Source: Spizellomyces punctatus DAOM BR117 (taxonomy: Eukaryota). From it: 64,000 bases of DNA. The notes beneath the pieces are model-generated. The model was not told where the DNA came from. It did not search any database and saw nothing but the letters and a program-made list of their open reading frames with translations. The stretch lies in assembly GCA_000182565.2 (NCBI GenBank), contig KQ257466.1. One strand, 5' to 3'. The first letter of the stretch is position 1. Every line of letters starts with the position of its first letter. Of this stretch, positions 1 to 64,000 are shown one piece after another. The translations under genes were made by a program, and so were the position numbers.

Positions 1-794
1 TACTGTTATTGTGTGGACAAGCTGCTCTTATTGTCGAAACTGAGATGCGCGAACGGCTCTTCAGATTACTGCATCCGCTATTAAGCTATTCATAGAAACC
101 TTGGATGAGGGTCATTCATTTTTGATTCACTGAGTATAATGGGATCCGATCGTAGTCCCCACTGCATAATATAAGTAGCACCGCCAGGCTCCCAAGGGGC
201 GACAGTAAAACTGGATGTTGCTGGAAACGGGATCCGGAGTGATACCATTGGAGATGATAAACCACGGAGGGACATATCCCGGTGCATGGTAGTGCATATC
301 ACGAGCACATATCAGGATCAGGATTCCATAGGTCGGTCGCATTAGTGTCCAAATGTTTGACCTAGAACCATGTAAACGAACGCTTTTTCTGTTGGGTTAA
401 CTCTCCATCTCGAGCATCGACCGTTTGCATAGAATCATAGAATCCATGAGACCGTCAAAGTTCAAAGTCGTTATCAACACTTCTAAAGTTGATGATTGAC
501 TTTGATGTAAAATGGCCTGCTCCAGTTCGTTGAGCAGGATAGAATGTCCGCTAGCATATTTCCATGGGCAGCGGACAAACAAAAACCACAGAATATCGAT
601 GGAAAGGGCGAGTTTTAGAGGTCACTCGGTCTCCTTGTGCGTTAAAACACTGGATTTGATGCAGGACGCGCCGTCAAAACCCAGCAGAACAACACTGCAT
701 GCTCCTTGATGGATTTTCGCAATTTATCTACCAACCCCTTTCCCATCTCTTACAACCACGGATATTTTGCAGCTGTGCTCTCAAGGCTGCAGCT

Positions 795-2310
795 ATGACC
801 ACTTCTTCACCTCTACGAAGATCTACCCGACTTGTAGTGCAGCAAGTAACAACCAAGACGATGCAGTCTGTGGCCCCGGAGACAGCAGAGGTTAAAGGTG
901 AACGACGACGAGTTGCATCAAAGGCAGTGTCCTACAAAATTGAGGAAGTAGACGACGTGGAAGAAAGAACTGGTGCCCCCGAGACCGGCACCGAGCAAAA
1001 GAGATGGCCAAAGCAGGAGAACAACAAAAATGGGCAGGAAGACAAGCCATTGAAGCGGCGAAGGAAGAGGGCGGAGGCGGTAGATGCTATAGATGGCGAT
1101 GAGGTGAAAATGCCAGATGATGATCTAAAGACGAAGCGTCAAAAGCACCGAAACAAGGGTATCAGTGATGACAAAGATATGGTAGCATCAGGTGAACCAA
1201 CGGAAGCAGAGAAGGAGAAACCAGCGAAACGCCGAGTCACAAAAGCAAAGAGTACGGCAAATGAAGAGGATGAGAAAAGCATCAAAAAGCCCAAAAAGCC
1301 AAAGGTGGAAAAGACCATTGAAATTCCTGACATGGATACCGAATATATGTGGGCCCGTGCCAAAGCATGCAAAAAGTACGTCGGTGCGCATGTGAGTGCC
1401 GCCGGTGGAAGTCATAATGCGGTTATCACCAGTACCAAAATAGGGTATGAGCGCTCCCTTTATTTCCACAGAACCTTGTTAATATCTTTGTATCAGTGGT
1501 ACATGTTTTGCGCTCTTTGTCAAAAACCAACGCAGATGGGAATCCCCACCAACTCCTGGCTCACAAGTGGAAGCGTTCGCCAAAGCTTGCCCTCTGGCTG
1601 GCTTCTGTCCCAAGACACATGTCCTACCACATGGGTCTTATTTAGTTAATCTGGCGAACTATGAGGATGAAAGGGCCACGCAAGCTTTCAATGGCTTTGT
1701 GGACGAATTGAAACGATGCGAAGAGCTTGGGATCGGATTATACAACTTCCAGTTGAGTATCGTTGAGGCAGTGATTTTAAGAATATTGACATCTTAGCCC
1801 TAATGGNNNNNNNNNNNNNNNNNNNNNNNNNNNNNNNNNNNNNNNNNNNNNNNNNNNNNNNNNNNNNNNNNNNNNNNNNNNNNNNNNNNNNNNNNNNNNN
1901 NNNNNNNNNNNNNNGGGTGGGAATATGTCTCGACACTTGTCATATGTTTGCAGCAGGTACATGAACAGCATCTGAGCATGCGCGGGACTATATTCTTAAT
2001 CGCCCTTTCAGGTTACGATATCAGGACCCAAGAGACGTATAATGCGACACTCACCAGCTTTGACCGCATCGTTGGGCTCAAATATCTGCGCGCGATGCAT
2101 ATAAATGACAGTAAATGCCCACTTGGATCCAAGAAAGATCGCCACGAGAACCTTGGAAAGGGGGAAATTGGGCTGGAGGCGTTCAGGTGCATCATGAATG
2201 ATGAGAGAATGAACGGAATTCCGCTTGTGCTTGAGACGCCTGAGCGGGACGGTGACATGGGTTATAAGGAGGAAATCGATATTCTGTATGGATTAGTTGA
2301 GAGTAAATGA
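795..2310 (+). CDS. APN1: AP endonuclease, endonuclease IV family (multi-exon, long K/E-rich N-terminus, spans an assembly gap)
   Basis: Motifs YVGAHVSAAGG, FALFVKNQRRW (after intron ~1446-1496), LPHGSYLVNL, HINDSK..LGSKKDRHENLGKGEIG and LVLETP. Confidence 0.93.
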
Positions 2311-2624
2311 ATACTGAGCCGTTATTTTTGTTGAAATCTCCTTGTTCGCGTGCATGGAAACCTCTTATAGGCAGGACCATAGACTCTATTACCGTGTGGG
2401 ATTTCCATAAAGACATCCTAACTGAAGGTACGCATGGGAGAGTGTGCAGCGGGGTTTGCAAGTGTCTGTCGACAGAACGCATGCATTTCAAAGCAATGTA
2501 TGGATGCATGACGAGTCTCTCATGAATGCAACTAATGATGTCTAATGGTTATATACAATCCGACATGATGAAATCTATCAAAACACCTCAACAGGTATGG
2601 TTGGGTCTGAGAAGTGAGACACTC

Positions 2625-3370
2625 CTACTTCTCATTACCAGAGCCGGCGCCCTTTGCGGCGTCCTCTGCCTTTTTGGTCAAAAGTCTTGCCATCGCATTT
2701 CGCAGATTTTTCTCTGCAACAGCTGTGCCATTTTGCACGGCAAGCTTGTACTCTTCAACCGCTTTTTCCAGACGACCCATAGAGTCGAGAACGACGGCAT
2801 AATTGTAGTGGATTTCGCCGTCATTGGGTTCCAGACGAAGGGCCTCCTCGTAATGGGAGAGGGCTGTTTCGGGGTCTTTGAGGATCAATGCATGAACATT
2901 AGCAATATTTACGTGGGCATCGCTGCGGTTTGGAGAGAGCTCCAAGGACTTTTTCCATGACTTGATGGCCGCCTCATGTCTCCCTGAGAATTACATGATG
3001 GTTAGTAAAGAACTGAAATCCATATGACAGGTGTAGCACCTTACCTAGTTGCAGTTGACAGTTTGCAATATTGTAGTAAGCGTCCCCAGTCGCCTTGGTC
3101 CATGCCGACTTTTCAAAGCAATCCAATGCTCCATGGAGATCCTGGGTAAACCGTGTATCAATTATTGATGGTCATCTTCATTCCACTAATACCACAGAGC
3201 GCTTTGCCTACATCATTGTTCCATTTTTGTGTGCCTTCGTTGAACCATTCCCTTGCCTTTATCGTCTCTGGATCTGCTGCTGTGACAGAGTCACTGGAAT
3301 GCGACGCATAGTGTCGGGTGGTGCTGCTAAACCCTGCAAACCGTGACAGCGATAAGAATTGAGAATGCAT
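2625..3370 (-). CDS. TPR-repeat protein with probable mitochondrial presequence (multi-exon)
   Basis: TPR-like units (AHVNIANV...ALSHYEEALRLEPNDGEIHYNYAVVL); R/S-rich N-terminus; GT-AG introns join the ORF pieces. Confidence 0.7.
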
Positions 3371-3762
3371 CCTTGTATCCTAGCTAGCACATACGCAGAC
3401 GCTGCGCATGACGGTGCGGCTATCGGTGCAGCTACACGCTGGACAAGAACTGGAGAGATCTATCAATCGTCCGCACCCCATCACATTCTGGCGCTGACAA
3501 AAAACCTTACGTCTTGGCACATAACCTGTGGTGCGACGGAATGTGTGAAACAGCGGTCGCCTGCAGGCAGTCAAAAGTCGTAGCGAAGCAGACATTTTGT
3601 TACGATGAAAATCTCGTCAGTTTCTGTTAAAAGTGTTCAACATTTCTTGGACGATCTGTCTTGCACGTGCCCCCCAACAGATCGCCGCGTTCGTCCCAAG
3701 CCCTTCAACCGTCTTCTACCTTCCTTCTCCCATTTCTTTGCCCTCGACCAAACTTTGACAAA

Positions 3763-4683
3763 ATGACTGGTCCGGTGAACGCAGACCTCTACTCGGACGT
3801 CAAGATTGCCATTATTGGCGGATCGGGGCTTTATCACTTGGACAATTTGAAGGTTCTCGGCGAGATTAACCCGGAGACTCCTTGGGGACATCCGAGCGAC
3901 AAAATCATTATTTCCGAGACGCCCGACGGCCACAAGATTGCCTTTCTCGCCCGACACGGTCGTGGGCACTTTTTGAATCCGAGCGAAGTGCCTGCGCGAG
4001 CAAACATTGCCGCCCTCAAGCACATTGGCGTAGAGGTTATCCTCGCATTCTCCGCTGTCGGCTCCCTCCGCGAAGAGATCAAGCCCAGGGACTTTGTTCT
4101 GCCATCTCAAATTGTGGATAGGACAAAGGGCATTCGACCCTCAACTTATTTCGAGAATGGTGTAACAGCCCATGTTGGATTTGCTGATCCTTTTGATAAA
4201 GAATTGTCGGACATTATCTTCGCCCAGGGTAACGTTTGCGAAGGGGTGACATTCCACACGAATAAAACCCTTGTCTGCATGGAAGGACCAGCCTTTTCCA
4301 CTCGCGCAGAGTCACATATGTACCGGTCGTGGGGATGCGATATTATTAACATGTCTGTACTCCCTGAAGCAAAGCTGGCTAGAGAGGCTGAAATTGGATA
4401 CCAAATGGTCTGTATGTCAACCGACTACGATTGTTGGAAGGAAACGGAGGAAGCCGTCTCCGTGGAGGCCGTCATTGCGAACTTGGGTGCAAACTCGGAT
4501 AACGCAAAGAAGCTACTCTTGGCAGTCATCCCAGCTGTGACCAAGGCTTTGGACGCAGGAGAGCTCAAAAGTGTGGCGGCGTTGCAAGGTGCGAACAAGT
4601 ACGCTGTCATTACCTCTAAAGAAAAGCGCAACGCGGAGCAACTGAAGAAATTGGAGTATCTTCTCCCTGGCTATTTTATTTGA
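3763..4683 (+). CDS. MEU1: S-methyl-5'-thioadenosine phosphorylase (MTAP), intronless
   Basis: IAIIGGSG, TPWGHPSD, FLARHG, MEGPAFSTRAES, INMS..PEAKLAREAE and TDYDCW; ATG at 3763. Confidence 0.96.
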   Translation: MTGPVNADLYSDVKIAIIGGSGLYHLDNLKVLGEINPETPWGHPSDKIIISETPDGHKIAFLARHGRGHFLNPSEVPARANIAALKHIGVEVILAFSAVGSLREEIKPRDFVLPSQIVDRTKGIRPSTYFENGVTAHVGFADPFDKELSDIIFAQGNVCEGVTFHTNKTLVCMEGPAFSTRAESHMYRSWGCDIINMSVLPEAKLAREAEIGYQMVCMSTDYDCWKETEEAVSVEAVIANLGANSDNAKKLLLAVIPAVTKALDAGELKSVAALQGANKYAVITSKEKRNAEQLKKLEYLLPGYFI

Positions 4684-5126
4684 TTGTCTAGTGTAGAGTG
4701 ATTATGTAGATTCGATAGAGGCAGCTACCCTTCGATCGAAGCTAGATGACTTTTACTTTCATCGTCATAAGAATCATTGTAATATTAACTTTTACCGTTT
4801 GGATTGCCTCAACATAAAGGCCAAAGAGAATCTTGACTGGAAAGACTTTGTGCCTCCCATGGGACTTGACAATAATGCCACCCGCACAAACAACATCTGT
4901 AAATTACAAACCTTTTGATCGAATGACCATATAATAAAGAATCCGATATTTCGTTCATTACTGGCTGGTTGAGTTGACCACTATGAAAGAAGAACCAGGG
5001 TTCTTCCTATGCGGATTGTCTGTTGGTGTTCGAAAACCTAACTGGAGAGCTGCCATGAAAGCAGAAAAGGAGCCACGCCAGGGCGATCAAAGTCTGGCGG
5101 GCATAGTCTAAGAACGCGTCGCAACA

Positions 5127-5156
5127 TAGTGCGGAGCCGGTGGGTATTGGCACTAG
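5127..5156 (+). repeat. Left TIR of Fanzor element (includes TA)
   Basis: TAGTGCGGAGCCGGTGGGTATTGGCACTAG is the exact reverse complement of 14560-14589. Confidence 0.97.
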
Positions 5157-5242
5157 TACAGTGATTCCAACCAATTGAATCATAATTTTACTCGATTTAG
5201 ACTCATGAACTATGATTTGATAATGGTTCGATGCACAAACGA

Positions 5243-5333
5243 TGCTCCACCATTGAAAAACGGGTCCAATATGTGCGGCAATGAACGGATTGAATATTCT
5301 GCAGTTGCTCCACCATTGAAAAACGGGTCCAAT
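5243..5333 (+). repeat. 28-bp subterminal direct repeat pair in Fanzor left end
   Basis: TGCTCCACCATTGAAAAACGGGTCCAAT at 5243-5270 and 5306-5333. Confidence 0.9.
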
Positions 5334-5350
5334 GCGCAGTTGTCATATCT

Positions 5351-5447
5351 CTATATAAACCCGCCTTCTCTGCCCATTTCCCAGGTTTTCATCATTCTCT
5401 GCCGATAGGCTTTCATCATTCTCTGCCCATTTTCCAGGCTTTCATCC
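5351..5447 (+). promoter_or_regulatory. Putative Fanzor promoter: TATA box followed by pyrimidine-rich tandem repeats
   Basis: CTATATAAA at ~5351-5359, then three imperfect TTCTCTGCCC..AGG.TTTCATC units ahead of the ATG at 5468. Confidence 0.5.
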
Positions 5448-5467
5448 ATTTTTCTATTCCAATCATC

Positions 5468-5611
5468 ATGCCGCCAAAGAAAAAGCAAAAGCTTGAAAAA
5501 CTTGACAAACCCACCTTACATACCTGCAACAAAACTTCCTTTGCAAAAGCTTTCCTGCCTAATGAGACCTACCACCAACGGCTTCTAGATTACATCACCA
5601 TCATCCATCAA
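5468..5611 (+). pseudogene. Fz1: Fanzor1 nuclease, segment 1 (NLS and N-terminus)
   Basis: MPPKKKQKLEKLDKPTLHTCNKTSFAKAFLPNETYHQRLLDYITIIHQ; frame resumes exactly at 12152 after removing the Gypsy element and one TSD. Confidence 0.92.
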
Positions 5612-6100
5612 TGTAACAGGCTAGCAGGGACAAGAAGACAACAGAAAACTAGGGAAGACTTGGTTACTCTTGTTATTCTCCTTTGAGGGGCCTCAGAGAG
5701 GTCCTCTTTTTATAGACAAAGGGGCTGACAAATGCTATATCCTAACTACCCAATCAGATCTCACCCACATCATCCTAAACTATTTGTCAGCCTATTGCAC
5801 CATTTGCAACCAATCAGAACTCATACATGTCATCCTAAACTATTTGTCAGCCTATTGCACCATTTATAGCCAATCAGAAGTGAGACAAGTCATCCTAAAT
5901 ACACTGTGCCACTTGATTGAAAGGGGCAGATGCCAGTGTGTCAGAATACTCATCTAATTTAGCCAGAAATGGCTAAATCTGCTTATTTATCTAATTCTGG
6001 TCAAATGAATGCTGACACCATCAGCAAAGTCATGTGCCCACTAGTTTGGAACCACATCTAACCAGTATAACCATAGCACTGACAGAAGAATTCTGTCACA
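5612..6100 (-). repeat. 3' LTR of Gypsy element (489 bp)
   Basis: TGTAAC...GTCACA; highly similar to 11604-12146; internal CCAAT-containing tandem units. Confidence 0.96.
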
Positions 6101-6112
6101 CTCCCCCACTTT
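6101..6112 (-). other. Polypurine tract
   Basis: Minus strand reads AAAGTGGGGGAG directly abutting the 3' LTR. Confidence 0.85.
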
Positions 6113-6116
6113 AAGA

Positions 6117-8881
6117 TTAAGCTCCCTTCTGGGCTAGGAACTCCTTCAAGATTTCTCTGCCATGGGGTAGGAGGTTTTCTTCTGGTTCCCAGGTGTTCTG
6201 AGAGGAGGGATAGCCTTTCCACTTGATGAGGTAGAGATTCTTCTTCCTTCTGGTCTTGTGGTCAAGAATCTTCTCAACTTCCCAAAACTCTTCTCCTTGC
6301 TGGATAATTGGCTCAGGCTCAGGGGGTACTGGTCTGGTAGGGAAGTCCTCTGTGGGGTCCAAGTAAGGCTTGAGGAGTCTCACATGGAACACTGGATGAA
6401 TCTTCATGGTGCTGGGGAGCTCCAGGGTGTAATTCTGAAATTCATCCTTGGCCTTGATTCTGTAAGGTCCAAGCCAGGGGTGAAGAAGTTTCTGGGCTGG
6501 CCTCTGGGCTTCTTCTTCTGGGGTGATACCTTCTCTAGACAGCCAAACTTTGGAGCCTAGGGGGTAGCTTGGGGCCTTGCTGAGAGACTTGTTGGCTTGC
6601 TGAACTTGTCTTTCTTGGGCCAGTATCATGTTATCCTTGGCTACTTGAAGCAGTTGCTGAATATACTGGTGGAAGTCTGTTGCTTCAAGATCATTGCTTT
6701 CTCCTGGTGGTGTTGCTGGGGTCCTGGGATGCCGGCCATTCTCCAAGTAGAATGGGGTAGAGCCTGTGGTTTCTGAGATACTGTTGTTGTAGGTGAACTC
6801 AGCAAAGGGGAGAAGATCTTCCCAATTCTTCATGTTGTACTGCAGGAAAGCTCTGAGGTAAATCTTCAAAGTCTTGATGGTTCTCTCTGCCTGTCCATTG
6901 GTCTGCTGGTGCCTTGCAGTGGCTAGGAGGGTGTTGCAGCCTAAGAGTTGCATCAAGTTGGACCAGAATGAACTGGTGAACTTGGTGTCTCTGTCTGATA
7001 CAATCACTTCTGGGAGGCCATGGTGCTTGAAGATGTGCTTCAAGAAGAGCAGGGCCAGGTCCTTGGCTGAGGCTCTGGTGGTGGTAGGGATGAAGTGGCC
7101 TCTCTTTGACAATCTGTCAACAATGACAAAGATGGCATTGTGATCAGAGGAAGTCATAGGTAGGTCAGGGATCAGGTCAATGGAGATCTGGCTCCATCTG
7201 GTCTTAGGTACTGGGAGGGGCTGCAGCAAGCCTGCTGGTGGTTGCTGACTAGGTTTGCTTCTCTGGCAGGAATCACAAGACTTGACATACTTCTTAATGT
7301 CCTTGTACATCCTTGGCCAGTAGTAATGCCTTGCTAGGGCATCATGGGTCTTGGTGATGCCAAAGTGTCCAGCATATTGAGTGTCATGGGTTTCTTGGAG
7401 TAGGCTCAACCTTAGGTCTGGGTCACTAGGAACAAAGATCCTGTCCTGGAAATAGAGTAACCCATCCTGATGGCTGAGGTACTTGAGCCTTTGTTGCTGG
7501 TCTTCTGGTCTCCTGGGGTCATCCAAAGCTTGGATGAGCTCTTGAAGTTCTGGGTCTTCTGTGGTACTGGTCTTCAATCTCTCTTGAAGGGTGCTGGTGG
7601 TGTGGGTCACAGCATTCAACTCTGCTGTCACCAAGGCCTTGCACTTGATGCATCTTGGGGCCAGGTCTGGTCTTCTAGACAGGATGTCTGCCACTGTGTG
7701 GAGTCTTCCTGGGCCATAGCCAATCTCAAAGTCAAAAGATTGGAAATTCATGACCCATCTGGCTTGTCTTCTGGTCAAGAAGGGCTGGTTCTGTAGCCAC
7801 TTGAGGGACTGGTGGTCTGAGATAACTTTGAAGGGGGTTCCTTCCAGGTAGGGCCTCCAAACTCTGAGGGCATCATGGATGGCTAACAGCTCTTGTTCTC
7901 TGGTGTCATATCTGGTCTCTGCTGGAGCCATCTTCCTGGAGTGGTAGGCAACTGGTCTCATGCCTTTCCCATCATCCTGTCCAAGCCATGCTCCAACTGC
8001 ATAGCCTGAGGCATCAGGGAAGACAGTGGTAGGCAAGGCTGGGTCAAAGGGTCTGAGTACAGGGGCTTTGGTGACCATATCCTTCAGCTGCTGAAAAGCT
8101 TTCTCCTGAGGTTCAGACCAGGTCCAGGGCTTGTCATTTCTCAACAGGTCTGTCAATGGTGCAGCTTGCTCTGCCAGGTCCTCCAGAAAGCTATGGAAGT
8201 AGTTCACCAGGCCCATGAACTGTCTGACTTCAGTGACACTCTGAGGGGTGGGCCATTCTTGAACAGTCTGCACTTTCTTGGGATCAAGCTTGACTCCTTC
8301 ATGTGAGACTACATGGCCAAGAAACTCTACTTCTTGCTTGAGGAACTGGCACTTGCTGGGGTTGGCATACAGCTTGTTCTGCCTGAGGGCTTGCAGAACC
8401 TGCTTGAGGTGGTCCAGGTGATCTTCTGGGGTCTTGGAGTAGATGAGGATGTCATCTAGGTAGACAATAACAAAGATGTCCAAGAAGGGTCTAAGGACAT
8501 CATTCATCAAAGTCATGAAAGTGGCTGGGGCATTGGTCATTCCAAAGGACATGACCAGGAACTCAAAGTGACCATATCTGGTTCTGAAGGCTGTCTTGGG
8601 GATGTCTTCTGGGTGGACTCTGATCTGGTAATAGCCTGACTTCAGATCTAGCTTGGTAAACACCTGGGCTCCATTCAGCCTATCCATCAGCTCATCAATC
8701 CTAGGGAGGGGATATCTGTTCTTGATGGTGATTTTATTCAGAGCCCTGTAGTCCACACACATCCTCAAAGACCCTTCTTTCTTCTTAACAAAGAGGATAG
8801 GTGCTCCAAATGGGCTCTTGGATGGTCTGATGTGGCCTGCCTCCAGAAGTTCTGAAAGCTGCTTCCTCAGTTCTTCTAACT
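6117..8881 (-). CDS. pol: Gypsy pol: RT, RNase H, integrase, chromodomain (5' part lost in gap)
   Basis: [15 protein letters not shown], RNase H DASG, HHCC (H-x6-H...CDSC), integrase D-D-E (IDLI, SDRD, AER), GPY motif, chromodomain [26 protein letters not shown]; frame open from the gap to the stop. Confidence 0.96.
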
Positions 8882-9775
8882 NNNNNNNNNNNNNNNNNNN
8901 NNNNNNNNNNNNNNNNNNNNNNNNNNNNNNNNNNNNNNNNNNNNNNNNNNNNNNNNNNNNNNNNNNNNNNNNNNNNNNNNNNNNNNNNNNNNNNNNNNNN
9001 NNNNNNNNNNNNNNNNNNNNNNNNNNNNNNNNNNNNNNNNNNNNNNNNNNNNNNNNNNNNNNNNNNNNNNNNNNNNNNNNNNNNNNNNNNNNNNNNNNNN
9101 NNNNNNNNNNNNNNNNNNNNNNNNNNNNNNNNNNNNNNNNNNNNNNNNNNNNNNNNNNNNNNNNNNNNNNNNNNNNNNNNNNNNNNNNNNNNNNNNNNNN
9201 NNNNNNNNNNNNNNNNNNNNNNNNNNNNNNNNNNNNNNNNNNNNNNNNNNNNNNNNNNNNNNNNNNNNNNNNNNNNNNNNNNNNNNNNNNNNNNNNNNNN
9301 NNNNNNNNNNNNNNNNNNNNNNNNNNNNNNNNNNNNNNNNNNNNNNNNNNNNNNNNNNNNNNNNNNNNNNNNNNNNNNNNNNNNNNNNNNNNNNNNNNNN
9401 NNNNNNNNNNNNNNNNNNNNNNNNNNNNNNNNNNNNNNNNNNNNNNNNNNNNNNNNNNNNNNNNNNNNNNNNNNNNNNNNNNNNNNNNNNNNNNNNNNNN
9501 NNNNNNNNNNNNNNNNNNNNNNNNNNNNNNNNNNNNNNNNNNNNNNNNNNNNNNNNNNNNNNNNNNNNNNNNNNNNNNNNNNNNNNNNNNNNNNNNNNNN
9601 NNNNNNNNNNNNNNNNNNNNNNNNNNNNNNNNNNNNNNNNNNNNNNNNNNNNNNNNNNNNNNNNNNNNNNNNNNNNNNNNNNNNNNNNNNNNNNNNNNNN
9701 NNNNNNNNNNNNNNNNNNNNNNNNNNNNNNNNNNNNNNNNNNNNNNNNNNNNNNNNNNNNNNNNNNNNNNNNNNN

Positions 9776-9898
9776 GGTTCTCTGGAGTTCTGGGGTTCTC
9801 AGGGGTCCTGGGATTTTCTGGGTTTCTGGGGTTCTCTGGGATTCTGGGATTCTCTGGGTTTCTGGGGTTCTCTGGGATGCTGGGGTTCTCTGGGGTTC
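9776..9898. repeat. 18-bp tandem repeat (GGGGTTCTCTGGGTTTCT-like) between gag and pol, running into a gap
   Basis: Minus-strand translation gives (RTPETQ)n-like units. Confidence 0.85.
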
Positions 9899-10048
9899 CA
9901 GGTAAAGTCCATGGATAGTTAAAGTCTCAGGGGTGGTTTCAGGTGGGTCCAATAGGTCCAAGGGTTGAATAAAGGAGAGTGTACCAGGTGGTGGGTGTCA
10001 GGGTGGTGGTTCTTATATCTTCCCCAGTAGAGGCAGAACCTCTATCTT

Positions 10049-10739
10049 CTACTGAGTCTGCTTGCCATTTCCCTGCTGCTTGGTCTTCAAGGGGCAGAGG
10101 GGGGCAATATGGCCTGGTTTTCTGCACCTGAAACAGGCTCCCTTCTTTCTGAGCTCAGTCTTCTCAGCCTCAGTGAGTTTGGAGAGAGGCTTCCCAGAGT
10201 TGGTGGATATACTATCTATCTCCATAGGGACTACTCCAGAGTTCTCAGTCTTGGGGGAGTAGTAGCTGGTGGCCTGGCTTCTTCTCTGGTAGCTGAACTG
10301 GATCTGGTCAATCCTATCAGCTGCTGCTGCAGCTGTGGCTAAGTTGATGGTACTGGTGGGGTTGAGCTCCAGTTGTTCCTGAACCCTGGGTTTAAGCCCT
10401 CTGATAAACTTGTCTAACTTTTCAGCTTCTGACAAGTCATCCACCTGAAGGCATAAAGTATTGAACTGGTTTAGGTACTCCTTTACTGAGCCTTGTTGTT
10501 TGAGCCTGGCCAACTGGTCTCTTGCTGCTCTGGTGGCATTTGCTGGGAGGAAGTTCTCTTGAAGGGCTCTCTTGAACTGGTCCCAAGACTGGATTCTGAG
10601 AGGGGATCCTACTGGGTGGTTCTTGACATGGCTTTGCCACCAGACTTCAGCATGGAGTTCCAAGTAGGTGGTGGCTACTAACAGTTGGCCTTCTGGTGAT
10701 AGATCTGCAGCTGCCTGGAAGTACTCTTCAAGTCTGAGG
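10049..10739 (-). CDS. gag: Gypsy gag (N-terminus in gap) with zinc knuckle
   Basis: Retrotransposon gag signature (AEVWW...SWDQFK...LKQQGSVKEY...FIRGLK), PMEID and CFRCRKPGHIAPLC. Confidence 0.92.
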
Positions 10740-11044
10740 NNNNNNNNNNNNNNNNNNNNNNNNNNNNNNNNNNNNNNNNNNNNNNNNNNNNNNNNNNNNN
10801 NNNNNNNNNNNNNNNNNNNNNNNNNNNNNNNNNNNNNNNNNNNNNNNNNNNNNNNNNNNNNNNNNNNNNNNNNNNNNNNNNNNNNNNNNNNNNNNNNNNN
10901 NNNNNNNNNNNNNNNNNNNNNNNNNNNNNNNNNNNNNNNNNNNNNNNNNNNNNNNNNNNNNNNNNNNNNNNNNNNNNNNNNNNNNNNNNNNNNNNNNNNN
11001 NNNNNNNNNNNNNNNNNNNNNNNNNNNNNNNNNNNNNNNNNNNN

Positions 11045-11200
11045 ATGTTGCAGTCAAGATAGGGTGGGTCACAGGCCCAAGAGTATGCAATGTTACTTGC
11101 AGTCAAGATAGGGTGGGTCACAGGCCCAAGAGATGCAATGTTACTTGCAGTCAAAATAGGGTGGGTCACAGGCCCAAAATATGCAATACTACTTGCAAGT
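11045..11200. repeat. About 48-bp tandem repeat in the Gypsy 5' leader, running into a gap
   Basis: Three copies of TTGCAGTCAA(G/A)ATAGGGTGGGTCACAGGCCCAA. Confidence 0.85.
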
Positions 11201-11593
11201 ACAACTGGTGGGGAGGATACAGGGGGACTCTACAGCTTCTTCACAATCCCACAATAGAAAAGCTCTATCTGTTTTATCAGAGCTTCTGATGCTAACCAAG
11301 TGGTGTGTCTGGTGGTAGTTCTGGAGGTTGTGCTGGGGGTAGGTTTGTGGTATGGGATGGTGTGGGCTGGTCTGTAGGAGTCCTTGAGGGGGGTTCTGGG
11401 CATAAGTTGGGTCTGGGATAAGAGGCAGGGGTCTTCTGATATTACTCAGAAGGACTAAGGCTGGGTCTGGGGTCTGGGGTCTGTTGGTCTTCTGATATTA
11501 CTCAGAAGGTCTAGGGCAGGTTCTGGGGGTCTGGGGATCTTAGCTTCTGATCTCTCACAGAAGGTCTAAGAGTCTGGGGTTGTTGTCTAAGGT

Positions 11594-11603
11594 GGTGCTA
11601 CCA
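11594..11603 (-). other. Primer-binding-site-like sequence
   Basis: Minus strand TGGTAGCACC immediately follows the 5' LTR; resembles the tRNAi-Met PBS (TGGTAGCG) of Ty3. Confidence 0.6.
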
Positions 11604-12146
11604 TGTAACAGGCTAGCAGGGACAAGAAGACAACAGAAAACTAGGGAAGACTTGGTTACTACTTGTTCTCCCTTTGAGCGGCCTCAGAGAGGTCCTCTTT
11701 TTATAGACAAAGGGGCTGACAAATGCTATATCCTAAGGGGCCTCAGAGAGGTCCTCTTTTTATAGACAAAGGGGCTGACAAATGCTATATCCTAACTACC
11801 CAATCAGATCACATGTCATCCTAAACTATTTGTCAGCCTATTGCACCATTTGCAACCAATCAGATCTTGTACATGTCATCCTAAACTATTTGTCAGCCTA
11901 TTGCACCATTTATAGCCAATCAGAAGTGAGAGAAGTCATCCTAAATACACTGTGCCACTTGATTGAAAGGGGCAGATGCCAGTGTGTCAGAATACTCATC
12001 TAATTTAGCCAGAAATGGCTAAATCTGCTTATTTATCTAATTCTGGTCAAATGAATGCTGACACCATCAGCAAAGTCATGTGCCCACTAGTTTGGAACCA
12101 CATCTAACCAGTATAACCATAGCACTGACAGAAGAATTCTGTCACA
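11604..12146 (-). repeat. 5' LTR of Gypsy element (543 bp)
   Basis: Same termini as the 3' LTR; carries an extra 59-bp tandem duplication (11678-11736 and 11737-11795). Confidence 0.96.
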
Positions 12147-12151
12147 ATCAA

Positions 12152-12522
12152 CTTGCCGACCATGCTTCCCACGCGCTGAAATTCTATCTCCTTTCATCAG
12201 CGCCAGTTTTTCCCACAGTAAATCAAGAGACGATTGAAGCCATCCTCTATCTTCTCAACAAAGGTGAATCATGGCAACCAAAAACCGGTGCGAAGAAGGC
12301 ATTACGCGAATCCTTGTTGCCATACATTCGTTGGTACTGCCACATCGTTGGCTTCGTTCATCCAAATCTACAAAAAGAGCAGCAATCAGTCAATTACCTG
12401 ACAGCAAGTATGATGGCGAATCTGAAGGTCAACATCCAGGAACACTTCATGATGATGCTGCTCCGGTACATTAATCTGCGGCTCGACGTGAAGGGACAGA
12501 AGCAGCGACTGCCACTGAAAAG
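12152..12522 (+). pseudogene. Fz1: Fanzor1 nuclease, segment 2 (REC region)
   Basis: LADHASHALKFYLL...MLLRYINLRLDVKGQKQRLPLK; in frame with segments 1 and 3. Confidence 0.92.
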
Positions 12523-13122
12523 TGTAACAACGAGGACGTCTTCGAGAGATCGCGAGTAAGCCCAAATCGGACGCAGGAAGCATGAATCGCGTGACCAACT
12601 CCACCGATTGGGTTACCGTGACCGAAAAAACCAGTTCAGAGAATGGCAATTGGCGCATTAGATTTCAGCGTGCCTTGTACAACCTGTGGAGGCCCGAGCC
12701 AGTGTGGAAAAGGAAGAGATTGGTACCGCCACCAATAAATCAGTTGCGGTGCAGTGACACCCATTAGTTTAGTTTAGTTTAACAGTTTATCCAAGAATCT
12801 TGTATAAAAAGGATGTATTCAATAAAATAAGTCAGGGGCAGAAGCCGTAGTGACACTAAATCCCCATAACTCGCTTCTCAACTCCAATCTTAGGTTAACA
12901 GGAACCTAACAGAGTGCTTCAACGGCCTGATCACCTGTACTGAAGCCTCTAAATCCTGCTCGGTTCACAACTAACCGACTCTCCTTGCCTCTTGCCCCCA
13001 AGTCGCTACCGACGCCCAAAGAAAGGATTCGGAGACTATGATTCCTAGTACGGCCACCCACATAACCTGCTAGGAGACCCAAGTCGTCTTTACCGTAGTC
13101 TACCAACAAAAAATCCGCTACA
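12523..13122. mobile_element. Solo LTR (600 bp) of a second LTR-retrotransposon family, nested in Fanzor ORF
   Basis: TGTAAC...GCTACA termini; 4-bp duplication AAAG (12519-12522 and 13123-13126); TATAAAA and AATAAA inside; removal restores the frame (PLK-S-DARKAFF). Confidence 0.85.
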
Positions 13123-13126
13123 AAAG

Positions 13127-14501
13127 CGATGCGCGGAAAGCTTTCTTTGCTCGTCTTCACTACTTGAAGTCGGTTTTCCTTTTCAAAACCATGCCAGAAT
13201 CGCTGGATGACTTGACTGCTGAAGAGAGTGAACTTCTAGAAGAGATTTGGTCCCTTAACATTCCCCTTTCTGACGACCAGCCACTCGCATATTCCGTTGC
13301 TGTAGACCCTCTCGTGTTCTTTCCTGCATACTGTCGGTTGTCAAGCCTATATGAAAAGCATGGATTTCGACAGTTCAGTGCGATACCTCTGTGCCGCTCG
13401 CTCATTCAAAGTCACGTGCGAATGGACACCATCATCCTGTACCAGCATATCCTTTGCATCACGCAGTGAGACACAGAAACTGTCGAAAAGGATGATCTGT
13501 GGTTGCGCGTCTGTAATCTGTGGAACAAGGCTTTTAGATCTCGCCACGGTATGCAGTTTGAAGGCTCGATCACGACGGATGGAACCTCAGTGTCTGTATA
13601 CCTAAAGCACCCAGAAGCAGACAAGTATGGAAAGCGCAGAGCGAGAAAGTCAGCAAACATGGTGGCAGCGGAGGTTAAAGTGCAATACATGGAGAAAAAC
13701 TTACCTGCTTGTCGAGCAGCAGAGAATGTCGTCGTTATCGACCCAAACAAGCACGATATTCTCTACTGCCAAGACAACAGTGGTATGACATTTCGCTACA
13801 CCGCCAACCAGCGAGCTGTGGAGACTGGAAGCCGTCGATTTGCAACAGAACGGCAGCAGATGAAGAAGGAAGCGGGAATGGACCTCATAGAATCACGTAT
13901 CCCTAGTCACAAGACAATGAACCTCATGGACTTCATGCGCTATCTCCTTGTTCGGCGCGCTGATTGGGATCGTCAAAAGGACTTCTATTCGCATCCTGCC
14001 CACACGTGGTGGAAGTGGCATGCATTTATAAACCGTCAGAAGAGTGAATCGAACCTCATATCCAACTTACGCAACAAGTACGGTGAAAACTTTACCATTG
14101 TGATGGGAGATTGGAGCGATGCCGGTTGAACTGCAAGATTTCAGACCTCATCAAAGACGAAAGGTTGGCGCACCCTCTTTAAGCGCAACAGGATCAACTG
14201 CTTCCTTCTCGACGAGTATAAAACCTCATCTGTCTGCCCTCACTGTTCATCCGATGACTTCCTTGAAAAAGGTTTCAAAACACGACCTCATTCAAGACCT
14301 TGGCGACGACGAGAAGGCAAGATTGAAAAAGTCCATGGATTGCTGGGTTGTACCAACCCTAACTGTCAGCAAGCCTGGACGATGCGCTACTGGAATCGAG
14401 ATACGCTGAGCACCTGCAATATGCTGATAATCGTGCAATCAATGTTGGATGGACACAGTAGACCAGAAGTGTTCAGCAGGAGTGTTCCAGCCGTAGCTTA
14501 G
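13127..14501 (+). pseudogene. Fz1: Fanzor1 nuclease, segment 3 (WED, RuvC, zinc finger) with two in-frame TGA stops
   Basis: SITTDGTSVS, RuvC-I VVVIDPN, VMGDWS, RuvC-II LLDEYKTS, CPHC...CTNPNC, RuvC-III WNRD, ending RPEVFSRSVPAVA*; stops at 13467-13469 and 14127-14129. Confidence 0.95.
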
Positions 14502-14515
14502 ATTGGTTAGATTAG

Positions 14516-14604
14516 GTTTTCCGAGCCGGTTGTCGCCGGTTCAATCCCTGGTGCGGGTGCTAGTGCCAATACCCACCGGCTCCGCACTAGCTTGTCCTTG
14601 CAAC
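14516..14604 (+). ncRNA. Fanzor omegaRNA (scaffold 14516-14589 plus about 15-nt guide from flanking DNA)
   Basis: Starts just after the ORF stop and overlaps the right TIR; hairpin GAGCCGG/CCGGTTC and stem GTGCGG/CCGCAC; matches my recollection of the SpuFz1 omegaRNA; guide GCTTGTCCTTGCAAC (guide length assumed). Confidence 0.88.
14560..14589 (-). repeat. Right TIR of Fanzor element
   Basis: CTAGTGCCAATACCCACCGGCTCCGCACTA. Confidence 0.97.
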
Positions 14605-14633
14605 TTAAGTCATCCGCCACTTTTCAACAAACG

Positions 14634-15732
14634 ATGGCTTCCGAAACGATTCCCGCCCGCTTCGGCCATATCCGGCGTTACTTTGCGCTCTTCCTCCTCC
14701 TTACTGTGATTATTGGTGTGAGCGCATACGAGGACACTGTTCCGTTGATTCTATGGAGTGGCAAAAAGTAGCCGTCATGGTGCTCCCTGTCCGTTGAACC
14801 TGCACCTTACTTGAGTCGTCTATTTCTTTTCCAGATTTTCAGTTCCAAGTACCTCCTCCATACTCCGGAGATCAGACTTGTCGCCAGTGTTTGGAAACGT
14901 CGGTTGTCGGAAACTGAATGTGGTCTTTGAACAGAAAGATGTGCGCATGTCGTGTATCTGTCGCTACTCCCCTGCTACATCATTTAACACAAACATTTAT
15001 ATAGCTTCACGCCTTGGATCTTCCTCATTTGTCTCCCGCAACCAAAAAGTTGAAACGATCAGTAGACTCTGCTCCTTCGAGCCTCAAAATATCATTTGTT
15101 GCGGCCGCAAATGATGTGAAAGATGTCGTGGAACATATCCAGGATGCATGCCAGAAAGCTGGGCAGGAGGCTGTCGTTCTGAAAATTGGAGAAGGTATGA
15201 TCGACCACGGAGGGAGAAATAAAACTATCAAGATAATAACGCATGTTTGGTCCCTAATACAGATGGGTCGGTACCTGATCTCAGTGATGGAAAAAGTTAC
15301 ATCCTGGTCGCTAGTTTGAAGCCTCTTCGCGCCGCTTCAGCAGCAGAACACGTCGAGACAATGACCGAAAATGACAACGTTATCGACAAGGTGCTGACCG
15401 ACATCACCAAGCTGGAACAAGACGATTGGACAGCTGTGTTTACCGGTGTATCCAACCCTTCGGTGCGTCCACGCTGTTTGGTTGATGTATTGTTACCTGT
15501 AGACTCACCAGTGCATACGCAATTACAGACGCTGCGAAAGCGAGCTACTCAAGCCACCCCCTTGCCATGGAGCAAGCGCCCCATCTTCCAGAAATACGTG
15601 TTTTTCAATCAAGGTCTCTTCATGTGCATTTTCGCGATGGTGCCTCTCGTGATCATCGGATTACTTGGCGTACGAATCATTAGCAGTATTCAAACGCCCA
15701 CTCGCTATGAAACCAAGAAGAAGGAAAAATAG
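14634..15732 (+). CDS. Voa1/Big1/Ac45-like ER type I membrane protein (multi-exon)
   Basis: Signal peptide followed by VPLILWS; C-terminal IFQKYVFFNQGLFM, TM helix, IQTPTRYE and dilysine tail KKKEK. Confidence 0.75.
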
Positions 15733-15972
15733 GGACTAGAATCCTCTACGCTCATTCTCTTATATGTTGTGCCTGAATATACCTTGCTGTTCGTCTTCAC
15801 GTAAAGAACAAAGTGGACTCTGCATCAGTAATTGTCACGCGTAACAGAATTGCAAACTGTATTGGTATATAGTATGCGAAACAGCTGTAACATGGTGTAA
15901 TTCGGTACTGGAATGCCAAACTTCCGATTTACCTGTGAGTATCAGTATCGACTAAGACTCCAGCGTTCCTGC

Positions 15973-17440
15973 TTAAAGTCGCCATTTGGAAGCTTTTTTG
16001 GACGCCTCCAACATGTGTGTGATATCGCATTTCGTAACGGCACAAAGCGGTTTGTAAGCCAACCTATTGAGATCGGGAAAGAAAACCAACCCTGCCGCTC
16101 GCTCGATTGCTACGTAGATACACAATCAGATTTACAGATAATAAAGGGCATGAAATGGCGCCGGGAAGCTTACCGTCAAGCGGCATAGTAAAAGCTTCAA
16201 GGGATGCAGTGTTTTCAATGGGTTCATTGGGCAGGACGAACCCTTGTAAGGCATGCTCCTTTCCCTTCACACCCAATACAACTGCAAATGTCGTAAGTTA
16301 AAACGTTGGGCGTTCTAAACCGATCAGGGACGCAACTCACCCTTGTAAAAATGCGTCGGAACAGCCGTATTTGGTGGATCGCCGATAACCTCATACTTGA
16401 CGTACGATCGCCCATCTTCTCCTACTTTTGGTAGGTAGAGTGGTCCAGTAATGACATAAACATCGTCAAAGACTTTGGTGAGGGATCGAACAAAGCTCTC
16501 AAAATAGAACCAGTAGTTTCTATTGAATCCCTTTCCGACTTGGGGGCTGATATTTGTTACTGTTCTTTGGCAATATGTAATCAGTGGAAGCGTAGTGTGC
16601 GATGAAGAGGTTGGACGTACAAAGGAAGGTTTCGTTAATAGCTTCTTGTGAATCGCGAACGTCAGCAGCTGGTGCGAGGTGCCCCCTAATAATCTTAAAG
16701 ATTGAGTCTGGAAACAATTGCGAAAAGTCTCGAGTTAGTGAATCCAACAAATTACCGATCATATCCGGTCTTCACATAATCCTTCAGCTTTGCACGGAAT
16801 AATCTTGGAATCCGTAAATCCTCTCTGAAGGTCGAATGACTCCGGTCCGGTTTATCAAGATTCGCTTCATCTACTACTATCAGACTAGTGGAGGAATTGG
16901 ATTTTCCCTCCAGGGTAGCTGCTGTCAGATGCTCTGCTACCTGGGTCGTAATATAAACAAAGCGGGTAGCGAAGCTGTTTCGGACAATAAGCAGTATCGT
17001 ACCCAGTTTGGATTTCTTAAAGAACGATTGTAGGAAGTAACTAATGGTGATAAGCGGTAGTGGCTAGTTGTTAGTCTGGCTGCTTTGTACAAGAGGCTGT
17101 CATTCTATATTCCATACCATATGCTTGGCGGTAGAGGAGATCAGATACTGGCCCTTTGAAGAAGAAAAGGCGACAATAATAATAATGATAAAGCCATTGC
17201 CAGTATATGCCAATATGCACAATTAAAATAACCTGGAAAGCCAAACTTCATGATTTCCTTTGCTTTATGGACTGGTTGTTCAGTCACATCCGTAGGTAGT
17301 GTTGGAGGCAATGTAGCAGGAACATGCGGGACAATTACTTCTGTTTTTTGCGTGCGTTTATACAGTGCAATACCCCCCAGTCCCCCCAGCACAGCTCCAG
17401 CTCCAAATGCCACTGCGGCGGTCAACCTTGATACAGGCAT
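15973..17440 (-). CDS. NUC1: Mitochondrial DNA/RNA non-specific endonuclease (EndoG/Nuc1), multi-exon
   Basis: KFGFPG, RNPNWV, GYDR-GHLAPAAD, GPLYLP...YVKYEVIG and AVPTHFYK across introns. Confidence 0.92.
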
Positions 17441-17582
17441 TGCGTTAGAGAATTCAACAATGGGGTCGTGAGCATGTTCAATCCTCCTTTGCGACCGCGC
17501 CTAGCAACGCTCCCCCAAGTGTGATGTGGTCATCATCCCCGACGAAGGCGTCCTTCCCATCTTGCAGCATTTCTATCCCAAA

Positions 17583-18368
17583 ATGCCCCGTACCCTAATT
17601 CTCCTGACAGGCGCCTCGAGGGGCTTTGGGAAATCTCTCACCCTAGCCCTATCGGCGTCTAAACTCGTAGCACAAGAGACCGACTTGTTACTGACGGCCC
17701 GTAACACTGCTCAGTTGGAAGAAACCAAGGCGGAAGCCCTCGCAGCGGCGTCGTCAAAGTCTCTTCACATTGTAACGCATTCGGCTGATTTTACATCTCT
17801 GGATCTGGACAGCGTTTGCAAAGATTTGTTTGCCAAAATCCCACACCCGGCGACTCAATACGCGCGGGTATATCTTTTCAACAATGCCGGGTCACTGGGG
17901 AAACTCGACAGAATGCGACACCAAACTCCCGATGACATTAGCCCTGCCGTTCATCTGAACCTTACCGCTCCTCTAGCATTGACGTCCGCTTTTCTAAGAC
18001 ACTTTCCCAACCCCACTCAGATCCATATCATCAACATATCCTCATTAGCGGCCATCCAGGCTTTTGACTGTTGGGGCGTTTACTCTGCAACCAAAGCTGC
18101 CCGAGATATGTACCACAAGACCATTGCAGTGGAAGAGCCCAACATAAGGGTATTGAATTATGCACCTGGACCACTGAATACTGATATGCAGACGAGGATC
18201 AGGGAGGAGATGCCGGATGTGCCTTTGAGGGAGGTGTACACTGACATGCATGCTCAAGGCAAGTTGGTTGAACCAACGGTTTCTGCCAAGGTATTGATTG
18301 GATTGTTGGAGAAGGATGAGTATGAGAATGGGGCACATATAGATATCTATGATGTCAAGGGATGGTGA
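17583..18368 (+). CDS. Short-chain dehydrogenase, sepiapterin reductase-like, intronless
   Basis: TGASRGFG, NNAGSLG, NISS, YSATK and YAPGPLNTDMQ. Confidence 0.88.
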   Translation: MPRTLILLTGASRGFGKSLTLALSASKLVAQETDLLLTARNTAQLEETKAEALAAASSKSLHIVTHSADFTSLDLDSVCKDLFAKIPHPATQYARVYLFNNAGSLGKLDRMRHQTPDDISPAVHLNLTAPLALTSAFLRHFPNPTQIHIINISSLAAIQAFDCWGVYSATKAARDMYHKTIAVEEPNIRVLNYAPGPLNTDMQTRIREEMPDVPLREVYTDMHAQGKLVEPTVSAKVLIGLLEKDEYENGAHIDIYDVKGW

Positions 18369-18859
18369 CTTGCCTTTAGTGGGACGGTGGAAAAGGAATG
18401 TTTATTGTAAATGTAAACCCAAATATGAACTCTTGGTTTTCAAGTTTCCTATTTTTAAAAGTAGCTATGCTGGATGAGTGACGTACGTTGACTGTCTTTT
18501 CGTTTAGCAATCTAATCACTTGCATGGTCAGAGCAATGCGGAACGGAAGGAGTGATCTGCACAGCCCATGACCTTGACATTCGCCATTAATGCCTGGGTT
18601 AGTGGCACGATTCTTCGTTGAGCAAAGCAGGAGGATGAGATCACCCAAAGGCTGCTTACACTCTCCTCGGTCGGTTGACCCTTCGTTTCTACATCTTGTT
18701 GTCCGACAACAGCGCAGCAAACGAGGTTGTTCGCTCAGTTCCAGTTGATGTTTTGGTCGTGGCCGATGCTGCGCGATCATGATGAGTCAATCACGGAAAT
18801 TTACCCAATTTTTTGAACTGCCAAAAGTCATTGCTGCTGAATTGCCAAATTCCAACAAC

Positions 18860-19648
18860 ATGTTTGCTAAACGACTCTGCACACATCGACAGAGACTTTT
18901 CAACCCCTTCCCTTCGCACATATCTCGTCGATTCCTCCAAGTACCTGTCAACCAAGTCAAACGAGGGGCGGTCATTGAGCTGCGAGACAGAATATGGGTG
19001 GTAAACAATTACACACACCACACTCAGGGGCGAGGAGGAGCACACTACAAGTTTGATTTGCGGGATGTAACTGGATCTGGGAAGGCGTTGGAGAGGTTTA
19101 ATTCCGGACAGACGGTGGAAGGTGGGGAACTTGGATATTATGGAAGATCAAATTGTTTTGTCTGATTCGTTTCTTTATGCAATAGTTGTTGAGCTGGATA
19201 CAAAAGAGCTGCAGTTCTTGTACCTAGATGACCAAGAGCTGCACTTGCTAGACAATGAAACCTTTGAAGAGCATGCCTTTCCACTTGGTATTTTCAATGG
19301 TATGATCCAGATCTGTGATTTGCGGCCTTTTCATATAATCAGTTGCTTACTCGGGGATAATAAAAAGGCGGTGACAAAGCGATACCGTTTCTGCAAGACG
19401 GAATGCGGATTGAAGTCGATTTTCATGAAACAAAGCCCGTGGTCGTAAAGATGCCAGAGCGAGGTACTTACACCGTGGTGGACACTCCACCTGTTGCGTC
19501 GAGCGGAACTAACGAGAGCAAGGGCACCATGTTCAAAGATGCGACCTTGGATTCTGGGGCTCATGTTATGGTCCCAGAATTTGTCAACATTAGAGATAAG
19601 ATTGTAGTAGATCTTGGAGAGTACAGATATGTTACGAGAGCCAAATAG
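18860..19648 (+). CDS. efp: Bacterial-type elongation factor P with mitochondrial presequence (3 exons)
   Basis: KOW-like start VNQVKRGAVI..., loop TQGRGGA, ERFNS..VE, LQFLYLD, K.ATLDSG..VMVPEFV...DKIVVD...YVTRA; Arg-rich leader lacking acidic residues. Confidence 0.88.
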
Positions 19649-19831
19649 ATGATGGGACAGTTGAGATGGGAACACCAATCTCAAGCATGCGGTTTTCAAA
19701 AAGTTCACAATTGTTCAAAGTGGGTGACATACGGCGAAGATCAGTAAACGTATTACAATATTCTCTGTTAAAACTGATGATGATAATTGACTTGCGATAC
19801 AAAATTTAAAAGAATATCTAGCACAAAACAA

Positions 19832-20398
19832 CTACTTGCTAGATTTGCTCCCTTCACTGACAGGCTCGCGATAAACTACGACTGGAACCTTGGAATGGCT
19901 TAGGACATAACTGCTTACGCTACCCATAACCAAGTTCTTCAGAGCTCCTCGTCCGCGATTGCCAACAATAACCATGCTCGCTCCTAGCTTGTCGGCAGCT
20001 CCCACCAGGACCTCCCTGGGATCGCCCCAAACGAGCCGTGCTTCTACTTTTACGCCGTCCAAATCTTTGGCGTACTTTTGTCGCACATCTTGTACAAGAG
20101 TCTTCATACCATCCATTACATTTTGTTTAACTTGTTCTATGTAGCCGGTAATATCCACTCCAGTATAGAAATCCATCGCGGCCGGTGGGAACGCGCGGGG
20201 GATGGTGTGGAGAATAACGAGGGTGTCATTTGGTTTTAGAAGATGAGTAAAGGTGTACTTTAGCAAGGGCTCTGCATCGGGTGAGTCCAGCCCGAGGAGG
20301 ATAAGTCGTGCGGGCTCCGTGGTTGGTGCAGGAAGGTGGGCCAGTGTGGTAGGTTCCAGAGTATCTGGAGCGGGACCATCGAATACTTGCGAGGACAT
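19832..20398 (-). CDS. Universal stress protein (Usp) domain protein
   Basis: GDPREVL...IVGNRGRGALKNLVMGSVSSYVL..SKVPVVV. Confidence 0.92.
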   Translation of the reverse strand: MSSQVFDGPAPDTLEPTTLAHLPAPTTEPARLILLGLDSPDAEPLLKYTFTHLLKPNDTLVILHTIPRAFPPAAMDFYTGVDITGYIEQVKQNVMDGMKTLVQDVRQKYAKDLDGVKVEARLVWGDPREVLVGAADKLGASMVIVGNRGRGALKNLVMGSVSSYVLSHSKVPVVVYREPVSEGSKSSK

Positions 20399-20533
20399 GT
20401 TTGCTTTTGTTTTGCGCTTGCTATTAGGAGTGCCTCTGTAAAGAAGGGAGAGCAGAAGGAAGGCCTTTTATAAAGCGGAAGCTACAAGATGCCAGTACAC
20501 AGCAAGACGCAGCATGACTCATCGACCGTGTCA

Positions 20534-21280
20534 TAATCGGACGTGATTGAAAATGGCACTAGGACCCATTATTATCCGGATTAATCCGGTTAGTCATATC
20601 GCATAATCAGCACCCCCATCTATCACTCAAAGCGGTGTGGCATGGATGCTAATGTTCTCCAAACTGCGGTGAGGCATGCTAATGTAACGTTTTGTCTTTT
20701 TCAGCTGGACCCCATTTTGCCACAATCGAGGTCTATAAAAGGGGGGCCTTTTGCTGTCTCTCCCCTTCCTCACCAGTTCCTCGACTCTCAAACCATCTGC
20801 GCAACTCTCATCGCGACTCGGTCCAATCATGAGAATGCAGATGTGGTGGTGCCGAGGACCTCGACCGCCCGACAGCAATCGTGATCAGAACCAGCGGCAA
20901 CCAATTGGATCCGATAACAAAACCTACTATTATGCTGCTACACTTGTTGAGCTTGGTTGGTAAGTACCAATGGCATTTCTTTTCATTCTGTCATTCATCT
21001 CGCTGACATGCAGTTTTTAGTCTCCAAGCCTTGTCACTGAAGATCCTCCAGCTTGCGAGTCTCCCCAATGTTGCGAAGACTCTGGCTTCAATGCCATCAA
21101 GAGTTCTGGATCAAGGCCTAGTAGGGACCGTGTGTGGTGGTGGGCAATTATCCGGTTACAACCAACCGTTACGTATTGCGTGTATAATTGTCTAGTAGTA
21201 GCTTAGCTTTTCCGAACCGGTTGTCGCCGGTTTATTCCCTGGTGTAGTAGCTAGTGCCATTTTCTGTCACCTCTACACTA
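20534..21280 (+). mobile_element. Non-autonomous Fanzor-family 'ghost' element (imperfect TIRs, omegaRNA, no nuclease ORF)
   Basis: CATA at 20532-20535; left end GTGATTGAAAATGGCACTAG matches the reverse complement of right end 21251-21270 at 18/20; right end carries an omegaRNA-like scaffold ending in CACTA. Confidence 0.75.
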
Positions 21281-21295
21281 ATCGACAAAAGATGT
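21207..21295 (+). ncRNA. Second omegaRNA-like RNA (scaffold to 21280, guide ATCGACAAAAGATGT)
   Basis: 21208-21280 aligns ungapped to 14517-14589 at 56/73 by hand count, with compensatory stem changes; preceded by GTAGCTTAG as at the Fanzor ORF end. Confidence 0.82.
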
Positions 21296-22173
21296 TTAAC
21301 AAAATATGAATATCGTGCAAAGAAACGTGCTCGCAAAAGTGTTTTAGCAGGTTGGTCTGGACAAGAAGTTTTGTTGGATTCGTTTGGATTGGCATTGCAG
21401 CTGGCTGAGTTCCGGCAGCAAAGCACGAGGTGGATTTGTCTTTGACGTTGTATCCAACAGAGCAATGAAACCACAAGGCCGTGACAGGCGAGTTGGAAGC
21501 TCATCTTGCGCTTGCCATCCTCTTCTCGATGTGGGCTTGCAAGGATGTGAACACTTAGCGTCTTTTCGTAACTTGTCTTTGCACTCTAAACTATCGGATT
21601 CCTCCTATTCAACAGCTTATCAATAGCTGAAACACAGAGTCTTCAAATGCAGTAAGGCATGTCTGGTTAAAGATTATTATAGCGTACAAAATGGAAGGAT
21701 GCTCTGGGGTGACCTAAAACATCACTGAATAACACCCATTTGCATGTAAATGTTGCGCAAGATGCATGAGTGCTTTCGATAAAGCGTCACCAGGGAACAT
21801 CATACTGGTGCTGAAAAGCGGTGCTCAACATGCTGTTTGCAAGTTTCAAGTGAAATCTACGGCATGGTTAACGCCTCAAAACCTGTGATCTACGGATGTT
21901 GGTATGTACATCAACCAGAAAGTCTTTCGGAGAAAGTTCATGCCAACCGTTCCAGCCCCGTACCGATCTATGGATTCCTTGAGTATTCAAACCAAATGTC
22001 TGCAATATCGGTTGGACAAACGTTGGAAAACACATCCCAAACCAGAAGTGTCAAACGATGGGATGTATCACGTGATGGGCATTACGATGTAACACTTTCC
22101 CCAGGCTAGACAAAAACTCCAGCCCATGTTGGTTCGTCACTCGTTTGGCGACCGTCCATTCACAAATTGCAAC

Positions 22174-24257
22174 ATGTCGAAGCAGGGACCACTGAAGCGA
22201 AAATCCAAGGGTGTTCTTCCCGACAATGCTCTTTCAATTACAGAGCGCATCTTTTATCAGTCGGCACCAGGTCGACCACAGGTGACGTACGGAAGGGCAA
22301 GGGCATCTTCAGGGATTTGTATTAACAGTCATCTTCTCGGTCTCGTCTATACAACAATGGGTTCCTCCAGGTCATAATGTCCTTTCTGTTGCGCCTACAC
22401 CTTCCACCGCAAACGCCAGACGTATCAATCCCACGGCTCGTCGACCTACTCAAGCTAGCTGCCTCCGAACACTATCGCTTGACATCTTTTGTAGATCCTA
22501 CCACACTCACCGTTCGCCCGTTGGGGGAAACTGCGGCAGATTTCAAGCCAGAATATCGTGTGGTAGCTCGGGAGGATCATGACACGTGGAGAAACGTCTT
22601 TTGTGATGAGATGAACATAAATTTCGACACCAACGATGTTACGAAACCTCTTTGGAGGACGGTTATAATTGCGCACAAGAGCGTGGCGAATGGTCAGGAT
22701 GTGGCTCCGTTGAAAGCGATAGATAGTGCAGTTGGGCTCAATGACTCAGCTTTGACGGTTCCGTCGGGAGAAGGAGAAACGGAGACTGGGTCGTCGAGTC
22801 CGAACTCGTCACACACTGTACCTAGCGCGGTAGAGTCTACGGACACACTCATTCCGGCGCAGCTCGGTCCCAACAAGATCGATACATCCCCGCTTACTTA
22901 TTCATCACACCGACTGGAAGATAAGCGTCATTTTGAGATCATTTTCTCTTTCCATCATTGCTTAGGGGATGGGCTTTCGATGTATGCTTTTGCAAAGACG
23001 TTCCTGGCGGTGTGCGATGCCGATCATTTGAACGCAAGTGATCTACGATTGGAAACGGTTGCACTGGTCACTGAGCCGCCACCATTGATTGATAATCTCT
23101 TTAATCCGTATCTGGTGCAAGTACTTCCTGGTAGGAACTGTACAGTCCCATTTAGCTGTCGGGATATTGGCCGATTGACCGCTAACTTGCATCATTTGAA
23201 AGTGGCCGCATCAATGGCAGTGAGCTTTGCGACCTCGAAAGGCCGCTCCCGCTTCAAAGGTCGTAAAGTCGATCGCATTACGGACAATACAGCTTCCCAA
23301 GCTTCATCATCAGATCCCATAACCCTAAACTCAACAGATGCTGAAACCGCTCTAAAACAAGAGTCACGACCCACCTTAACACGTCCCCTCACATTACCCA
23401 TCCCACGCCCGCTTTTAAACACATCACAAACAAACGCTCGCTTCCTTTGGTTCGATTCTGTGTTTACCGAATCTCTCAGAAAAAGAGCAAAAAGGGAGAA
23501 GACATCCATAGCGGCTGTTTTGGTGGTTGCTGCAATGGCTGCAGTTCGATCCGCATTCGAGACAATTCCCAAGTATTCCCAAGATCCATCAAAAAGGTGC
23601 CGCAAACGCCTGCCAACTCATCAAGGATGGGTAGTCACATCTACTATCCGATATCTGCTACCGGGATCGCGCCTCTTGCAAGGTGGCGACAGAGCAACCG
23701 ATCCTGCCATGCAAATATTTGGTGGATATAGTGGAAGTGTCATGAATTCGGCTCATCGATGTACCGACAGCGACACGTTCTGGGGGAGAGTTCGGTCAGT
23801 GCGGAGACGGATAGCGCAAAGTCAGCGATCAAGCGTGGCTCGACTTCAATTGGTAAATTGGTGTTTCCGCCATAAATCATTGTGGAAACGTATAAATGAG
23901 AGCACAGATCTCTCCAAACTTTCGCGATCCTATTCTGTAGAAGTAGCGAATTTGGGTGCTTGGGATTATCCTATTGCTTCACCACGACATAAATCACAGG
24001 ACGACCCTAGAGCAGTATTATCTCATTTTGCAGGATTAGTGAATTCCTCCTTTGACGGCGTACGCGGTTTGTTTACGTTAGGTGTGATCACACTGGGTGG
24101 TGATATGAGCGTTGGCGTAGGTTATGATAAGCATTCAGTGAGTGAAGCTGATGCAGACGCCTTTGTCACTGCATTTGAAAGATGCATGCGCAAGTTAGTG
24201 CTTGATGATAATGGACAAAAGAGTAGAGTTACAGTTGGGGAGCTACGAAAGTCTTGA
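22174..24257 (+). CDS. CoA-dependent acyltransferase, alcohol acetyltransferase/condensation-like fold
   Basis: HHxxxDG motif (FHHCLGDGLS), PLWR, late VANLG motif; introns near 22282-22370 and ~23131-23201. Confidence 0.75.
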
Positions 24258-25127
24258 TTGTAAAATAGATGACATAGATCTCTTTCCTGCGTTGGACTGA
24301 CTGACGCTCAACAGTCTTGTTGAATTAAAAAAGAAAAACCAAAAAACCATTCATAAACTGAATCCGTTGCACTTAAACAAGTTGGCTTGTCGTGTTTTCT
24401 TTGATGACACAAATCGACTTTAAATGCTTTTAATGTCTTTTTGAATTTTTTTTAGAGGGAAACTAAACGTGGGGTTTCTATGGCGAGAGTTTTGGCCTGA
24501 GACGTAGCAGGCTTTTTGGTTGAAAAGGTTTCTAGTGTTTTCAACAAACACACACAAACTATACTTGTTTGTGCAGGAACACAGTTGGGGAGAGTTTGAG
24601 GCTAGATACGCAGCAACTACTACTACACACACACGCACAAGGTCAAGAACGCCGCTACCTTTTTTTCACCAGGGAGGACCGGTCCGCGTTGGTTGAGAGA
24701 ACCAGGACTACGCCAAAAGCTAAAACGAGGTAGGTCATGCCATTTCACTATGCATGGCACATGCTGTACTCGCATGAGCGACACTGGGCATTGTTGGAAC
24801 AGGGGACACGGAGTTTCAAGACGTGTTGCCAACGAACAGGACTGGGAACAGTGGGGACGGCGGGCATACTTGTAGCAGGGAGTGAAAGGTTTTCTGCCGT
24901 GAGTAAATCTGGTCGACCTCAGTGAGCGGGTTGTCGGACGATTAGTTGTCCTATGCCTCACTGGTCTTCATATACGCTAGCCAAGCTAGAAAGAGAGCTG
25001 CGCAGGAGGTTGAGAGTGACCTATACTGTCTTTTCTGTGGGGACTGGTGCTAGCCGACGACCAAAACAGTCGTAGCTGAGCATTAGACGCTGGGATCTAA
25101 CGTATCTACTCTGATTCTCCCATCAGG

Positions 25128-28100
25128 ATGAGCGACTTTGACAGCCTTCCATTAACATCCTCCGAAACCTTCACACCAATACGCTCGGAAACACCATTAA
25201 CCGACCCATTCGACTCTGACTCCTCTCTATCTGACATATCGGATGCGCATGGTGAGGATGATGACCTGGATGATGGCCGACCGGTTACCGCCAGTATCAA
25301 TGGGAATACGAATGGGAATGGGAATGCCATGTCACAAGACTTTCTAGATGACAATGAGGTATGATTCTTTGGGTTATCTCTCATAATGTTCTTCATCCTA
25401 ATCCATACGTTTAGTCGAACGAATCTGATGAGCTCGACGATGACGATGATGACGATGACGAAGATTTTGAGGAGACTGAAGCCCGAAAAGGAAAGTCAAA
25501 GTCAAAGAAAGGAGCTGCTACCTCCAAAAAGTCCTCTGCTGCACGTGCGGGAAACGCAAAGCCTGCTCCGTATGATAGCATTGTTATACCTATGGGTGAC
25601 AAGTCATCGATCGAGAAACTTATTTCATGGCGGACAACGGATGATGGAAGCGAGGAAATTCTTGTGAAATACAAGGTACGACTCCTGCCCATTTCTTGTT
25701 TGCCTACTTGGTCGTCGAGCTCATGCGGGATTTCCTTTCCATCTTCAAAAGAATTTGAGCTATTGCCATGCGGAATGGCTACCGCGTGCAGAGGTGGAGG
25801 GAAGCAAAATGGGAAAGATGCGTGTCAAACGCTTCATGGAGAAGCCATCGTGGGAGATGCAGTGGAGCGAGGATGAGCCTTTCAATCCATCGTTCCTCAA
25901 AGTAAGCTCATCGTCGCAAGAGATGTCCGCTTCTTTCATGCAATAATTCATTTGGTTTTTCAGATCGACCGATTGCTGGATGAAGGAGAATTAGGAGACA
26001 AGGTTTTCTATCTTGTGAAATGGTGCGCGCAAACGTACGATGCTAGCACCTGGGAGAATGCAGAAAAAGTCAAGGAGGTGCGAGATTCTTTGCTAGATTG
26101 ATCGTCCTGGTTATCGGTGCATTAATACCTTATTGTACCTCTCCATCAGCTGGACGCTGACAAGATCACAGAGTTTGCACGGCGGCGGCACCTCGATTCT
26201 GCAAAGGAGGCCAGTTATTTGGCTCCCCGTAAACGCCCGAATCCAAAGGAATGGAAAAAGTTGGACGAATCGCCATCGTGAGTATTTGATATTCGATGCT
26301 TTCTCTCCCTTAGGTCAGAGCTAATCCTACTTGGCTCCATAGATACAAAAATGACATGCAACTTCGGCCATACCAACTAGAAGGTTTGAACTGGCTCCTA
26401 TTCTGGTAAATCGTTTGGGTTCTTTTTCGATATTTTTATAGAAAAGAATACTGACGCGGCACCTTTACCAGCTGGTACAACAGACAAAATAGTATTTTGG
26501 CGGACGAAATGGGGTAAGTGGTGCCCGACAATCGGTATTCTCATTTCTTAGTCAACGTCTAATTGACCAAACTTTTTAGGCTGGGAAAAACTGTGCAATC
26601 TACCGTCTTTCTGGACTATCTCTACACCAAGGAGAGATTCTGCGGACCGTTCCTGATCGTCACTCCACTTTCAACCATCGGTAACTGGGAACGGGAAATC
26701 AAAACCTGGACAGAGTTGAATGTTGTCGTATACCACGGCCGAGATATATCCCGAAAGCTCATCGAAGAGACAGAGTTTTATTATAGGGACTCTCAGGGGC
26801 ACATCATTCCGGACATATACAAGTTCGATATCATTCTGACAACATACGAGATGGCAATGGCTGGTGCCTCACACTTGCGACCCATAGCATGGCGATGTGT
26901 CGTTTTGGATGAGGCGCATCGTCTCAAGAATAAGACGTCAAAAGTGTCGGAAATTCTAAAGACATATAGGATGGACCACCGAGTTCTTTTGACTGGAACG
27001 CCATTGCAGAATTCTTTGGATGAGCTGTGGGCGTTGCTCAATTTCCTGCAACCCGATAGATTCGGGTCTGAGAGCGATTTCCAGAGGGAGTATGGAAGTT
27101 TGAGCAGCGCAGCTGATGTGGAGAAACTGCAAGGACTACTCAAACCACTTATGCTACGTCGAATGAAGGAAGACGTTGAAAAATCTCTTCCCGTCAAGGA
27201 AGAAACGATCATTGAGGTGGAGTTAACCACGACGCAGAAGAAATGGTACCGATCAATTTTGGAAAAGAACTTCACTTGGCTGAAACAAGGGACGAAGAAA
27301 ACTAATGTTCCAAACCTCATTAACACCATGATCGAGCTCCGCAAGTGTTGTATACACCCGTTTTTGTTGAAAGGTGCCGAAGACCAGATTATGAGGGAAA
27401 GAGGAGGGGATACCGTAGAGCACCACTTTCAAGCTCTCGTACAAGCTTCAGGGAAGATGGTTCTTATTGACAAGTTGTTGACAAAGCTGAAAGCTGGCGG
27501 ACACAAAGTCTTGATATTCTCGCAGATGACACGTTGTCTGGATCTTATACAGGACTATCTCCGGGGTCGCCAATGGCATTTCGAGCGTATCGATGGTGGT
27601 GTACGTGGAGATTTGCGGCAGGCAGCTATTGATCGGTTTTCAGCACCGGATAGTGACACTTTCATCTTCTTGCTCTGTACTCGCGCTGGTGGTGTGGGAA
27701 TCAACCTTACAGCTGCAGATACCTGCATCATCTTTGATAGGTAGGTTGAAATGGAGCAACTCCAATTAGCGCGGCCATGACGTGTACCTGATCGTTCTGT
27801 TTCCCCTCTCAGTGACTGGAATCCGCAGAACGACTTGCAAGCACAAAGTCGAGTGCATCGAATTGGTCAAAAGAGGCCAGTACAAATATATAGACTAATA
27901 ACCCGCAATACCTACGAGCGCGAAATGTTTGATCGCGCCAGTATGAAGCTAGGTCTTGATCGAGCAATCTTACAAAGAATGGATGCTCAATCGCTTGGGG
28001 AATCTGGGCTCGACGGTCTGGATACCTCGAAACCACCATCTTCGCTGTCCAAAACGGAAATCGAAGAATTGCTGAAGAAGGGTGCTTATGGTGCTATGTT

Positions 28101-31100
28101 GGACGATGATGCAAGTAATCAGTTCTGCGATGAAGATATTGATAGCATTTTATCACGACGGACCCATGTCATCAAGCATGATACTACTACACAGTCAGAA
28201 AAAGGCTCAATATTCTCCAAAGCCACTTTCTCGGCATCAAATGCCGACAACGTTGACGTCAATGATCCCGATTTCTGGGATAAAATGGCTGAAAGGGCCA
28301 AACTGGAAGTAGTCGAAATAACGCCAGAAGCGGACCTGATTCTTGATTTACCGCGACAGCGTCGTCAAGTGCAGCGATTCGGGGCGGTATCAAGAGGGAG
28401 CCCTTTTGAAGACGAGGACGACGGGAGCCGCGGGTCACGTTCAGACACGGTGAAACCATGGGCATTGGCTGAAAAAACGCGATTAGAGCGGGCTATGATG
28501 GTCCATGGTTTTTCTGGCTGGCAGAAGATGGTAGAGGAAGCCTTACCGAGACGTGCGGTTGAGGATGTCAAAGCATGCGCTAGAGCAATGGTCATTCACG
28601 GGTTGAAGGTCACCTCCTACTCGGAAGCAGAACTGATTAACGATGTCAAAGCTGCTCTTGCACAGGAAACGGGAGATATTCTGGATGATACCAATTACGT
28701 GATACCTGAGATCCCCTACGAAGGTGCTACAAGACGCCAAATTGCAGAGTATCGTTCCTTCTTGCTTGATGCCCCACCGGAATACCATGAGCATCTTGAA
28801 AAGAGGGCTAAAAATATGCTCTCTAGAATCGCCATGATGTTCTGCATTCGCGAAAAGATAAAACCCACAAAAGACATGAAGATGCCGCGCGTCGTTGGAG
28901 CGCCTCCTGCACCTTGGTGGGGATTAGTTCAAGATCGAGATTTGATAATCGGGATATCGAAATATGGGTACCAGCAATACGATAGAATACGTATGGATCC
29001 TGAGCTATGTTTCTTCTCGCAAACTTTTGCGGATCTTCCCGCTGCGGACACGAATGGTGATGTGGAACTGGGCATCGATAGAAAGGACGATAAAGACAAT
29101 GTGGATCCGGATGATGTGGACGACGTTGTAGATGAAAATGGTCGATTTCCAGCTGCCGACACACCAGGTTCAGAAAATGCATCAGGAACCGCTACCCCGT
29201 CATTCGATGCAACTGAACAAGCCGGCAACAATGGACTGCACTTCCCATCACCTAGTGACCTCGGTTTCCGCTTGAGACGCATAATGGCCGCATTTCAAAA
29301 GGAATTGAATTCAGCTGCTCGAGAGGAGGCCAAGCGTCAACAAGCTGAAGAGCGCACTCGATTGAGGCAAGAGAAGGAGCAGGAGAAGATTCGTGCCAGA
29401 GAACATGACCTGACACGAAAGGAAAGACAAGAATTCTTGCGGACTCTCATGTCCTTTGGTGTGGAGACTCTGCCAGGATCTCCTGGTGTCCGTGATTGGA
29501 AACGCTTCAAGGAGCTGTCAAACTTGCGAAAATCTCCTGAAGTCTTGGAAGATCACTTTATTAAGCTAATGGCCATATGCGACGATGTCATTCGCTGCAC
29601 GGAACTAGCTGCGATGCAGAATGGAACGAATGGATTATCCCTTGGCGATGCAGAAGAAGCGCTGGAAGCCTCGATTAGAGAAAAGGACCCCGATATCACC
29701 TATGATAAGGCAAAAAAGTTGCTTAAGCGACTTGATCAGATGCGGATACTGCGTGAACAGGTTTTACCCCATCCTCAGGTATGCGATTTCTTGAAGATCT
29801 AAATGTTGCGTTTGTCCCGGCTCTGACTTTAGTTCTACGCTTTAGCTTGATGACCGTTTGGCAATACTGAAACGTCATGGTCGATCAGGATTGCCGAGGT
29901 AAGTCAAAGGAGAGCGTTTGTTCTTGGGCTGAAAAGATATCAATGCGTACTTTGGTTGCAGCTGGTGGTCATCCGAGTATGATAAGCACTTCCTGCTCGG
30001 AATAGCCAAATGGGGTCTTAACAGAAGCGATCTCATCATGGAAGGTGAGTAGCAAACCTCAGGCCAAACTTTGTGACAATTTTGTAACATTATCCTCCTC
30101 CATCAGATCCGACATCGGCGTTCTTCCCTCTCCATCAAGAGTTCCTTCAGTCGCTCGAGGTTCGCCGCGCCGAAAATATATCTAGAGACGAGCTCGTTGA
30201 CGGCAAATGGGAGGAAAAATTCTGGATGAGAGAGCCTGTGGCACTACGGCGCTTTGAGGCTCTTTTGGAGGCTGCGTTGAAGGAACCCCCACCAAAGTCG
30301 CAGAAAAAGCATGGGCGGAGGTCAAAAGCATCGTCGCCGGACCGCATGTACGATGACTTAATGCAATCTCCAAAGGATTATTCCGGAAAATCCGTCCGAC
30401 TGAAGCTCAAAGTTGGCTACAGCCCTTACATGGACGATGATATACCACCGGAAGAGACACCTTCTCAAAAACGAAAGCGTACCGCGTCACGGGAAGACAG
30501 CGGAGGACGGAAGAGAGCAAAGGGCCGTGTAAAGGAAGAGGATGACCTAAGTGGGGATGATACCGATGAGATGTTGCAAGCGGCCCGTAAGAGGACTGAT
30601 AAGAAAAAGAAGAAACGACGAGAGGTGGAAGAGTTCGATGCCCCGGAGATGGAAGGCGAGGAGTATGATGTGGCATGGGAGTCTCCACGCCCACACAAAA
30701 GTCACCGATCCACCCCTACCGGGAGCGACCGAAAAAGGAAAAAACATCGGAAATCTGAGCGGCATAGCCTCACGTTTGGAGAATATGAAGGCGCTCATGT
30801 GAAAAGCGATGCTGAAGACTCTATGGATGATACGCGAAAGCGGCATCGTCGAAGTAAGCACGACAAGTCCGAGAAACGGAAAAAGCACAGGCACAAGAGT
30901 TCTACACATCCAGAGCTGGAAACGGAGGAACTCTCTGAGCGACATTCACGTAAACGCTCAAAGTCACATAACGACTACCCAACGGACGCTGCTGTGGATC
31001 CGATGGAAACCTCACAACGATCCAGATATTCCATAGATTATCTTGAACAACATGCTGTCACGACGGGACCAGCAGACGTTGAACAGTTTGGGGACCCTAT

Positions 31101-31131
31101 ATTTGATAGCGATGCCGGCGAAGATCTTTGA
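25128..31131 (+). CDS. CHD-family SNF2 chromatin remodeler, CHD6-9/Kismet-like (multi-exon)
   Basis: Two chromodomains, [73 protein letters not shown] and LLKKGAYG. Confidence 0.93.
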
Positions 31132-31377
31132 ACATGTGGTTTCGCTTGCAGTGAAGGGGGGTGGAACGTGTGTTGGAGGTGGACTGTTAGTATTCCGGAG
31201 CACTGTGTATAGCTTTTTAGAGTGGAGAGAGTGGGGCACCAAGTGTCAAATATATGGCTTGATATGTTACGGATATACTTTTGATGGAACGAACGTGTCC
31301 TAATGGATATTTGGCTGAAGTGATGGAAAAGCACTCAAGTTTGCAATGCCAACGCAACCTCATTTGATAGCGATTGT

Positions 31378-32417
31378 CTATGATTCTCTCTTTTTTCTAC
31401 CCTCCCTCTCTCGACAGCCATCCGCTAGCCGATGAGCTGGGTCAAATCCACATGCTTGTAACGGGTTGACTAATGCAGGGTTTGGAATTGTATTATCTAT
31501 TGCTCCTAATGAAGTGTATCTATAAGAAATAACAAGCGATTAGTGATGGTCGTGTGGTCAATGAGCCCATTAGCATCAACTAACCCAAGATCGTATAAAA
31601 TACAGTATGGGATTCTAAGATTTGCTAGTCCTTTCCAGATGTCTGCGTAATTCCAGTCCAGGATGGGATGTACACGCATGAGTGTCGGCCAATCCGGATC
31701 TGTCATCTGAAATGGCTGCAAGTGTTCTAATGCAAACAGAGCGTAAGAATGTCACTTGGTCTGGACTGTGACTGACTGTTTATGCTAACCTCCAAAAGGA
31801 TCTGTTCGTCTTGTTCCTACCAACATTGCCTTCGTCTCTGGATATCGATCTAGAAAGACTTGCAGCCCAGCCCGCATGGGTCCGTACATTTTTACCAGTT
31901 CCAGATTGTATCTAGAGGTAACAAAGTTATTGTCAATGTCTGGTCAAGGTGGACAGCTACCATCGGGCACTTACCGGTCGACGCAGAACTCTACAAAATC
32001 GTCGACCTCTGGAAACGAATTTGTGTAGGCAACATAGAGTGTCTTTATTTTTGTTCGCTTTCCACTGGGATTTTCTCGTTCGTACGCTTGTCGTGCTGCA
32101 TATAGCAAGTGCAGGAGAACTGTACAGTCTTTTCCTCCGTTGAAACTGAGCGCCACATTGTCTGGCCTAGCATAGTGGAGAGCAAATGTCAGGACAAGCA
32201 AGAAGATAAATGAAAGGGTACCAAAAGCTCACCCATATCGTTTTAGAGCCTCCTTTATGATTTTAAAGGACTCGTCCACTTTTTGAGCTCCCTCTAGGTT
32301 ACCAACAAGTACCCGCTCCACATCTTCTAACGGCGCGAAAGACTCAGGATGGTCCGAGACGACCGCATACCTATGCCCGTTCACGCACACCCGTTTGGCT
32401 TGTGCGTATTCGTTCAT
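31378..32417 (-). CDS. FAD1: FAD synthetase (PAPS-reductase family), multi-exon
   Basis: [42 protein letters not shown] and terminal EREGR. Confidence 0.92.
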
Positions 32418-32648
32418 GCAGTTTGCCGATGCAAAGGCGACTTTCTCCCCCTACTGACCCTGCTGCATTTACAATTTCGGGAGATCTCAAAACACTTTTG
32501 GAGGTGCTCGAAGTCTAGTCACGTGATATGGTTGAGTCAGCAAACTCGCCGCGACGATCGACGCTTTCCAGCAGCTTGTACTTAAGATCGTCCCATGATC
32601 TGCGGGGACTAGTTTCTTCCACGCGCAAAAGCCTAAATAAGTTGGCAG

Positions 32649-35600
32649 ATGTCGTTGTTTAGTAATTTTGGTTTGTCCCGGTCTGAAGCACCGGGACCAA
32701 AGAGGTCATTCTCAACGCCACTGAACAGCCCACTTAGCAATATGGCATCTGCCCCCGCAAAGGAACCTCGCCCGTCACCTTCTGCTGATAACTTGGCGTC
32801 GTTGAAAAAGACTGCCATACATGAAAATCCTCTTGACGAGGTTCTCGAGTCTGAGCATCCGTGGACCGTGCGGGATATCGGGATAAATGCTATATCGGTA
32901 AGAATTTACCTACAGCCAATTCTCGAACAGCACGAATGTACTCTTAAGCACAGCCGTGTTACTTCACAAGGGTATCATCAACGATCCACACGAGCAAGCA
33001 AAATCAGGACAAAAGCCATTAAAAGGCATGGATAGCATAGTCCCCGTTACGCCTGCAGTAATACGGAAGGTGCAAACTTCCGAGTTCGACCCTTACATCA
33101 AGTCGCTTGCGGACGTGTTCGGGAAGTATCAACTAAACCGAGCTGTGGGATTGGCCACAGCAACGGAGGGTATGCCCATGTTAGGCAGCGTAGACCAGCC
33201 GTCACCGTCCTTCGCCAACCTCGAAGAATTGACGTCGCGACTGGGCGTGGCGGGAACCGAGAAACGAGGGTCATCCGGACTATCTGCAAACCAAAAGAAC
33301 AGGCTACGAAATGCAAATGTTGTTTCCCTTGACACTGTTCCCTCTATATTTCTAGAGCCCGAATTCAACCTGAGCAATCCGCACACTTTTGCCACTGTTT
33401 GTGAGAACGTCGATATCACGTCCGCAACCAGCTCTGAGTCGACTACAACCAATGGAATTTTGCAAGAGAAGTTGTCACATTATCTGGATACCGTGGAAGT
33501 GCACCTAATTAGGGAGATTTCGCGACGATCATCCTCGTTCTTTGCGGCACTAGCAAACCTTCAAGCCCTCCATCATGAGACGCAGTCGTGCGTAGCGCAA
33601 ATCAAAGGTCTTCGGGAGAAATTGGCCGGAGTATCGCGGACGACGACAAAGAAAGGGTTAGAAGTGGTGCGCTTGAAACGAAGAAGAGGCAATCTTGGGG
33701 TGCTATACGGGGGAGTGAAGCTGGTAGCGGAGATACGGCAATCGCAACCGATGATACAAAGCTTGTTGGATCATGGTGACTTTGTAGCGGCACTGGATAT
33801 GGTTGAGCATGCCAGTTTGGTGCTGCGGGGGCTTGATGTGCACGGAAAAGCTTCTAACGCCACTCAAGAACAATCTGCACTCACCCACGGCGTCAGATTG
33901 GTGCGTAGTACTTCAATAGTGTCGCAGGCTCTGGACCTCAGACGGGTCAAAGCCCTGGCCAGTTTTAGTGCTCAGCTAGGACACCTTGCACGAACGATTG
34001 GTACGATGATGGAAAATGAGCTGGCAAAAGTGATTTTGGCGGACGTCCAGGAGACTGTGGCCACCATGGACGCCTCAAAAATTTCACCGGGAATCAAAAA
34101 AGCACCGGCATCGAACTGGGTTCATAATATGCTCAACAACAAGTACTCCTTTAATGTATCCTCCCCTGTAACACCATCATTTGACCAAAGTCTAACTGTG
34201 GACGAAGAACGATTGAAAAGTCGCTTGCTACCACTGGTACTTGGACTCTTGCGAATGGACAGGCTCGGAAGCGCACTGCAGCTGTACAAAGACGCTCTCT
34301 TGAAAGAGGTGAAGACCATGTCCAAGAAGGTAAAGATTGAACGCCGTTGGCTTTGATGACTATAGGTGTCAGGGTGATTTATCAAGATCTTTGAATGTTC
34401 ACAGTACTATCCCCCTGTGTTGGCGCTTGATTCAATCTCAGGCTTGTCGCCCATGGCTTCATCTCCTATGACTCCAAACACCGAAAACAGTCAACAGCAA
34501 AGGTACAGCTGTTCCGCGCCTTAACTCCAACAGCAAAATACTTATTCTATTGTTCAGCCCACTGGCACGGCAGCTTCGCTCGATGACTTTCGATGCATTT
34601 TTTGACCTTCTCCTTATGGTATATGTCACCCTCCTGCACGTCTTACAGCGAGTCGCGATTGTCCACCAAATCATCGTAGTAATAGTAAAGGAAGCGCAAG
34701 AGCGTGGGGTAGTGATAGGTGCCGATAGCGGGAAACTGCTCGAAACAAGTCCTTCAGAGTCCGTTTCTGATCATCCAAATAAATTGAAAAAGAAATTGAG
34801 TGAGGAGGAGGACGAGTTCGGATCCACGGCAACCTTAGATATTCAGAACGAAATGCTGATGGGTCCGTCGCCTGGCGAGAAGCAGAGCACCTCCTCAGCG
34901 GATGCTGGTGACGATGGGTCGAGTGCATCATCTACCTACGGGCAAATGATTTCCGAGTCATCCGACGTCCTTTTCTCGGCATCCGATTTGGCACATGTCC
35001 GGTGCGCCAAGCTAATAGGGGTACGTTCCGAGCAAAACGCCCAGCTCAACCCTACCGATTTCTTTCGCCTATTCGGAGCGACGTGGGAGTTCGTGGGAGG
35101 AGGGGAGGCCCTTTGCGGGCGAATGTGCTTTGGTTTAAAAGGGACGCTCCTATCTCAGGTAAGCTACTCCCTCGATTTCAGACGGTATGTTTGGAATGTT
35201 GCTCACTCTTCGACTTCCATAGGCGAAAGCTTTCATAAATCGCTTTCATGAAGAAAAGGCAAAGCAAGTAGCTCATATAGTCGAAAATGAGCAGTGGGCA
35301 CAAGCGGAGGTGCCTGAAGACTTTCAGCATCTTGTTGAGCAGTTTTTTGCCGTTAGCGTTCCGTCGTCGCCTGATAAGCATAGTTCCAGCGAAGAGTCCT
35401 TGGAGCGTCAAGAGTATGAAGATGATGGTGACATTGGGGCTCTCCGTGGCAGTGTTACGTCACCGCGGTCCTCATTGGTGGGGATGAATGCATCGTCAGG
35501 CGGAAGAAGCCAGCGATATCTCGTCATCGACGGACAGAAATATAATGTCGTCGCATGCGTCCTGCTATTTTTGAAGATGCTGACGGAATACGTTCAGTGT

Positions 35601-36905
35601 ATGGAAAATATTCCCGCTTTGACAACAGATGTCCTCAATAGAATAGCTGATATCTTGAAGGTGAGAGGAAGAGACCGAGGCATTTCATTTCATGCGTTTA
35701 GCAATCAATTAATCTATTTTCTTTGCTGCAGCTTTTCAATTCACGGACATGTCAGGTAATCTTGGGAGCAGGAGCAATGCGATCTGCCGGTCTGAAGAAT
35801 ATATCAGCCAAGCATATAGGTAAGGAAATAGTACGGGCGAGGGACGCTTGGAGATCTTCCACTAATCGGGCGAACCGCACCCAGCTTTGGCAGCTCAGTC
35901 TTTAGGGGTTGTTATTGCCGTAATTCCCCACATAAAGGAGAGAATTCAAAGCCACTTGCCTCCGAAGCAGCAGATCCTACTGGGGGACTTTGACCGACTA
36001 CTACGCGTATGGATACCTGTATCATATGTTTTGAGACGTTCGTCCTAAGAACCCCTATTTATTTCCAGGACTACAAAGATCATCAAAGCGAATTATACGC
36101 CAAGCTCCTGTCGATAATGGAGGACTTTTGCCTTGCTCAGACCGATCGGCTGAAGGTAAAAAGTTTTGGTTGCCAGATCACGGTCTCGGTCTGCTAAGAC
36201 CCATTCTCTGTACAGGCCATAAATTGGGATAATCCCGAGCCTGCTCAGTTTTCTTCAGAGGAATCCGCAACTGTGTACATGCACGATATCGTTAAGCAAA
36301 CTGTCACGCTCCATAAGGTTTTGACAAGATATCTGCCTCTAGACACTATGCGGGTAAGGCACGTTTGACGTTGTTTGGGATCCGTTTCGTAAAGCTAAAT
36401 TTTTGCGTTGGATGCATCCAAGGCGGTGATGACAGATGTATTTAAAAGTTACAATCGATGTCTGGGTGATAAACTTAAAGATATAGATCTGTTTACTGGA
36501 GCTGGGAAGAATCGGTATTGTATCTAATGCATGGATGCTCATGCGTACCATCCTTGTCTCATCATTTCATTCATTTGTAGATTACTGATCGATGCACAGT
36601 ACCTAATACATAAACTATCTGCGCTGGACGGGGTTGATGGACCAGGGAATCATCTCGAGGTAGTAGTCAACAACATCAAGATTAAAGATCGCCGCCAGTC
36701 GATGGCGGCGGTCAGCACCACTGGACGAGCTGCATCATCGGATGGTGGCCCAGGACGACCCGCCGGGACCAGTGCAACACCGCCTCCGCCACCTGCTGGT
36801 AATGCTGCCGCGGCTGCGGCTGGTGCACAACGAAAATCCAACTTCGCCTCTGCCTTTGGAAATATGCTAAAGACCAAGAATGCCAATTTACCAGGAGGAG
36901 GTTAA
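32649..36905 (+). CDS. VPS54: GARP complex subunit Vps54 (multi-exon)
   Basis: LQEKLSHYLDTVEVHL..EISRRSSSFFAAL and FNSRTCQVILGAGAMRSAGLKNISAKH. Confidence 0.93.
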
Positions 36906-37091
36906 TATAAAAACTTGTAATAATGTCACAGTTTTTGATTGTCACGCATATAATTATTAGTCGTCAATGCCTCCACCATTTCGGCTATACTAGCATATTG
37001 GTTATTCTACGAACCTACACAATCTTGCACTACTACAGTCTACAGCCGCCGTGATCATCGCGAACGCCAAAACCAGAGCCTATGCTCATTC

Positions 37092-38127
37092 CTATTGTTT
37101 ATCTTTGGCAAATTTGCGATAAATGGTTTCCTGTTTGCCTTCGTGCTTTGCAGCATATCGTGCTGCTGTGAACAAAAAGTCGCTCAACCTAGCGTCAACG
37201 TGAGGTAAGCCAATCAACGGCCATCGCTATGAAAGTCAGATATTTGCCTCGATATACCTGTTGAGATACTTTTGTGTACTCTCATCTGCCAAACCGTCTT
37301 GAACGATCGGAACAACTCTTCGCTCAGCGCGTCGACAGACGCTGCGAGCAACGTGTAATGTTGACGCCGATCTTCCGCCAGACTACATAAAGAAATGAGT
37401 TTGCAGAATAAAAAACAAAAACAAGGAGATATTTACCGGCAAAATAAAATTTCTTAGTGGGGGAAGACTTTCATCGAGCTCATCAATCCAGCTTTCAAGC
37501 TCTTGGACTAGGAATCCGTCTGGGTCGAACTGCGTCCGTGCTGGGTTGATGTGTGGCACCAATAAGCACCGCAAAGATATGTCGTGACAAGAAATGGCCA
37601 TTACCAAGCCTCACTTCACTGGCTTTGGCTCTCGGTGTGGCGACGTTGGATCCAATGTCTTGCAGCAGGCATTGGACCTGATGGAATGTAACTACGTCAA
37701 AAATAGGTCAGAATATCGTTGATCCTGAAGAGTGCAGACCTTTTGTAGCTTCTCATTCAAGCCGTTTCCTGCTTCTTCCGAATACTCGATCGCTAAGCCC
37801 AACAAACTCGACAGTTCGTCGGTAGTTCCAAGAGCCTCGAATACTTGGTCATCTTTGGCGCGTCGCTCGCCCGTAAACAGCGCCGAAGTTCCTATATCCA
37901 GGAGAAAGAGGCTTTAGTCCGTTGTTCAAAGTCTCGGTCCCATATTCCAACGGAGCCTGTTCGGTAAGTTATCGACCTTTGTCACCCGTCTTAGTGTAGA
38001 TCTTGATGCGACGCGTCTCGTCGGCCATTTGTGGGGCTGTTATGTGGAGACCGCAAGAAGGGACGGCAAAGAATCGAGTACGTACAATGTGAGGAAGAAG
38101 TGCTAGTCGTCGAGTCAGCAAACTCAT
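37092..38127 (-). CDS. MMAB: ATP:cob(I)alamin adenosyltransferase, PduO type, with mitochondrial presequence (multi-exon)
   Basis: [57 protein letters not shown] and YLNRLSDFLF..ARY. Confidence 0.94.
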
Positions 38128-38272
38128 GACATCTGGCGTCTGGAAGGCAGGAAAGATCGACGATGCGGATATCGTCATCACGTGGTCGAGCAGTGTCATC
38201 CTTGTTGGCATGGTATCCAATGCAACTCGCACGATAAACGCTGAGGGACGATCTTTAGGCACAGCGTGAACA

Positions 38273-39592
38273 ATGTCAAGTTCAAATAACGTCAAAAAAC
38301 GTAAGCCAGAGCAGAATGACCTTGGTGCAGACAGTGGGAAGCAGGGCAAAATCAAGAAAAGAGTGCGCATTGGGGATGCAGATATAGTAGGAACTGCGTC
38401 TGGTGAATATGCAGAGGTCGATGATTCTGAGGATCTGGAGACAGGTACTACTGCTGTTGCGGACCATAAACGATTGTCGTATATCCTAAGATATCACCTG
38501 TGATGGTCACTAATAGCCAAGACACGGCGCGGCGCGGTGAAGCTCGACGGCTATGGAAGCGAGTCGGAGTCAGAGGATGACGATGAGGGCTTGGCTGGAG
38601 CAAACGGTGGTGACGATGATATGTTTGGCGACTCTTTTCCCACTGGTGAAGATGCGAAGAAAAAGAAGGGGGAAGTAACGTACATGCGAAGTGATGAAAT
38701 CGAGGGTCAAGAATGGGTTGCAGATAGGGATGACTATAATGAAAGTGGGATCAAAATCACCCCATTTAACATGGAAGAAGAGATGGAGGAAGGGTATGTG
38801 GACCGCATTATGTTGGCGTATTTCGGGCGTTGAATGATCTAGGTCGTTCACAGAGGCTTTGATGAAGCCGGGCACTACATCCAGAAAAAGGACGAGCACC
38901 GGATGCATGATCGCTGGTTACAGGGAGTGACCAAGGAGGAGATTGAGAAGGTATCTCTGGGATCCTCTAATGCCCATCGCACTTTACTGGCTGACTCGTT
39001 CGTCACTAGGCGAAAGCTGCTCATGATCGGCAACAAGACCGAATGAAAGCGCAGAAGGATGCAGAAGATAACGAAATGGCATCAGATAATCCTGATCACA
39101 TATGGCTTAAAGTTCTCTCTTTGATACAACCTGGCGAGTCTATCCCTCGTGTAAGTCCATACCAACCTGTCGTGATATTTTAGTACCACTCACTTTTAGA
39201 TCAGGCTCTGCGACGTTTGGCAGGAAATAAGCCAAAGGTGCCTCGAAATAAATGGAAAAAGAATAAAAAATCAACAGATGAGGCCACGACTCCAGTAGAG
39301 GAGGTTAGAACTTGCAGACAACCAGAATTAATGAAACTGCTAGCTCACTATTCCTAATCCAGGATCCTCAAGCTGAAGAACGGAAGAAGGACCTTGATCA
39401 TTTGACCACTTACGCGAACCAGTTATTGACTGTCGGGGCATTAGGTATTTGTGCATCTCTTCATGTGTTCGACCTGAAACTCATACCTGGACGTTCGCAG
39501 ACGCTTATGATTTGACATACGAGCAAGTAGTGAGAAAATTGCGAAGCGCAGACTTGTTAGCCGATGATTGGCAGCCTGGCGATCCTTTGTAA
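38273..39592 (+). CDS. LIN1: U5 snRNP-associated Lin1/CD2BP2-like protein (multi-exon)
   Basis: Acidic N-terminus, DDDMF, IEGQE, GIKITPFNMEEEMEEG.FD..GHY, D.WL and PGES...ALRRL. Confidence 0.75.
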
Positions 39593-40601
39593 GATAATAT
39601 CTCTGGCAAGGCCGTGTAAATAAGAAATATTTTATTTGTATCGAGATGATTCTTGAGGATGCCCAATTATTATAGATGTAAATGGCGTCTGCATGGGACG
39701 AGGATACGAGGAGGTTGGTCTATGGTACAGGGAGGAAGTGTTCCGAAATTGCATTGGTGAATCACAGCTAGCGTCGTTCCGCTCTAGGACCAACAAATTT
39801 CTCCATGCACTTTTTGTATGCCGCAAGTTGCTCAGAGCATTCTGTTACAGCTTTTCTCGCCACATCTTTATCCTATCCACAACAATTTAGTTGAACATCG
39901 CGGCTAGATCTGGGTTAGGCAATGCCTTTCCTTTCATACCCCGTTTGGCAGTGATGCCCTCTCGTAGCAAGAAAAGAATGTATCCGCAACGTCAGCGCAT
40001 TTCCTTAGCTTGAGGGGAAAGTATGGAGGCAAGAGCGGCTCTTCCAAACTCGACATGCTGTTGCAAAAGGACGAGCAAAAGAAACGAAATCCTTCAACCT
40101 TCCGACTGTCCAAAGCCTGAATGGCTTAGTCCGATCTACCACGTGACTTTGCTGTTGGGAATATCAAAGGCGAATCGTTGCATCCACCACTTGCTCCTTC
40201 CTTTGGCCGTGTTTGAACGCTTGGTAGGTATCAGGAATTGGAAGGATAAAGAGTGGACGATGAGGAAATTCATCGATCTGACGGGGGGAACGTACGAAGG
40301 AAGGATGGATGGATAGATGGATGGATGATTTCGATGGGTGAGACTGGCATGTCGAAATTGCGGTGCTGTGGAGAACGTCATTTGGAATTGGAACTGTGAT
40401 GGAAATTGGGGAACATCTGGAATATGGACGTAATGGAGAGGAAGGTTTATCTCAGAAAGTTATTGCTGCGGTGGCTGGAGACGGACGATCTCATACTGTC
40501 ATTCCTCGGGCGATCTCTGACATTATCCGTTTTTTTACTTTTAGTACTGTCGTACCCTCACTTTTTCGACAGTTCTTCAGTTCGAGAGCCCAACTGCAAC
40601 C

Positions 40602-41584
40602 ATGAGCAAGGTTCCAGCTATCCTCAACGTGACCGAGCAGGAAGTCCAGGCCATGCTGGCTGCCCAGGTGAGGACGATCTCTCATGAATTGGAATATGTA
40701 CAATCTAAAGACTAACAAGGCTACTTGTAGTCCCACGTCGGCACCAAGAACTTGGACAAGCAGATGGGTCCCTACGTGTGGAAGCGTCGTAATGACGGTA
40801 TCCACATCATCAACATTGGCAAGACCTGGGAGAAGATTGTCTTTGCTGCCCGTATCATTGCTGCCATTGAGAACCCCGCGGACGTTTGTGTCATTGCGGC
40901 CCGTCCCTATGGTCAGCGTGCGGCTTTGAAGTTCGCCCAGTACACTGGTGCCCAGGCTATTGCTGGTCGTTTCACCCCCGGTACTTTCACCAATTACATT
41001 ACCCGTACTTTCCGTGAACCCCGTGTGCTTCTTATTACCGACCCCCGTACCGACCACCAAGCCATCAAGGAAGCGTCCTACGTCAACATCCCCGTAATTG
41101 CTTTCTGTGACACTGACTCTCCTCTTCGCCATGTCGATGTTGCCATCCCCACTAACAACAAGGCGAAACACGCCATCGGTCTCGCTTACTGGCTTCTTGC
41201 CCGTGAGGTCCTTCGCCTCCGTGGCACCATTGCGCGTACTTCTCCTTGGGAGGTGATGGTTGACATGTTCTTCTACCGTGACCCTGAAGAACAGGAGAAG
41301 GAGGCTGAGGCTGCTGCTGCTACCACTGCTGCCGCCGCCCCTGAGAAGCCCTTCGGTGCCGAATACGGCGGTGAGTGGGGAGCTCCCGCCGCTCCCGATG
41401 CTGCCCCTGCAAACCTTGAGGTAAATAATTACAAAGTGCCACATTTCTCTAACGATTGGCTAACAACGTTTTTCTACAGTGGGAGGCCAGCGGTACTGGT
41501 GTTGCGGATGTTGCTGGTCTCGCCTCTGCTCAGATCGAAAGCGGTGACTGGGGAGCGTCTACCGGCGAATGGGGTGCTGAATAA
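40602..41584 (+). CDS. RPS0: 40S ribosomal protein uS2 (3 exons)
   Basis: [46 protein letters not shown] and FYRDPEE. Confidence 0.98.
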
Positions 41585-41669
41585 GTGCCTAACTAGAATG
41601 CAAATTGTGTTTACACACATGTTTATATGTGCAAATATAGCCTGATATATTCACGGCAATATGGCCTGA

Positions 41670-42700
41670 TTATGTCCCTGTCCGATTTGCGCGATCTACT
41701 GTGACAATGTCTATTGGATGCGTCTTTTTTGCTGATCTCCAGAATCCACATGGCGATAGTCTCCCCGGTCCCTCCGCTATAGCCGAAGCCCTGTGAGCCA
41801 CATCTTCTTGCTCTCTTAACCATCTGCTATATTCTAGTGTTGTCATTTTGCGGAAATCTACAGCATCAACTTCAGACGACGTTGCGGAACGATACAAAGC
41901 AGTGAAACACCCACATAAGATTGTATGTAGTCGTAAAAGACCACCGAGAAAGCACATGAATGAGATGCATACTATTGAGTGGATGCCCGCAACCGCTCGA
42001 AATGCTGCCTCACTCAAGTGGCGAGAGCCTCCTGTCATTTGGGAGTTGGACCGATCAGCGTTGAATGCCTAAAAGTACAAAGAAAAGCAAAGCTTACCGC
42101 CAACGACACACATGCCTATCGATATCGCAGCCATGCTTTGGCTGTACAGAAATGTCACTATCATGGTTACAATATAGAGCCTACCTAACCGCAGAATATG
42201 AAATCTACTAATGTCGGAAACGACAGAGCTATAATTGAGATACCTATAGTTTCGCTTTCCTATGCACGAGTTGGTGAAGAAACAGTGATGGTCCAAGCGA
42301 AGTACGCATTTATCACAATATTTACAATGCAATGATGTTGCATGACTGGGTGGAATACACTTTAGCATCATCTCTTGTAGCGACACAAGCCATAAATTAC
42401 TTACACGGATGCCCTACATATGAAGCAGTAGAACGCGGTAGATGGAACGTTTTCTGGATCTACCCGTCCTTGTGAATGGATAATTGCGGGATCTGCTGGA
42501 TTTAGGATCATGAGAGTAATCCCTCCAGCCGTCAAGGTTACCCAGCATACTGCGACCCACACGATGAGCCATGTGCGGAGAGAGCTCAGATGGAATGTAT
42601 AGAGGATATAGAAGCAGATGGGAGAAAGAAGACCATAGAGGATACCAATCGCCTGTCGAATGCTCCAGGGGCATTGGCAGCCATTCGTGCGTGGTGCCAT
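41670..42700 (-). CDS. DHHC palmitoyltransferase (multi-exon)
   Basis: FYCFIC...[31 protein letters not shown] helices and TTLEY. Confidence 0.9.
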
Positions 42701-43312
42701 GGGCTGTAGAAAGTGATTTTTACGAGGATCTACTCTTTGTTACGGAGATCGCGTCGCGAGCACGTTACGTAACCCGACGTGAAAGGCGAGGTTAGGGTTA
42801 GGGTTACTACGTGCTCTATCATCCAAATTATGCATTGGACCAGGTTTTATTGGTCATTGATGATGAGGAGATATAGATCAACTAGTACCTAGCGGGCAAA
42901 AGCGTATTGGATCACCAGCAAAGATCATGCCTTGCAAAGATGTTGTTTTTGCAGTCATGAGGGTATGTCCCTTCTAGGTGCTATGGCCCCGGCTCTCCAT
43001 ATTCTTGCAGCGGTTCAGAAGACTTGATGTAGCAATTGATACATAAAAGTAATTGAAGGTCTTGTCAGCCAGATGGTCGAGGATTATGATTCACTATTCA
43101 GCGATATATCTGATCATTGTCTCCCAATCCAATGTGTTTTTCATGTGGAGGCCATGATCTCATAAGGAAAGTACATAGGAATATGAAGAGCGTCCTTTTC
43201 TATCACATCTGGTAAATGCCTGCTTTCACTCAGATGTTACGCAAGTCTCACCACCCAATGTCAATGCAATTTGCTCTTGCTTCTAAGCGATATCTATCTC
43301 CTAGCTACAAAA

Positions 43313-45433
43313 CTATAAACGAAACCCAACCACACCGCTCCGCCCTCCAATATCCGGCAAAACCCATCTCCATCCTTTTTCCAAAACATCCTCCTCCTCG
43401 GGATGCAAGCAAGTCAACACGACCTTTTTCAGCACCCTGGAGGGAGTTGCCGGTTTTTTCACAGAGAGTTTCCAATCCGGAGTTTCGCAACCAACAACTA
43501 AATTATTTACATCCAAATGTACGCCAGACGTTGTATGAGGTCTCACTTTTGTTTTCTTTACCACAACCGATGGCGTCGTCTGCGGCCGCCTGGTAGGCCT
43601 CCGAGTCCACTTTGGTGCCTCTAACACCATTGTATGCAGTTCAGGCGGTTTTGCGGGGGGTTTGGTCGTCCTTTTTGGCTGCACATGGTCAGGGGGATCT
43701 GGAAGGGGTGGGAGGTAATCTAGACTGGGGGACGATGATGTTAGAAGAAGGTGGTGGGGGTAGATGAGCGGGGATGAATTGGGAGTGAGGTTCAGGGTGG
43801 GTAGGATGGTTTGTTGGGTATGTGGCCGAGAGGGTAGCCGGCGATGAGAATCAAAAGGGGTCCAGGGAGCCGGTCTACGTGTATCGTGGATTTCTATAGT
43901 GGAGTTTTGAATGTCGTGTTTGGAGGGCGATGCCTCCGTGTGGGATGGGTCTCTGTCAGCAGGTTCAGACTGTTCGGACAGAGACGTTGAAGTCGGGCGA
44001 GTGTGTAAAAGGGACGTTGTATTTCCTCGACGTCCTCTGCTACTCGGTCTGGTACTAGTAGGTGTGGAATGCCCGGTTGCAAGCGATAGTCCTGACGAGG
44101 TGAGTGAAGAGAAGGACGCAGACGCATTCTCTCCACTCCGCCACTCTTGAGGTTCATCAGCGAATCCAGTATCGGTAGTAGAGGTTGGTAACTCATTCTC
44201 AAATATCGGTATGTCGGAGTCGGTCCCGTTTGATAGCAAAGGACTACGTCCGCAAGATTTCTCAGCTTCGCCTTCATTGCCCTCAAACATTCCAGTCGTG
44301 AATTCAGTATCAGTGTTTGTTGCAGATGCATCGTACTTGGATGTTGACAGTGCTGGCGAAAGCCGCTTCGCGCTGCACAATTCTTCACCGTCAGAACCTG
44401 TTCCAGTATCTATCACGTCTGACGAAAGTGAAACGAGGGGAGAGGATGATAGTTCTGGAATTGGATTTGTGCTGTAGGATGCATTTTCCTCGTTGCCTAA
44501 TCCTGTTACGGTTTGAAGGCCATGCGTTTGGCCGGATGAAGACGCTTTAGATAAGGACACGGAAGAACCACCTTCCACTGGGCCCTCCGCATCATCAGAT
44601 TCAATTGTATTTGCAGCGTACTCTCCTTGTTCACTAGCGGGCAAGTAGTTGTTGGAAGAGTTTGAGATGCCGTAGTGCCGTTGAGTTTCAGCGCGGTCAT
44701 CAGCACCATCTTCATAGTGAATCCGTACACTGTCGCTGCTTATGTAGGGTTGTTCCTCATTTCGCTGTGCCCTTTGTTCCGTATCATGTACCCCGCTGCC
44801 ATCTGCTCCCGCTAACCCAAACTTTATCTTTGAAAACACTGCGGGATCCGAGCTGAGAATGTCATCACTTGATGCGGACAGGTTATCGTAATGACTGGAT
44901 GCATCGATCTCAGTAGCATCGGCATCAACCTCTTGTGCGACCGATTCTGGAAGTCTTGCCTTGAATGCTCTCGGCTTCCGAATCATAGGTGTACTTTGTG
45001 AAACTGTTTTGCTTGTCCACATCGTTTTGGATACGAGTCCGATTTGGTTGGTACTTTTTGCAATGTTTCTCATCCAGGGGTCGTCGTCCTCTTCGTCACT
45101 TGACTGTCCATTCTGGTCTACTTGTGTCGAGCTGGTAGTGCTTTTAGCACCCACCTCGCCTGAAAACCGCATAGGACGGTAGAGTCCCGCTCCACCATTT
45201 CCGCCGATACCATGACCTTTAACCCGTGGGATGAGTAGGGGTGGGTCATCTGGGTTGTCATCTCGTTCCTTCTCTGTATCCTGTTGGTCATCGTCATCTT
45301 CTGATTCTTCCGCACTATATGCTGGAACAATCACAGCTTCAGTTTTGCGTCTACGAACCGTTCCGTCGCCCCATGTCCAGATATTCTGGAAGGAAGTTCG
45401 GGCGGGTGGTGGGAGCTGCCAGGGGTTTGTCAT
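43313..45433 (-). CDS. Uncharacterised S/T/D/E/P-rich low-complexity protein (3' end uncertain)
   Basis: 706-codon uninterrupted ORF with ATG start; no domain recognised. Confidence 0.6.
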   Translation of the reverse strand: MTNPWQLPPPARTSFQNIWTWGDGTVRRRKTEAVIVPAYSAEESEDDDDQQDTEKERDDNPDDPPLLIPRVKGHGIGGNGGAGLYRPMRFSGEVGAKSTTSSTQVDQNGQSSDEEDDDPWMRNIAKSTNQIGLVSKTMWTSKTVSQSTPMIRKPRAFKARLPESVAQEVDADATEIDASSHYDNLSASSDDILSSDPAVFSKIKFGLAGADGSGVHDTEQRAQRNEEQPYISSDSVRIHYEDGADDRAETQRHYGISNSSNNYLPASEQGEYAANTIESDDAEGPVEGGSSVSLSKASSSGQTHGLQTVTGLGNEENASYSTNPIPELSSSPLVSLSSDVIDTGTGSDGEELCSAKRLSPALSTSKYDASATNTDTEFTTGMFEGNEGEAEKSCGRSPLLSNGTDSDIPIFENELPTSTTDTGFADEPQEWRSGENASASFSSLTSSGLSLATGHSTPTSTRPSSRGRRGNTTSLLHTRPTSTSLSEQSEPADRDPSHTEASPSKHDIQNSTIEIHDTRRPAPWTPFDSHRRLPSRPHTQQTILPTLNLTPNSSPLIYPHHLLLTSSSPSLDYLPPLPDPPDHVQPKRTTKPPAKPPELHTMVLEAPKWTRRPTRRPQTTPSVVVKKTKVRPHTTSGVHLDVNNLVVGCETPDWKLSVKKPATPSRVLKKVVLTCLHPEEEDVLEKGWRWVLPDIGGRSGVVGFRL

Positions 45434-45652
45434 GCTTTACCGGGTCTATAGTAAAGGCTTCTTGGTCGCCAGATAGCAGCTTATGGTGTGACGAATTGGA
45501 TGATGCTATTAATGGAGACTTGGCAACTGGCTCATGGGTGCAAATATGACAAACTCCTGAGGGTCGTCCGGGTATTTATTTACATTTCTTCAGGGTTCCA
45601 CCTTGGACATACCACTATTTATATTATACTGTCTCCCAACCTATGCAATAAC

Positions 45653-46924
45653 TCATATAGTTGGGGTTGCCCACTTGGTTTCCGTGACAGTTACGGTCAC
45701 AGTGACCCTCTTGTCCTCCCCGAGATCCCGTTTCTGTCTTTGGATTTCTTTTAGAGGTGCCAACCCCTTCACTGGCATACACCCATCAAATCCCGGCCCC
45801 TTGACAGCACCTCCCCGGACTTCCACGCCCCCAAGGGCAAATACCCCACCAACAACACGAGAATCGCGAACAGTTACGCCCCCCTTTGCCAAGACCGTTC
45901 CAAAAAAGTCGATACTGTCTAGTACCACATGCTCTGCTTCGAAAAAGTTCCATAGGACTTTATGTGGATAAGTGACCATACTTGTATCCAGATCTCTCAA
46001 TTCAATCGTTCCGGTCCCAAAGACATTGACCAAGAGTGTTGAGCCTGGGTTCAGCTTTTGGTTTGCAGGTCCTCCGGGAAGTGACATGCCGATCAGGCGG
46101 ACCTGGCCGAGTGCTCCGCCATCAATGTACGCAACTTGGGTCATACTGCTCCCCACAACAGATGACGATAACTTGAACACCAATTTGGGGGGTGCAGCTC
46201 GGTGCAACGCAACAGATATTGTTGGTTCCAAGTCACTCACGCCGTCCACCAGAACTTTCAAATCCCCTTCCAAAGACCCAAATCCATAGTCAGGCACCAG
46301 GACTCCACATCCCCTGCCCTCCAACACACTCAAGCTCTCCTCGTCCACATCCTTGTCCTCCTTTACCCCAATATTTCCACTGATAATCTCGCTTGCTACC
46401 ACACGCACTGAAGACCCGCTGAGAGCAGCGTAGGGGAACAAGTGTGCGGCATTGAGCAGAGGACAAGACTGTGGGGCGGAGAAGGTGGATCTTCCAATGG
46501 TGGAGTTTTCAATTGTTAATGACCCTTTAATGGAAGCCGCTCGTCCTGTACATATTATTAACAAAATGTAAAACAAATGTCAAAAAGGACAAGTACTCAC
46601 CATACACTTGAGAATCAACAACCACCACATCATTCCCGGCAACTCCAAACACCGATACAAAGTTTCCCAAAGGTGGCTGCGAGCATCCTGCCGCCCCCGC
46701 TTCCCTAATAATCGGCACTGTACACAAGACATTTCAGTCACCACTCTCAACGGCATGGCCGTATACCACAACATACCAGGTGCTCTCCTCTGCCTCTGTA
46801 CACCTTCCTGTGCTATCCACCGCCTCGCAACCCCCCATCTCTCCAAGGTATCCGGAAATAGGTTGGATACGAGACTAAAGAGGCTGACAAAGACGGCGAG
46901 GGCTGTATAGACGGTGTAACTCAT
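45653..46924 (-). CDS. Secreted protein with choice-of-anchor-A-like (ice-binding-like beta-solenoid) domain, 3 exons
   Basis: Signal-like N-terminus; DSQVYGRAA, TLLVNVFG and VLWNFFEA...FFGTVLA motifs; Thr/Val-rich tail. Confidence 0.6.
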
Positions 46925-47772
46925 ATTGAAACTGGAAATCAAGAAAGCCTTTTGCAAAACGCTCTCGTCCTGCAAGTCCGACCGGCTTACGCGAGCGTGT
47001 TTACACGTGATTTGGTTTTTGTTTGTGTAAATCCTTCGGGCCAAAAAAGCGTTTCCATTGTCGCAATGTTTAACAATCGGACCAAGCAGCGAATAACGGT
47101 TGGACTCATCGTTTCGGTTGCGCTGTTGTCGATCTTTACTGTCGCCTATCCTACCACTGGAATGGGACGACGAAAGAGGAGCAGAGAGGTTGGAGGGCCA
47201 TCTTACAATCGACGCGATGGACCGACTTGATGGTCAATAGTTGGTCAACCTGCGAACGAAATGGGGAGCGTCGCGATGTTATGAAGTTCAAGGTTACCTT
47301 GCCGATCCTCCCATGGGACTAGACAACGCTAGTAACGACAAGCCGGTGAACAGTTTGGAAGAACAAACTTCACCGTTTGGGGGACGCAGTCAGGTCGGGT
47401 AGAGCTAGTCGTCGAGTCACCGTATCGGTGCGCTGCCGAGGGGGATCGACGAAGAGTAAAAGCGACGGTGGAGAGGAAATAGGGAGGACACGACATCCGC
47501 GCAGTCAATGTACAAACAGACACTACCTTTTCACGTACGAAAGAAAAACAGCCGAACTCATCCTATTCACCACGGCTTAACCCACGGTGTATTACCTCAA
47601 CTTGCTTCCAGGAGTCGGCACACCGGATACCTAGAGATACCCTACTTGTATATATCCCGCTCGTAATTTAATGCAACATAGAATACTGATATAGAATCAC
47701 ATTTGGGATAGATAGTCATAAGAAGGAAATATGTACACAAAATATATACAGCAGGAAGATGCATTAGTTCCA

Positions 47773-51524
<3,752 letters not shown>

Positions 51525-51629
51525 TACTTGTTTGCTTACTTAACCATTCGAATGCATTTCATTAAACTGAATGGAGTCATCCAAAGGGCCTTCGACGAGC
51601 GTTTGACGAGATCTCGACTTTCAAGAAAC

Positions 51630-53200
51630 ATGTCGACGCCGTACCTTGCAAAACTAAAATCCGTATTTGCATCAGCACATACACGCGAGCTACGCGGGCA
51701 CAAGCAAAAGGTACTCTCCGTACTGGTTCTACGGGATCGCTTGGACTCACCGATCTGAAAGGTCCTTACCGTAGGATGGAACAATGACGGTCGGAAGCTG
51801 GCATCCGGGTCTGCAGACCAAACAGCGCGAGTATACACCAGTGTAGAAAGAACGGTAAGCTTTTGTTTTTGCCAACTCTGATAAGTAAGCAAGTGTACCA
51901 AATTTCAATTAGAGTAGCAAAGATGCCATCGAACTCAAGGCGCATACCGGAGACGTCGACCAACTGTGCTGGGATCCAACGCACCCTGATCGTCTTGCAA
52001 CCGCATCACTGGATAGTTCGATTATGATCTGGGATATCCGAAGTAGGCATCATCACCATCATTAATTGTCCCGGCATGGCTTACCTATGGATCATGTCTC
52101 AACAGCAGCCGACAAGACCCGCACACATCCTTATGCCCGCAAAGTCAGTACAACAGGAGAGAACATCAACATCTGTTGGAGTCCTGACGGACGACATATA
52201 GCTGTTGGTAACAAGGTAGGCTGGAACCATTATAGCTGTGGGAATCTCATGGTTCTTACAACCCATTATGCTTACAAAGGAAGACATGGTCTCGTTCATC
52301 GATCCTCGTGGAGGCGGGGACTCAAAGAGTGAAAAGAAATACATATGGCACACAATCAAAAACGACGTCGAGGTAGGCGGATTTATTAACCTGTCTGGCC
52401 GCCCGTACTGTACTCACCGGTTGACTAGATAAACGAAATCAGTTGGAACTACGCTGGGGACTTATTCTTTATGACAACAGGCCAAGGTATGGAGGTGTAC
52501 CAATTTGACAATGTATAGATTTGTGCTGATTTTTTCGGTTTTACATACAGGAACGGTCAAAGTCTTGGAATTCCCCCAGTTCAAGCCGGTGCTGGACCTG
52601 ACAGCTCACACCGCAAACATATATTGCGTTGAATTCGATCCAAGGGGAAAGTAAGAATCTATACAGTACCATTGAGCTGAACGGTATCCAAAAAGATGGC
52701 ATCCTCAAACTTTCCTGGCAGATACTTTGCAACGGGCAGCGCCGATGCTCTCATATGTTTGTGGGATATTGAAGAATTCATTTGCGTAAGAACGTTTGGA
52801 AAACTCGAGTAAGTTCCGCTTTTGGTGTGGCTTATCATTTCAGAGATTTATACATGCACATCTTTATGCAGGTGGCCCATCAGAACCATAAGCTTCAGTT
52901 ACGATGGAGAGCTCATTGCATCAGGGTCCGAGGACCGAATAATAGATATTGTAAGTGTCTTTTTTTGGTAATTGTGTAGCAAGGCAAACGCGATCATGTC
53001 CTAATACTGTTCTCTAGTCGGCGGTGGAAACTGGAGAAAGCGTCCATACAATCCAATGCAATGCTGCCATGAACAGTGTTGCATGGCACCCGACCAAGCA
53101 CATACTTGCATATGCGGGGGACGACGTGGGTGGTAGAGATCATAAAACACCAGAAGGGAATCTGCGCGTATTTGGAGTGTCATCATCGTCAAGTTCATAA
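51630..53200 (+). CDS. TEX1: THO complex subunit 3 / Tex1 WD40 protein (multi-exon)
   Basis: ELRGHKQKV..VGWNNDGRKLASGS.D, VDQLCW.P, GENINICWSPDG, WPIRTISFSYDG.LIASGSED and LAYAGDD. Confidence 0.9.
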
Positions 53201-53442
53201 TAGATGAATGCTTGCATCTTGTTCCTTTTCGATGACGTTTTTCCATTCCCATCATGCAATGACCGTTTAAAATCCCGTAATAAAAAACAAAACAACGAGG
53301 GGGAGCTTTTCATCCAATCCGCGCTCCAAGGCTTCCAACGTGTGCCCTGCATCATTTAATTTCCTACGCGCAAGCGCAGTCCATTGCAGGTCCGACGACC
53401 TCCCACCGTTTGTCATTTTTTTTACCTTCATCTTGCTGTCAC

Positions 53443-54988
53443 ATGTCCACCTACCCCACCATTATACCCAGAAGCCCTCTTGGGCCAAAGGGTACTACCT
53501 CACCGTATTATGTTCCTCCGCTGATTGCCCGTACCTCAGACGGCCACATGGAAGAACTAGTCGAAATCTTGTCAGACCGTCGTGGATGTCTCATTATCGG
53601 CGCTGGAGTGTCAGTGTCATTAGCAGACAGTGAGGAGAATAAGCGTCTCGTAACATGGAAAGGGTTTTTGGATCGATTAGCACAAACCGTAAAGGACATG
53701 CTTGGACTGGAACAATCATGGTATGAGGAGGTGAAAGCCATGTTGGATATTGACCCAGCGAGGCACCGCGAGGGTACTGTGGACAGACAGTATGCTCTTC
53801 GACTCGATAAAGCTGCAGAGATGATTGAGCATCACGTCAATACGGGGCATTTGGGAGGAAGTAGTGACCCTTTTATGCGATACCATCATCTTGTCTTCAA
53901 GATCCTCCATACCCTCCGGGCTGACCGCTCCTCCCCCATTGCCAGCTTGCTACACAACCTCCGTACTCCCATCTTCACGACAAACTATGATGTTCTTTTA
54001 GAGGACGCTACAGGGAGATTCACACTCTCCATTGAAGATTTGTTAAAAGCGCAAAGAGCATATCGTCTCAAATCAGATCAACATCCCCTTGCACAGCACC
54101 AGCAATACGTGTTCCATCTTCACGGCATCTTCTATGATGACCCAGAGCGCAAGTTTGTGCTGACAGCGAGAGAGTATGCGATTACGATCGATGATTTTAT
54201 TATGGCTTTGAAACCTGTTTTGGTGGATGTGGGGAGTAAGGTCAAGACTGGCGGAATGGCTTTTCACAGAAGCATGGTTTTCATTGGGACGGGCGGAACA
54301 TTGCAGGTATGACCATGCTGGAGACAAGTTATGTGAAGCATTTAGGTGTGTATTGGTAATTAATCGCATCTCGTGCACTCTTCCAGGACATTCATTTTAC
54401 AAGCCTCTTTGCCGCTCTTTACGAGTAAGTTGGCCATTGTTGTTGTTTGCAATATATGCCGAATCACCCATGTATTTCTCTTCTCTCTCATCATAAAGAC
54501 ACAATGTGTTTCTGGAATCGAACGGATTTGAACGTGTTCTTCACTACGTCCTCCTCAACGAAACCGAAGCTACCCACATCACCGACTTTACGTTTGAAGA
54601 TTCGCTTGGCCGACGAATCCATGCACATGAGCTCCTCGTCCCCGTAGTGTACGGTAAAACATACGACGATTTACCGAAATTCCTCGCAGTGCTAGCCAAA
54701 AAACTCGACGAGGACGAAAAATCCCATTCGAACGCTGACAGCGTCAATGGAGATGACGAGGACTATGCGCCAGCCAGCAAAGATAAAATTTTTGGAACCG
54801 GACGAGGGACTGTGGAAAGTGATTCGGATGTCGGTCCGATGAGTCCACCAGATGGATTTGTACCTAGGCCATCTTACCTACGAAAGGTCAAAGGACATGT
54901 GAGGCGACGGTCGAGTCTTTCGACAGAATACGTGGATCCGGACTTGCAATCGGTACCAGAGAAAAAGGTTCAAACAAATGGAGCATGA
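53443..54988 (+). CDS. SIR2_2-family (FAM118/SIRim-like) putative NADase (3 exons)
   Basis: LIIGAGVS...TWKGFL, IFTTNYDVLLE, VFHLHG, FVLT..EY, MVFIG.G.TLQD.HF and YG..YDDLPKFL; no sirtuin zinc cysteines. Confidence 0.8.
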
Positions 54989-55047
54989 ATCCTTTGTGTG
55001 GTCTGCTCCTTGTTTTTATTCTCTATGTCAGTCTCTGTCCTAGATCA

Positions 55048-55702
55048 TTAAGCGCCCTTGTATTTATACTTGAATCCCTCCAAGCCTTCCACACCCTCCC
55101 TCACCTCCCCCATCGCCCTAATCGCATACCACTGTCCCAGCACCAAGACCAATGGCAAACACCCGACACCGACTCCCGTCCACCCATCCCCTAAATACAT
55201 CAAGAATGGCGGTATGAGGGCCACCACAAATGGAACATATTTGACCGCGGAGTATGCTAGTGGTTCCGTGACAGGATGACGGAACGACAGGAACGGGGTT
55301 GTAAGGCAAATTGCTGCGGAAAGGAGATAGGCTAATCGATATTGAGGAAGCGGGTTCAAGGGGAGCGGTAGTAGTGAAGCTAGGAGGTACCTAACAAGCA
55401 AGCTCGCGTGAGCAACGGTACTATTATGCAAACTCAGAGAATACAAATGTACATACAATCCAGAAGCCATAAATGAAACCTTGTAAAAAACATTTTCGTA
55501 CACTTGTTGGTGATGATCTGCTTCACGCTTTAGTGTTGCGATTATCTCTTCCTGTTCTATGTGACGAGGCGCGTAGGGTTATTGCACACGTCACGCCGTC
55601 ATGCGAGAGAGTGCACTTTGACATACGCTGTTCGTCAAGGACAATGTTATCGTCTTCTTCTTCCTCGGCATCCTTGGAGGTGAATGGTGTCCGTTTGTGC
55701 AT
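55048..55702 (-). CDS. Small multi-pass membrane protein of unknown function
   Basis: Acidic N-terminus (VLDEQ), several hydrophobic helices, C-terminal L..FKYKYKGA. Confidence 0.65.
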
Positions 55703-56004
55703 GATGCTGGCGACAAAGGAGGAAATGCAAGATGCCTTCGCGAAAGTTTGGTGTGTCATCCATTTGTCGTGGAAGAGGTTCAAATCCCGATCAAGGCATT
55801 CTTTCCTTGTTTTCTTTCCTTTTTATTTTTCTTTTGTCCAAATAGATGAAACAATCCACCAGGGCAGAAAACCGCAGGCAACCAACCAACATGCCTCTGT
55901 ATAAACGTAATTTGCAATTCAAGAACCACCAAATCCTCCAATTGATAGTTCTATATATCATGCATAAAACTAGAATCTATGCTACCACTATCACAACCGA
56001 TCAT

Positions 56005-58241
56005 CTACACTTCCTCAATCTTCAAACTCTTTTTATATTGGTTCACCACTCCAGCACCATCACCCACCTTCCCTTCAAATCGTGTCAATTTGCCCTGATC
56101 GCATACCCAAACTTCATTGCACACGGCATCCAGGAATCGCTCATCGTGGGATACGATCGCGATGCCTCCTTTGAATTCCCGTAACGCAGAGGCAAGAGCA
56201 TCAATGGAATCCATGTCCAAATGATCTGGTGTGAGTGAGACGCGTTAGATAAATTATTAGTGTAGGGTGAAATTAGAGGTCATTCTTACTGGTCGGTTCA
56301 TCCAAAACCAGGACATGAGGATTGGTCATAGCCATCCACGCGAAAACGGCTCGACTCTTTTGACCTCCACTGAGGGTCCCAATAGGTTGCAACGCAGTCG
56401 TGCCCGTCAAACCAAACCGTCCCAGTACTCGTCGGTAATCCTCTTCTTGCATTCCAGGGAATTTGCTCTGTAAAAATTGCACACTGCTCGCTCCAAGCTC
56501 CAATTGATCGACATGGTGTTGACTAAACAAGGCTATTCGTAGTCGGCCATGTCTTGACACCATACCCTTTTGTGGCTCCACTTGCCCTGTCATGAGGCGA
56601 ATGAGAGTGGATTTACCAGCTCCATTCGGACCGACAACAGCAATCTTTGAATCCATTTGCAAATCAAATGAGACGCCGCTGAGAATAGTTCGCTGTTCGT
56701 TGTAACCAAATGTGACTTCTTCCATTCGGAGAATCGGTGGAGACAGCTTTTCTGGATCAGGAAACCGAAAGTAAATGTCCTGTCCTTCCCCAGAAATTCC
56801 CTCCATATCATCTTTTGGTGGTGGTTCAAGCGGTGGTAGCTTTTCAAGAATCTTAATCTTTGATTGAGCCTGTGCTGCTCGCTTCGCATTGTACCTCCAT
56901 CGGTCAATAAACGCTTGCAAATGCTGTCGATACTGTAACTGCGCCTCGTATTCACGCAACTGGTTCTTTCGCCTCTCAGCTTTGGTCCCAACAAATGTAG
57001 AGAAATTTCCACGATAATAATCCAGTAAACCATCATGCAAATGCAGGATATCCGTTGATACCGCGTCCAGGAACGATCGATCGTGGGAAACAATCAGTAA
57101 CGTTGCCTGCCACTTTTGGAAGTATCTTTCCAACCACACCACAGCGGGAAAATCGAGATAATTTGTCACTTCATCGGCAAGCAACAGATCTGGCTTACAA
57201 AAGAGAGCTCGCGCCAACGCCAAACGCATCCTCCAACCACCGCTGAACGTTTTTGTCGCCGCCCGTTGCTGTTCAGGCGAAAATCCTAAACCGTTGAGAA
57301 TGGATGAGGCCTTGGATTCAGCGGTATCCGCGTCAATCTCTTCCAGCCTTTGGTACACCTCCTTTAACCGTTTTGTCATTGTTTCAGCAGCCTCTGGAGT
57401 GGTAGTCGACTTTGACAGCGCCGAATTCAACTGCTTCTCCTCCGCCAAAAGCGCTGTTCGCTCCTTATCTGCTTGCAATACAGACGCCAACGCGGGCGTA
57501 TCGTCACCCGCAATCTCCTGTCCACGTGCNNNNNNNNNNNNNNNNNNNNNNNNNNNNNNNNNNNNNNNNNNNNNNNNNNNNNNNNNNNNNNNNNNNNNNN
57601 NNNNNNNNNNNNNNNNNNNNNNNNNNNNNNNNNNNNNNNNNNNNNNNNNNNNNNNNNNNNNNNNNNNNNNNNNNNNNNNNNNNNNNNNNNNNNNNNNNNN
57701 NNNNNNNNNNCACTGGGATCGCATCCGGATCGTACAACCCACCCCTCGCCGCCTTTTTTTCTGCCAACTTTTTCTCAGCAGCCCGTAACTTTCTCTGATC
57801 CACCGTGGATGATTTAGGTCCATTCGTCGAGTGTCCATGTCGAATGTCCCCAATATTCGCCCGTGTAAATTCCAGCGTCGTGGATACAGTTTGGTTCATC
57901 ACGACTGGCCCATCCAATGCTACGACACCTCCATGAGCGAGCGACTGCTTTGTTGACGGTGTGAGAGCAGCCAGTTTTTCACATAGCGCGTCAATCTCGT
58001 CTTTTGAACTCCCTGCTTCGCTTAGGAGCGGCTCCAGAAAGTCTTGAAGACCTTCCTGGCTTCGATCGCTTGAGGGATCGTCAAAATACCCCAAGACCTG
58101 GAAATGACCAGAAACAATCAGTTACCATTTTGTTCATGCTAAAAGTCGAGTTTAGAAGCGTACATAATCCCTCAACTCCCCATCTAAATGAGGAGCCGCC
58201 TCCCGAATGAAGACCGAAATCTCTTTTGTCGAGGGAGCCAT
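56005..58241 (-). CDS. GCN20: ABC-F family ATPase Gcn20/ABCF3 (multi-exon, spans gap)
   Basis: FSGGWRMRLALARALF, QAFIDRWRYNAKRAAQAQSKIK, GPNGAGKST, LSGGQKSR and LDEPT.HLD. Confidence 0.92.
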
Positions 58242-58401
58242 GACTTGCAGTAAATCTAATCGTTCCCTGCGCCCACACCAAAAAACTGCAAAAAGCAACT
58301 CGCTTGCTTCTCCAGCGAACCTTCACCACAGCACGTGACTCTCGCGTAAAGGACGCCGATCGGCCGTTGTTTTTGTTCTGAGCTCTGCCTTTGCAATCCA
58401 A

Positions 58402-58702
58402 ATGCCGGACTCGGCCCACATCCAACGCCTACGAGACTACCTAAACCATAAAGCACGTATCACGATATCTGATGGCAGGATCTTTATCGGGCACTTTGTC
58501 TGCATCGATAAAGGGCAAAACACCATTTTGGCTGGTGCAGAAGAATTCAAGAATGGTAAAGACCATGAGTTCCATTGCTGTATATTGTCGTTTTGGTTCA
58601 TGTGTGATATGACTAGGGGAACGGAGGTTTGTGGGGCTGATCATGGTACCGGGTAAACATCTCATCAAGGCCGAGTTTGAGGCGAATGAGGAATACATGT
58701 GA
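58402..58702 (+). CDS. LSm-domain protein, NatC auxiliary subunit Mak31/NAA38-like (2 exons)
   Basis: RITISDGRIFIGHFVCIDKGQNTILA..EE and RFVGLIMVPGKHLIK. Confidence 0.8.
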
Positions 58703-59030
58703 TTCGCGCAACAGCGACATGGCAAGGGAACCTACGCTAGAAACACTTCCACGAGACGATATGAACCGTGAGATCAACAACACCCATCCCCATATCGTTG
58801 GGTACAAGAAATGGGCCGCCGGTCCCTCAACGATGAAAACGGTTCCCAAACCCCACATAAACCGCTTTTTCCCCACATCAAAAACCCTCGGGCATCGATG
58901 CAATGGTGATATCTTTTTGCAGCACCAAACCTATTATACAAGGGTCGACCACTTAAAAATGCGTGGAGTCATGTGTACTATCTACTCATATTGCGTCCCC
59001 AAATACATTAAATCACACAAAACACACTGG

Positions 59031-62000
59031 CTAATCAGCCATGTCATCCGTTCTAAAGACAAAAAGTAAGTTCAAGCCTTGCAAATAAGTGTACACAGAA
59101 AGACTTGCCTGTCACTTGGCTTGATCATGCCAGGAATGCTCAGCGCCTTCTCCATCTCCATCTTTTTCTTCAAGGCAGCCTCCCTTTCCCGTTCCTCAGA
59201 GTACAAGTCACTATTATCCGCACCAGCAAATTCCTAACAACAGCATAAGGCTCAATGCAAATACCAAGTAACTCCATCGGTTAATTCATACCTTTAGCGT
59301 CACCAAGAAGTCCCGCACATGGGGCAAAAACACTTCAAAATCTCGTGACGTCACAAATAGCCCAGCAACAAATGTCTGTACGTGCACTCTATAAAGCCCC
59401 ACAGTCAACACACATCCCAGATAAAACACACCAAACAGGAAAGGACAAACCTCTGCAAATGTGCAAACGACTTTAGGAGCAGATCTGTGGTATAGTCTTG
59501 AAGGAATGCCTTGTTTGTCGCAACAGGGGTAGGAATTTGTGTTGGGTCAAAAATAGGCACTTTGATCCGGTCTGTCTCAATAGCATTAAACATGTCCCGC
59601 AAGATCATGCATTGCAATCGGAAACCTATCATATAGTCAGTCACAGCCAATGTCATTCTTGCAACAACAACAAGCAACATACCAAATTTGTGGAAAGGAT
59701 TCACCAAAACGAAAAAGATATCTTGTAACAGGCTCACAAAGTACGTTTGGTAGAATTGATTCGCAAGCGCTGGGTCCACCGCGCCAAACTGTGTTACCAT
59801 GGTCGATATGATCGACAAGCCCAGTTCGCTAATATCGGGTATTGTGTGCTTGATACCCCATATGACACTGTCGTAAAAGACGCGGAATTGAGGTGCCGGC
59901 ATTTGTACAACGGCTAGAAACAAAGATAGTGAGCACATGTCCAGAGGGAACGAATTGACTTGATTCTGTCCATACCTTTGAAGCAACTCTGTGTAATCGC
60001 ATGCATCAATGTAAAGAACCCAATTCGATGTTCAGGATTATCTTCAAAGTTTTTGCTAATCATGTTCACCGTACACTCAAACACGGCACCCAGCACAGCA
60101 GGAATCTTGTCATCCATCAAATCCTACAAACACATGAGAACGAGGACTTTGTACACGTTCCAAGTGAGACACAACATACCCCCAGTTTGTTGATGATGCT
60201 CGCCATGACAGTTAAGACGAACGCGTCCTTTGCTGGCTCAACACTCCGCGCATAATCTCCCAAAACGGCCTCCAGCAGCGGTGGTATAATGTTCTGCATA
60301 ACAATCTGCAGATCCTTCTCTTCCGACAAGCCAATGTACGTTTCCATTAACCGCAGAATCTCCTTTTTAATTGTCCGCAAACTGCGTGCCTTGGGCGTCT
60401 TGGTAGCAATAAGCCCTGAAAACAACATGAGGACCCATCAACGAGGCCACCAGAAACACTCGCCCGTACCTTGTGTTACAACCAATTCTGCAATAATTCC
60501 ACTGGCAGCCGTGTAAAGACCCAACAAATCCATAAAATTCCGGCCAATTTGCACATAAAAGGGACCTCCGATGGACGTGCAAGCCGCAACATTGGTTTTG
60601 ATGATATGTGACAGGAGCTTGACCGTGTCGGGCTCGTGAAGGATTTCTGGTTTGACCCGCGCTTGGCTCATTTTGGCATCCCACTAATATGCAATCGCGT
60701 TAGTCACGTCATACGAGGTCAGAAAACGACTTGACCTACCGCCGCATTAGCTGACTCCATAAACTTGTTGATCAACCGCTCTTGTTGTGGTTTACTTGGC
60801 TGAGCGGAAATCATGTACCCGACCGCTTCGTAGAATGTGTGCATCTTAAAAGGAAATAAATAACCAACGACAATAACGGAGTAGCACACATTATCAGGCT
60901 CACCTGCGGTGGGGGCAAATCCGATGTGATTTGGTCCATGGTCGCCAGTATTTCTTCAATGTAGGGAACAACCTCATGCTGCTGCTGAATCACGAAATGT
61001 CGCTTGCATTTCTGAGCGATTTTGATAAATGTATCACAAGCCATCTCTTGCACACCTAAAAAGGAAGCTCCGTAAGCATGCCATTCACACGCTTTTGCCC
61101 AACGCGATTTCACGGACCCTCATGAAGCTCATGCATAAACTCAAACAGCTTGTTCACAACCGTCTTCAAAAATTTCCAATGCGCCTTCAAGAACCGTGGA
61201 TATTGGCCAACAATATACATAATGTTAGACGCCACGATCGCCTTATTATCTTTGCCTCGTTTCATTTCCGTGAGCCCCAAAAGCTCCTTGATGACAGTCA
61301 CCAGAAACTTTTTTTCAACATCCTCGCTCATGGCTCCACTAATAGACCCGATCGACCAACAGAGTTTGTTCAAGTTGGTCCATGACCATTCCGATCCATC
61401 AATCTGTTTACATCTGTTAGGGTACAACGCATGTACAATCATGGAAAACAGAGGAACAGGATGGACTTGCCTGTTTTGCCAGCTTTTCTGACATGATCCG
61501 CTCCATGTCCTCCACATCCAAGTGCGTCAAATACACCAACACCTCTCGCATGCTCTTGTACAGCACAATGGTGTCACTCTCCTTTAGCGTCTCACGAACA
61601 ACTTCTCCCTCATCGTTCTCGACAACAATAACCTACCAAAATCATACCTGTCAGTTCCAACAATCGTTGACAGACGTTTCTGCGTGACCCACCTCCTCAG
61701 GTTTCACCATTTGCTCGATCATAATAACCCGAAGTCGAGATAGCATCTCGGCGTAAATGTTCTTTCTCAAGGGCAGATTCGGGGCAAAGGATGTGCGATT
61801 TATTCCAGAAACAGCACCGAGGTTCAGCAAAGGCATGTCGACACTATGTGGCATTGCTTGCAGTTCATCGAAAAGCCCCGCAATCTACAAGAAAAAACAT
61901 GTGAGGGGTGCACATTAAAATAGCAGCTGCTGGCAGGCATACCAAGGTCGTCCAATATTCCAAACAGATCTTAAAGACCTCGCGGTCCTCAACCTCTGAA

Positions 62001-63556
62001 ATCCGCAAAAGATATCGGTGTCCAAGCAAAAGATATTCTTTTGTAGGCCCATGTTGTCCCGCCGCAAATTCCAATGACTGTACAGTCCCACGTTAGTCGA
62101 GATTATGCGACATTTTCATCCAGAACAGACTAACCTTTAAATGTCTCCCCAAAAACGTCGTTAGAAAGAGTGACAAATTTTGAATAAATTGCTGCTCCGC
62201 ATCCGAACTCGTTTCCCACGCTTTTGCTATATCTAAAAACTCAACCAATGAGCACCCGCCCGATGTTTGTTCATCCGCTGAACACGGGGATCTTACTCGT
62301 CTCTGGTGGAAGCACGCTCGGTATGGTAGCGATTACGTGGTTATACATGAGCACAAACTTTTCCTGATACTCCGCCCCCAGTTGCAATCCAGCAATCTCG
62401 GTGAAGCATTTTAGAGTCACGTTGCGGAATGCCGGAACACCGAGAAACTGTACATTGGTCAAATACGTGGCTATCAACATGATTAGGAAATCAACCTTGC
62501 TCTTACCCGATTTTGAAGGATATTTATGAGATTGGTGTCAAAAATGTAGCCAAGGTTCATCCAGCTGAGGAATCGTAGGAGCGTCTCCAATGTTGCAATG
62601 ATCAAGCTGGGTTTCTGGGCCTTTTCCAGCACAACGTGACAGAGTTGGAAAATCTCTGCACACTCGCCCAGCATGGTATTTTTTAGGTTTTGGGTTTTTT
62701 TCGACGTCATTTGCTCCTCCGAAAAGTCGAAAATCTCCTCACTAAGCAAGTTAATATGGAGATTCCGAGAATACCCTGATAATGTGCCAAGACCCACCTC
62801 AATAGCTTCAGAATGTTCATTGTATTCTCGCAAAGGGCCAGATTCGTCTTACTCGAGTTTACAATTTCAGGAATGAAGGTAGGCCAGTTGTGAGGCCATT
62901 CGTGTTTTAGGATCTAACGAGGTCATTGGTCTCATAATTCACACCTTCAAGCCCCAAAAACGTGTTTACCTGTACGAGGACCATGTTCAGCTTTGCCAGT
63001 ACAAGTCTGTTCTTTTCTAATGCTTCATCTGTACTTGAATTCTTTACAATAAACGCGACAACAAAGTTTTGAATTCCTACGCGTGGACCATTTGTCAATA
63101 AGTGGAAAGATATGCAGGTTTTGTATCTTTACCTCCTCGTTCTCCTTGGGGGAGCGCTTTCCACATTGTTTTGATCAGATTCTCCAATATTTGTAGAGCA
63201 AGGTACTATAGATGTATGAGCATCGTCAGATAAACAGTAACAATTCAGCAACCTTGGCTGTTGGGCCGTACCTTTGCTTGCAACACTTGCGACCGCTCCA
63301 AGATAGCATCCACGCGCTTCCAAGCATCAGGATGTTGTCGAAATTGCTCCAAAATCATGTTCGCCTGAGCTTGCTGCAAGTAGACAGAAGAAAAAGAAAG
63401 GTTGAGCACAATATCAACCTATGGGTGCGTCGAGGCATGCTCGTTCGCCCGGATCTCTAGTTTTCGTACCTCTGGTCCACCGAGGAACATTGTGTTTACC
63501 ACGCGGTCAAACAGACCAATATCCAGGTCCGTCCCAAAGTCCAAAATTCCCTCCAT
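59031..63556 (-). CDS. CRM1: Exportin-1 (many exons)
   Basis: [87 protein letters not shown] and IPGMIKPS. Confidence 0.97.
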
Positions 63557-64000
63557 AGTGTCAGCAAGTAGCGCAGTCAAAGGTGGTGTCGTAGCAAAAG
63601 TCTGTGAGGTCCGGGAGTGTACGGTTGAAGGGGGTGATGACTGGCAAAATGCACCGTAGGCGTCGAAAAAACTCGGCGTTCGTTCCTATTTGACCCTGTC
63701 CACACAGTTTTATTTTTGCCTGCACGACAGGCCCGTCGCCGATGAACGCTGTGAAAAAAAAAAAAAAGCGGATGCGTGGATGCGATCAGCAATGGATCGT
63801 TTCCTATGGGCGACCTTTTCAAATAATGTTGAAGTTTGTCCGGCACGAGGGGATAGTTTTTACAGTCACATTAAAAGAGTCGCTGTGCCGCTAGATAAGA
63901 AAGCTGTGCCGATCATTAGTCTGTGCCACTCAATGTCACGGGCTTCAGACATCTTCTTAGAAAGCTGCCACGTAAAGACCTCCAGCAACTGAACTTCCTG

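What the first reader, a model, noticed from the sequence alone, without database searches (positions are those of the whole stretch)
5127..14604. Complete but fragmented eukaryotic RNA-guided nuclease locus (Fanzor1 + omegaRNA + TAM) hidden under two nested LTR insertions
Seen: joining 5468-5611, 12152-12522 and 13127-14501 gives 1890 nt in one frame (629 codons plus stop). It encodes an NLS (PPKKKQK), RuvC D/E/D motifs (IDPN, DEYKTS, WNRD) and a CxxC...CxxxxC zinc site. The ORF lies between perfect 30-bp TIRs, with CATA at the left junction and a structured RNA overlapping the right TIR. Established: this is the Fanzor1 (eukaryotic TnpB relative) layout; SpuFz1 uses a CATA TAM and a guide read from the right flank. 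Inference: the guide GCTTGTCCTTGCAAC plus CATA specifies the empty insertion site. The family is described; this copy is a resurrectable divergent variant that ORF callers miss.
Basis: partly seen in the sequence, partly recalled or inferred. Interest (0 to 1): 0.9.

Follow-up and report, generated by a model that had tools for sequence, protein, structure and literature searches.

The report
Broken copy of known SpuFz1 Fanzor
This is a decayed extra copy of the already well-studied Fanzor RNA-guided nuclease transposon of the soil fungus Spizellomyces punctatus, split by two other mobile-element insertions, so it is real but ordinary.

Summary
Perfect 30-nt inverted repeats lie at 5127-5156 and 14560-14589. 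The three ORF pieces align end to end with the solved Spizellomyces punctatus Fanzor1 (SpuFz1, PDB 8GKH), at chain residues 396-445, 446-569 and 571-1032. The joined reading is 1890 nt / 629 codons with two in-frame TGA, and is 83% identical to SpuFz1 (522 of 626). The RuvC D/E/D residues, the CCCC zinc site, CA+TA (CATA) at the left junction and a two-stem RNA over the right repeat are all present.

The interpretation as Fanzor1 is right. The claims of novelty are not. This is a paralogue of the prototype family itself: SPu-1 of Bao & Jurka 2013, SpuFz1 of Saito et al. 2023. Saito et al. report 42 Fz loci in this genome, about 82% protein identity among copies, CA upstream of the 30-nt repeats, a 75-nt scaffold with a 14-15-nt guide, and loci with Gypsy/Ty3 inserted in the Fz gene.

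The copy is a pseudogene. It carries a 6.5-kb Ty3/Gypsy element, a 599-nt probable solo LTR and two stops. It also has changes at three nucleic-acid contact residues (R96K, R291Q, R387H). "Resurrectable" is untested and doubtful. Expression of its omegaRNA could not be resolved. Already known; low interest.

The parts
5125..5128 (+). CATA at the left junction: CA of the flank plus TA, the first two bases of the left repeat (or a TA target-site duplication). It equals the published SpuFz1 TAM.
   Evidence: Sequence. TAM and the 'CA upstream of the 5' IR' are from PMC10432273.
5127..5156 (+). Left 30-nt terminal inverted repeat.
   Evidence: exact match, 0 expected by chance.
5157..5467 (+). 5' non-coding part of the element, with short tandem duplications (28-nt repeat at 5243/5306; 24-28-nt repeats at 5366-5446).
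   Evidence: families D7-D9.
5468..5611 (+). Fanzor1 ORF piece 1 (aa 1-48, MPPKKKQK...).
   Evidence: aligns to 8gkh_P 396-445, E 3.5e-23.
5612..12146 (-). Full-length Ty3/Gypsy LTR retrotransposon with chromodomain. LTRs at 5612-6100 and 11604-12146; 5-bp duplication ATCAA. 894 and 305 bases inside it are masked as N.
   Evidence: Pfam RVT_1 4.3e-43, RT_RNaseH 3e-32, Integrase_H2C2 6e-25, Chromo 4.7e-19, Retrotrans_gag 1.9e-20. LTRs 97.3% identical over 415 nt. Duplication.
12152..12522 (+). Fanzor1 ORF piece 2 (123 aa plus 2 nt of a split codon).
   Evidence: aligns to 8gkh_P 446-569, E 8.1e-58.
12523..13121 (.). 599-nt insertion with TG...(C)A ends and a 5-bp duplication AAAAG. Probable solo LTR of another family (inference).
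   Evidence: No other copy in the window.
13127..14501 (+). Fanzor1 ORF piece 3 (1 nt of the split codon, 457 aa, stop). In-frame TGA at 13467-13469 and 14127-14129. Holds RuvC D/E/D and the zinc finger.
   Evidence: aligns to 8gkh_P 571-1032, E 9.8e-266.
14516..14589 (+). omegaRNA scaffold (74 nt, or 75 if counted from 14515): stem-loop 1, linker, and a long stem 2 with an 8-nt loop. Its last 30 nt are the right repeat.
   Evidence: Fold. With position 1 at 14516, 6 of 6 scaffold nucleotides named in the paper (U5, C6, C7, U16, G17, G20) match. With 14515, 3 of 6 match.
14560..14589 (-). Right 30-nt terminal inverted repeat.
14590..14604 (+). Flank-derived 15-nt guide GCTTGTCCTTGCAAC (predicted, not shown to be transcribed here).
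   Evidence: Sequence. Guide length 14-15 nt from PMC10432273 section 7.

Best explanation
The locus is a dead copy of the SPu-1 / Spu-1 DNA transposon of Spizellomyces punctatus. That family encodes the characterised Fanzor1 nuclease SpuFz1.

An intact element has these parts:
- It is about 2.1 kb long, with 30-33-bp terminal inverted repeats and a TA at each junction.
- It has one ORF for the RNA-guided RuvC nuclease.
- Its right end is transcribed into an omegaRNA: a roughly 75-nt scaffold that overlaps the right repeat, plus 14-15 nt of right flank as guide.
- The nuclease cuts double-stranded DNA that carries 5'-CATA next to a guide match.

How the site logic works at this locus:
- The left flank ends in CA and the element starts with TA. 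An unoccupied site would therefore read CA-TA-right flank, which is TAM plus target.
- The occupied site reads ACTA before the guide match, so it is spared.
- By analogy with TnpB, cutting the empty allele would let the element be copied back by homologous repair. This last step is inference; it has not been shown for Fanzor.

In this copy the protein gene has been destroyed by a 6.5-kb Ty3/Gypsy retrotransposon, a 599-nt probable solo LTR and two nonsense codons at Arg positions. It also has substitutions at DNA/RNA contact residues. The repeats, the CATA junction and the scaffold are still intact. The most the locus could do today is supply a guide RNA to paralogous Fz proteins in trans, as the published 'ghost' loci do.
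For: - Colinear, gap-free tiling of the three pieces on 8gkh_P: residues 396-445, 446-569 and 571-1032, with E 3.5e-23, 8.1e-58 and 9.8e-266.
- P0004 (SPPG_07727, 638 aa) is the 8GKH protein: residues 2-638 on chain 396-1032, 1493 bits. The joined reading is 522/626 = 83% identical to it.
- Of the 26 residues the paper names as catalytic or nucleic-acid contacts, all 26 sit at the stated number in P0004 and 22 are kept in this copy, including D383, N385, E541, D606 and W570.
- 22 of 48 homologues with E <= 1e-10 are named S. punctatus DAOM BR117 proteins. None is identical to this copy; the best is 86% over 86% of the query.
- The neighbouring MTAP-like protein (3763-4680) is on record exactly, in NCBI/UniRef/EukProt, on a 566,506-base contig. 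P0004's contig has the same length.
- Exact 30-nt repeats; CA+TA junction and target-site duplications of both insertions; RNA fold z -2.96 with two stems and an 8-nt loop, as described for the canonical omegaRNA (PMC10432273).
- In contigs of runs X1 and X2, sequence matching the element runs on from 14589 into unrelated flanks. That marks 14589 as the element boundary in other copies (table 7).
- The only match to CATA+guide in the window is the occupied junction, with 2 mismatches, both in the TAM.
- Literature read here: PMC10432273 (passages; sections 7 and 11 in full); PMC3627910 (passages: SPu-1, about 2,100 bp, 33-bp TIRs, putative TA duplications, 17 full-length copies).
Against: - No significant hit of any piece to Pfam TnpB-type models. 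The best is PF07282 at E 0.14, 12.8 bits against a cut-off of 26.3. Intact SpuFz1 also hits nothing in this library copy.
- No Rfam family matches the RNA.
- Without the two insertions the element is 2,319 bp, somewhat longer than the published ~2.1 kb. The 5' tandem duplications may account for this.
- Transcription of this locus's own omegaRNA was not shown. Of 3313 RNA reads of run X24, 3302 fit only partly and carry other flanks, so they come from other loci.
- The homing role of Fanzor is a proposal in the literature, not a demonstrated fact. No transposase is known for Spu-1 (PMC10432273 section 11).
Confidence: 0.96

Rival explanations
1. The locus still matters as a 'ghost-like' guide donor. 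Its protein gene is dead, but the intact right end is transcribed and its omegaRNA programs paralogous Fz proteins to cut the empty site CATA+GCTTGTCC..., which helps retain the element.
For: Scaffold, repeat and CATA junction are intact. The paper shows that ghost-locus omegaRNAs work with SpuFz1 in human cells, and proposes action in trans (PMC10432273). A C/T difference at 14576, which most other copies carry, changes a predicted G-C pair to G-U, so this copy's scaffold stays foldable.
Against: No read was shown to cross the 14589/14590 junction. The RNA depth at 14507-14566 comes from other loci. The scaffold may be 1 nt shorter than the canonical 75 nt. Contigs of three runs show a minority form with an extra G after 14536 (table 4).
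Confidence: 0.3
2. The gene is still functional: the two insertions are removed as introns and the TGA codons are read through or recoded.
For: Removing the inserts restores the frame exactly.
Against: The insert borders are TG...CA with target-site duplications, not GT...AG. The first insert is a complete 6.5-kb retrotransposon on the opposite strand. Paralogues have Arg where this copy has TGA. Neighbouring genes use the standard code, for example the MTAP-like ORF, which is found exactly in public protein sets.
Confidence: 0.01
3. The arrangement is an assembly artefact: a mis-join of a Fanzor copy with retrotransposon sequence.
For: The region is repetitive and multi-copy. No single contig of the laid runs spans the whole stretch.
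Against: Both insertions have exact 5-bp target-site duplications, and excising them restores a colinear ORF to the residue. A mis-assembly would not produce that.
Confidence: 0.02

Closest known systems
SpuFz1 / Spu-1 (SPu-1) element of Spizellomyces punctatus DAOM BR117 (PDB 8GKH; Saito et al. 2023, PMC10432273; Bao & Jurka 2013, PMC3627910)
   Same: Same family and very probably the same genome. Shared features: full-length colinear protein homology (83% identity), 30-nt repeats, CA upstream of the left repeat, omegaRNA scaffold over the right repeat, a 15-nt flank guide, RuvC triad and CCCC zinc finger.
   Different: This copy is a pseudogene. It has two insertions in the ORF, two TGA at Arg292 and Arg512 (SpuFz1 numbering), the changes R96K, R260Q, R291Q and R387H, five small in-frame indels (13 alignments), and a 5' non-coding region that is about 200 bp longer.
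Spu-1 loci with Gypsy/Ty3 inserted in the Fz gene (Saito et al. 2023, section 7: 11 loci with further genes between the repeats)
   Same: The same kind of locus: a Ty3/Gypsy element inside the Fz ORF, between intact repeats.
   Different: I could not see the paper's Supplementary Data 1-2 (closed), so I cannot say whether this very locus is among the 42 listed.
Ghost Spu-1 elements (omegaRNA-only loci, Saito et al. 2023)
   Same: An intact right end or scaffold with no working protein gene. One such ghost lies in this window at about 20534-21280. Its scaffold is 85% identical over 61 nt and has the same stem 1.
   Different: Ghost loci never carried, or have wholly lost, the ORF, and their repeats differ at several positions. 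This locus keeps the Fz-type repeats and the whole, broken ORF.
ISDra2 TnpB / IS200-IS605 omega systems
   Same: They work alike: a RuvC nuclease guided by an RNA read from the right end into the flank, with the TAM supplied by the left junction, so that the empty site is the target. This is established for TnpB (cited in PMC10432273 section 11) and inferred for Spu-1.
   Different: No Pfam-level sequence match was found here. Spu-1 has inverted repeats and a TA junction rather than subterminal hairpins. It has no TnpA and no known transposase, and its omegaRNA lacks the pseudoknot (PMC10432273 section 11).
Parasitella parasitica Fanzor1 (PDB 9CF0)
   Same: The second-best solved relative: E 3.4e-43 over the RuvC/NUC half.
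   Different: Far more distant. It aligns in two stretches only.

Membership tests
Fanzor1, SPu-1/SpuFz1 family | Full-length colinear homology to SpuFz1 | tested here: met
   The three pieces tile 8gkh_P 396-1032 without overlap. Identity to P0004 is 522/626. P0004 is the 8GKH protein.
Fanzor1, SPu-1/SpuFz1 family | RuvC catalytic residues D383, E541, D606 (plus N385) | tested here: met
   All four are kept in the alignment, in the motifs IDPN, DEYKTS and WNRD.
Fanzor1, SPu-1/SpuFz1 family | CCCC zinc finger in the NUC domain | tested here: met
   CPHC and CTNPNC align with CPRC and CTNPNC of 8GKH (alignment). The CCCC motif is named in PMC10432273, Extended Data legend.
Fanzor1, SPu-1/SpuFz1 family | 30-nt inverted repeats with CA upstream of the left repeat | tested here: met
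   The feature is as stated in PMC10432273 section 7.
Fanzor1, SPu-1/SpuFz1 family | About 75-nt omegaRNA scaffold spanning the right repeat: two stems plus linker, with an 8-nt loop in stem 2 | tested here: met
   The fold shows the 8-bp stem 1, the linker, and the long stem 2 with an 8-nt loop. 6 of 6 named nucleotides match with position 1 at 14516. The canonical RNA sequence itself was not available to align.
Fanzor1, SPu-1/SpuFz1 family | Open reading frame able to give an active nuclease | tested here: not met
   Two insertions and two in-frame TGA, plus R96K, R291Q and R387H. The locus is a member by descent and a pseudogene by state.
Fanzor1, SPu-1/SpuFz1 family | omegaRNA of this locus is expressed with its own guide | tested here: inconclusive
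   the reads over the scaffold come from other loci, and none was shown to cross into 14590-14604.
Fanzor1, SPu-1/SpuFz1 family | CATA-dependent, guide-dependent DNA cleavage | not testable with these tools
   Needs biochemistry. Only the sequence prerequisites were seen.
TnpB / OrfB_Zn_ribbon (Pfam models) | Significant match to a TnpB-type Pfam model | tested here: not met
   Best hit PF07282 at E 0.14, 12.8 bits, below the cut-off of 26.3. Intact SpuFz1 and a second paralogue also give 0 families, so the test has no power for this family. The precomputed label PF26935.1 on all close homologues is not in the library copy I could search.
Ty3/Gypsy chromovirus-type LTR retrotransposon (the first insertion) | LTRs with TG..CA ends, a 5-bp duplication, gag, RT-RNaseH-integrase order, and a C-terminal chromodomain | tested here: met
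   The protease and part of RT and gag lie in masked N stretches and were not seen.

The most novel reading that the evidence does not exclude
A Fanzor element whose nuclease gene has been dead for a long time may keep an intact TAM junction, repeats and omegaRNA because the RNA end alone is still used. On this reading the locus acts as a guide donor for paralogous Fz proteins, which cut its empty site and so preserve it. It would be a 'ghost locus in the making', and would show how ghost Spu-1 elements arise from Fz-bearing ones.
Probability: 0.25. Interest if true: 0.3.

Novelty: already known. Interest (0 to 1): 0.1.

Why it matters
It matters little for biology. The family, its RNA, its TAM, its structure, its copy number in this genome and even Ty3/Gypsy-disrupted copies are already published. 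The locus is a clean worked example of an omega-type element that keeps its ends and RNA module after its protein gene has decayed, and it shows that such copies are invisible to gene callers: no protein record matches it. As a source of a new editor it adds nothing over the 19 full-length paralogues already known.

Tried and rejected
- Whole-genome search of the window's own assembly: not held. Other genomic copies could not be fetched or aligned at the DNA level.
- Pfam on the pieces: only sub-threshold noise. Pfam on intact SpuFz1: nothing.
- Rfam on 14300-14800 at E <= 1: 0 matches. No curated omegaRNA family fits.
- Sequencing runs: no RNA holder was listed for 14380-14760.
- Laying RNA run X24 and contig runs X1-X3 on 13127-14900:
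  - Depth was about 1877 over 14507-14566, but 3302 of 3313 reads fit only partly.
  - The reads carry an A>T at 14544 (1626 of 1737) and foreign sequence on both sides.
  - They therefore belong to other, ghost-like loci, and expression of this locus stays open.
- First attempt to translate the retrotransposon pol used a wrong frame. It was corrected.
- My first hand count put scaffold position 1 at 14515. The script showed only 3 of 6 named nucleotides matching there and 6 of 6 at 14516.
- I first read the upstream TGA as Arg291. The alignment shows it is Arg292, with Arg291 changed to Gln.
- The bacterial-type promoter/terminator scan of the second insertion is not meaningful for a eukaryote.
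- The solo-LTR reading of the second insertion rests only on its ends, size and duplication. No related full element was found in the window.
- Supplementary Data 1-2 of Saito et al., which list the 42 loci, could not be seen. I cannot say whether this locus is listed there.

Full report
**What is in the sequence.**
- A perfect 30-nt inverted repeat bounds 5127-14589: 5127-5156 and 14560-14589, with 0 mismatches. None of 100 shuffles gave two matches. It extends to 38 nt at 92% complementarity.
- Three open stretches lie inside on the + strand: 5468-5611, 12152-12522 and 13127-14501.
- Joined by coordinates they give 1890 nt, read as 629 codons. There is one split codon (AGC) and two in-frame TGA, at joined residues 286 and 506 (window 13467-13469 and 14127-14129).
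- Read alone from 13127 the third stretch is out of frame.

**The two interruptions.**
- 5612-12146 is a complete Ty3/Gypsy retrotransposon on the minus strand.
  - Pfam hits: RVT_1 4.3e-43, RT_RNaseH 3e-32, Integrase_H2C2 6e-25, Chromo 4.7e-19, Retrotrans_gag 1.9e-20, Ty3_capsid 4.3e-11.
  - Its TG..CA LTRs are 97.3% identical over 415 nt, and the 3' LTR carries a 59-nt internal duplication.
  - It has a 5-bp target duplication, ATCAA.
  - 894 and 305 bases inside it are masked as N, so the protease and parts of RT and gag were not seen.
- 12523-13121 is a 599-nt insert that begins TGTAACA. It is flanked by AAAAG on both sides and has no other copy in the window. I read it as a solo LTR of another family, which is an inference.
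- The two inserts lie side by side in the ORF, not one inside the other.

**What the ORF is.**
- The three pieces align without overlap or gap to the MBP-SpuFz1 chain of PDB 8GKH:
  - piece 1 to residues 396-445 (E 3.5e-23);
  - piece 2 to 446-569 (E 8.1e-58);
  - piece 3 to 571-1032 (E 9.8e-266).
- Residue 570 is the split codon.
- P0004 (SPPG_07727 of S. punctatus DAOM BR117, 638 aa) is that protein: residues 2-638 on chain 396-1032, 1493 bits.
- The joined reading is 522/626 = 83% identical to P0004. It is 78-84% identical to the eight full-length named paralogues compared, P0004 among them, which are 77-88% identical to each other.
- Saito et al. give about 82% for the family (PMC10432273 section 7).
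- Of 48 homologues at E <= 1e-10, 22 are named S. punctatus DAOM BR117 proteins. The others are from other chytrids or unnamed records. None is identical to this copy, so no gene model exists for it.
- The upstream neighbour (3763-4680, an MTAP-like ORF by my reading) is on record exactly, on a 566,506-base contig. P0004's contig has the same length.
- The window is therefore very probably from S. punctatus, and from the contig that also carries the characterised SpuFz1 gene.

**State of the protein.**
- I checked the 26 residues that the paper names as catalytic or as DNA/RNA contacts (passages). All 26 stand at the stated number in P0004, and 22 are kept here. These include D383, N385, E541, D606, W570, Q129, Q130, N133 and Y345.
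- Four are changed:
  - R96K, a TAM contact; one paralogue shares it.
  - R260Q, common among the paralogues.
  - R291Q, a TAM contact; one paralogue shares it.
  - R387H, an omegaRNA contact; unique among the 12 sequences compared.
- The two TGA stand where SpuFz1 has Arg292 and Arg512.
- There are five small in-frame indels relative to SpuFz1 (alignments).
- The zinc-finger cysteines (CPHC, CTNPNC) are kept.
- This is a pseudogene of some age. Reverting two codons would not restore the reference contact set.

**The RNA end and the site logic.**
- 14515-14604 folds into an 8-bp stem-loop, a short linker and a long stem with an 8-nt loop. The energy is -37 kcal/mol, z -2.96, and 2 of 200 shuffles fold as well.
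- This is the architecture the paper gives for the canonical SpuFz1 omegaRNA: two stems and a linker, with an 8-nt hairpin loop in stem 2.
- With position 1 at 14516, all six scaffold nucleotides named in the paper (U5, C6, C7, U16, G17, G20) match. With 14515 only 3 of 6 match.
- The scaffold here is thus 74 nt, or 75 with one more 5' base.
- Contigs of three runs show a minority form with an extra G after 14536 (table 4).
- The left junction reads CA|TAGTGCGG and the right junction reads CCGCACTA|GCTTGTCC.
- Bao & Jurka describe SPu-1 as having 33-bp TIRs and putative TA duplications (PMC3627910). Saito et al. describe 30-nt repeats with a conserved CA upstream.
- Either way, an unoccupied site would read CATA+GCTTGTCCTTGCAAC, which is the published TAM plus this locus's guide.
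- The occupied site reads ACTA before the same 15 nt. It is the only match in the window, with two mismatches, both in the TAM.
- The paper reports that mutating any TAM base abolishes cleavage, so the occupied site should be immune.
- The idea that cutting the empty site serves retention or homing is taken from TnpB. Saito et al. offer it only as a possibility for Fanzor, and found no transposase for Spu-1 (section 11).

**Expression.**
- No RNA holder was listed for the locus.
- RNA run X24 gives depth of about 1877 over 14507-14566. However, 3302 of 3313 reads fit only partly, carry A>T at 14544 (1626 of 1737) and run on into foreign sequence on both sides. They come from other, ghost-like loci.
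- Contigs of X1 and X2 leave the stretch at 14589 into unrelated flanks. This confirms that 14589 is the family's right boundary (table 7).
- Whether this locus's own omegaRNA is made remains open.

**Comparison with what is known.**
  - 42 Fz loci, 19 of them full length, and 134 ghost loci;
  - 30-nt repeats with CA upstream;
  - a 75-nt scaffold plus a 14-15-nt guide;
  - the CATA TAM;
- SPu-1 is the prototype from which Fanzor was first defined.
- I could not see the supplementary locus lists, so I cannot say whether this exact locus is among the 42.
Intact SpuFz1 also hits no Pfam-A model in this library copy, so these blanks say nothing.

**Verdict.** The identification as Fanzor1 is correct. 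'Divergent, resurrectable variant' and the high interest score are not supported. The locus is a decayed paralogue of an already characterised family. The one open and mildly interesting question is whether its intact RNA end still works in trans.

**Seen in passing.**
- The Ty3/Gypsy insert has 2 CpG in 5,336 visible bases (o/e 0.01). Every other 1-kb bin of the window outside the element has 0.65-1.18. Both LTRs are CpG-free, so the depletion predates the insertion, yet the visible pol and gag frames are open.
- A 2025 paper states that in Spizellomyces 5mC is confined to transposons (PMC12695648, passages). That offers a cause.
- One literature search found no paper that reports this near-total CpG loss. 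The three hits do not address it in the listing, and for PMC12695648 in the passages I saw.
- A ghost Spu-1 element lies at about 20534-21280.

Noticed in passing
window 5612-12146: The Ty3/Gypsy retrotransposon is almost free of CpG: 2 CpG in 5,336 visible bases (observed/expected 0.01, at 6733 and 11679), with TG 1.21 and CA 1.42. All 1-kb bins outside it have CpG o/e 0.65-1.18. Both LTRs lack CpG, yet the visible pol and gag frames are open. The depletion is therefore a property of the element's lineage, not post-insertion decay. 5mC is reported to be confined to transposons in Spizellomyces (PMC12695648, passages). The second insert (o/e 0.89) and the Fanzor pieces (0.86) are not depleted.
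   Followed up: partly
window 20532-21295: A 'ghost' Spu-1 element without a Fz ORF. Its right-end scaffold is 21206-21280, 85% identical to the Fz-locus scaffold over 61 nt with an identical stem 1. Its right repeat is 21251-21280, its flank guide is 21281-21295, and CA at 20532-20533 precedes the left repeat. The outer half of the left repeat has diverged: arms of 23 nt at 87%. Between the two scaffolds the outer stem-2 pairs change on both sides (CG/CG to UA/UA), as read from the alignment.
   Followed up: partly
window 14507-14566: RNA run X24 holds very many reads (depth about 1877) that share only 14512-14553 with this locus and have other sequence on both sides. Ghost-type or other Spu-1 right ends are abundant in RNA of that organism label.
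   Followed up: partly
window 13464-13469 and 14127-14129: Both nonsense codons are TGA where SpuFz1 has Arg, and the adjacent R291Q is CAG. All three are the kind of change a CpG transition from CGN would give.
   Followed up: no
window 14624-14900: The gene just right of the element (ATG at 14636, 47 nt after the right repeat) has a GT..AG intron at 14768-14834, seen as a joint in a contig of run X3. The predicted guide lies in that gene's upstream region.
   Followed up: no
window 3763-4683: An intronless 306-aa ORF lies upstream of the element. By my own reading of its sequence it looks like methylthioadenosine/purine nucleoside phosphorylase; I did not test this with a family search. It is found exactly in public protein sets.
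   Followed up: partly
window 1807-1914, 8882-9775, 10740-11044, 57530-57710: Four runs of N (108, 894, 305 and 181 bases). Two of them hide parts of the retrotransposon's coding region.
   Followed up: no

Follow-up and report, generated by a model that had tools for sequence, protein, structure and literature searches.

A probable ghost Spu-1 element with a conserved omegaRNA scaffold and a candidate flank-encoded guide in the same 64-kb window as a dead Fanzor copy

MITE-like non-autonomous TIR elements are short and high-copy, have only their termini in common with a larger partner, and show TA junctions. In the bacterial TnpB systems (IS200/IS605), the omegaRNA scaffold lies at the right end of the element and reads into the flank, which becomes the guide, and the TAM is located at the left flank. 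The described elements closest to the locus analyzed here are the 'ghost Spu-1' elements, i.e. small mobile elements with an inverted repeat (IR) at either end, which have only their termini and the omegaRNA scaffold in common with the Fanzor-carrying Spu-1 and contain no nuclease gene.

Spizellomyces punctatus DAOM BR117 was reported to contain 134 ghost Spu-1 loci in addition to 42 Fanzor loci, the former being defined by two IR-homologous regions and the absence of a Fanzor ORF (Saito et al. 2023, PMC10432273). According to the accessible text of that study, ghost loci contain a conserved region of ~550 nt between 30-nt IRs, which are set apart from the Fanzor IRs by seven positions. The 5' IR is preceded by a conserved CA, and at the right end there is a 75-nt region resembling the Fanzor omegaRNA region, in which stem 2 shows a 3-nt bulge where the canonical omegaRNA has an 8-nt hairpin loop. 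The same text states that SpuFz1 binds RNA from the right IR, with transcripts running 14-15 nt past the conserved region; that the cryo-EM contact bases of the scaffold are U5, C6, C7 and G20; and that the TAM is 5'-CATA next to the guide match, every TAM mutation having abolished cleavage (PMC10432273). Ghost omegaRNAs (75 nt) from four loci, combined with SpuFz1 in human cells, yielded indels comparable to those obtained with an extended canonical omegaRNA, and in the discussion ghost guides are proposed to widen the target repertoire in trans (PMC10432273). A 2026 paper lists 126 unique scaffolds of the ghost type, 74-76 nt in length (gst1-126), a subset of which was tried with engineered SpuFz1; in its accessible text, editing was poorer for ghost scaffolds distant from the cluster of the canonical and ghost1 scaffolds (PMC13434818). 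Ghost omegaRNAs thus drive SpuFz1 editing in human cells according to both sources (PMC10432273, PMC13434818).

We analyzed a single 64-kb stretch of DNA (the window, meaning the whole stretch at its full length), in which a scan of the raw sequence, the first-pass annotation, had pointed to a second omegaRNA at 21207-21295 and proposed that it may be a trans-acting guide cassette. This proposal agrees with the accessible accounts of the ghost class, which works with SpuFz1 in trans (PMC10432273, PMC13434818), but the novelty of the cassette does not stand: the trans-acting ghost omegaRNA class is already published, and 21207-21280 is a rediscovery of that class. What the scan achieved was to recover from raw sequence a trans-acting eukaryotic guide-RNA class first established by experiment, and the gain lies at the level of the locus, where the element boundaries, the target at the empty site and the dead state of the neighbouring Fanzor copy are now annotated. 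With high confidence, we assign the region to the right-end module of one ghost Spu-1 copy from S. punctatus or a very close relative, such a module comprising a 30-nt inverted repeat and an omegaRNA scaffold of about 75 nt. The boundary features are as follows.

20534..21280 (+): complete element of the ghost Spu-1 type, 747 bp with both terminal TA dinucleotides counted (from the IR core and contig depth steps)
20532..20535 (+): CATA on the left flank, made up of CA and the first TA of the left IR and equal to the SpuFz1 TAM (from the sequence)
20534..20562 (+): inverted repeat of the left end, 29 nt, able to pair with the right IR at 23/30 positions with one 1-nt gap
21251..21280 (+): right-end inverted repeat, 30 nt, unlike the Fanzor-type right IR of the window at 10/30 positions

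The 9-nt IR core, CTAGTGCCA, occurs at exactly four sites in 64 kb (0.39 expected from shuffles), namely 5148-5156 (-), 14560-14568 (+), 20554-20562 (-) and 21251-21259 (+), so that the two left ends are on the minus strand and the two right ends on the plus strand. Because the core occurs four times in the window, the second scaffold owns a left end of its own. Thus, the second omegaRNA is not the stand-alone RNA that had been claimed, since it forms the right end of an IR-bounded mobile element at 20534-21280. Within the ghost left IR, the outer 10 nt are an imperfect match. As a separate observation, ATCGGA of the ghost left end aligns with TGCGGA of the Fanzor left end.

The absence of a nuclease ORF, also claimed at first pass, was borne out: the interior frames of 20534-21280 reach 96 aa at most, a Pfam scan of the exons of the spliced ORF described below gave no match, and the longest stop-to-stop frame touching 20500-21320 (117 aa, minus strand) lies mostly beyond the element. 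The best local alignments between the element interior and the DNA of the Fanzor element in the window score 16-24, inside the range of 100 shuffles. Derivation of the ghost element from the Fanzor element by internal deletion was rejected, the interiors showing no similarity.

Contigs of four public runs (X1, X2, X5 and X10) were placed on 20400-21400 at a likeness of at least 80%, with 205, 235 and 333 contigs on the interval in X1, X2 and X5, respectively. In X1 and X2, flank depth was about 2-3.5, the summed depth was 375 and 379 in the bin 20536-20569 and stayed high up to 21283 (575 and 502), and it then fell to 3.6 and 0. The family boundaries by contig depth are 20536 and 21283, and because depth steps at these points, 20536-21283 is a high-copy repeat with the boundaries that the IRs predict. 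The junctions of the locus itself are covered by contigs with zero differences (20401-20568, 20400-20572 and 21252-21400).

Inside the repeat, family depth is near zero in X1 and X2 at 20672-20739 (about 70-100 nt around there), a segment that may be private to this ghost copy. The copy is unlike the family-majority contigs at 20593, 20625, 20879, 20939, 20963, 21159, 21191 and 21260. Of these, 21260 lies in the scaffold loop, where the copy has T and the family majority has G (416 of 576 depth units in X1); this is the one place in the 74-nt scaffold with a variant at 10% of depth or more, and the fold with the majority G has the same shape (-23.4 vs -21.3 kcal/mol). Common variants are absent over 20536-20592, and the left-end sequence therefore seems to be the family's own.

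Compared with ghost Spu-1 as described in the accessible text (PMC10432273), the locus has two Fanzor-type IRs, no Fanzor ORF, CA (here CATA) upstream of the left IR, multiple copies, and a right-end scaffold of 74-75 nt that is near the canonical omegaRNA and has, in the predicted fold, the 3-nt bulge in stem 2. It differs from the published description in length, 20534-21280, multi-copy by depth, being 747 bp as opposed to the approximately 610 bp implied by a conserved interior of about 550 nt and two 30-nt IRs; in the IRs, the right IRs of the window differing from each other at 10 of 30 positions as opposed to seven positions taken from logos in the paper; and in the imperfect left IR. 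With MITE-like elements, the ghost element has in common that it is short and high-copy, that its termini are those of a larger element and that TA is found at both junctions, whereas neither partner has a known transposase and the end of the ghost element encodes a guide RNA scaffold.

The larger element in the window, at 5127-14589, provides the comparator. Its left IR (5127-5156, 30 nt) is a perfect inverted copy of its right IR (14560-14589), and CATA stands directly upstream of it (5125-5128). The pieces of its Fanzor gene match SpuFz1 (PDB 8gkh) over chain residues 396-445 (E 3.5e-23), 445-572 (E 3e-59), 563-684 (E 3e-51), 687-905 (E 1e-127) and 907-1032 (E 9e-74). After codon 48, the gene is interrupted by a Ty3/gypsy retrotransposon (5612-12146) whose RT, RNase H, integrase, chromodomain and gag are encoded on the minus strand; its LTRs are 86.6% alike, and it has a 5-bp duplication, ATCAA. 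A further segment, roughly 12530-13104 (about 570 nt), has no SpuFz1 counterpart, and in-frame stops are present at 13467-13469 and 14127-14129. The Fanzor gene at 5127-14589 is dead. As the window is without an intact Fanzor, any Fanzor protein that acts with the ghost scaffold must come from elsewhere. Fanzor loci with a Ty3 inside the gene are mentioned by Saito et al. (PMC10432273).

The scaffolds of the two elements were compared position by position and by predicted fold.

21207..21280 (+): omegaRNA scaffold of the ghost type (from alignment, folds and pairs; covariance model 99.5 bits, E 7e-25)
21214-21233, linker, 21240-21280 (+): scaffold parts, i.e. stem-loop 1, the linker and stem 2 (predicted fold)
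14516..14589 (+): canonical-type omegaRNA scaffold, right end of the Fanzor element 5127-14589 (from alignment and the covariance model)

When recomputed, the ungapped alignment of 21208-21280 with 14517-14589 was the same as that given at first pass: the two agree at 56 of 73 positions, and the differences consist of 11 transitions and 6 transversions; over the full 74-nt scaffolds (14516-14589 vs 21207-21280), 18 of 74 positions are unlike. In blastn inside the window, the scaffold match extends over 82 nt (76.8%, E 4e-12). The 23-nt stem-loop-1 motif is found in both scaffolds and nowhere else in the window (0.00 expected, 100 shuffles). The differences are clustered in the TIR-derived segment, as had been noted, 14 of the 17 being found within the last 36 columns and the other 3 within the first 37.

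The pair table agrees with the changes reported earlier for the terminal stem and the hairpin. The terminal stem changes from GTGCGG/CCGCAC in the 14516-14589 copy to GTGTAG/CTACAC in the 21207-21280 copy, that is, both sides are altered in pairs 39-69 (C-G to U-A) and 40-68 (G-C to A-U) of the 74-nt scaffold. One side is altered in pair 10-25 (G-U to A-U, GAGCCGG to GAACCGG) and, beyond the changes reported earlier, in pair 8-27 (G-C to G-U). All 17 pairs common to the two predicted folds are standard in both copies (0 broken), and when the 3' partners are shifted by 1-3 columns, the pairing cells fall to 30-56%. In the MFE folds, stem 2 has an 8-nt loop in the canonical copy (14516-14589, -32.7 kcal/mol) and a 3-nt bulge (CUA) with a small terminal loop in the 21207-21280 copy (-21.3 kcal/mol). 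The canonical and ghost scaffold types are separated by the two compensatory pairs as fixed differences, and the two-stem architecture is common to both.

The ghost scaffold is like the canonical SpuFz1 omegaRNA (8GKH) in length, register, stem-loop 1, linker and lower stem 2, and U5, C6, C7 and G20 are the same in both scaffold copies of the window; the guide, too, starts directly after ...CACUA. It is unlike the canonical omegaRNA at the 18 positions given above and in the upper part of stem 2, which is rebuilt (ghost bulge vs canonical loop), and the ghost copy has no upstream Fanzor ORF and an unrelated element interior.

No family match was obtained with Rfam for 4500-22500 at E up to 1, and for two 201-nt regions at E up to 10, the matches were at chance level. 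The covariance model built from the two copies detected, with filters off, no further full scaffold copy in the window. Exact-pattern scans for more scaffolds, one of metagenome contigs and one of viral contigs, each returned 0 hits; a looser pattern returned four metagenome loci, all of which (4/4) were rejected as partial GC-rich chance matches (12.7-19.2 bits).

The interior of the ghost element shows signs of transcription, with the following features.

20734..20741 (+): TATAAAAG, possible core promoter of an internal unit (from the sequence and the rise in X5 depth)
20829..20959 (+): first exon of the transcript from the interior, with an ATG at 20829, 43 codons + 2 nt (93% identical to the N-termini of SPPG_09412 and SPPG_08830)
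20960..21020 (+): intron, 61 nt, GT..AG (from the X5 depth gap, loose ends and paralogue junctions)
21021..21195 (+): exon 2, spliced frame closed by the stop TAG (21193-21195), coding doubtful (differing paralogue frames, no Pfam match)

The run X5 is labelled 'DNA?' yet is cDNA-like, with no depth on the unique left flank and almost none on the right flank. Its summed depth is 10^4-10^5 across 20808-21283, having climbed from 84 through 772 to 44759 across 20706-20875, values that derive mostly from contigs of other family members and, being contig depths, can give no transcript starts, ends or levels. Directly past 21283, the mean depth is 6.4, and the family scaffold itself is at very high summed depth. 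In the bin 20978-21011, X5 depth is 0, with neighbours at 5803 and 10492, compared to 38 and 55 in the DNA-like X1 and X2; in two X5 contigs that run from 21020, the preceding loose end agrees with the last bases of exon 1 at 21 of 24 positions (by eye). The gap and the loose ends indicate that the 61-nt GT..AG intron is spliced, on the plus strand, at the level of the family. At the level of the locus itself, transcription is hinted at by a 112-nt X5 contig that matches the low-family-depth segment 20647-20758 with zero differences. X10, guessed to be RNA, contributes two contigs in all, none of them across the ghost interior, which is no sign of silence.

The exon-1 peptide is 93% identical to the N-termini of two annotated proteins of S. 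punctatus DAOM BR117, SPPG_09412 (80 aa) and SPPG_08830 (105 aa), both of which read VELG-C-LQ across the splice junction; their exon-2 frames are unlike each other. Among proteins of 77-2000 aa, an exon-1 search returned these two annotated paralogues and no others, and among proteins of similar length it returned none. An alternative exon-2 frame (21021-21203) gave one match among proteins of similar length, and the exon-2 peptide gave three in the full-library search, the best being a long STAND-NTPase-type protein (the sole one Pfam-scanned). Common variant sites in exon 1 fall on codon position 3 in 7 of 11 cases, which is too weak a signal (post-hoc binomial P about 0.04). A conserved ghost protein was rejected given the few relatives, the differing exon-2 frames and the weak codon-position signal. 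Since the exon-2 frames differ and no family matches, the ORF is doubtful, and the transcript is probably a non-coding leader into the scaffold.

Tentatively, and with somewhat less than even confidence, we suggest that ghost elements may be self-contained 'guide-RNA genes', with a promoter and an intron-bearing, abundant leader whose 3' end would be processed to the omegaRNA, so that guides would be supplied independently of Fanzor mRNA. The leader might then include a short upstream ORF like those of SPPG_08830 and SPPG_09412. If the spliced interior does feed the omegaRNA, this would explain the expression of ghost guides without Fanzor mRNA. The searchable papers contain no description of ghost splicing or of the RNA-like contig continuity into the scaffold, and supplements may hold one; a spliced ghost interior running into the scaffold may be new. 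Near 14493-14548, TAGCTTAGATTGG and GGTTCAATCC are similar by eye to the A- and B-box consensus; a tRNA-like promoter was nevertheless rejected, as ARAGORN reported 0 tRNAs in the window and Rfam no tRNA.

A ghost descendant that is no longer transcribed, loaded or mobile, i.e. an inert fossil whose structure reflects family descent, would also account for part of the above. In its favour, the copy departs from most family contigs at the eight places between 20593 and 21260 and includes a segment almost without family depth (20672-20739); the imperfect outer left IR, the low depth past the right end in the RNA-like X5 and the adjacent Fanzor copy of the window, which is itself dead, point in the same direction. 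However, the 17 common pairs and the protein-contact bases are all kept, the 74-nt scaffold has one common variant site, at which the majority G leaves the shape of the fold unchanged, and the perfect 112-nt contig hints at transcription of this very locus. We consider an inert fossil rather unlikely.

Alternatively, the terminal hairpin could have been kept for a role at the DNA level, e.g. end recognition by an unknown transposase, rather than as RNA; if so, the compensatory changes would say nothing on guide-RNA function. The outer part of the IR supplies the 3' arm of stem 2, which would therefore be selected as a transposon end anyway, and according to the discussion in PMC10432273, no Spu-1 transposase is known, but cryo-EM and RNP sequencing in the same study show this region as SpuFz1-bound RNA. 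The left ends bear on this question as well. On the minus strand, the covariance model gives a weak mirror match to the ghost left end (20534-20599, 27.6 bits), which favours a DNA role; at the Fanzor-type left end, however, the match covers columns 45-64 only (11.8 bits) and there is no hairpin. Outside the IR, the ghost left end resembles the right end no more than shuffles do, and its MFE fold lacks stem 2. A role of the hairpin in DNA instead of RNA is accordingly improbable in our judgment, and the two roles are not mutually exclusive. A 'mirror omegaRNA' at 20534-20599 (-) was considered separately and rejected, its score coming from the IR and a CCGG palindrome.

The first-pass annotation had claimed that the structure is under selection and had named independent CpG decay as part of the case against it. 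The requested covariance model could be built and scores the scaffold at 99.5 bits, but with two sequences the shuffle control is powerless (126 of 500 shuffles reach the observed pairing values), and neutral simulations were therefore run, in which the canonical scaffold received 18 random substitutions under each of four models (4000 runs per model). All 17 common pairs, which were read from the same two sequences and are in line with the two stems of the cryo-EM structure, were kept in 0.03-0.65% of the runs, also when CpG transitions were given 20- or 50-fold weight. Two or more double-sided kept pairs with all pairs intact were obtained in at most 0.4% of the runs; with CpG transitions weighted 20-50-fold, the same outcome was seen in 0.25-0.4% of 4000 simulations. 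Thus, for the two sequences compared, the structure of the scaffold is better conserved than neutral change would predict, in agreement with the earlier claim of selection. Both double changes are indeed CG to TA, and transitions make up 11 of the 17 differences, but a change from CG to TA needs a second, non-CpG hit in each arm, so that independent CpG decay is a poor explanation; furthermore, the scaffold type is a family-wide consensus rather than a private decay product, and the homology (E 4e-12) leaves hardly any room for chance. We regard both chance resemblance and CpG decay as very improbable.

The guide of the ghost scaffold was read from the right flank.

21281..21295 (+): flank read as 15-nt guide, ATCGACAAAAGATGT (position relative to the scaffold after PMC10432273)

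The left flank ends with ...GTCATA and the right flank starts with ATCGACAAAAGATGT at 21281; hence, CATA+ATCGACAAAAGATGT corresponds to the element's own empty site, which, when reconstituted from the sequence, would read ...GTCATA/ATCGACAAAAG... (the slash marks the junction). The target proposed at first pass, CATA+ATCGACAAAAGATGT, thus coincides with the empty site, and no other CATA-bearing match is found in the window. Apart from its own position, the 15-mer is unique in the window save for a 14/15 match at 22482-22496 (-), which is preceded by TAGG and not CATA and is for this reason not regarded as a target. A guide domesticated against a host gene, such as the neighbouring 626-aa ORF that contains this non-self match (one mismatch, 1.2 kb away, minus strand; shuffle mean 0.24 at no more than two mismatches), is scarcely credible given the TAGG in place of the TAM, mutations of which abolish cleavage in the accessible text (PMC10432273), the mismatch at guide position 4, close to the TAM, and the origin of the guide as the mere flank of a mobile element. 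Of the earlier suggestion that the RNA belongs to a distinct subfamily or has been domesticated, the first part fits the ghost subfamily with its own IR sequence as published (PMC10432273), whereas nothing supports domestication.

For the preferred reading, a ghost Spu-1 copy with a guide RNA acting in trans, the following course of events can be envisaged. The plus strand would be transcribed across the scaffold at 21207-21280 and 14-15 nt into the flank. SpuFz1 from an intact Fanzor locus elsewhere would bind this scaffold, as described for other ghost scaffolds, and the resulting RNP would cut CATA + ATCGACAAAAGATGT, i.e. the element-free site. Repair of the cut from a filled copy could then restore the element, which would favour its retention or re-copying, by analogy with what has been proposed for TnpB.

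As in TnpB systems, a guide from the right flank and a TAM on the left flank specify the empty site. Unlike TnpB elements, the ghost element is eukaryotic and has TIRs and TA junctions, with the nuclease gene located apart; the pseudoknot is absent in the Fanzor system according to the discussion in PMC10432273. At both junctions of the ghost element, TAATCG is present (20534-20539 and 21279-21284), either as a 6-bp duplication or by coincidence.

In contigs from three public sequencing runs (X2, X5 and X10), aligned to the region of the ghost element (20534-21280, a nuclease-less inverted-repeat element with an omegaRNA scaffold, 21207-21280, at its right end), the scaffold was held in common from about position 21202 on, with other sequence upstream. 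Because different sequence precedes the scaffold in these contigs, the point of divergence suggests that a further type of element may carry the same stem-loop 1. Other contig loose ends, at 21199, carry Fanzor C-terminal coding sequence and therefore come from canonical loci.

Features of the ghost element, the comparator and their surroundings
1807-1914, 8882-9775, 10740-11044 and 57530-57710: runs of N
5612-12146, minus strand: Ty3/gypsy chromovirus-type retrotransposon (TSD ATCAA; LTRs 86.6% alike)
13467-13469 and 14127-14129: in-frame stops of the Fanzor gene
19832-20398, minus strand: gene of the universal stress protein family (Pfam Usp, E 3e-25)
within 20829-21195: short ORF of the ghost interior (exon 1 matches SPPG_09412 and SPPG_08830, two annotated S. 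punctatus proteins)
22377-24257: neighbouring 626-aa ORF, without a Pfam match

The interior of the ghost element contains a GT..AG intron (20960-21020), and in one of the public runs, which resembles RNA, this intron is spliced out; the reading frames of exon 2 of the short ORF are not alike among copies. At both junctions of the element, the motif TAATCG was found (20534-20539 and 21279-21284), which reflects a duplication of 6 bp or else a chance match between the first bases of the left inverted repeat and the right flank. The left end (20534-20599, minus strand) scored 27.6 bits against a covariance model built from two copies of the omegaRNA scaffold, owing to the inverted repeat and the CCGGATTAATCCGG palindrome at similar spacing, a likeness that is absent from the Fanzor-type left end.

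The comparator, a Fanzor element (5127-14589) with the canonical scaffold at its right end, is a pseudogene. Its Fanzor gene is interrupted after codon 48 by the retrotransposon, the interior of which is only partly readable because two of the N runs fall inside it, and two in-frame stops follow. Approximately 570 nt of the gene (about 12530-13104) have no counterpart in SpuFz1 (the Fanzor protein of PDB 8gkh), and the flanking chain residues overlap (563-572); no second copy of this segment was detected within the window, and it could have arisen by insertion or by rearrangement at this site. By eye, motifs similar to the consensus tRNA A- and B-boxes can be made out in the canonical scaffold and in the sequence before it (14493-14548); this tRNA reading was not supported by ARAGORN or Rfam.

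The start of the Usp gene is 136 nt from the left end of the ghost element, which thus lies in or adjoins the Usp promoter region. On the other side, 14 of the 15 positions of the guide (21281-21295, directly right of the ghost scaffold) were matched at 22482-22496 (minus strand), within the 626-aa ORF, preceded by TAGG rather than by CATA, the SpuFz1 TAM; this match is probably coincidental.
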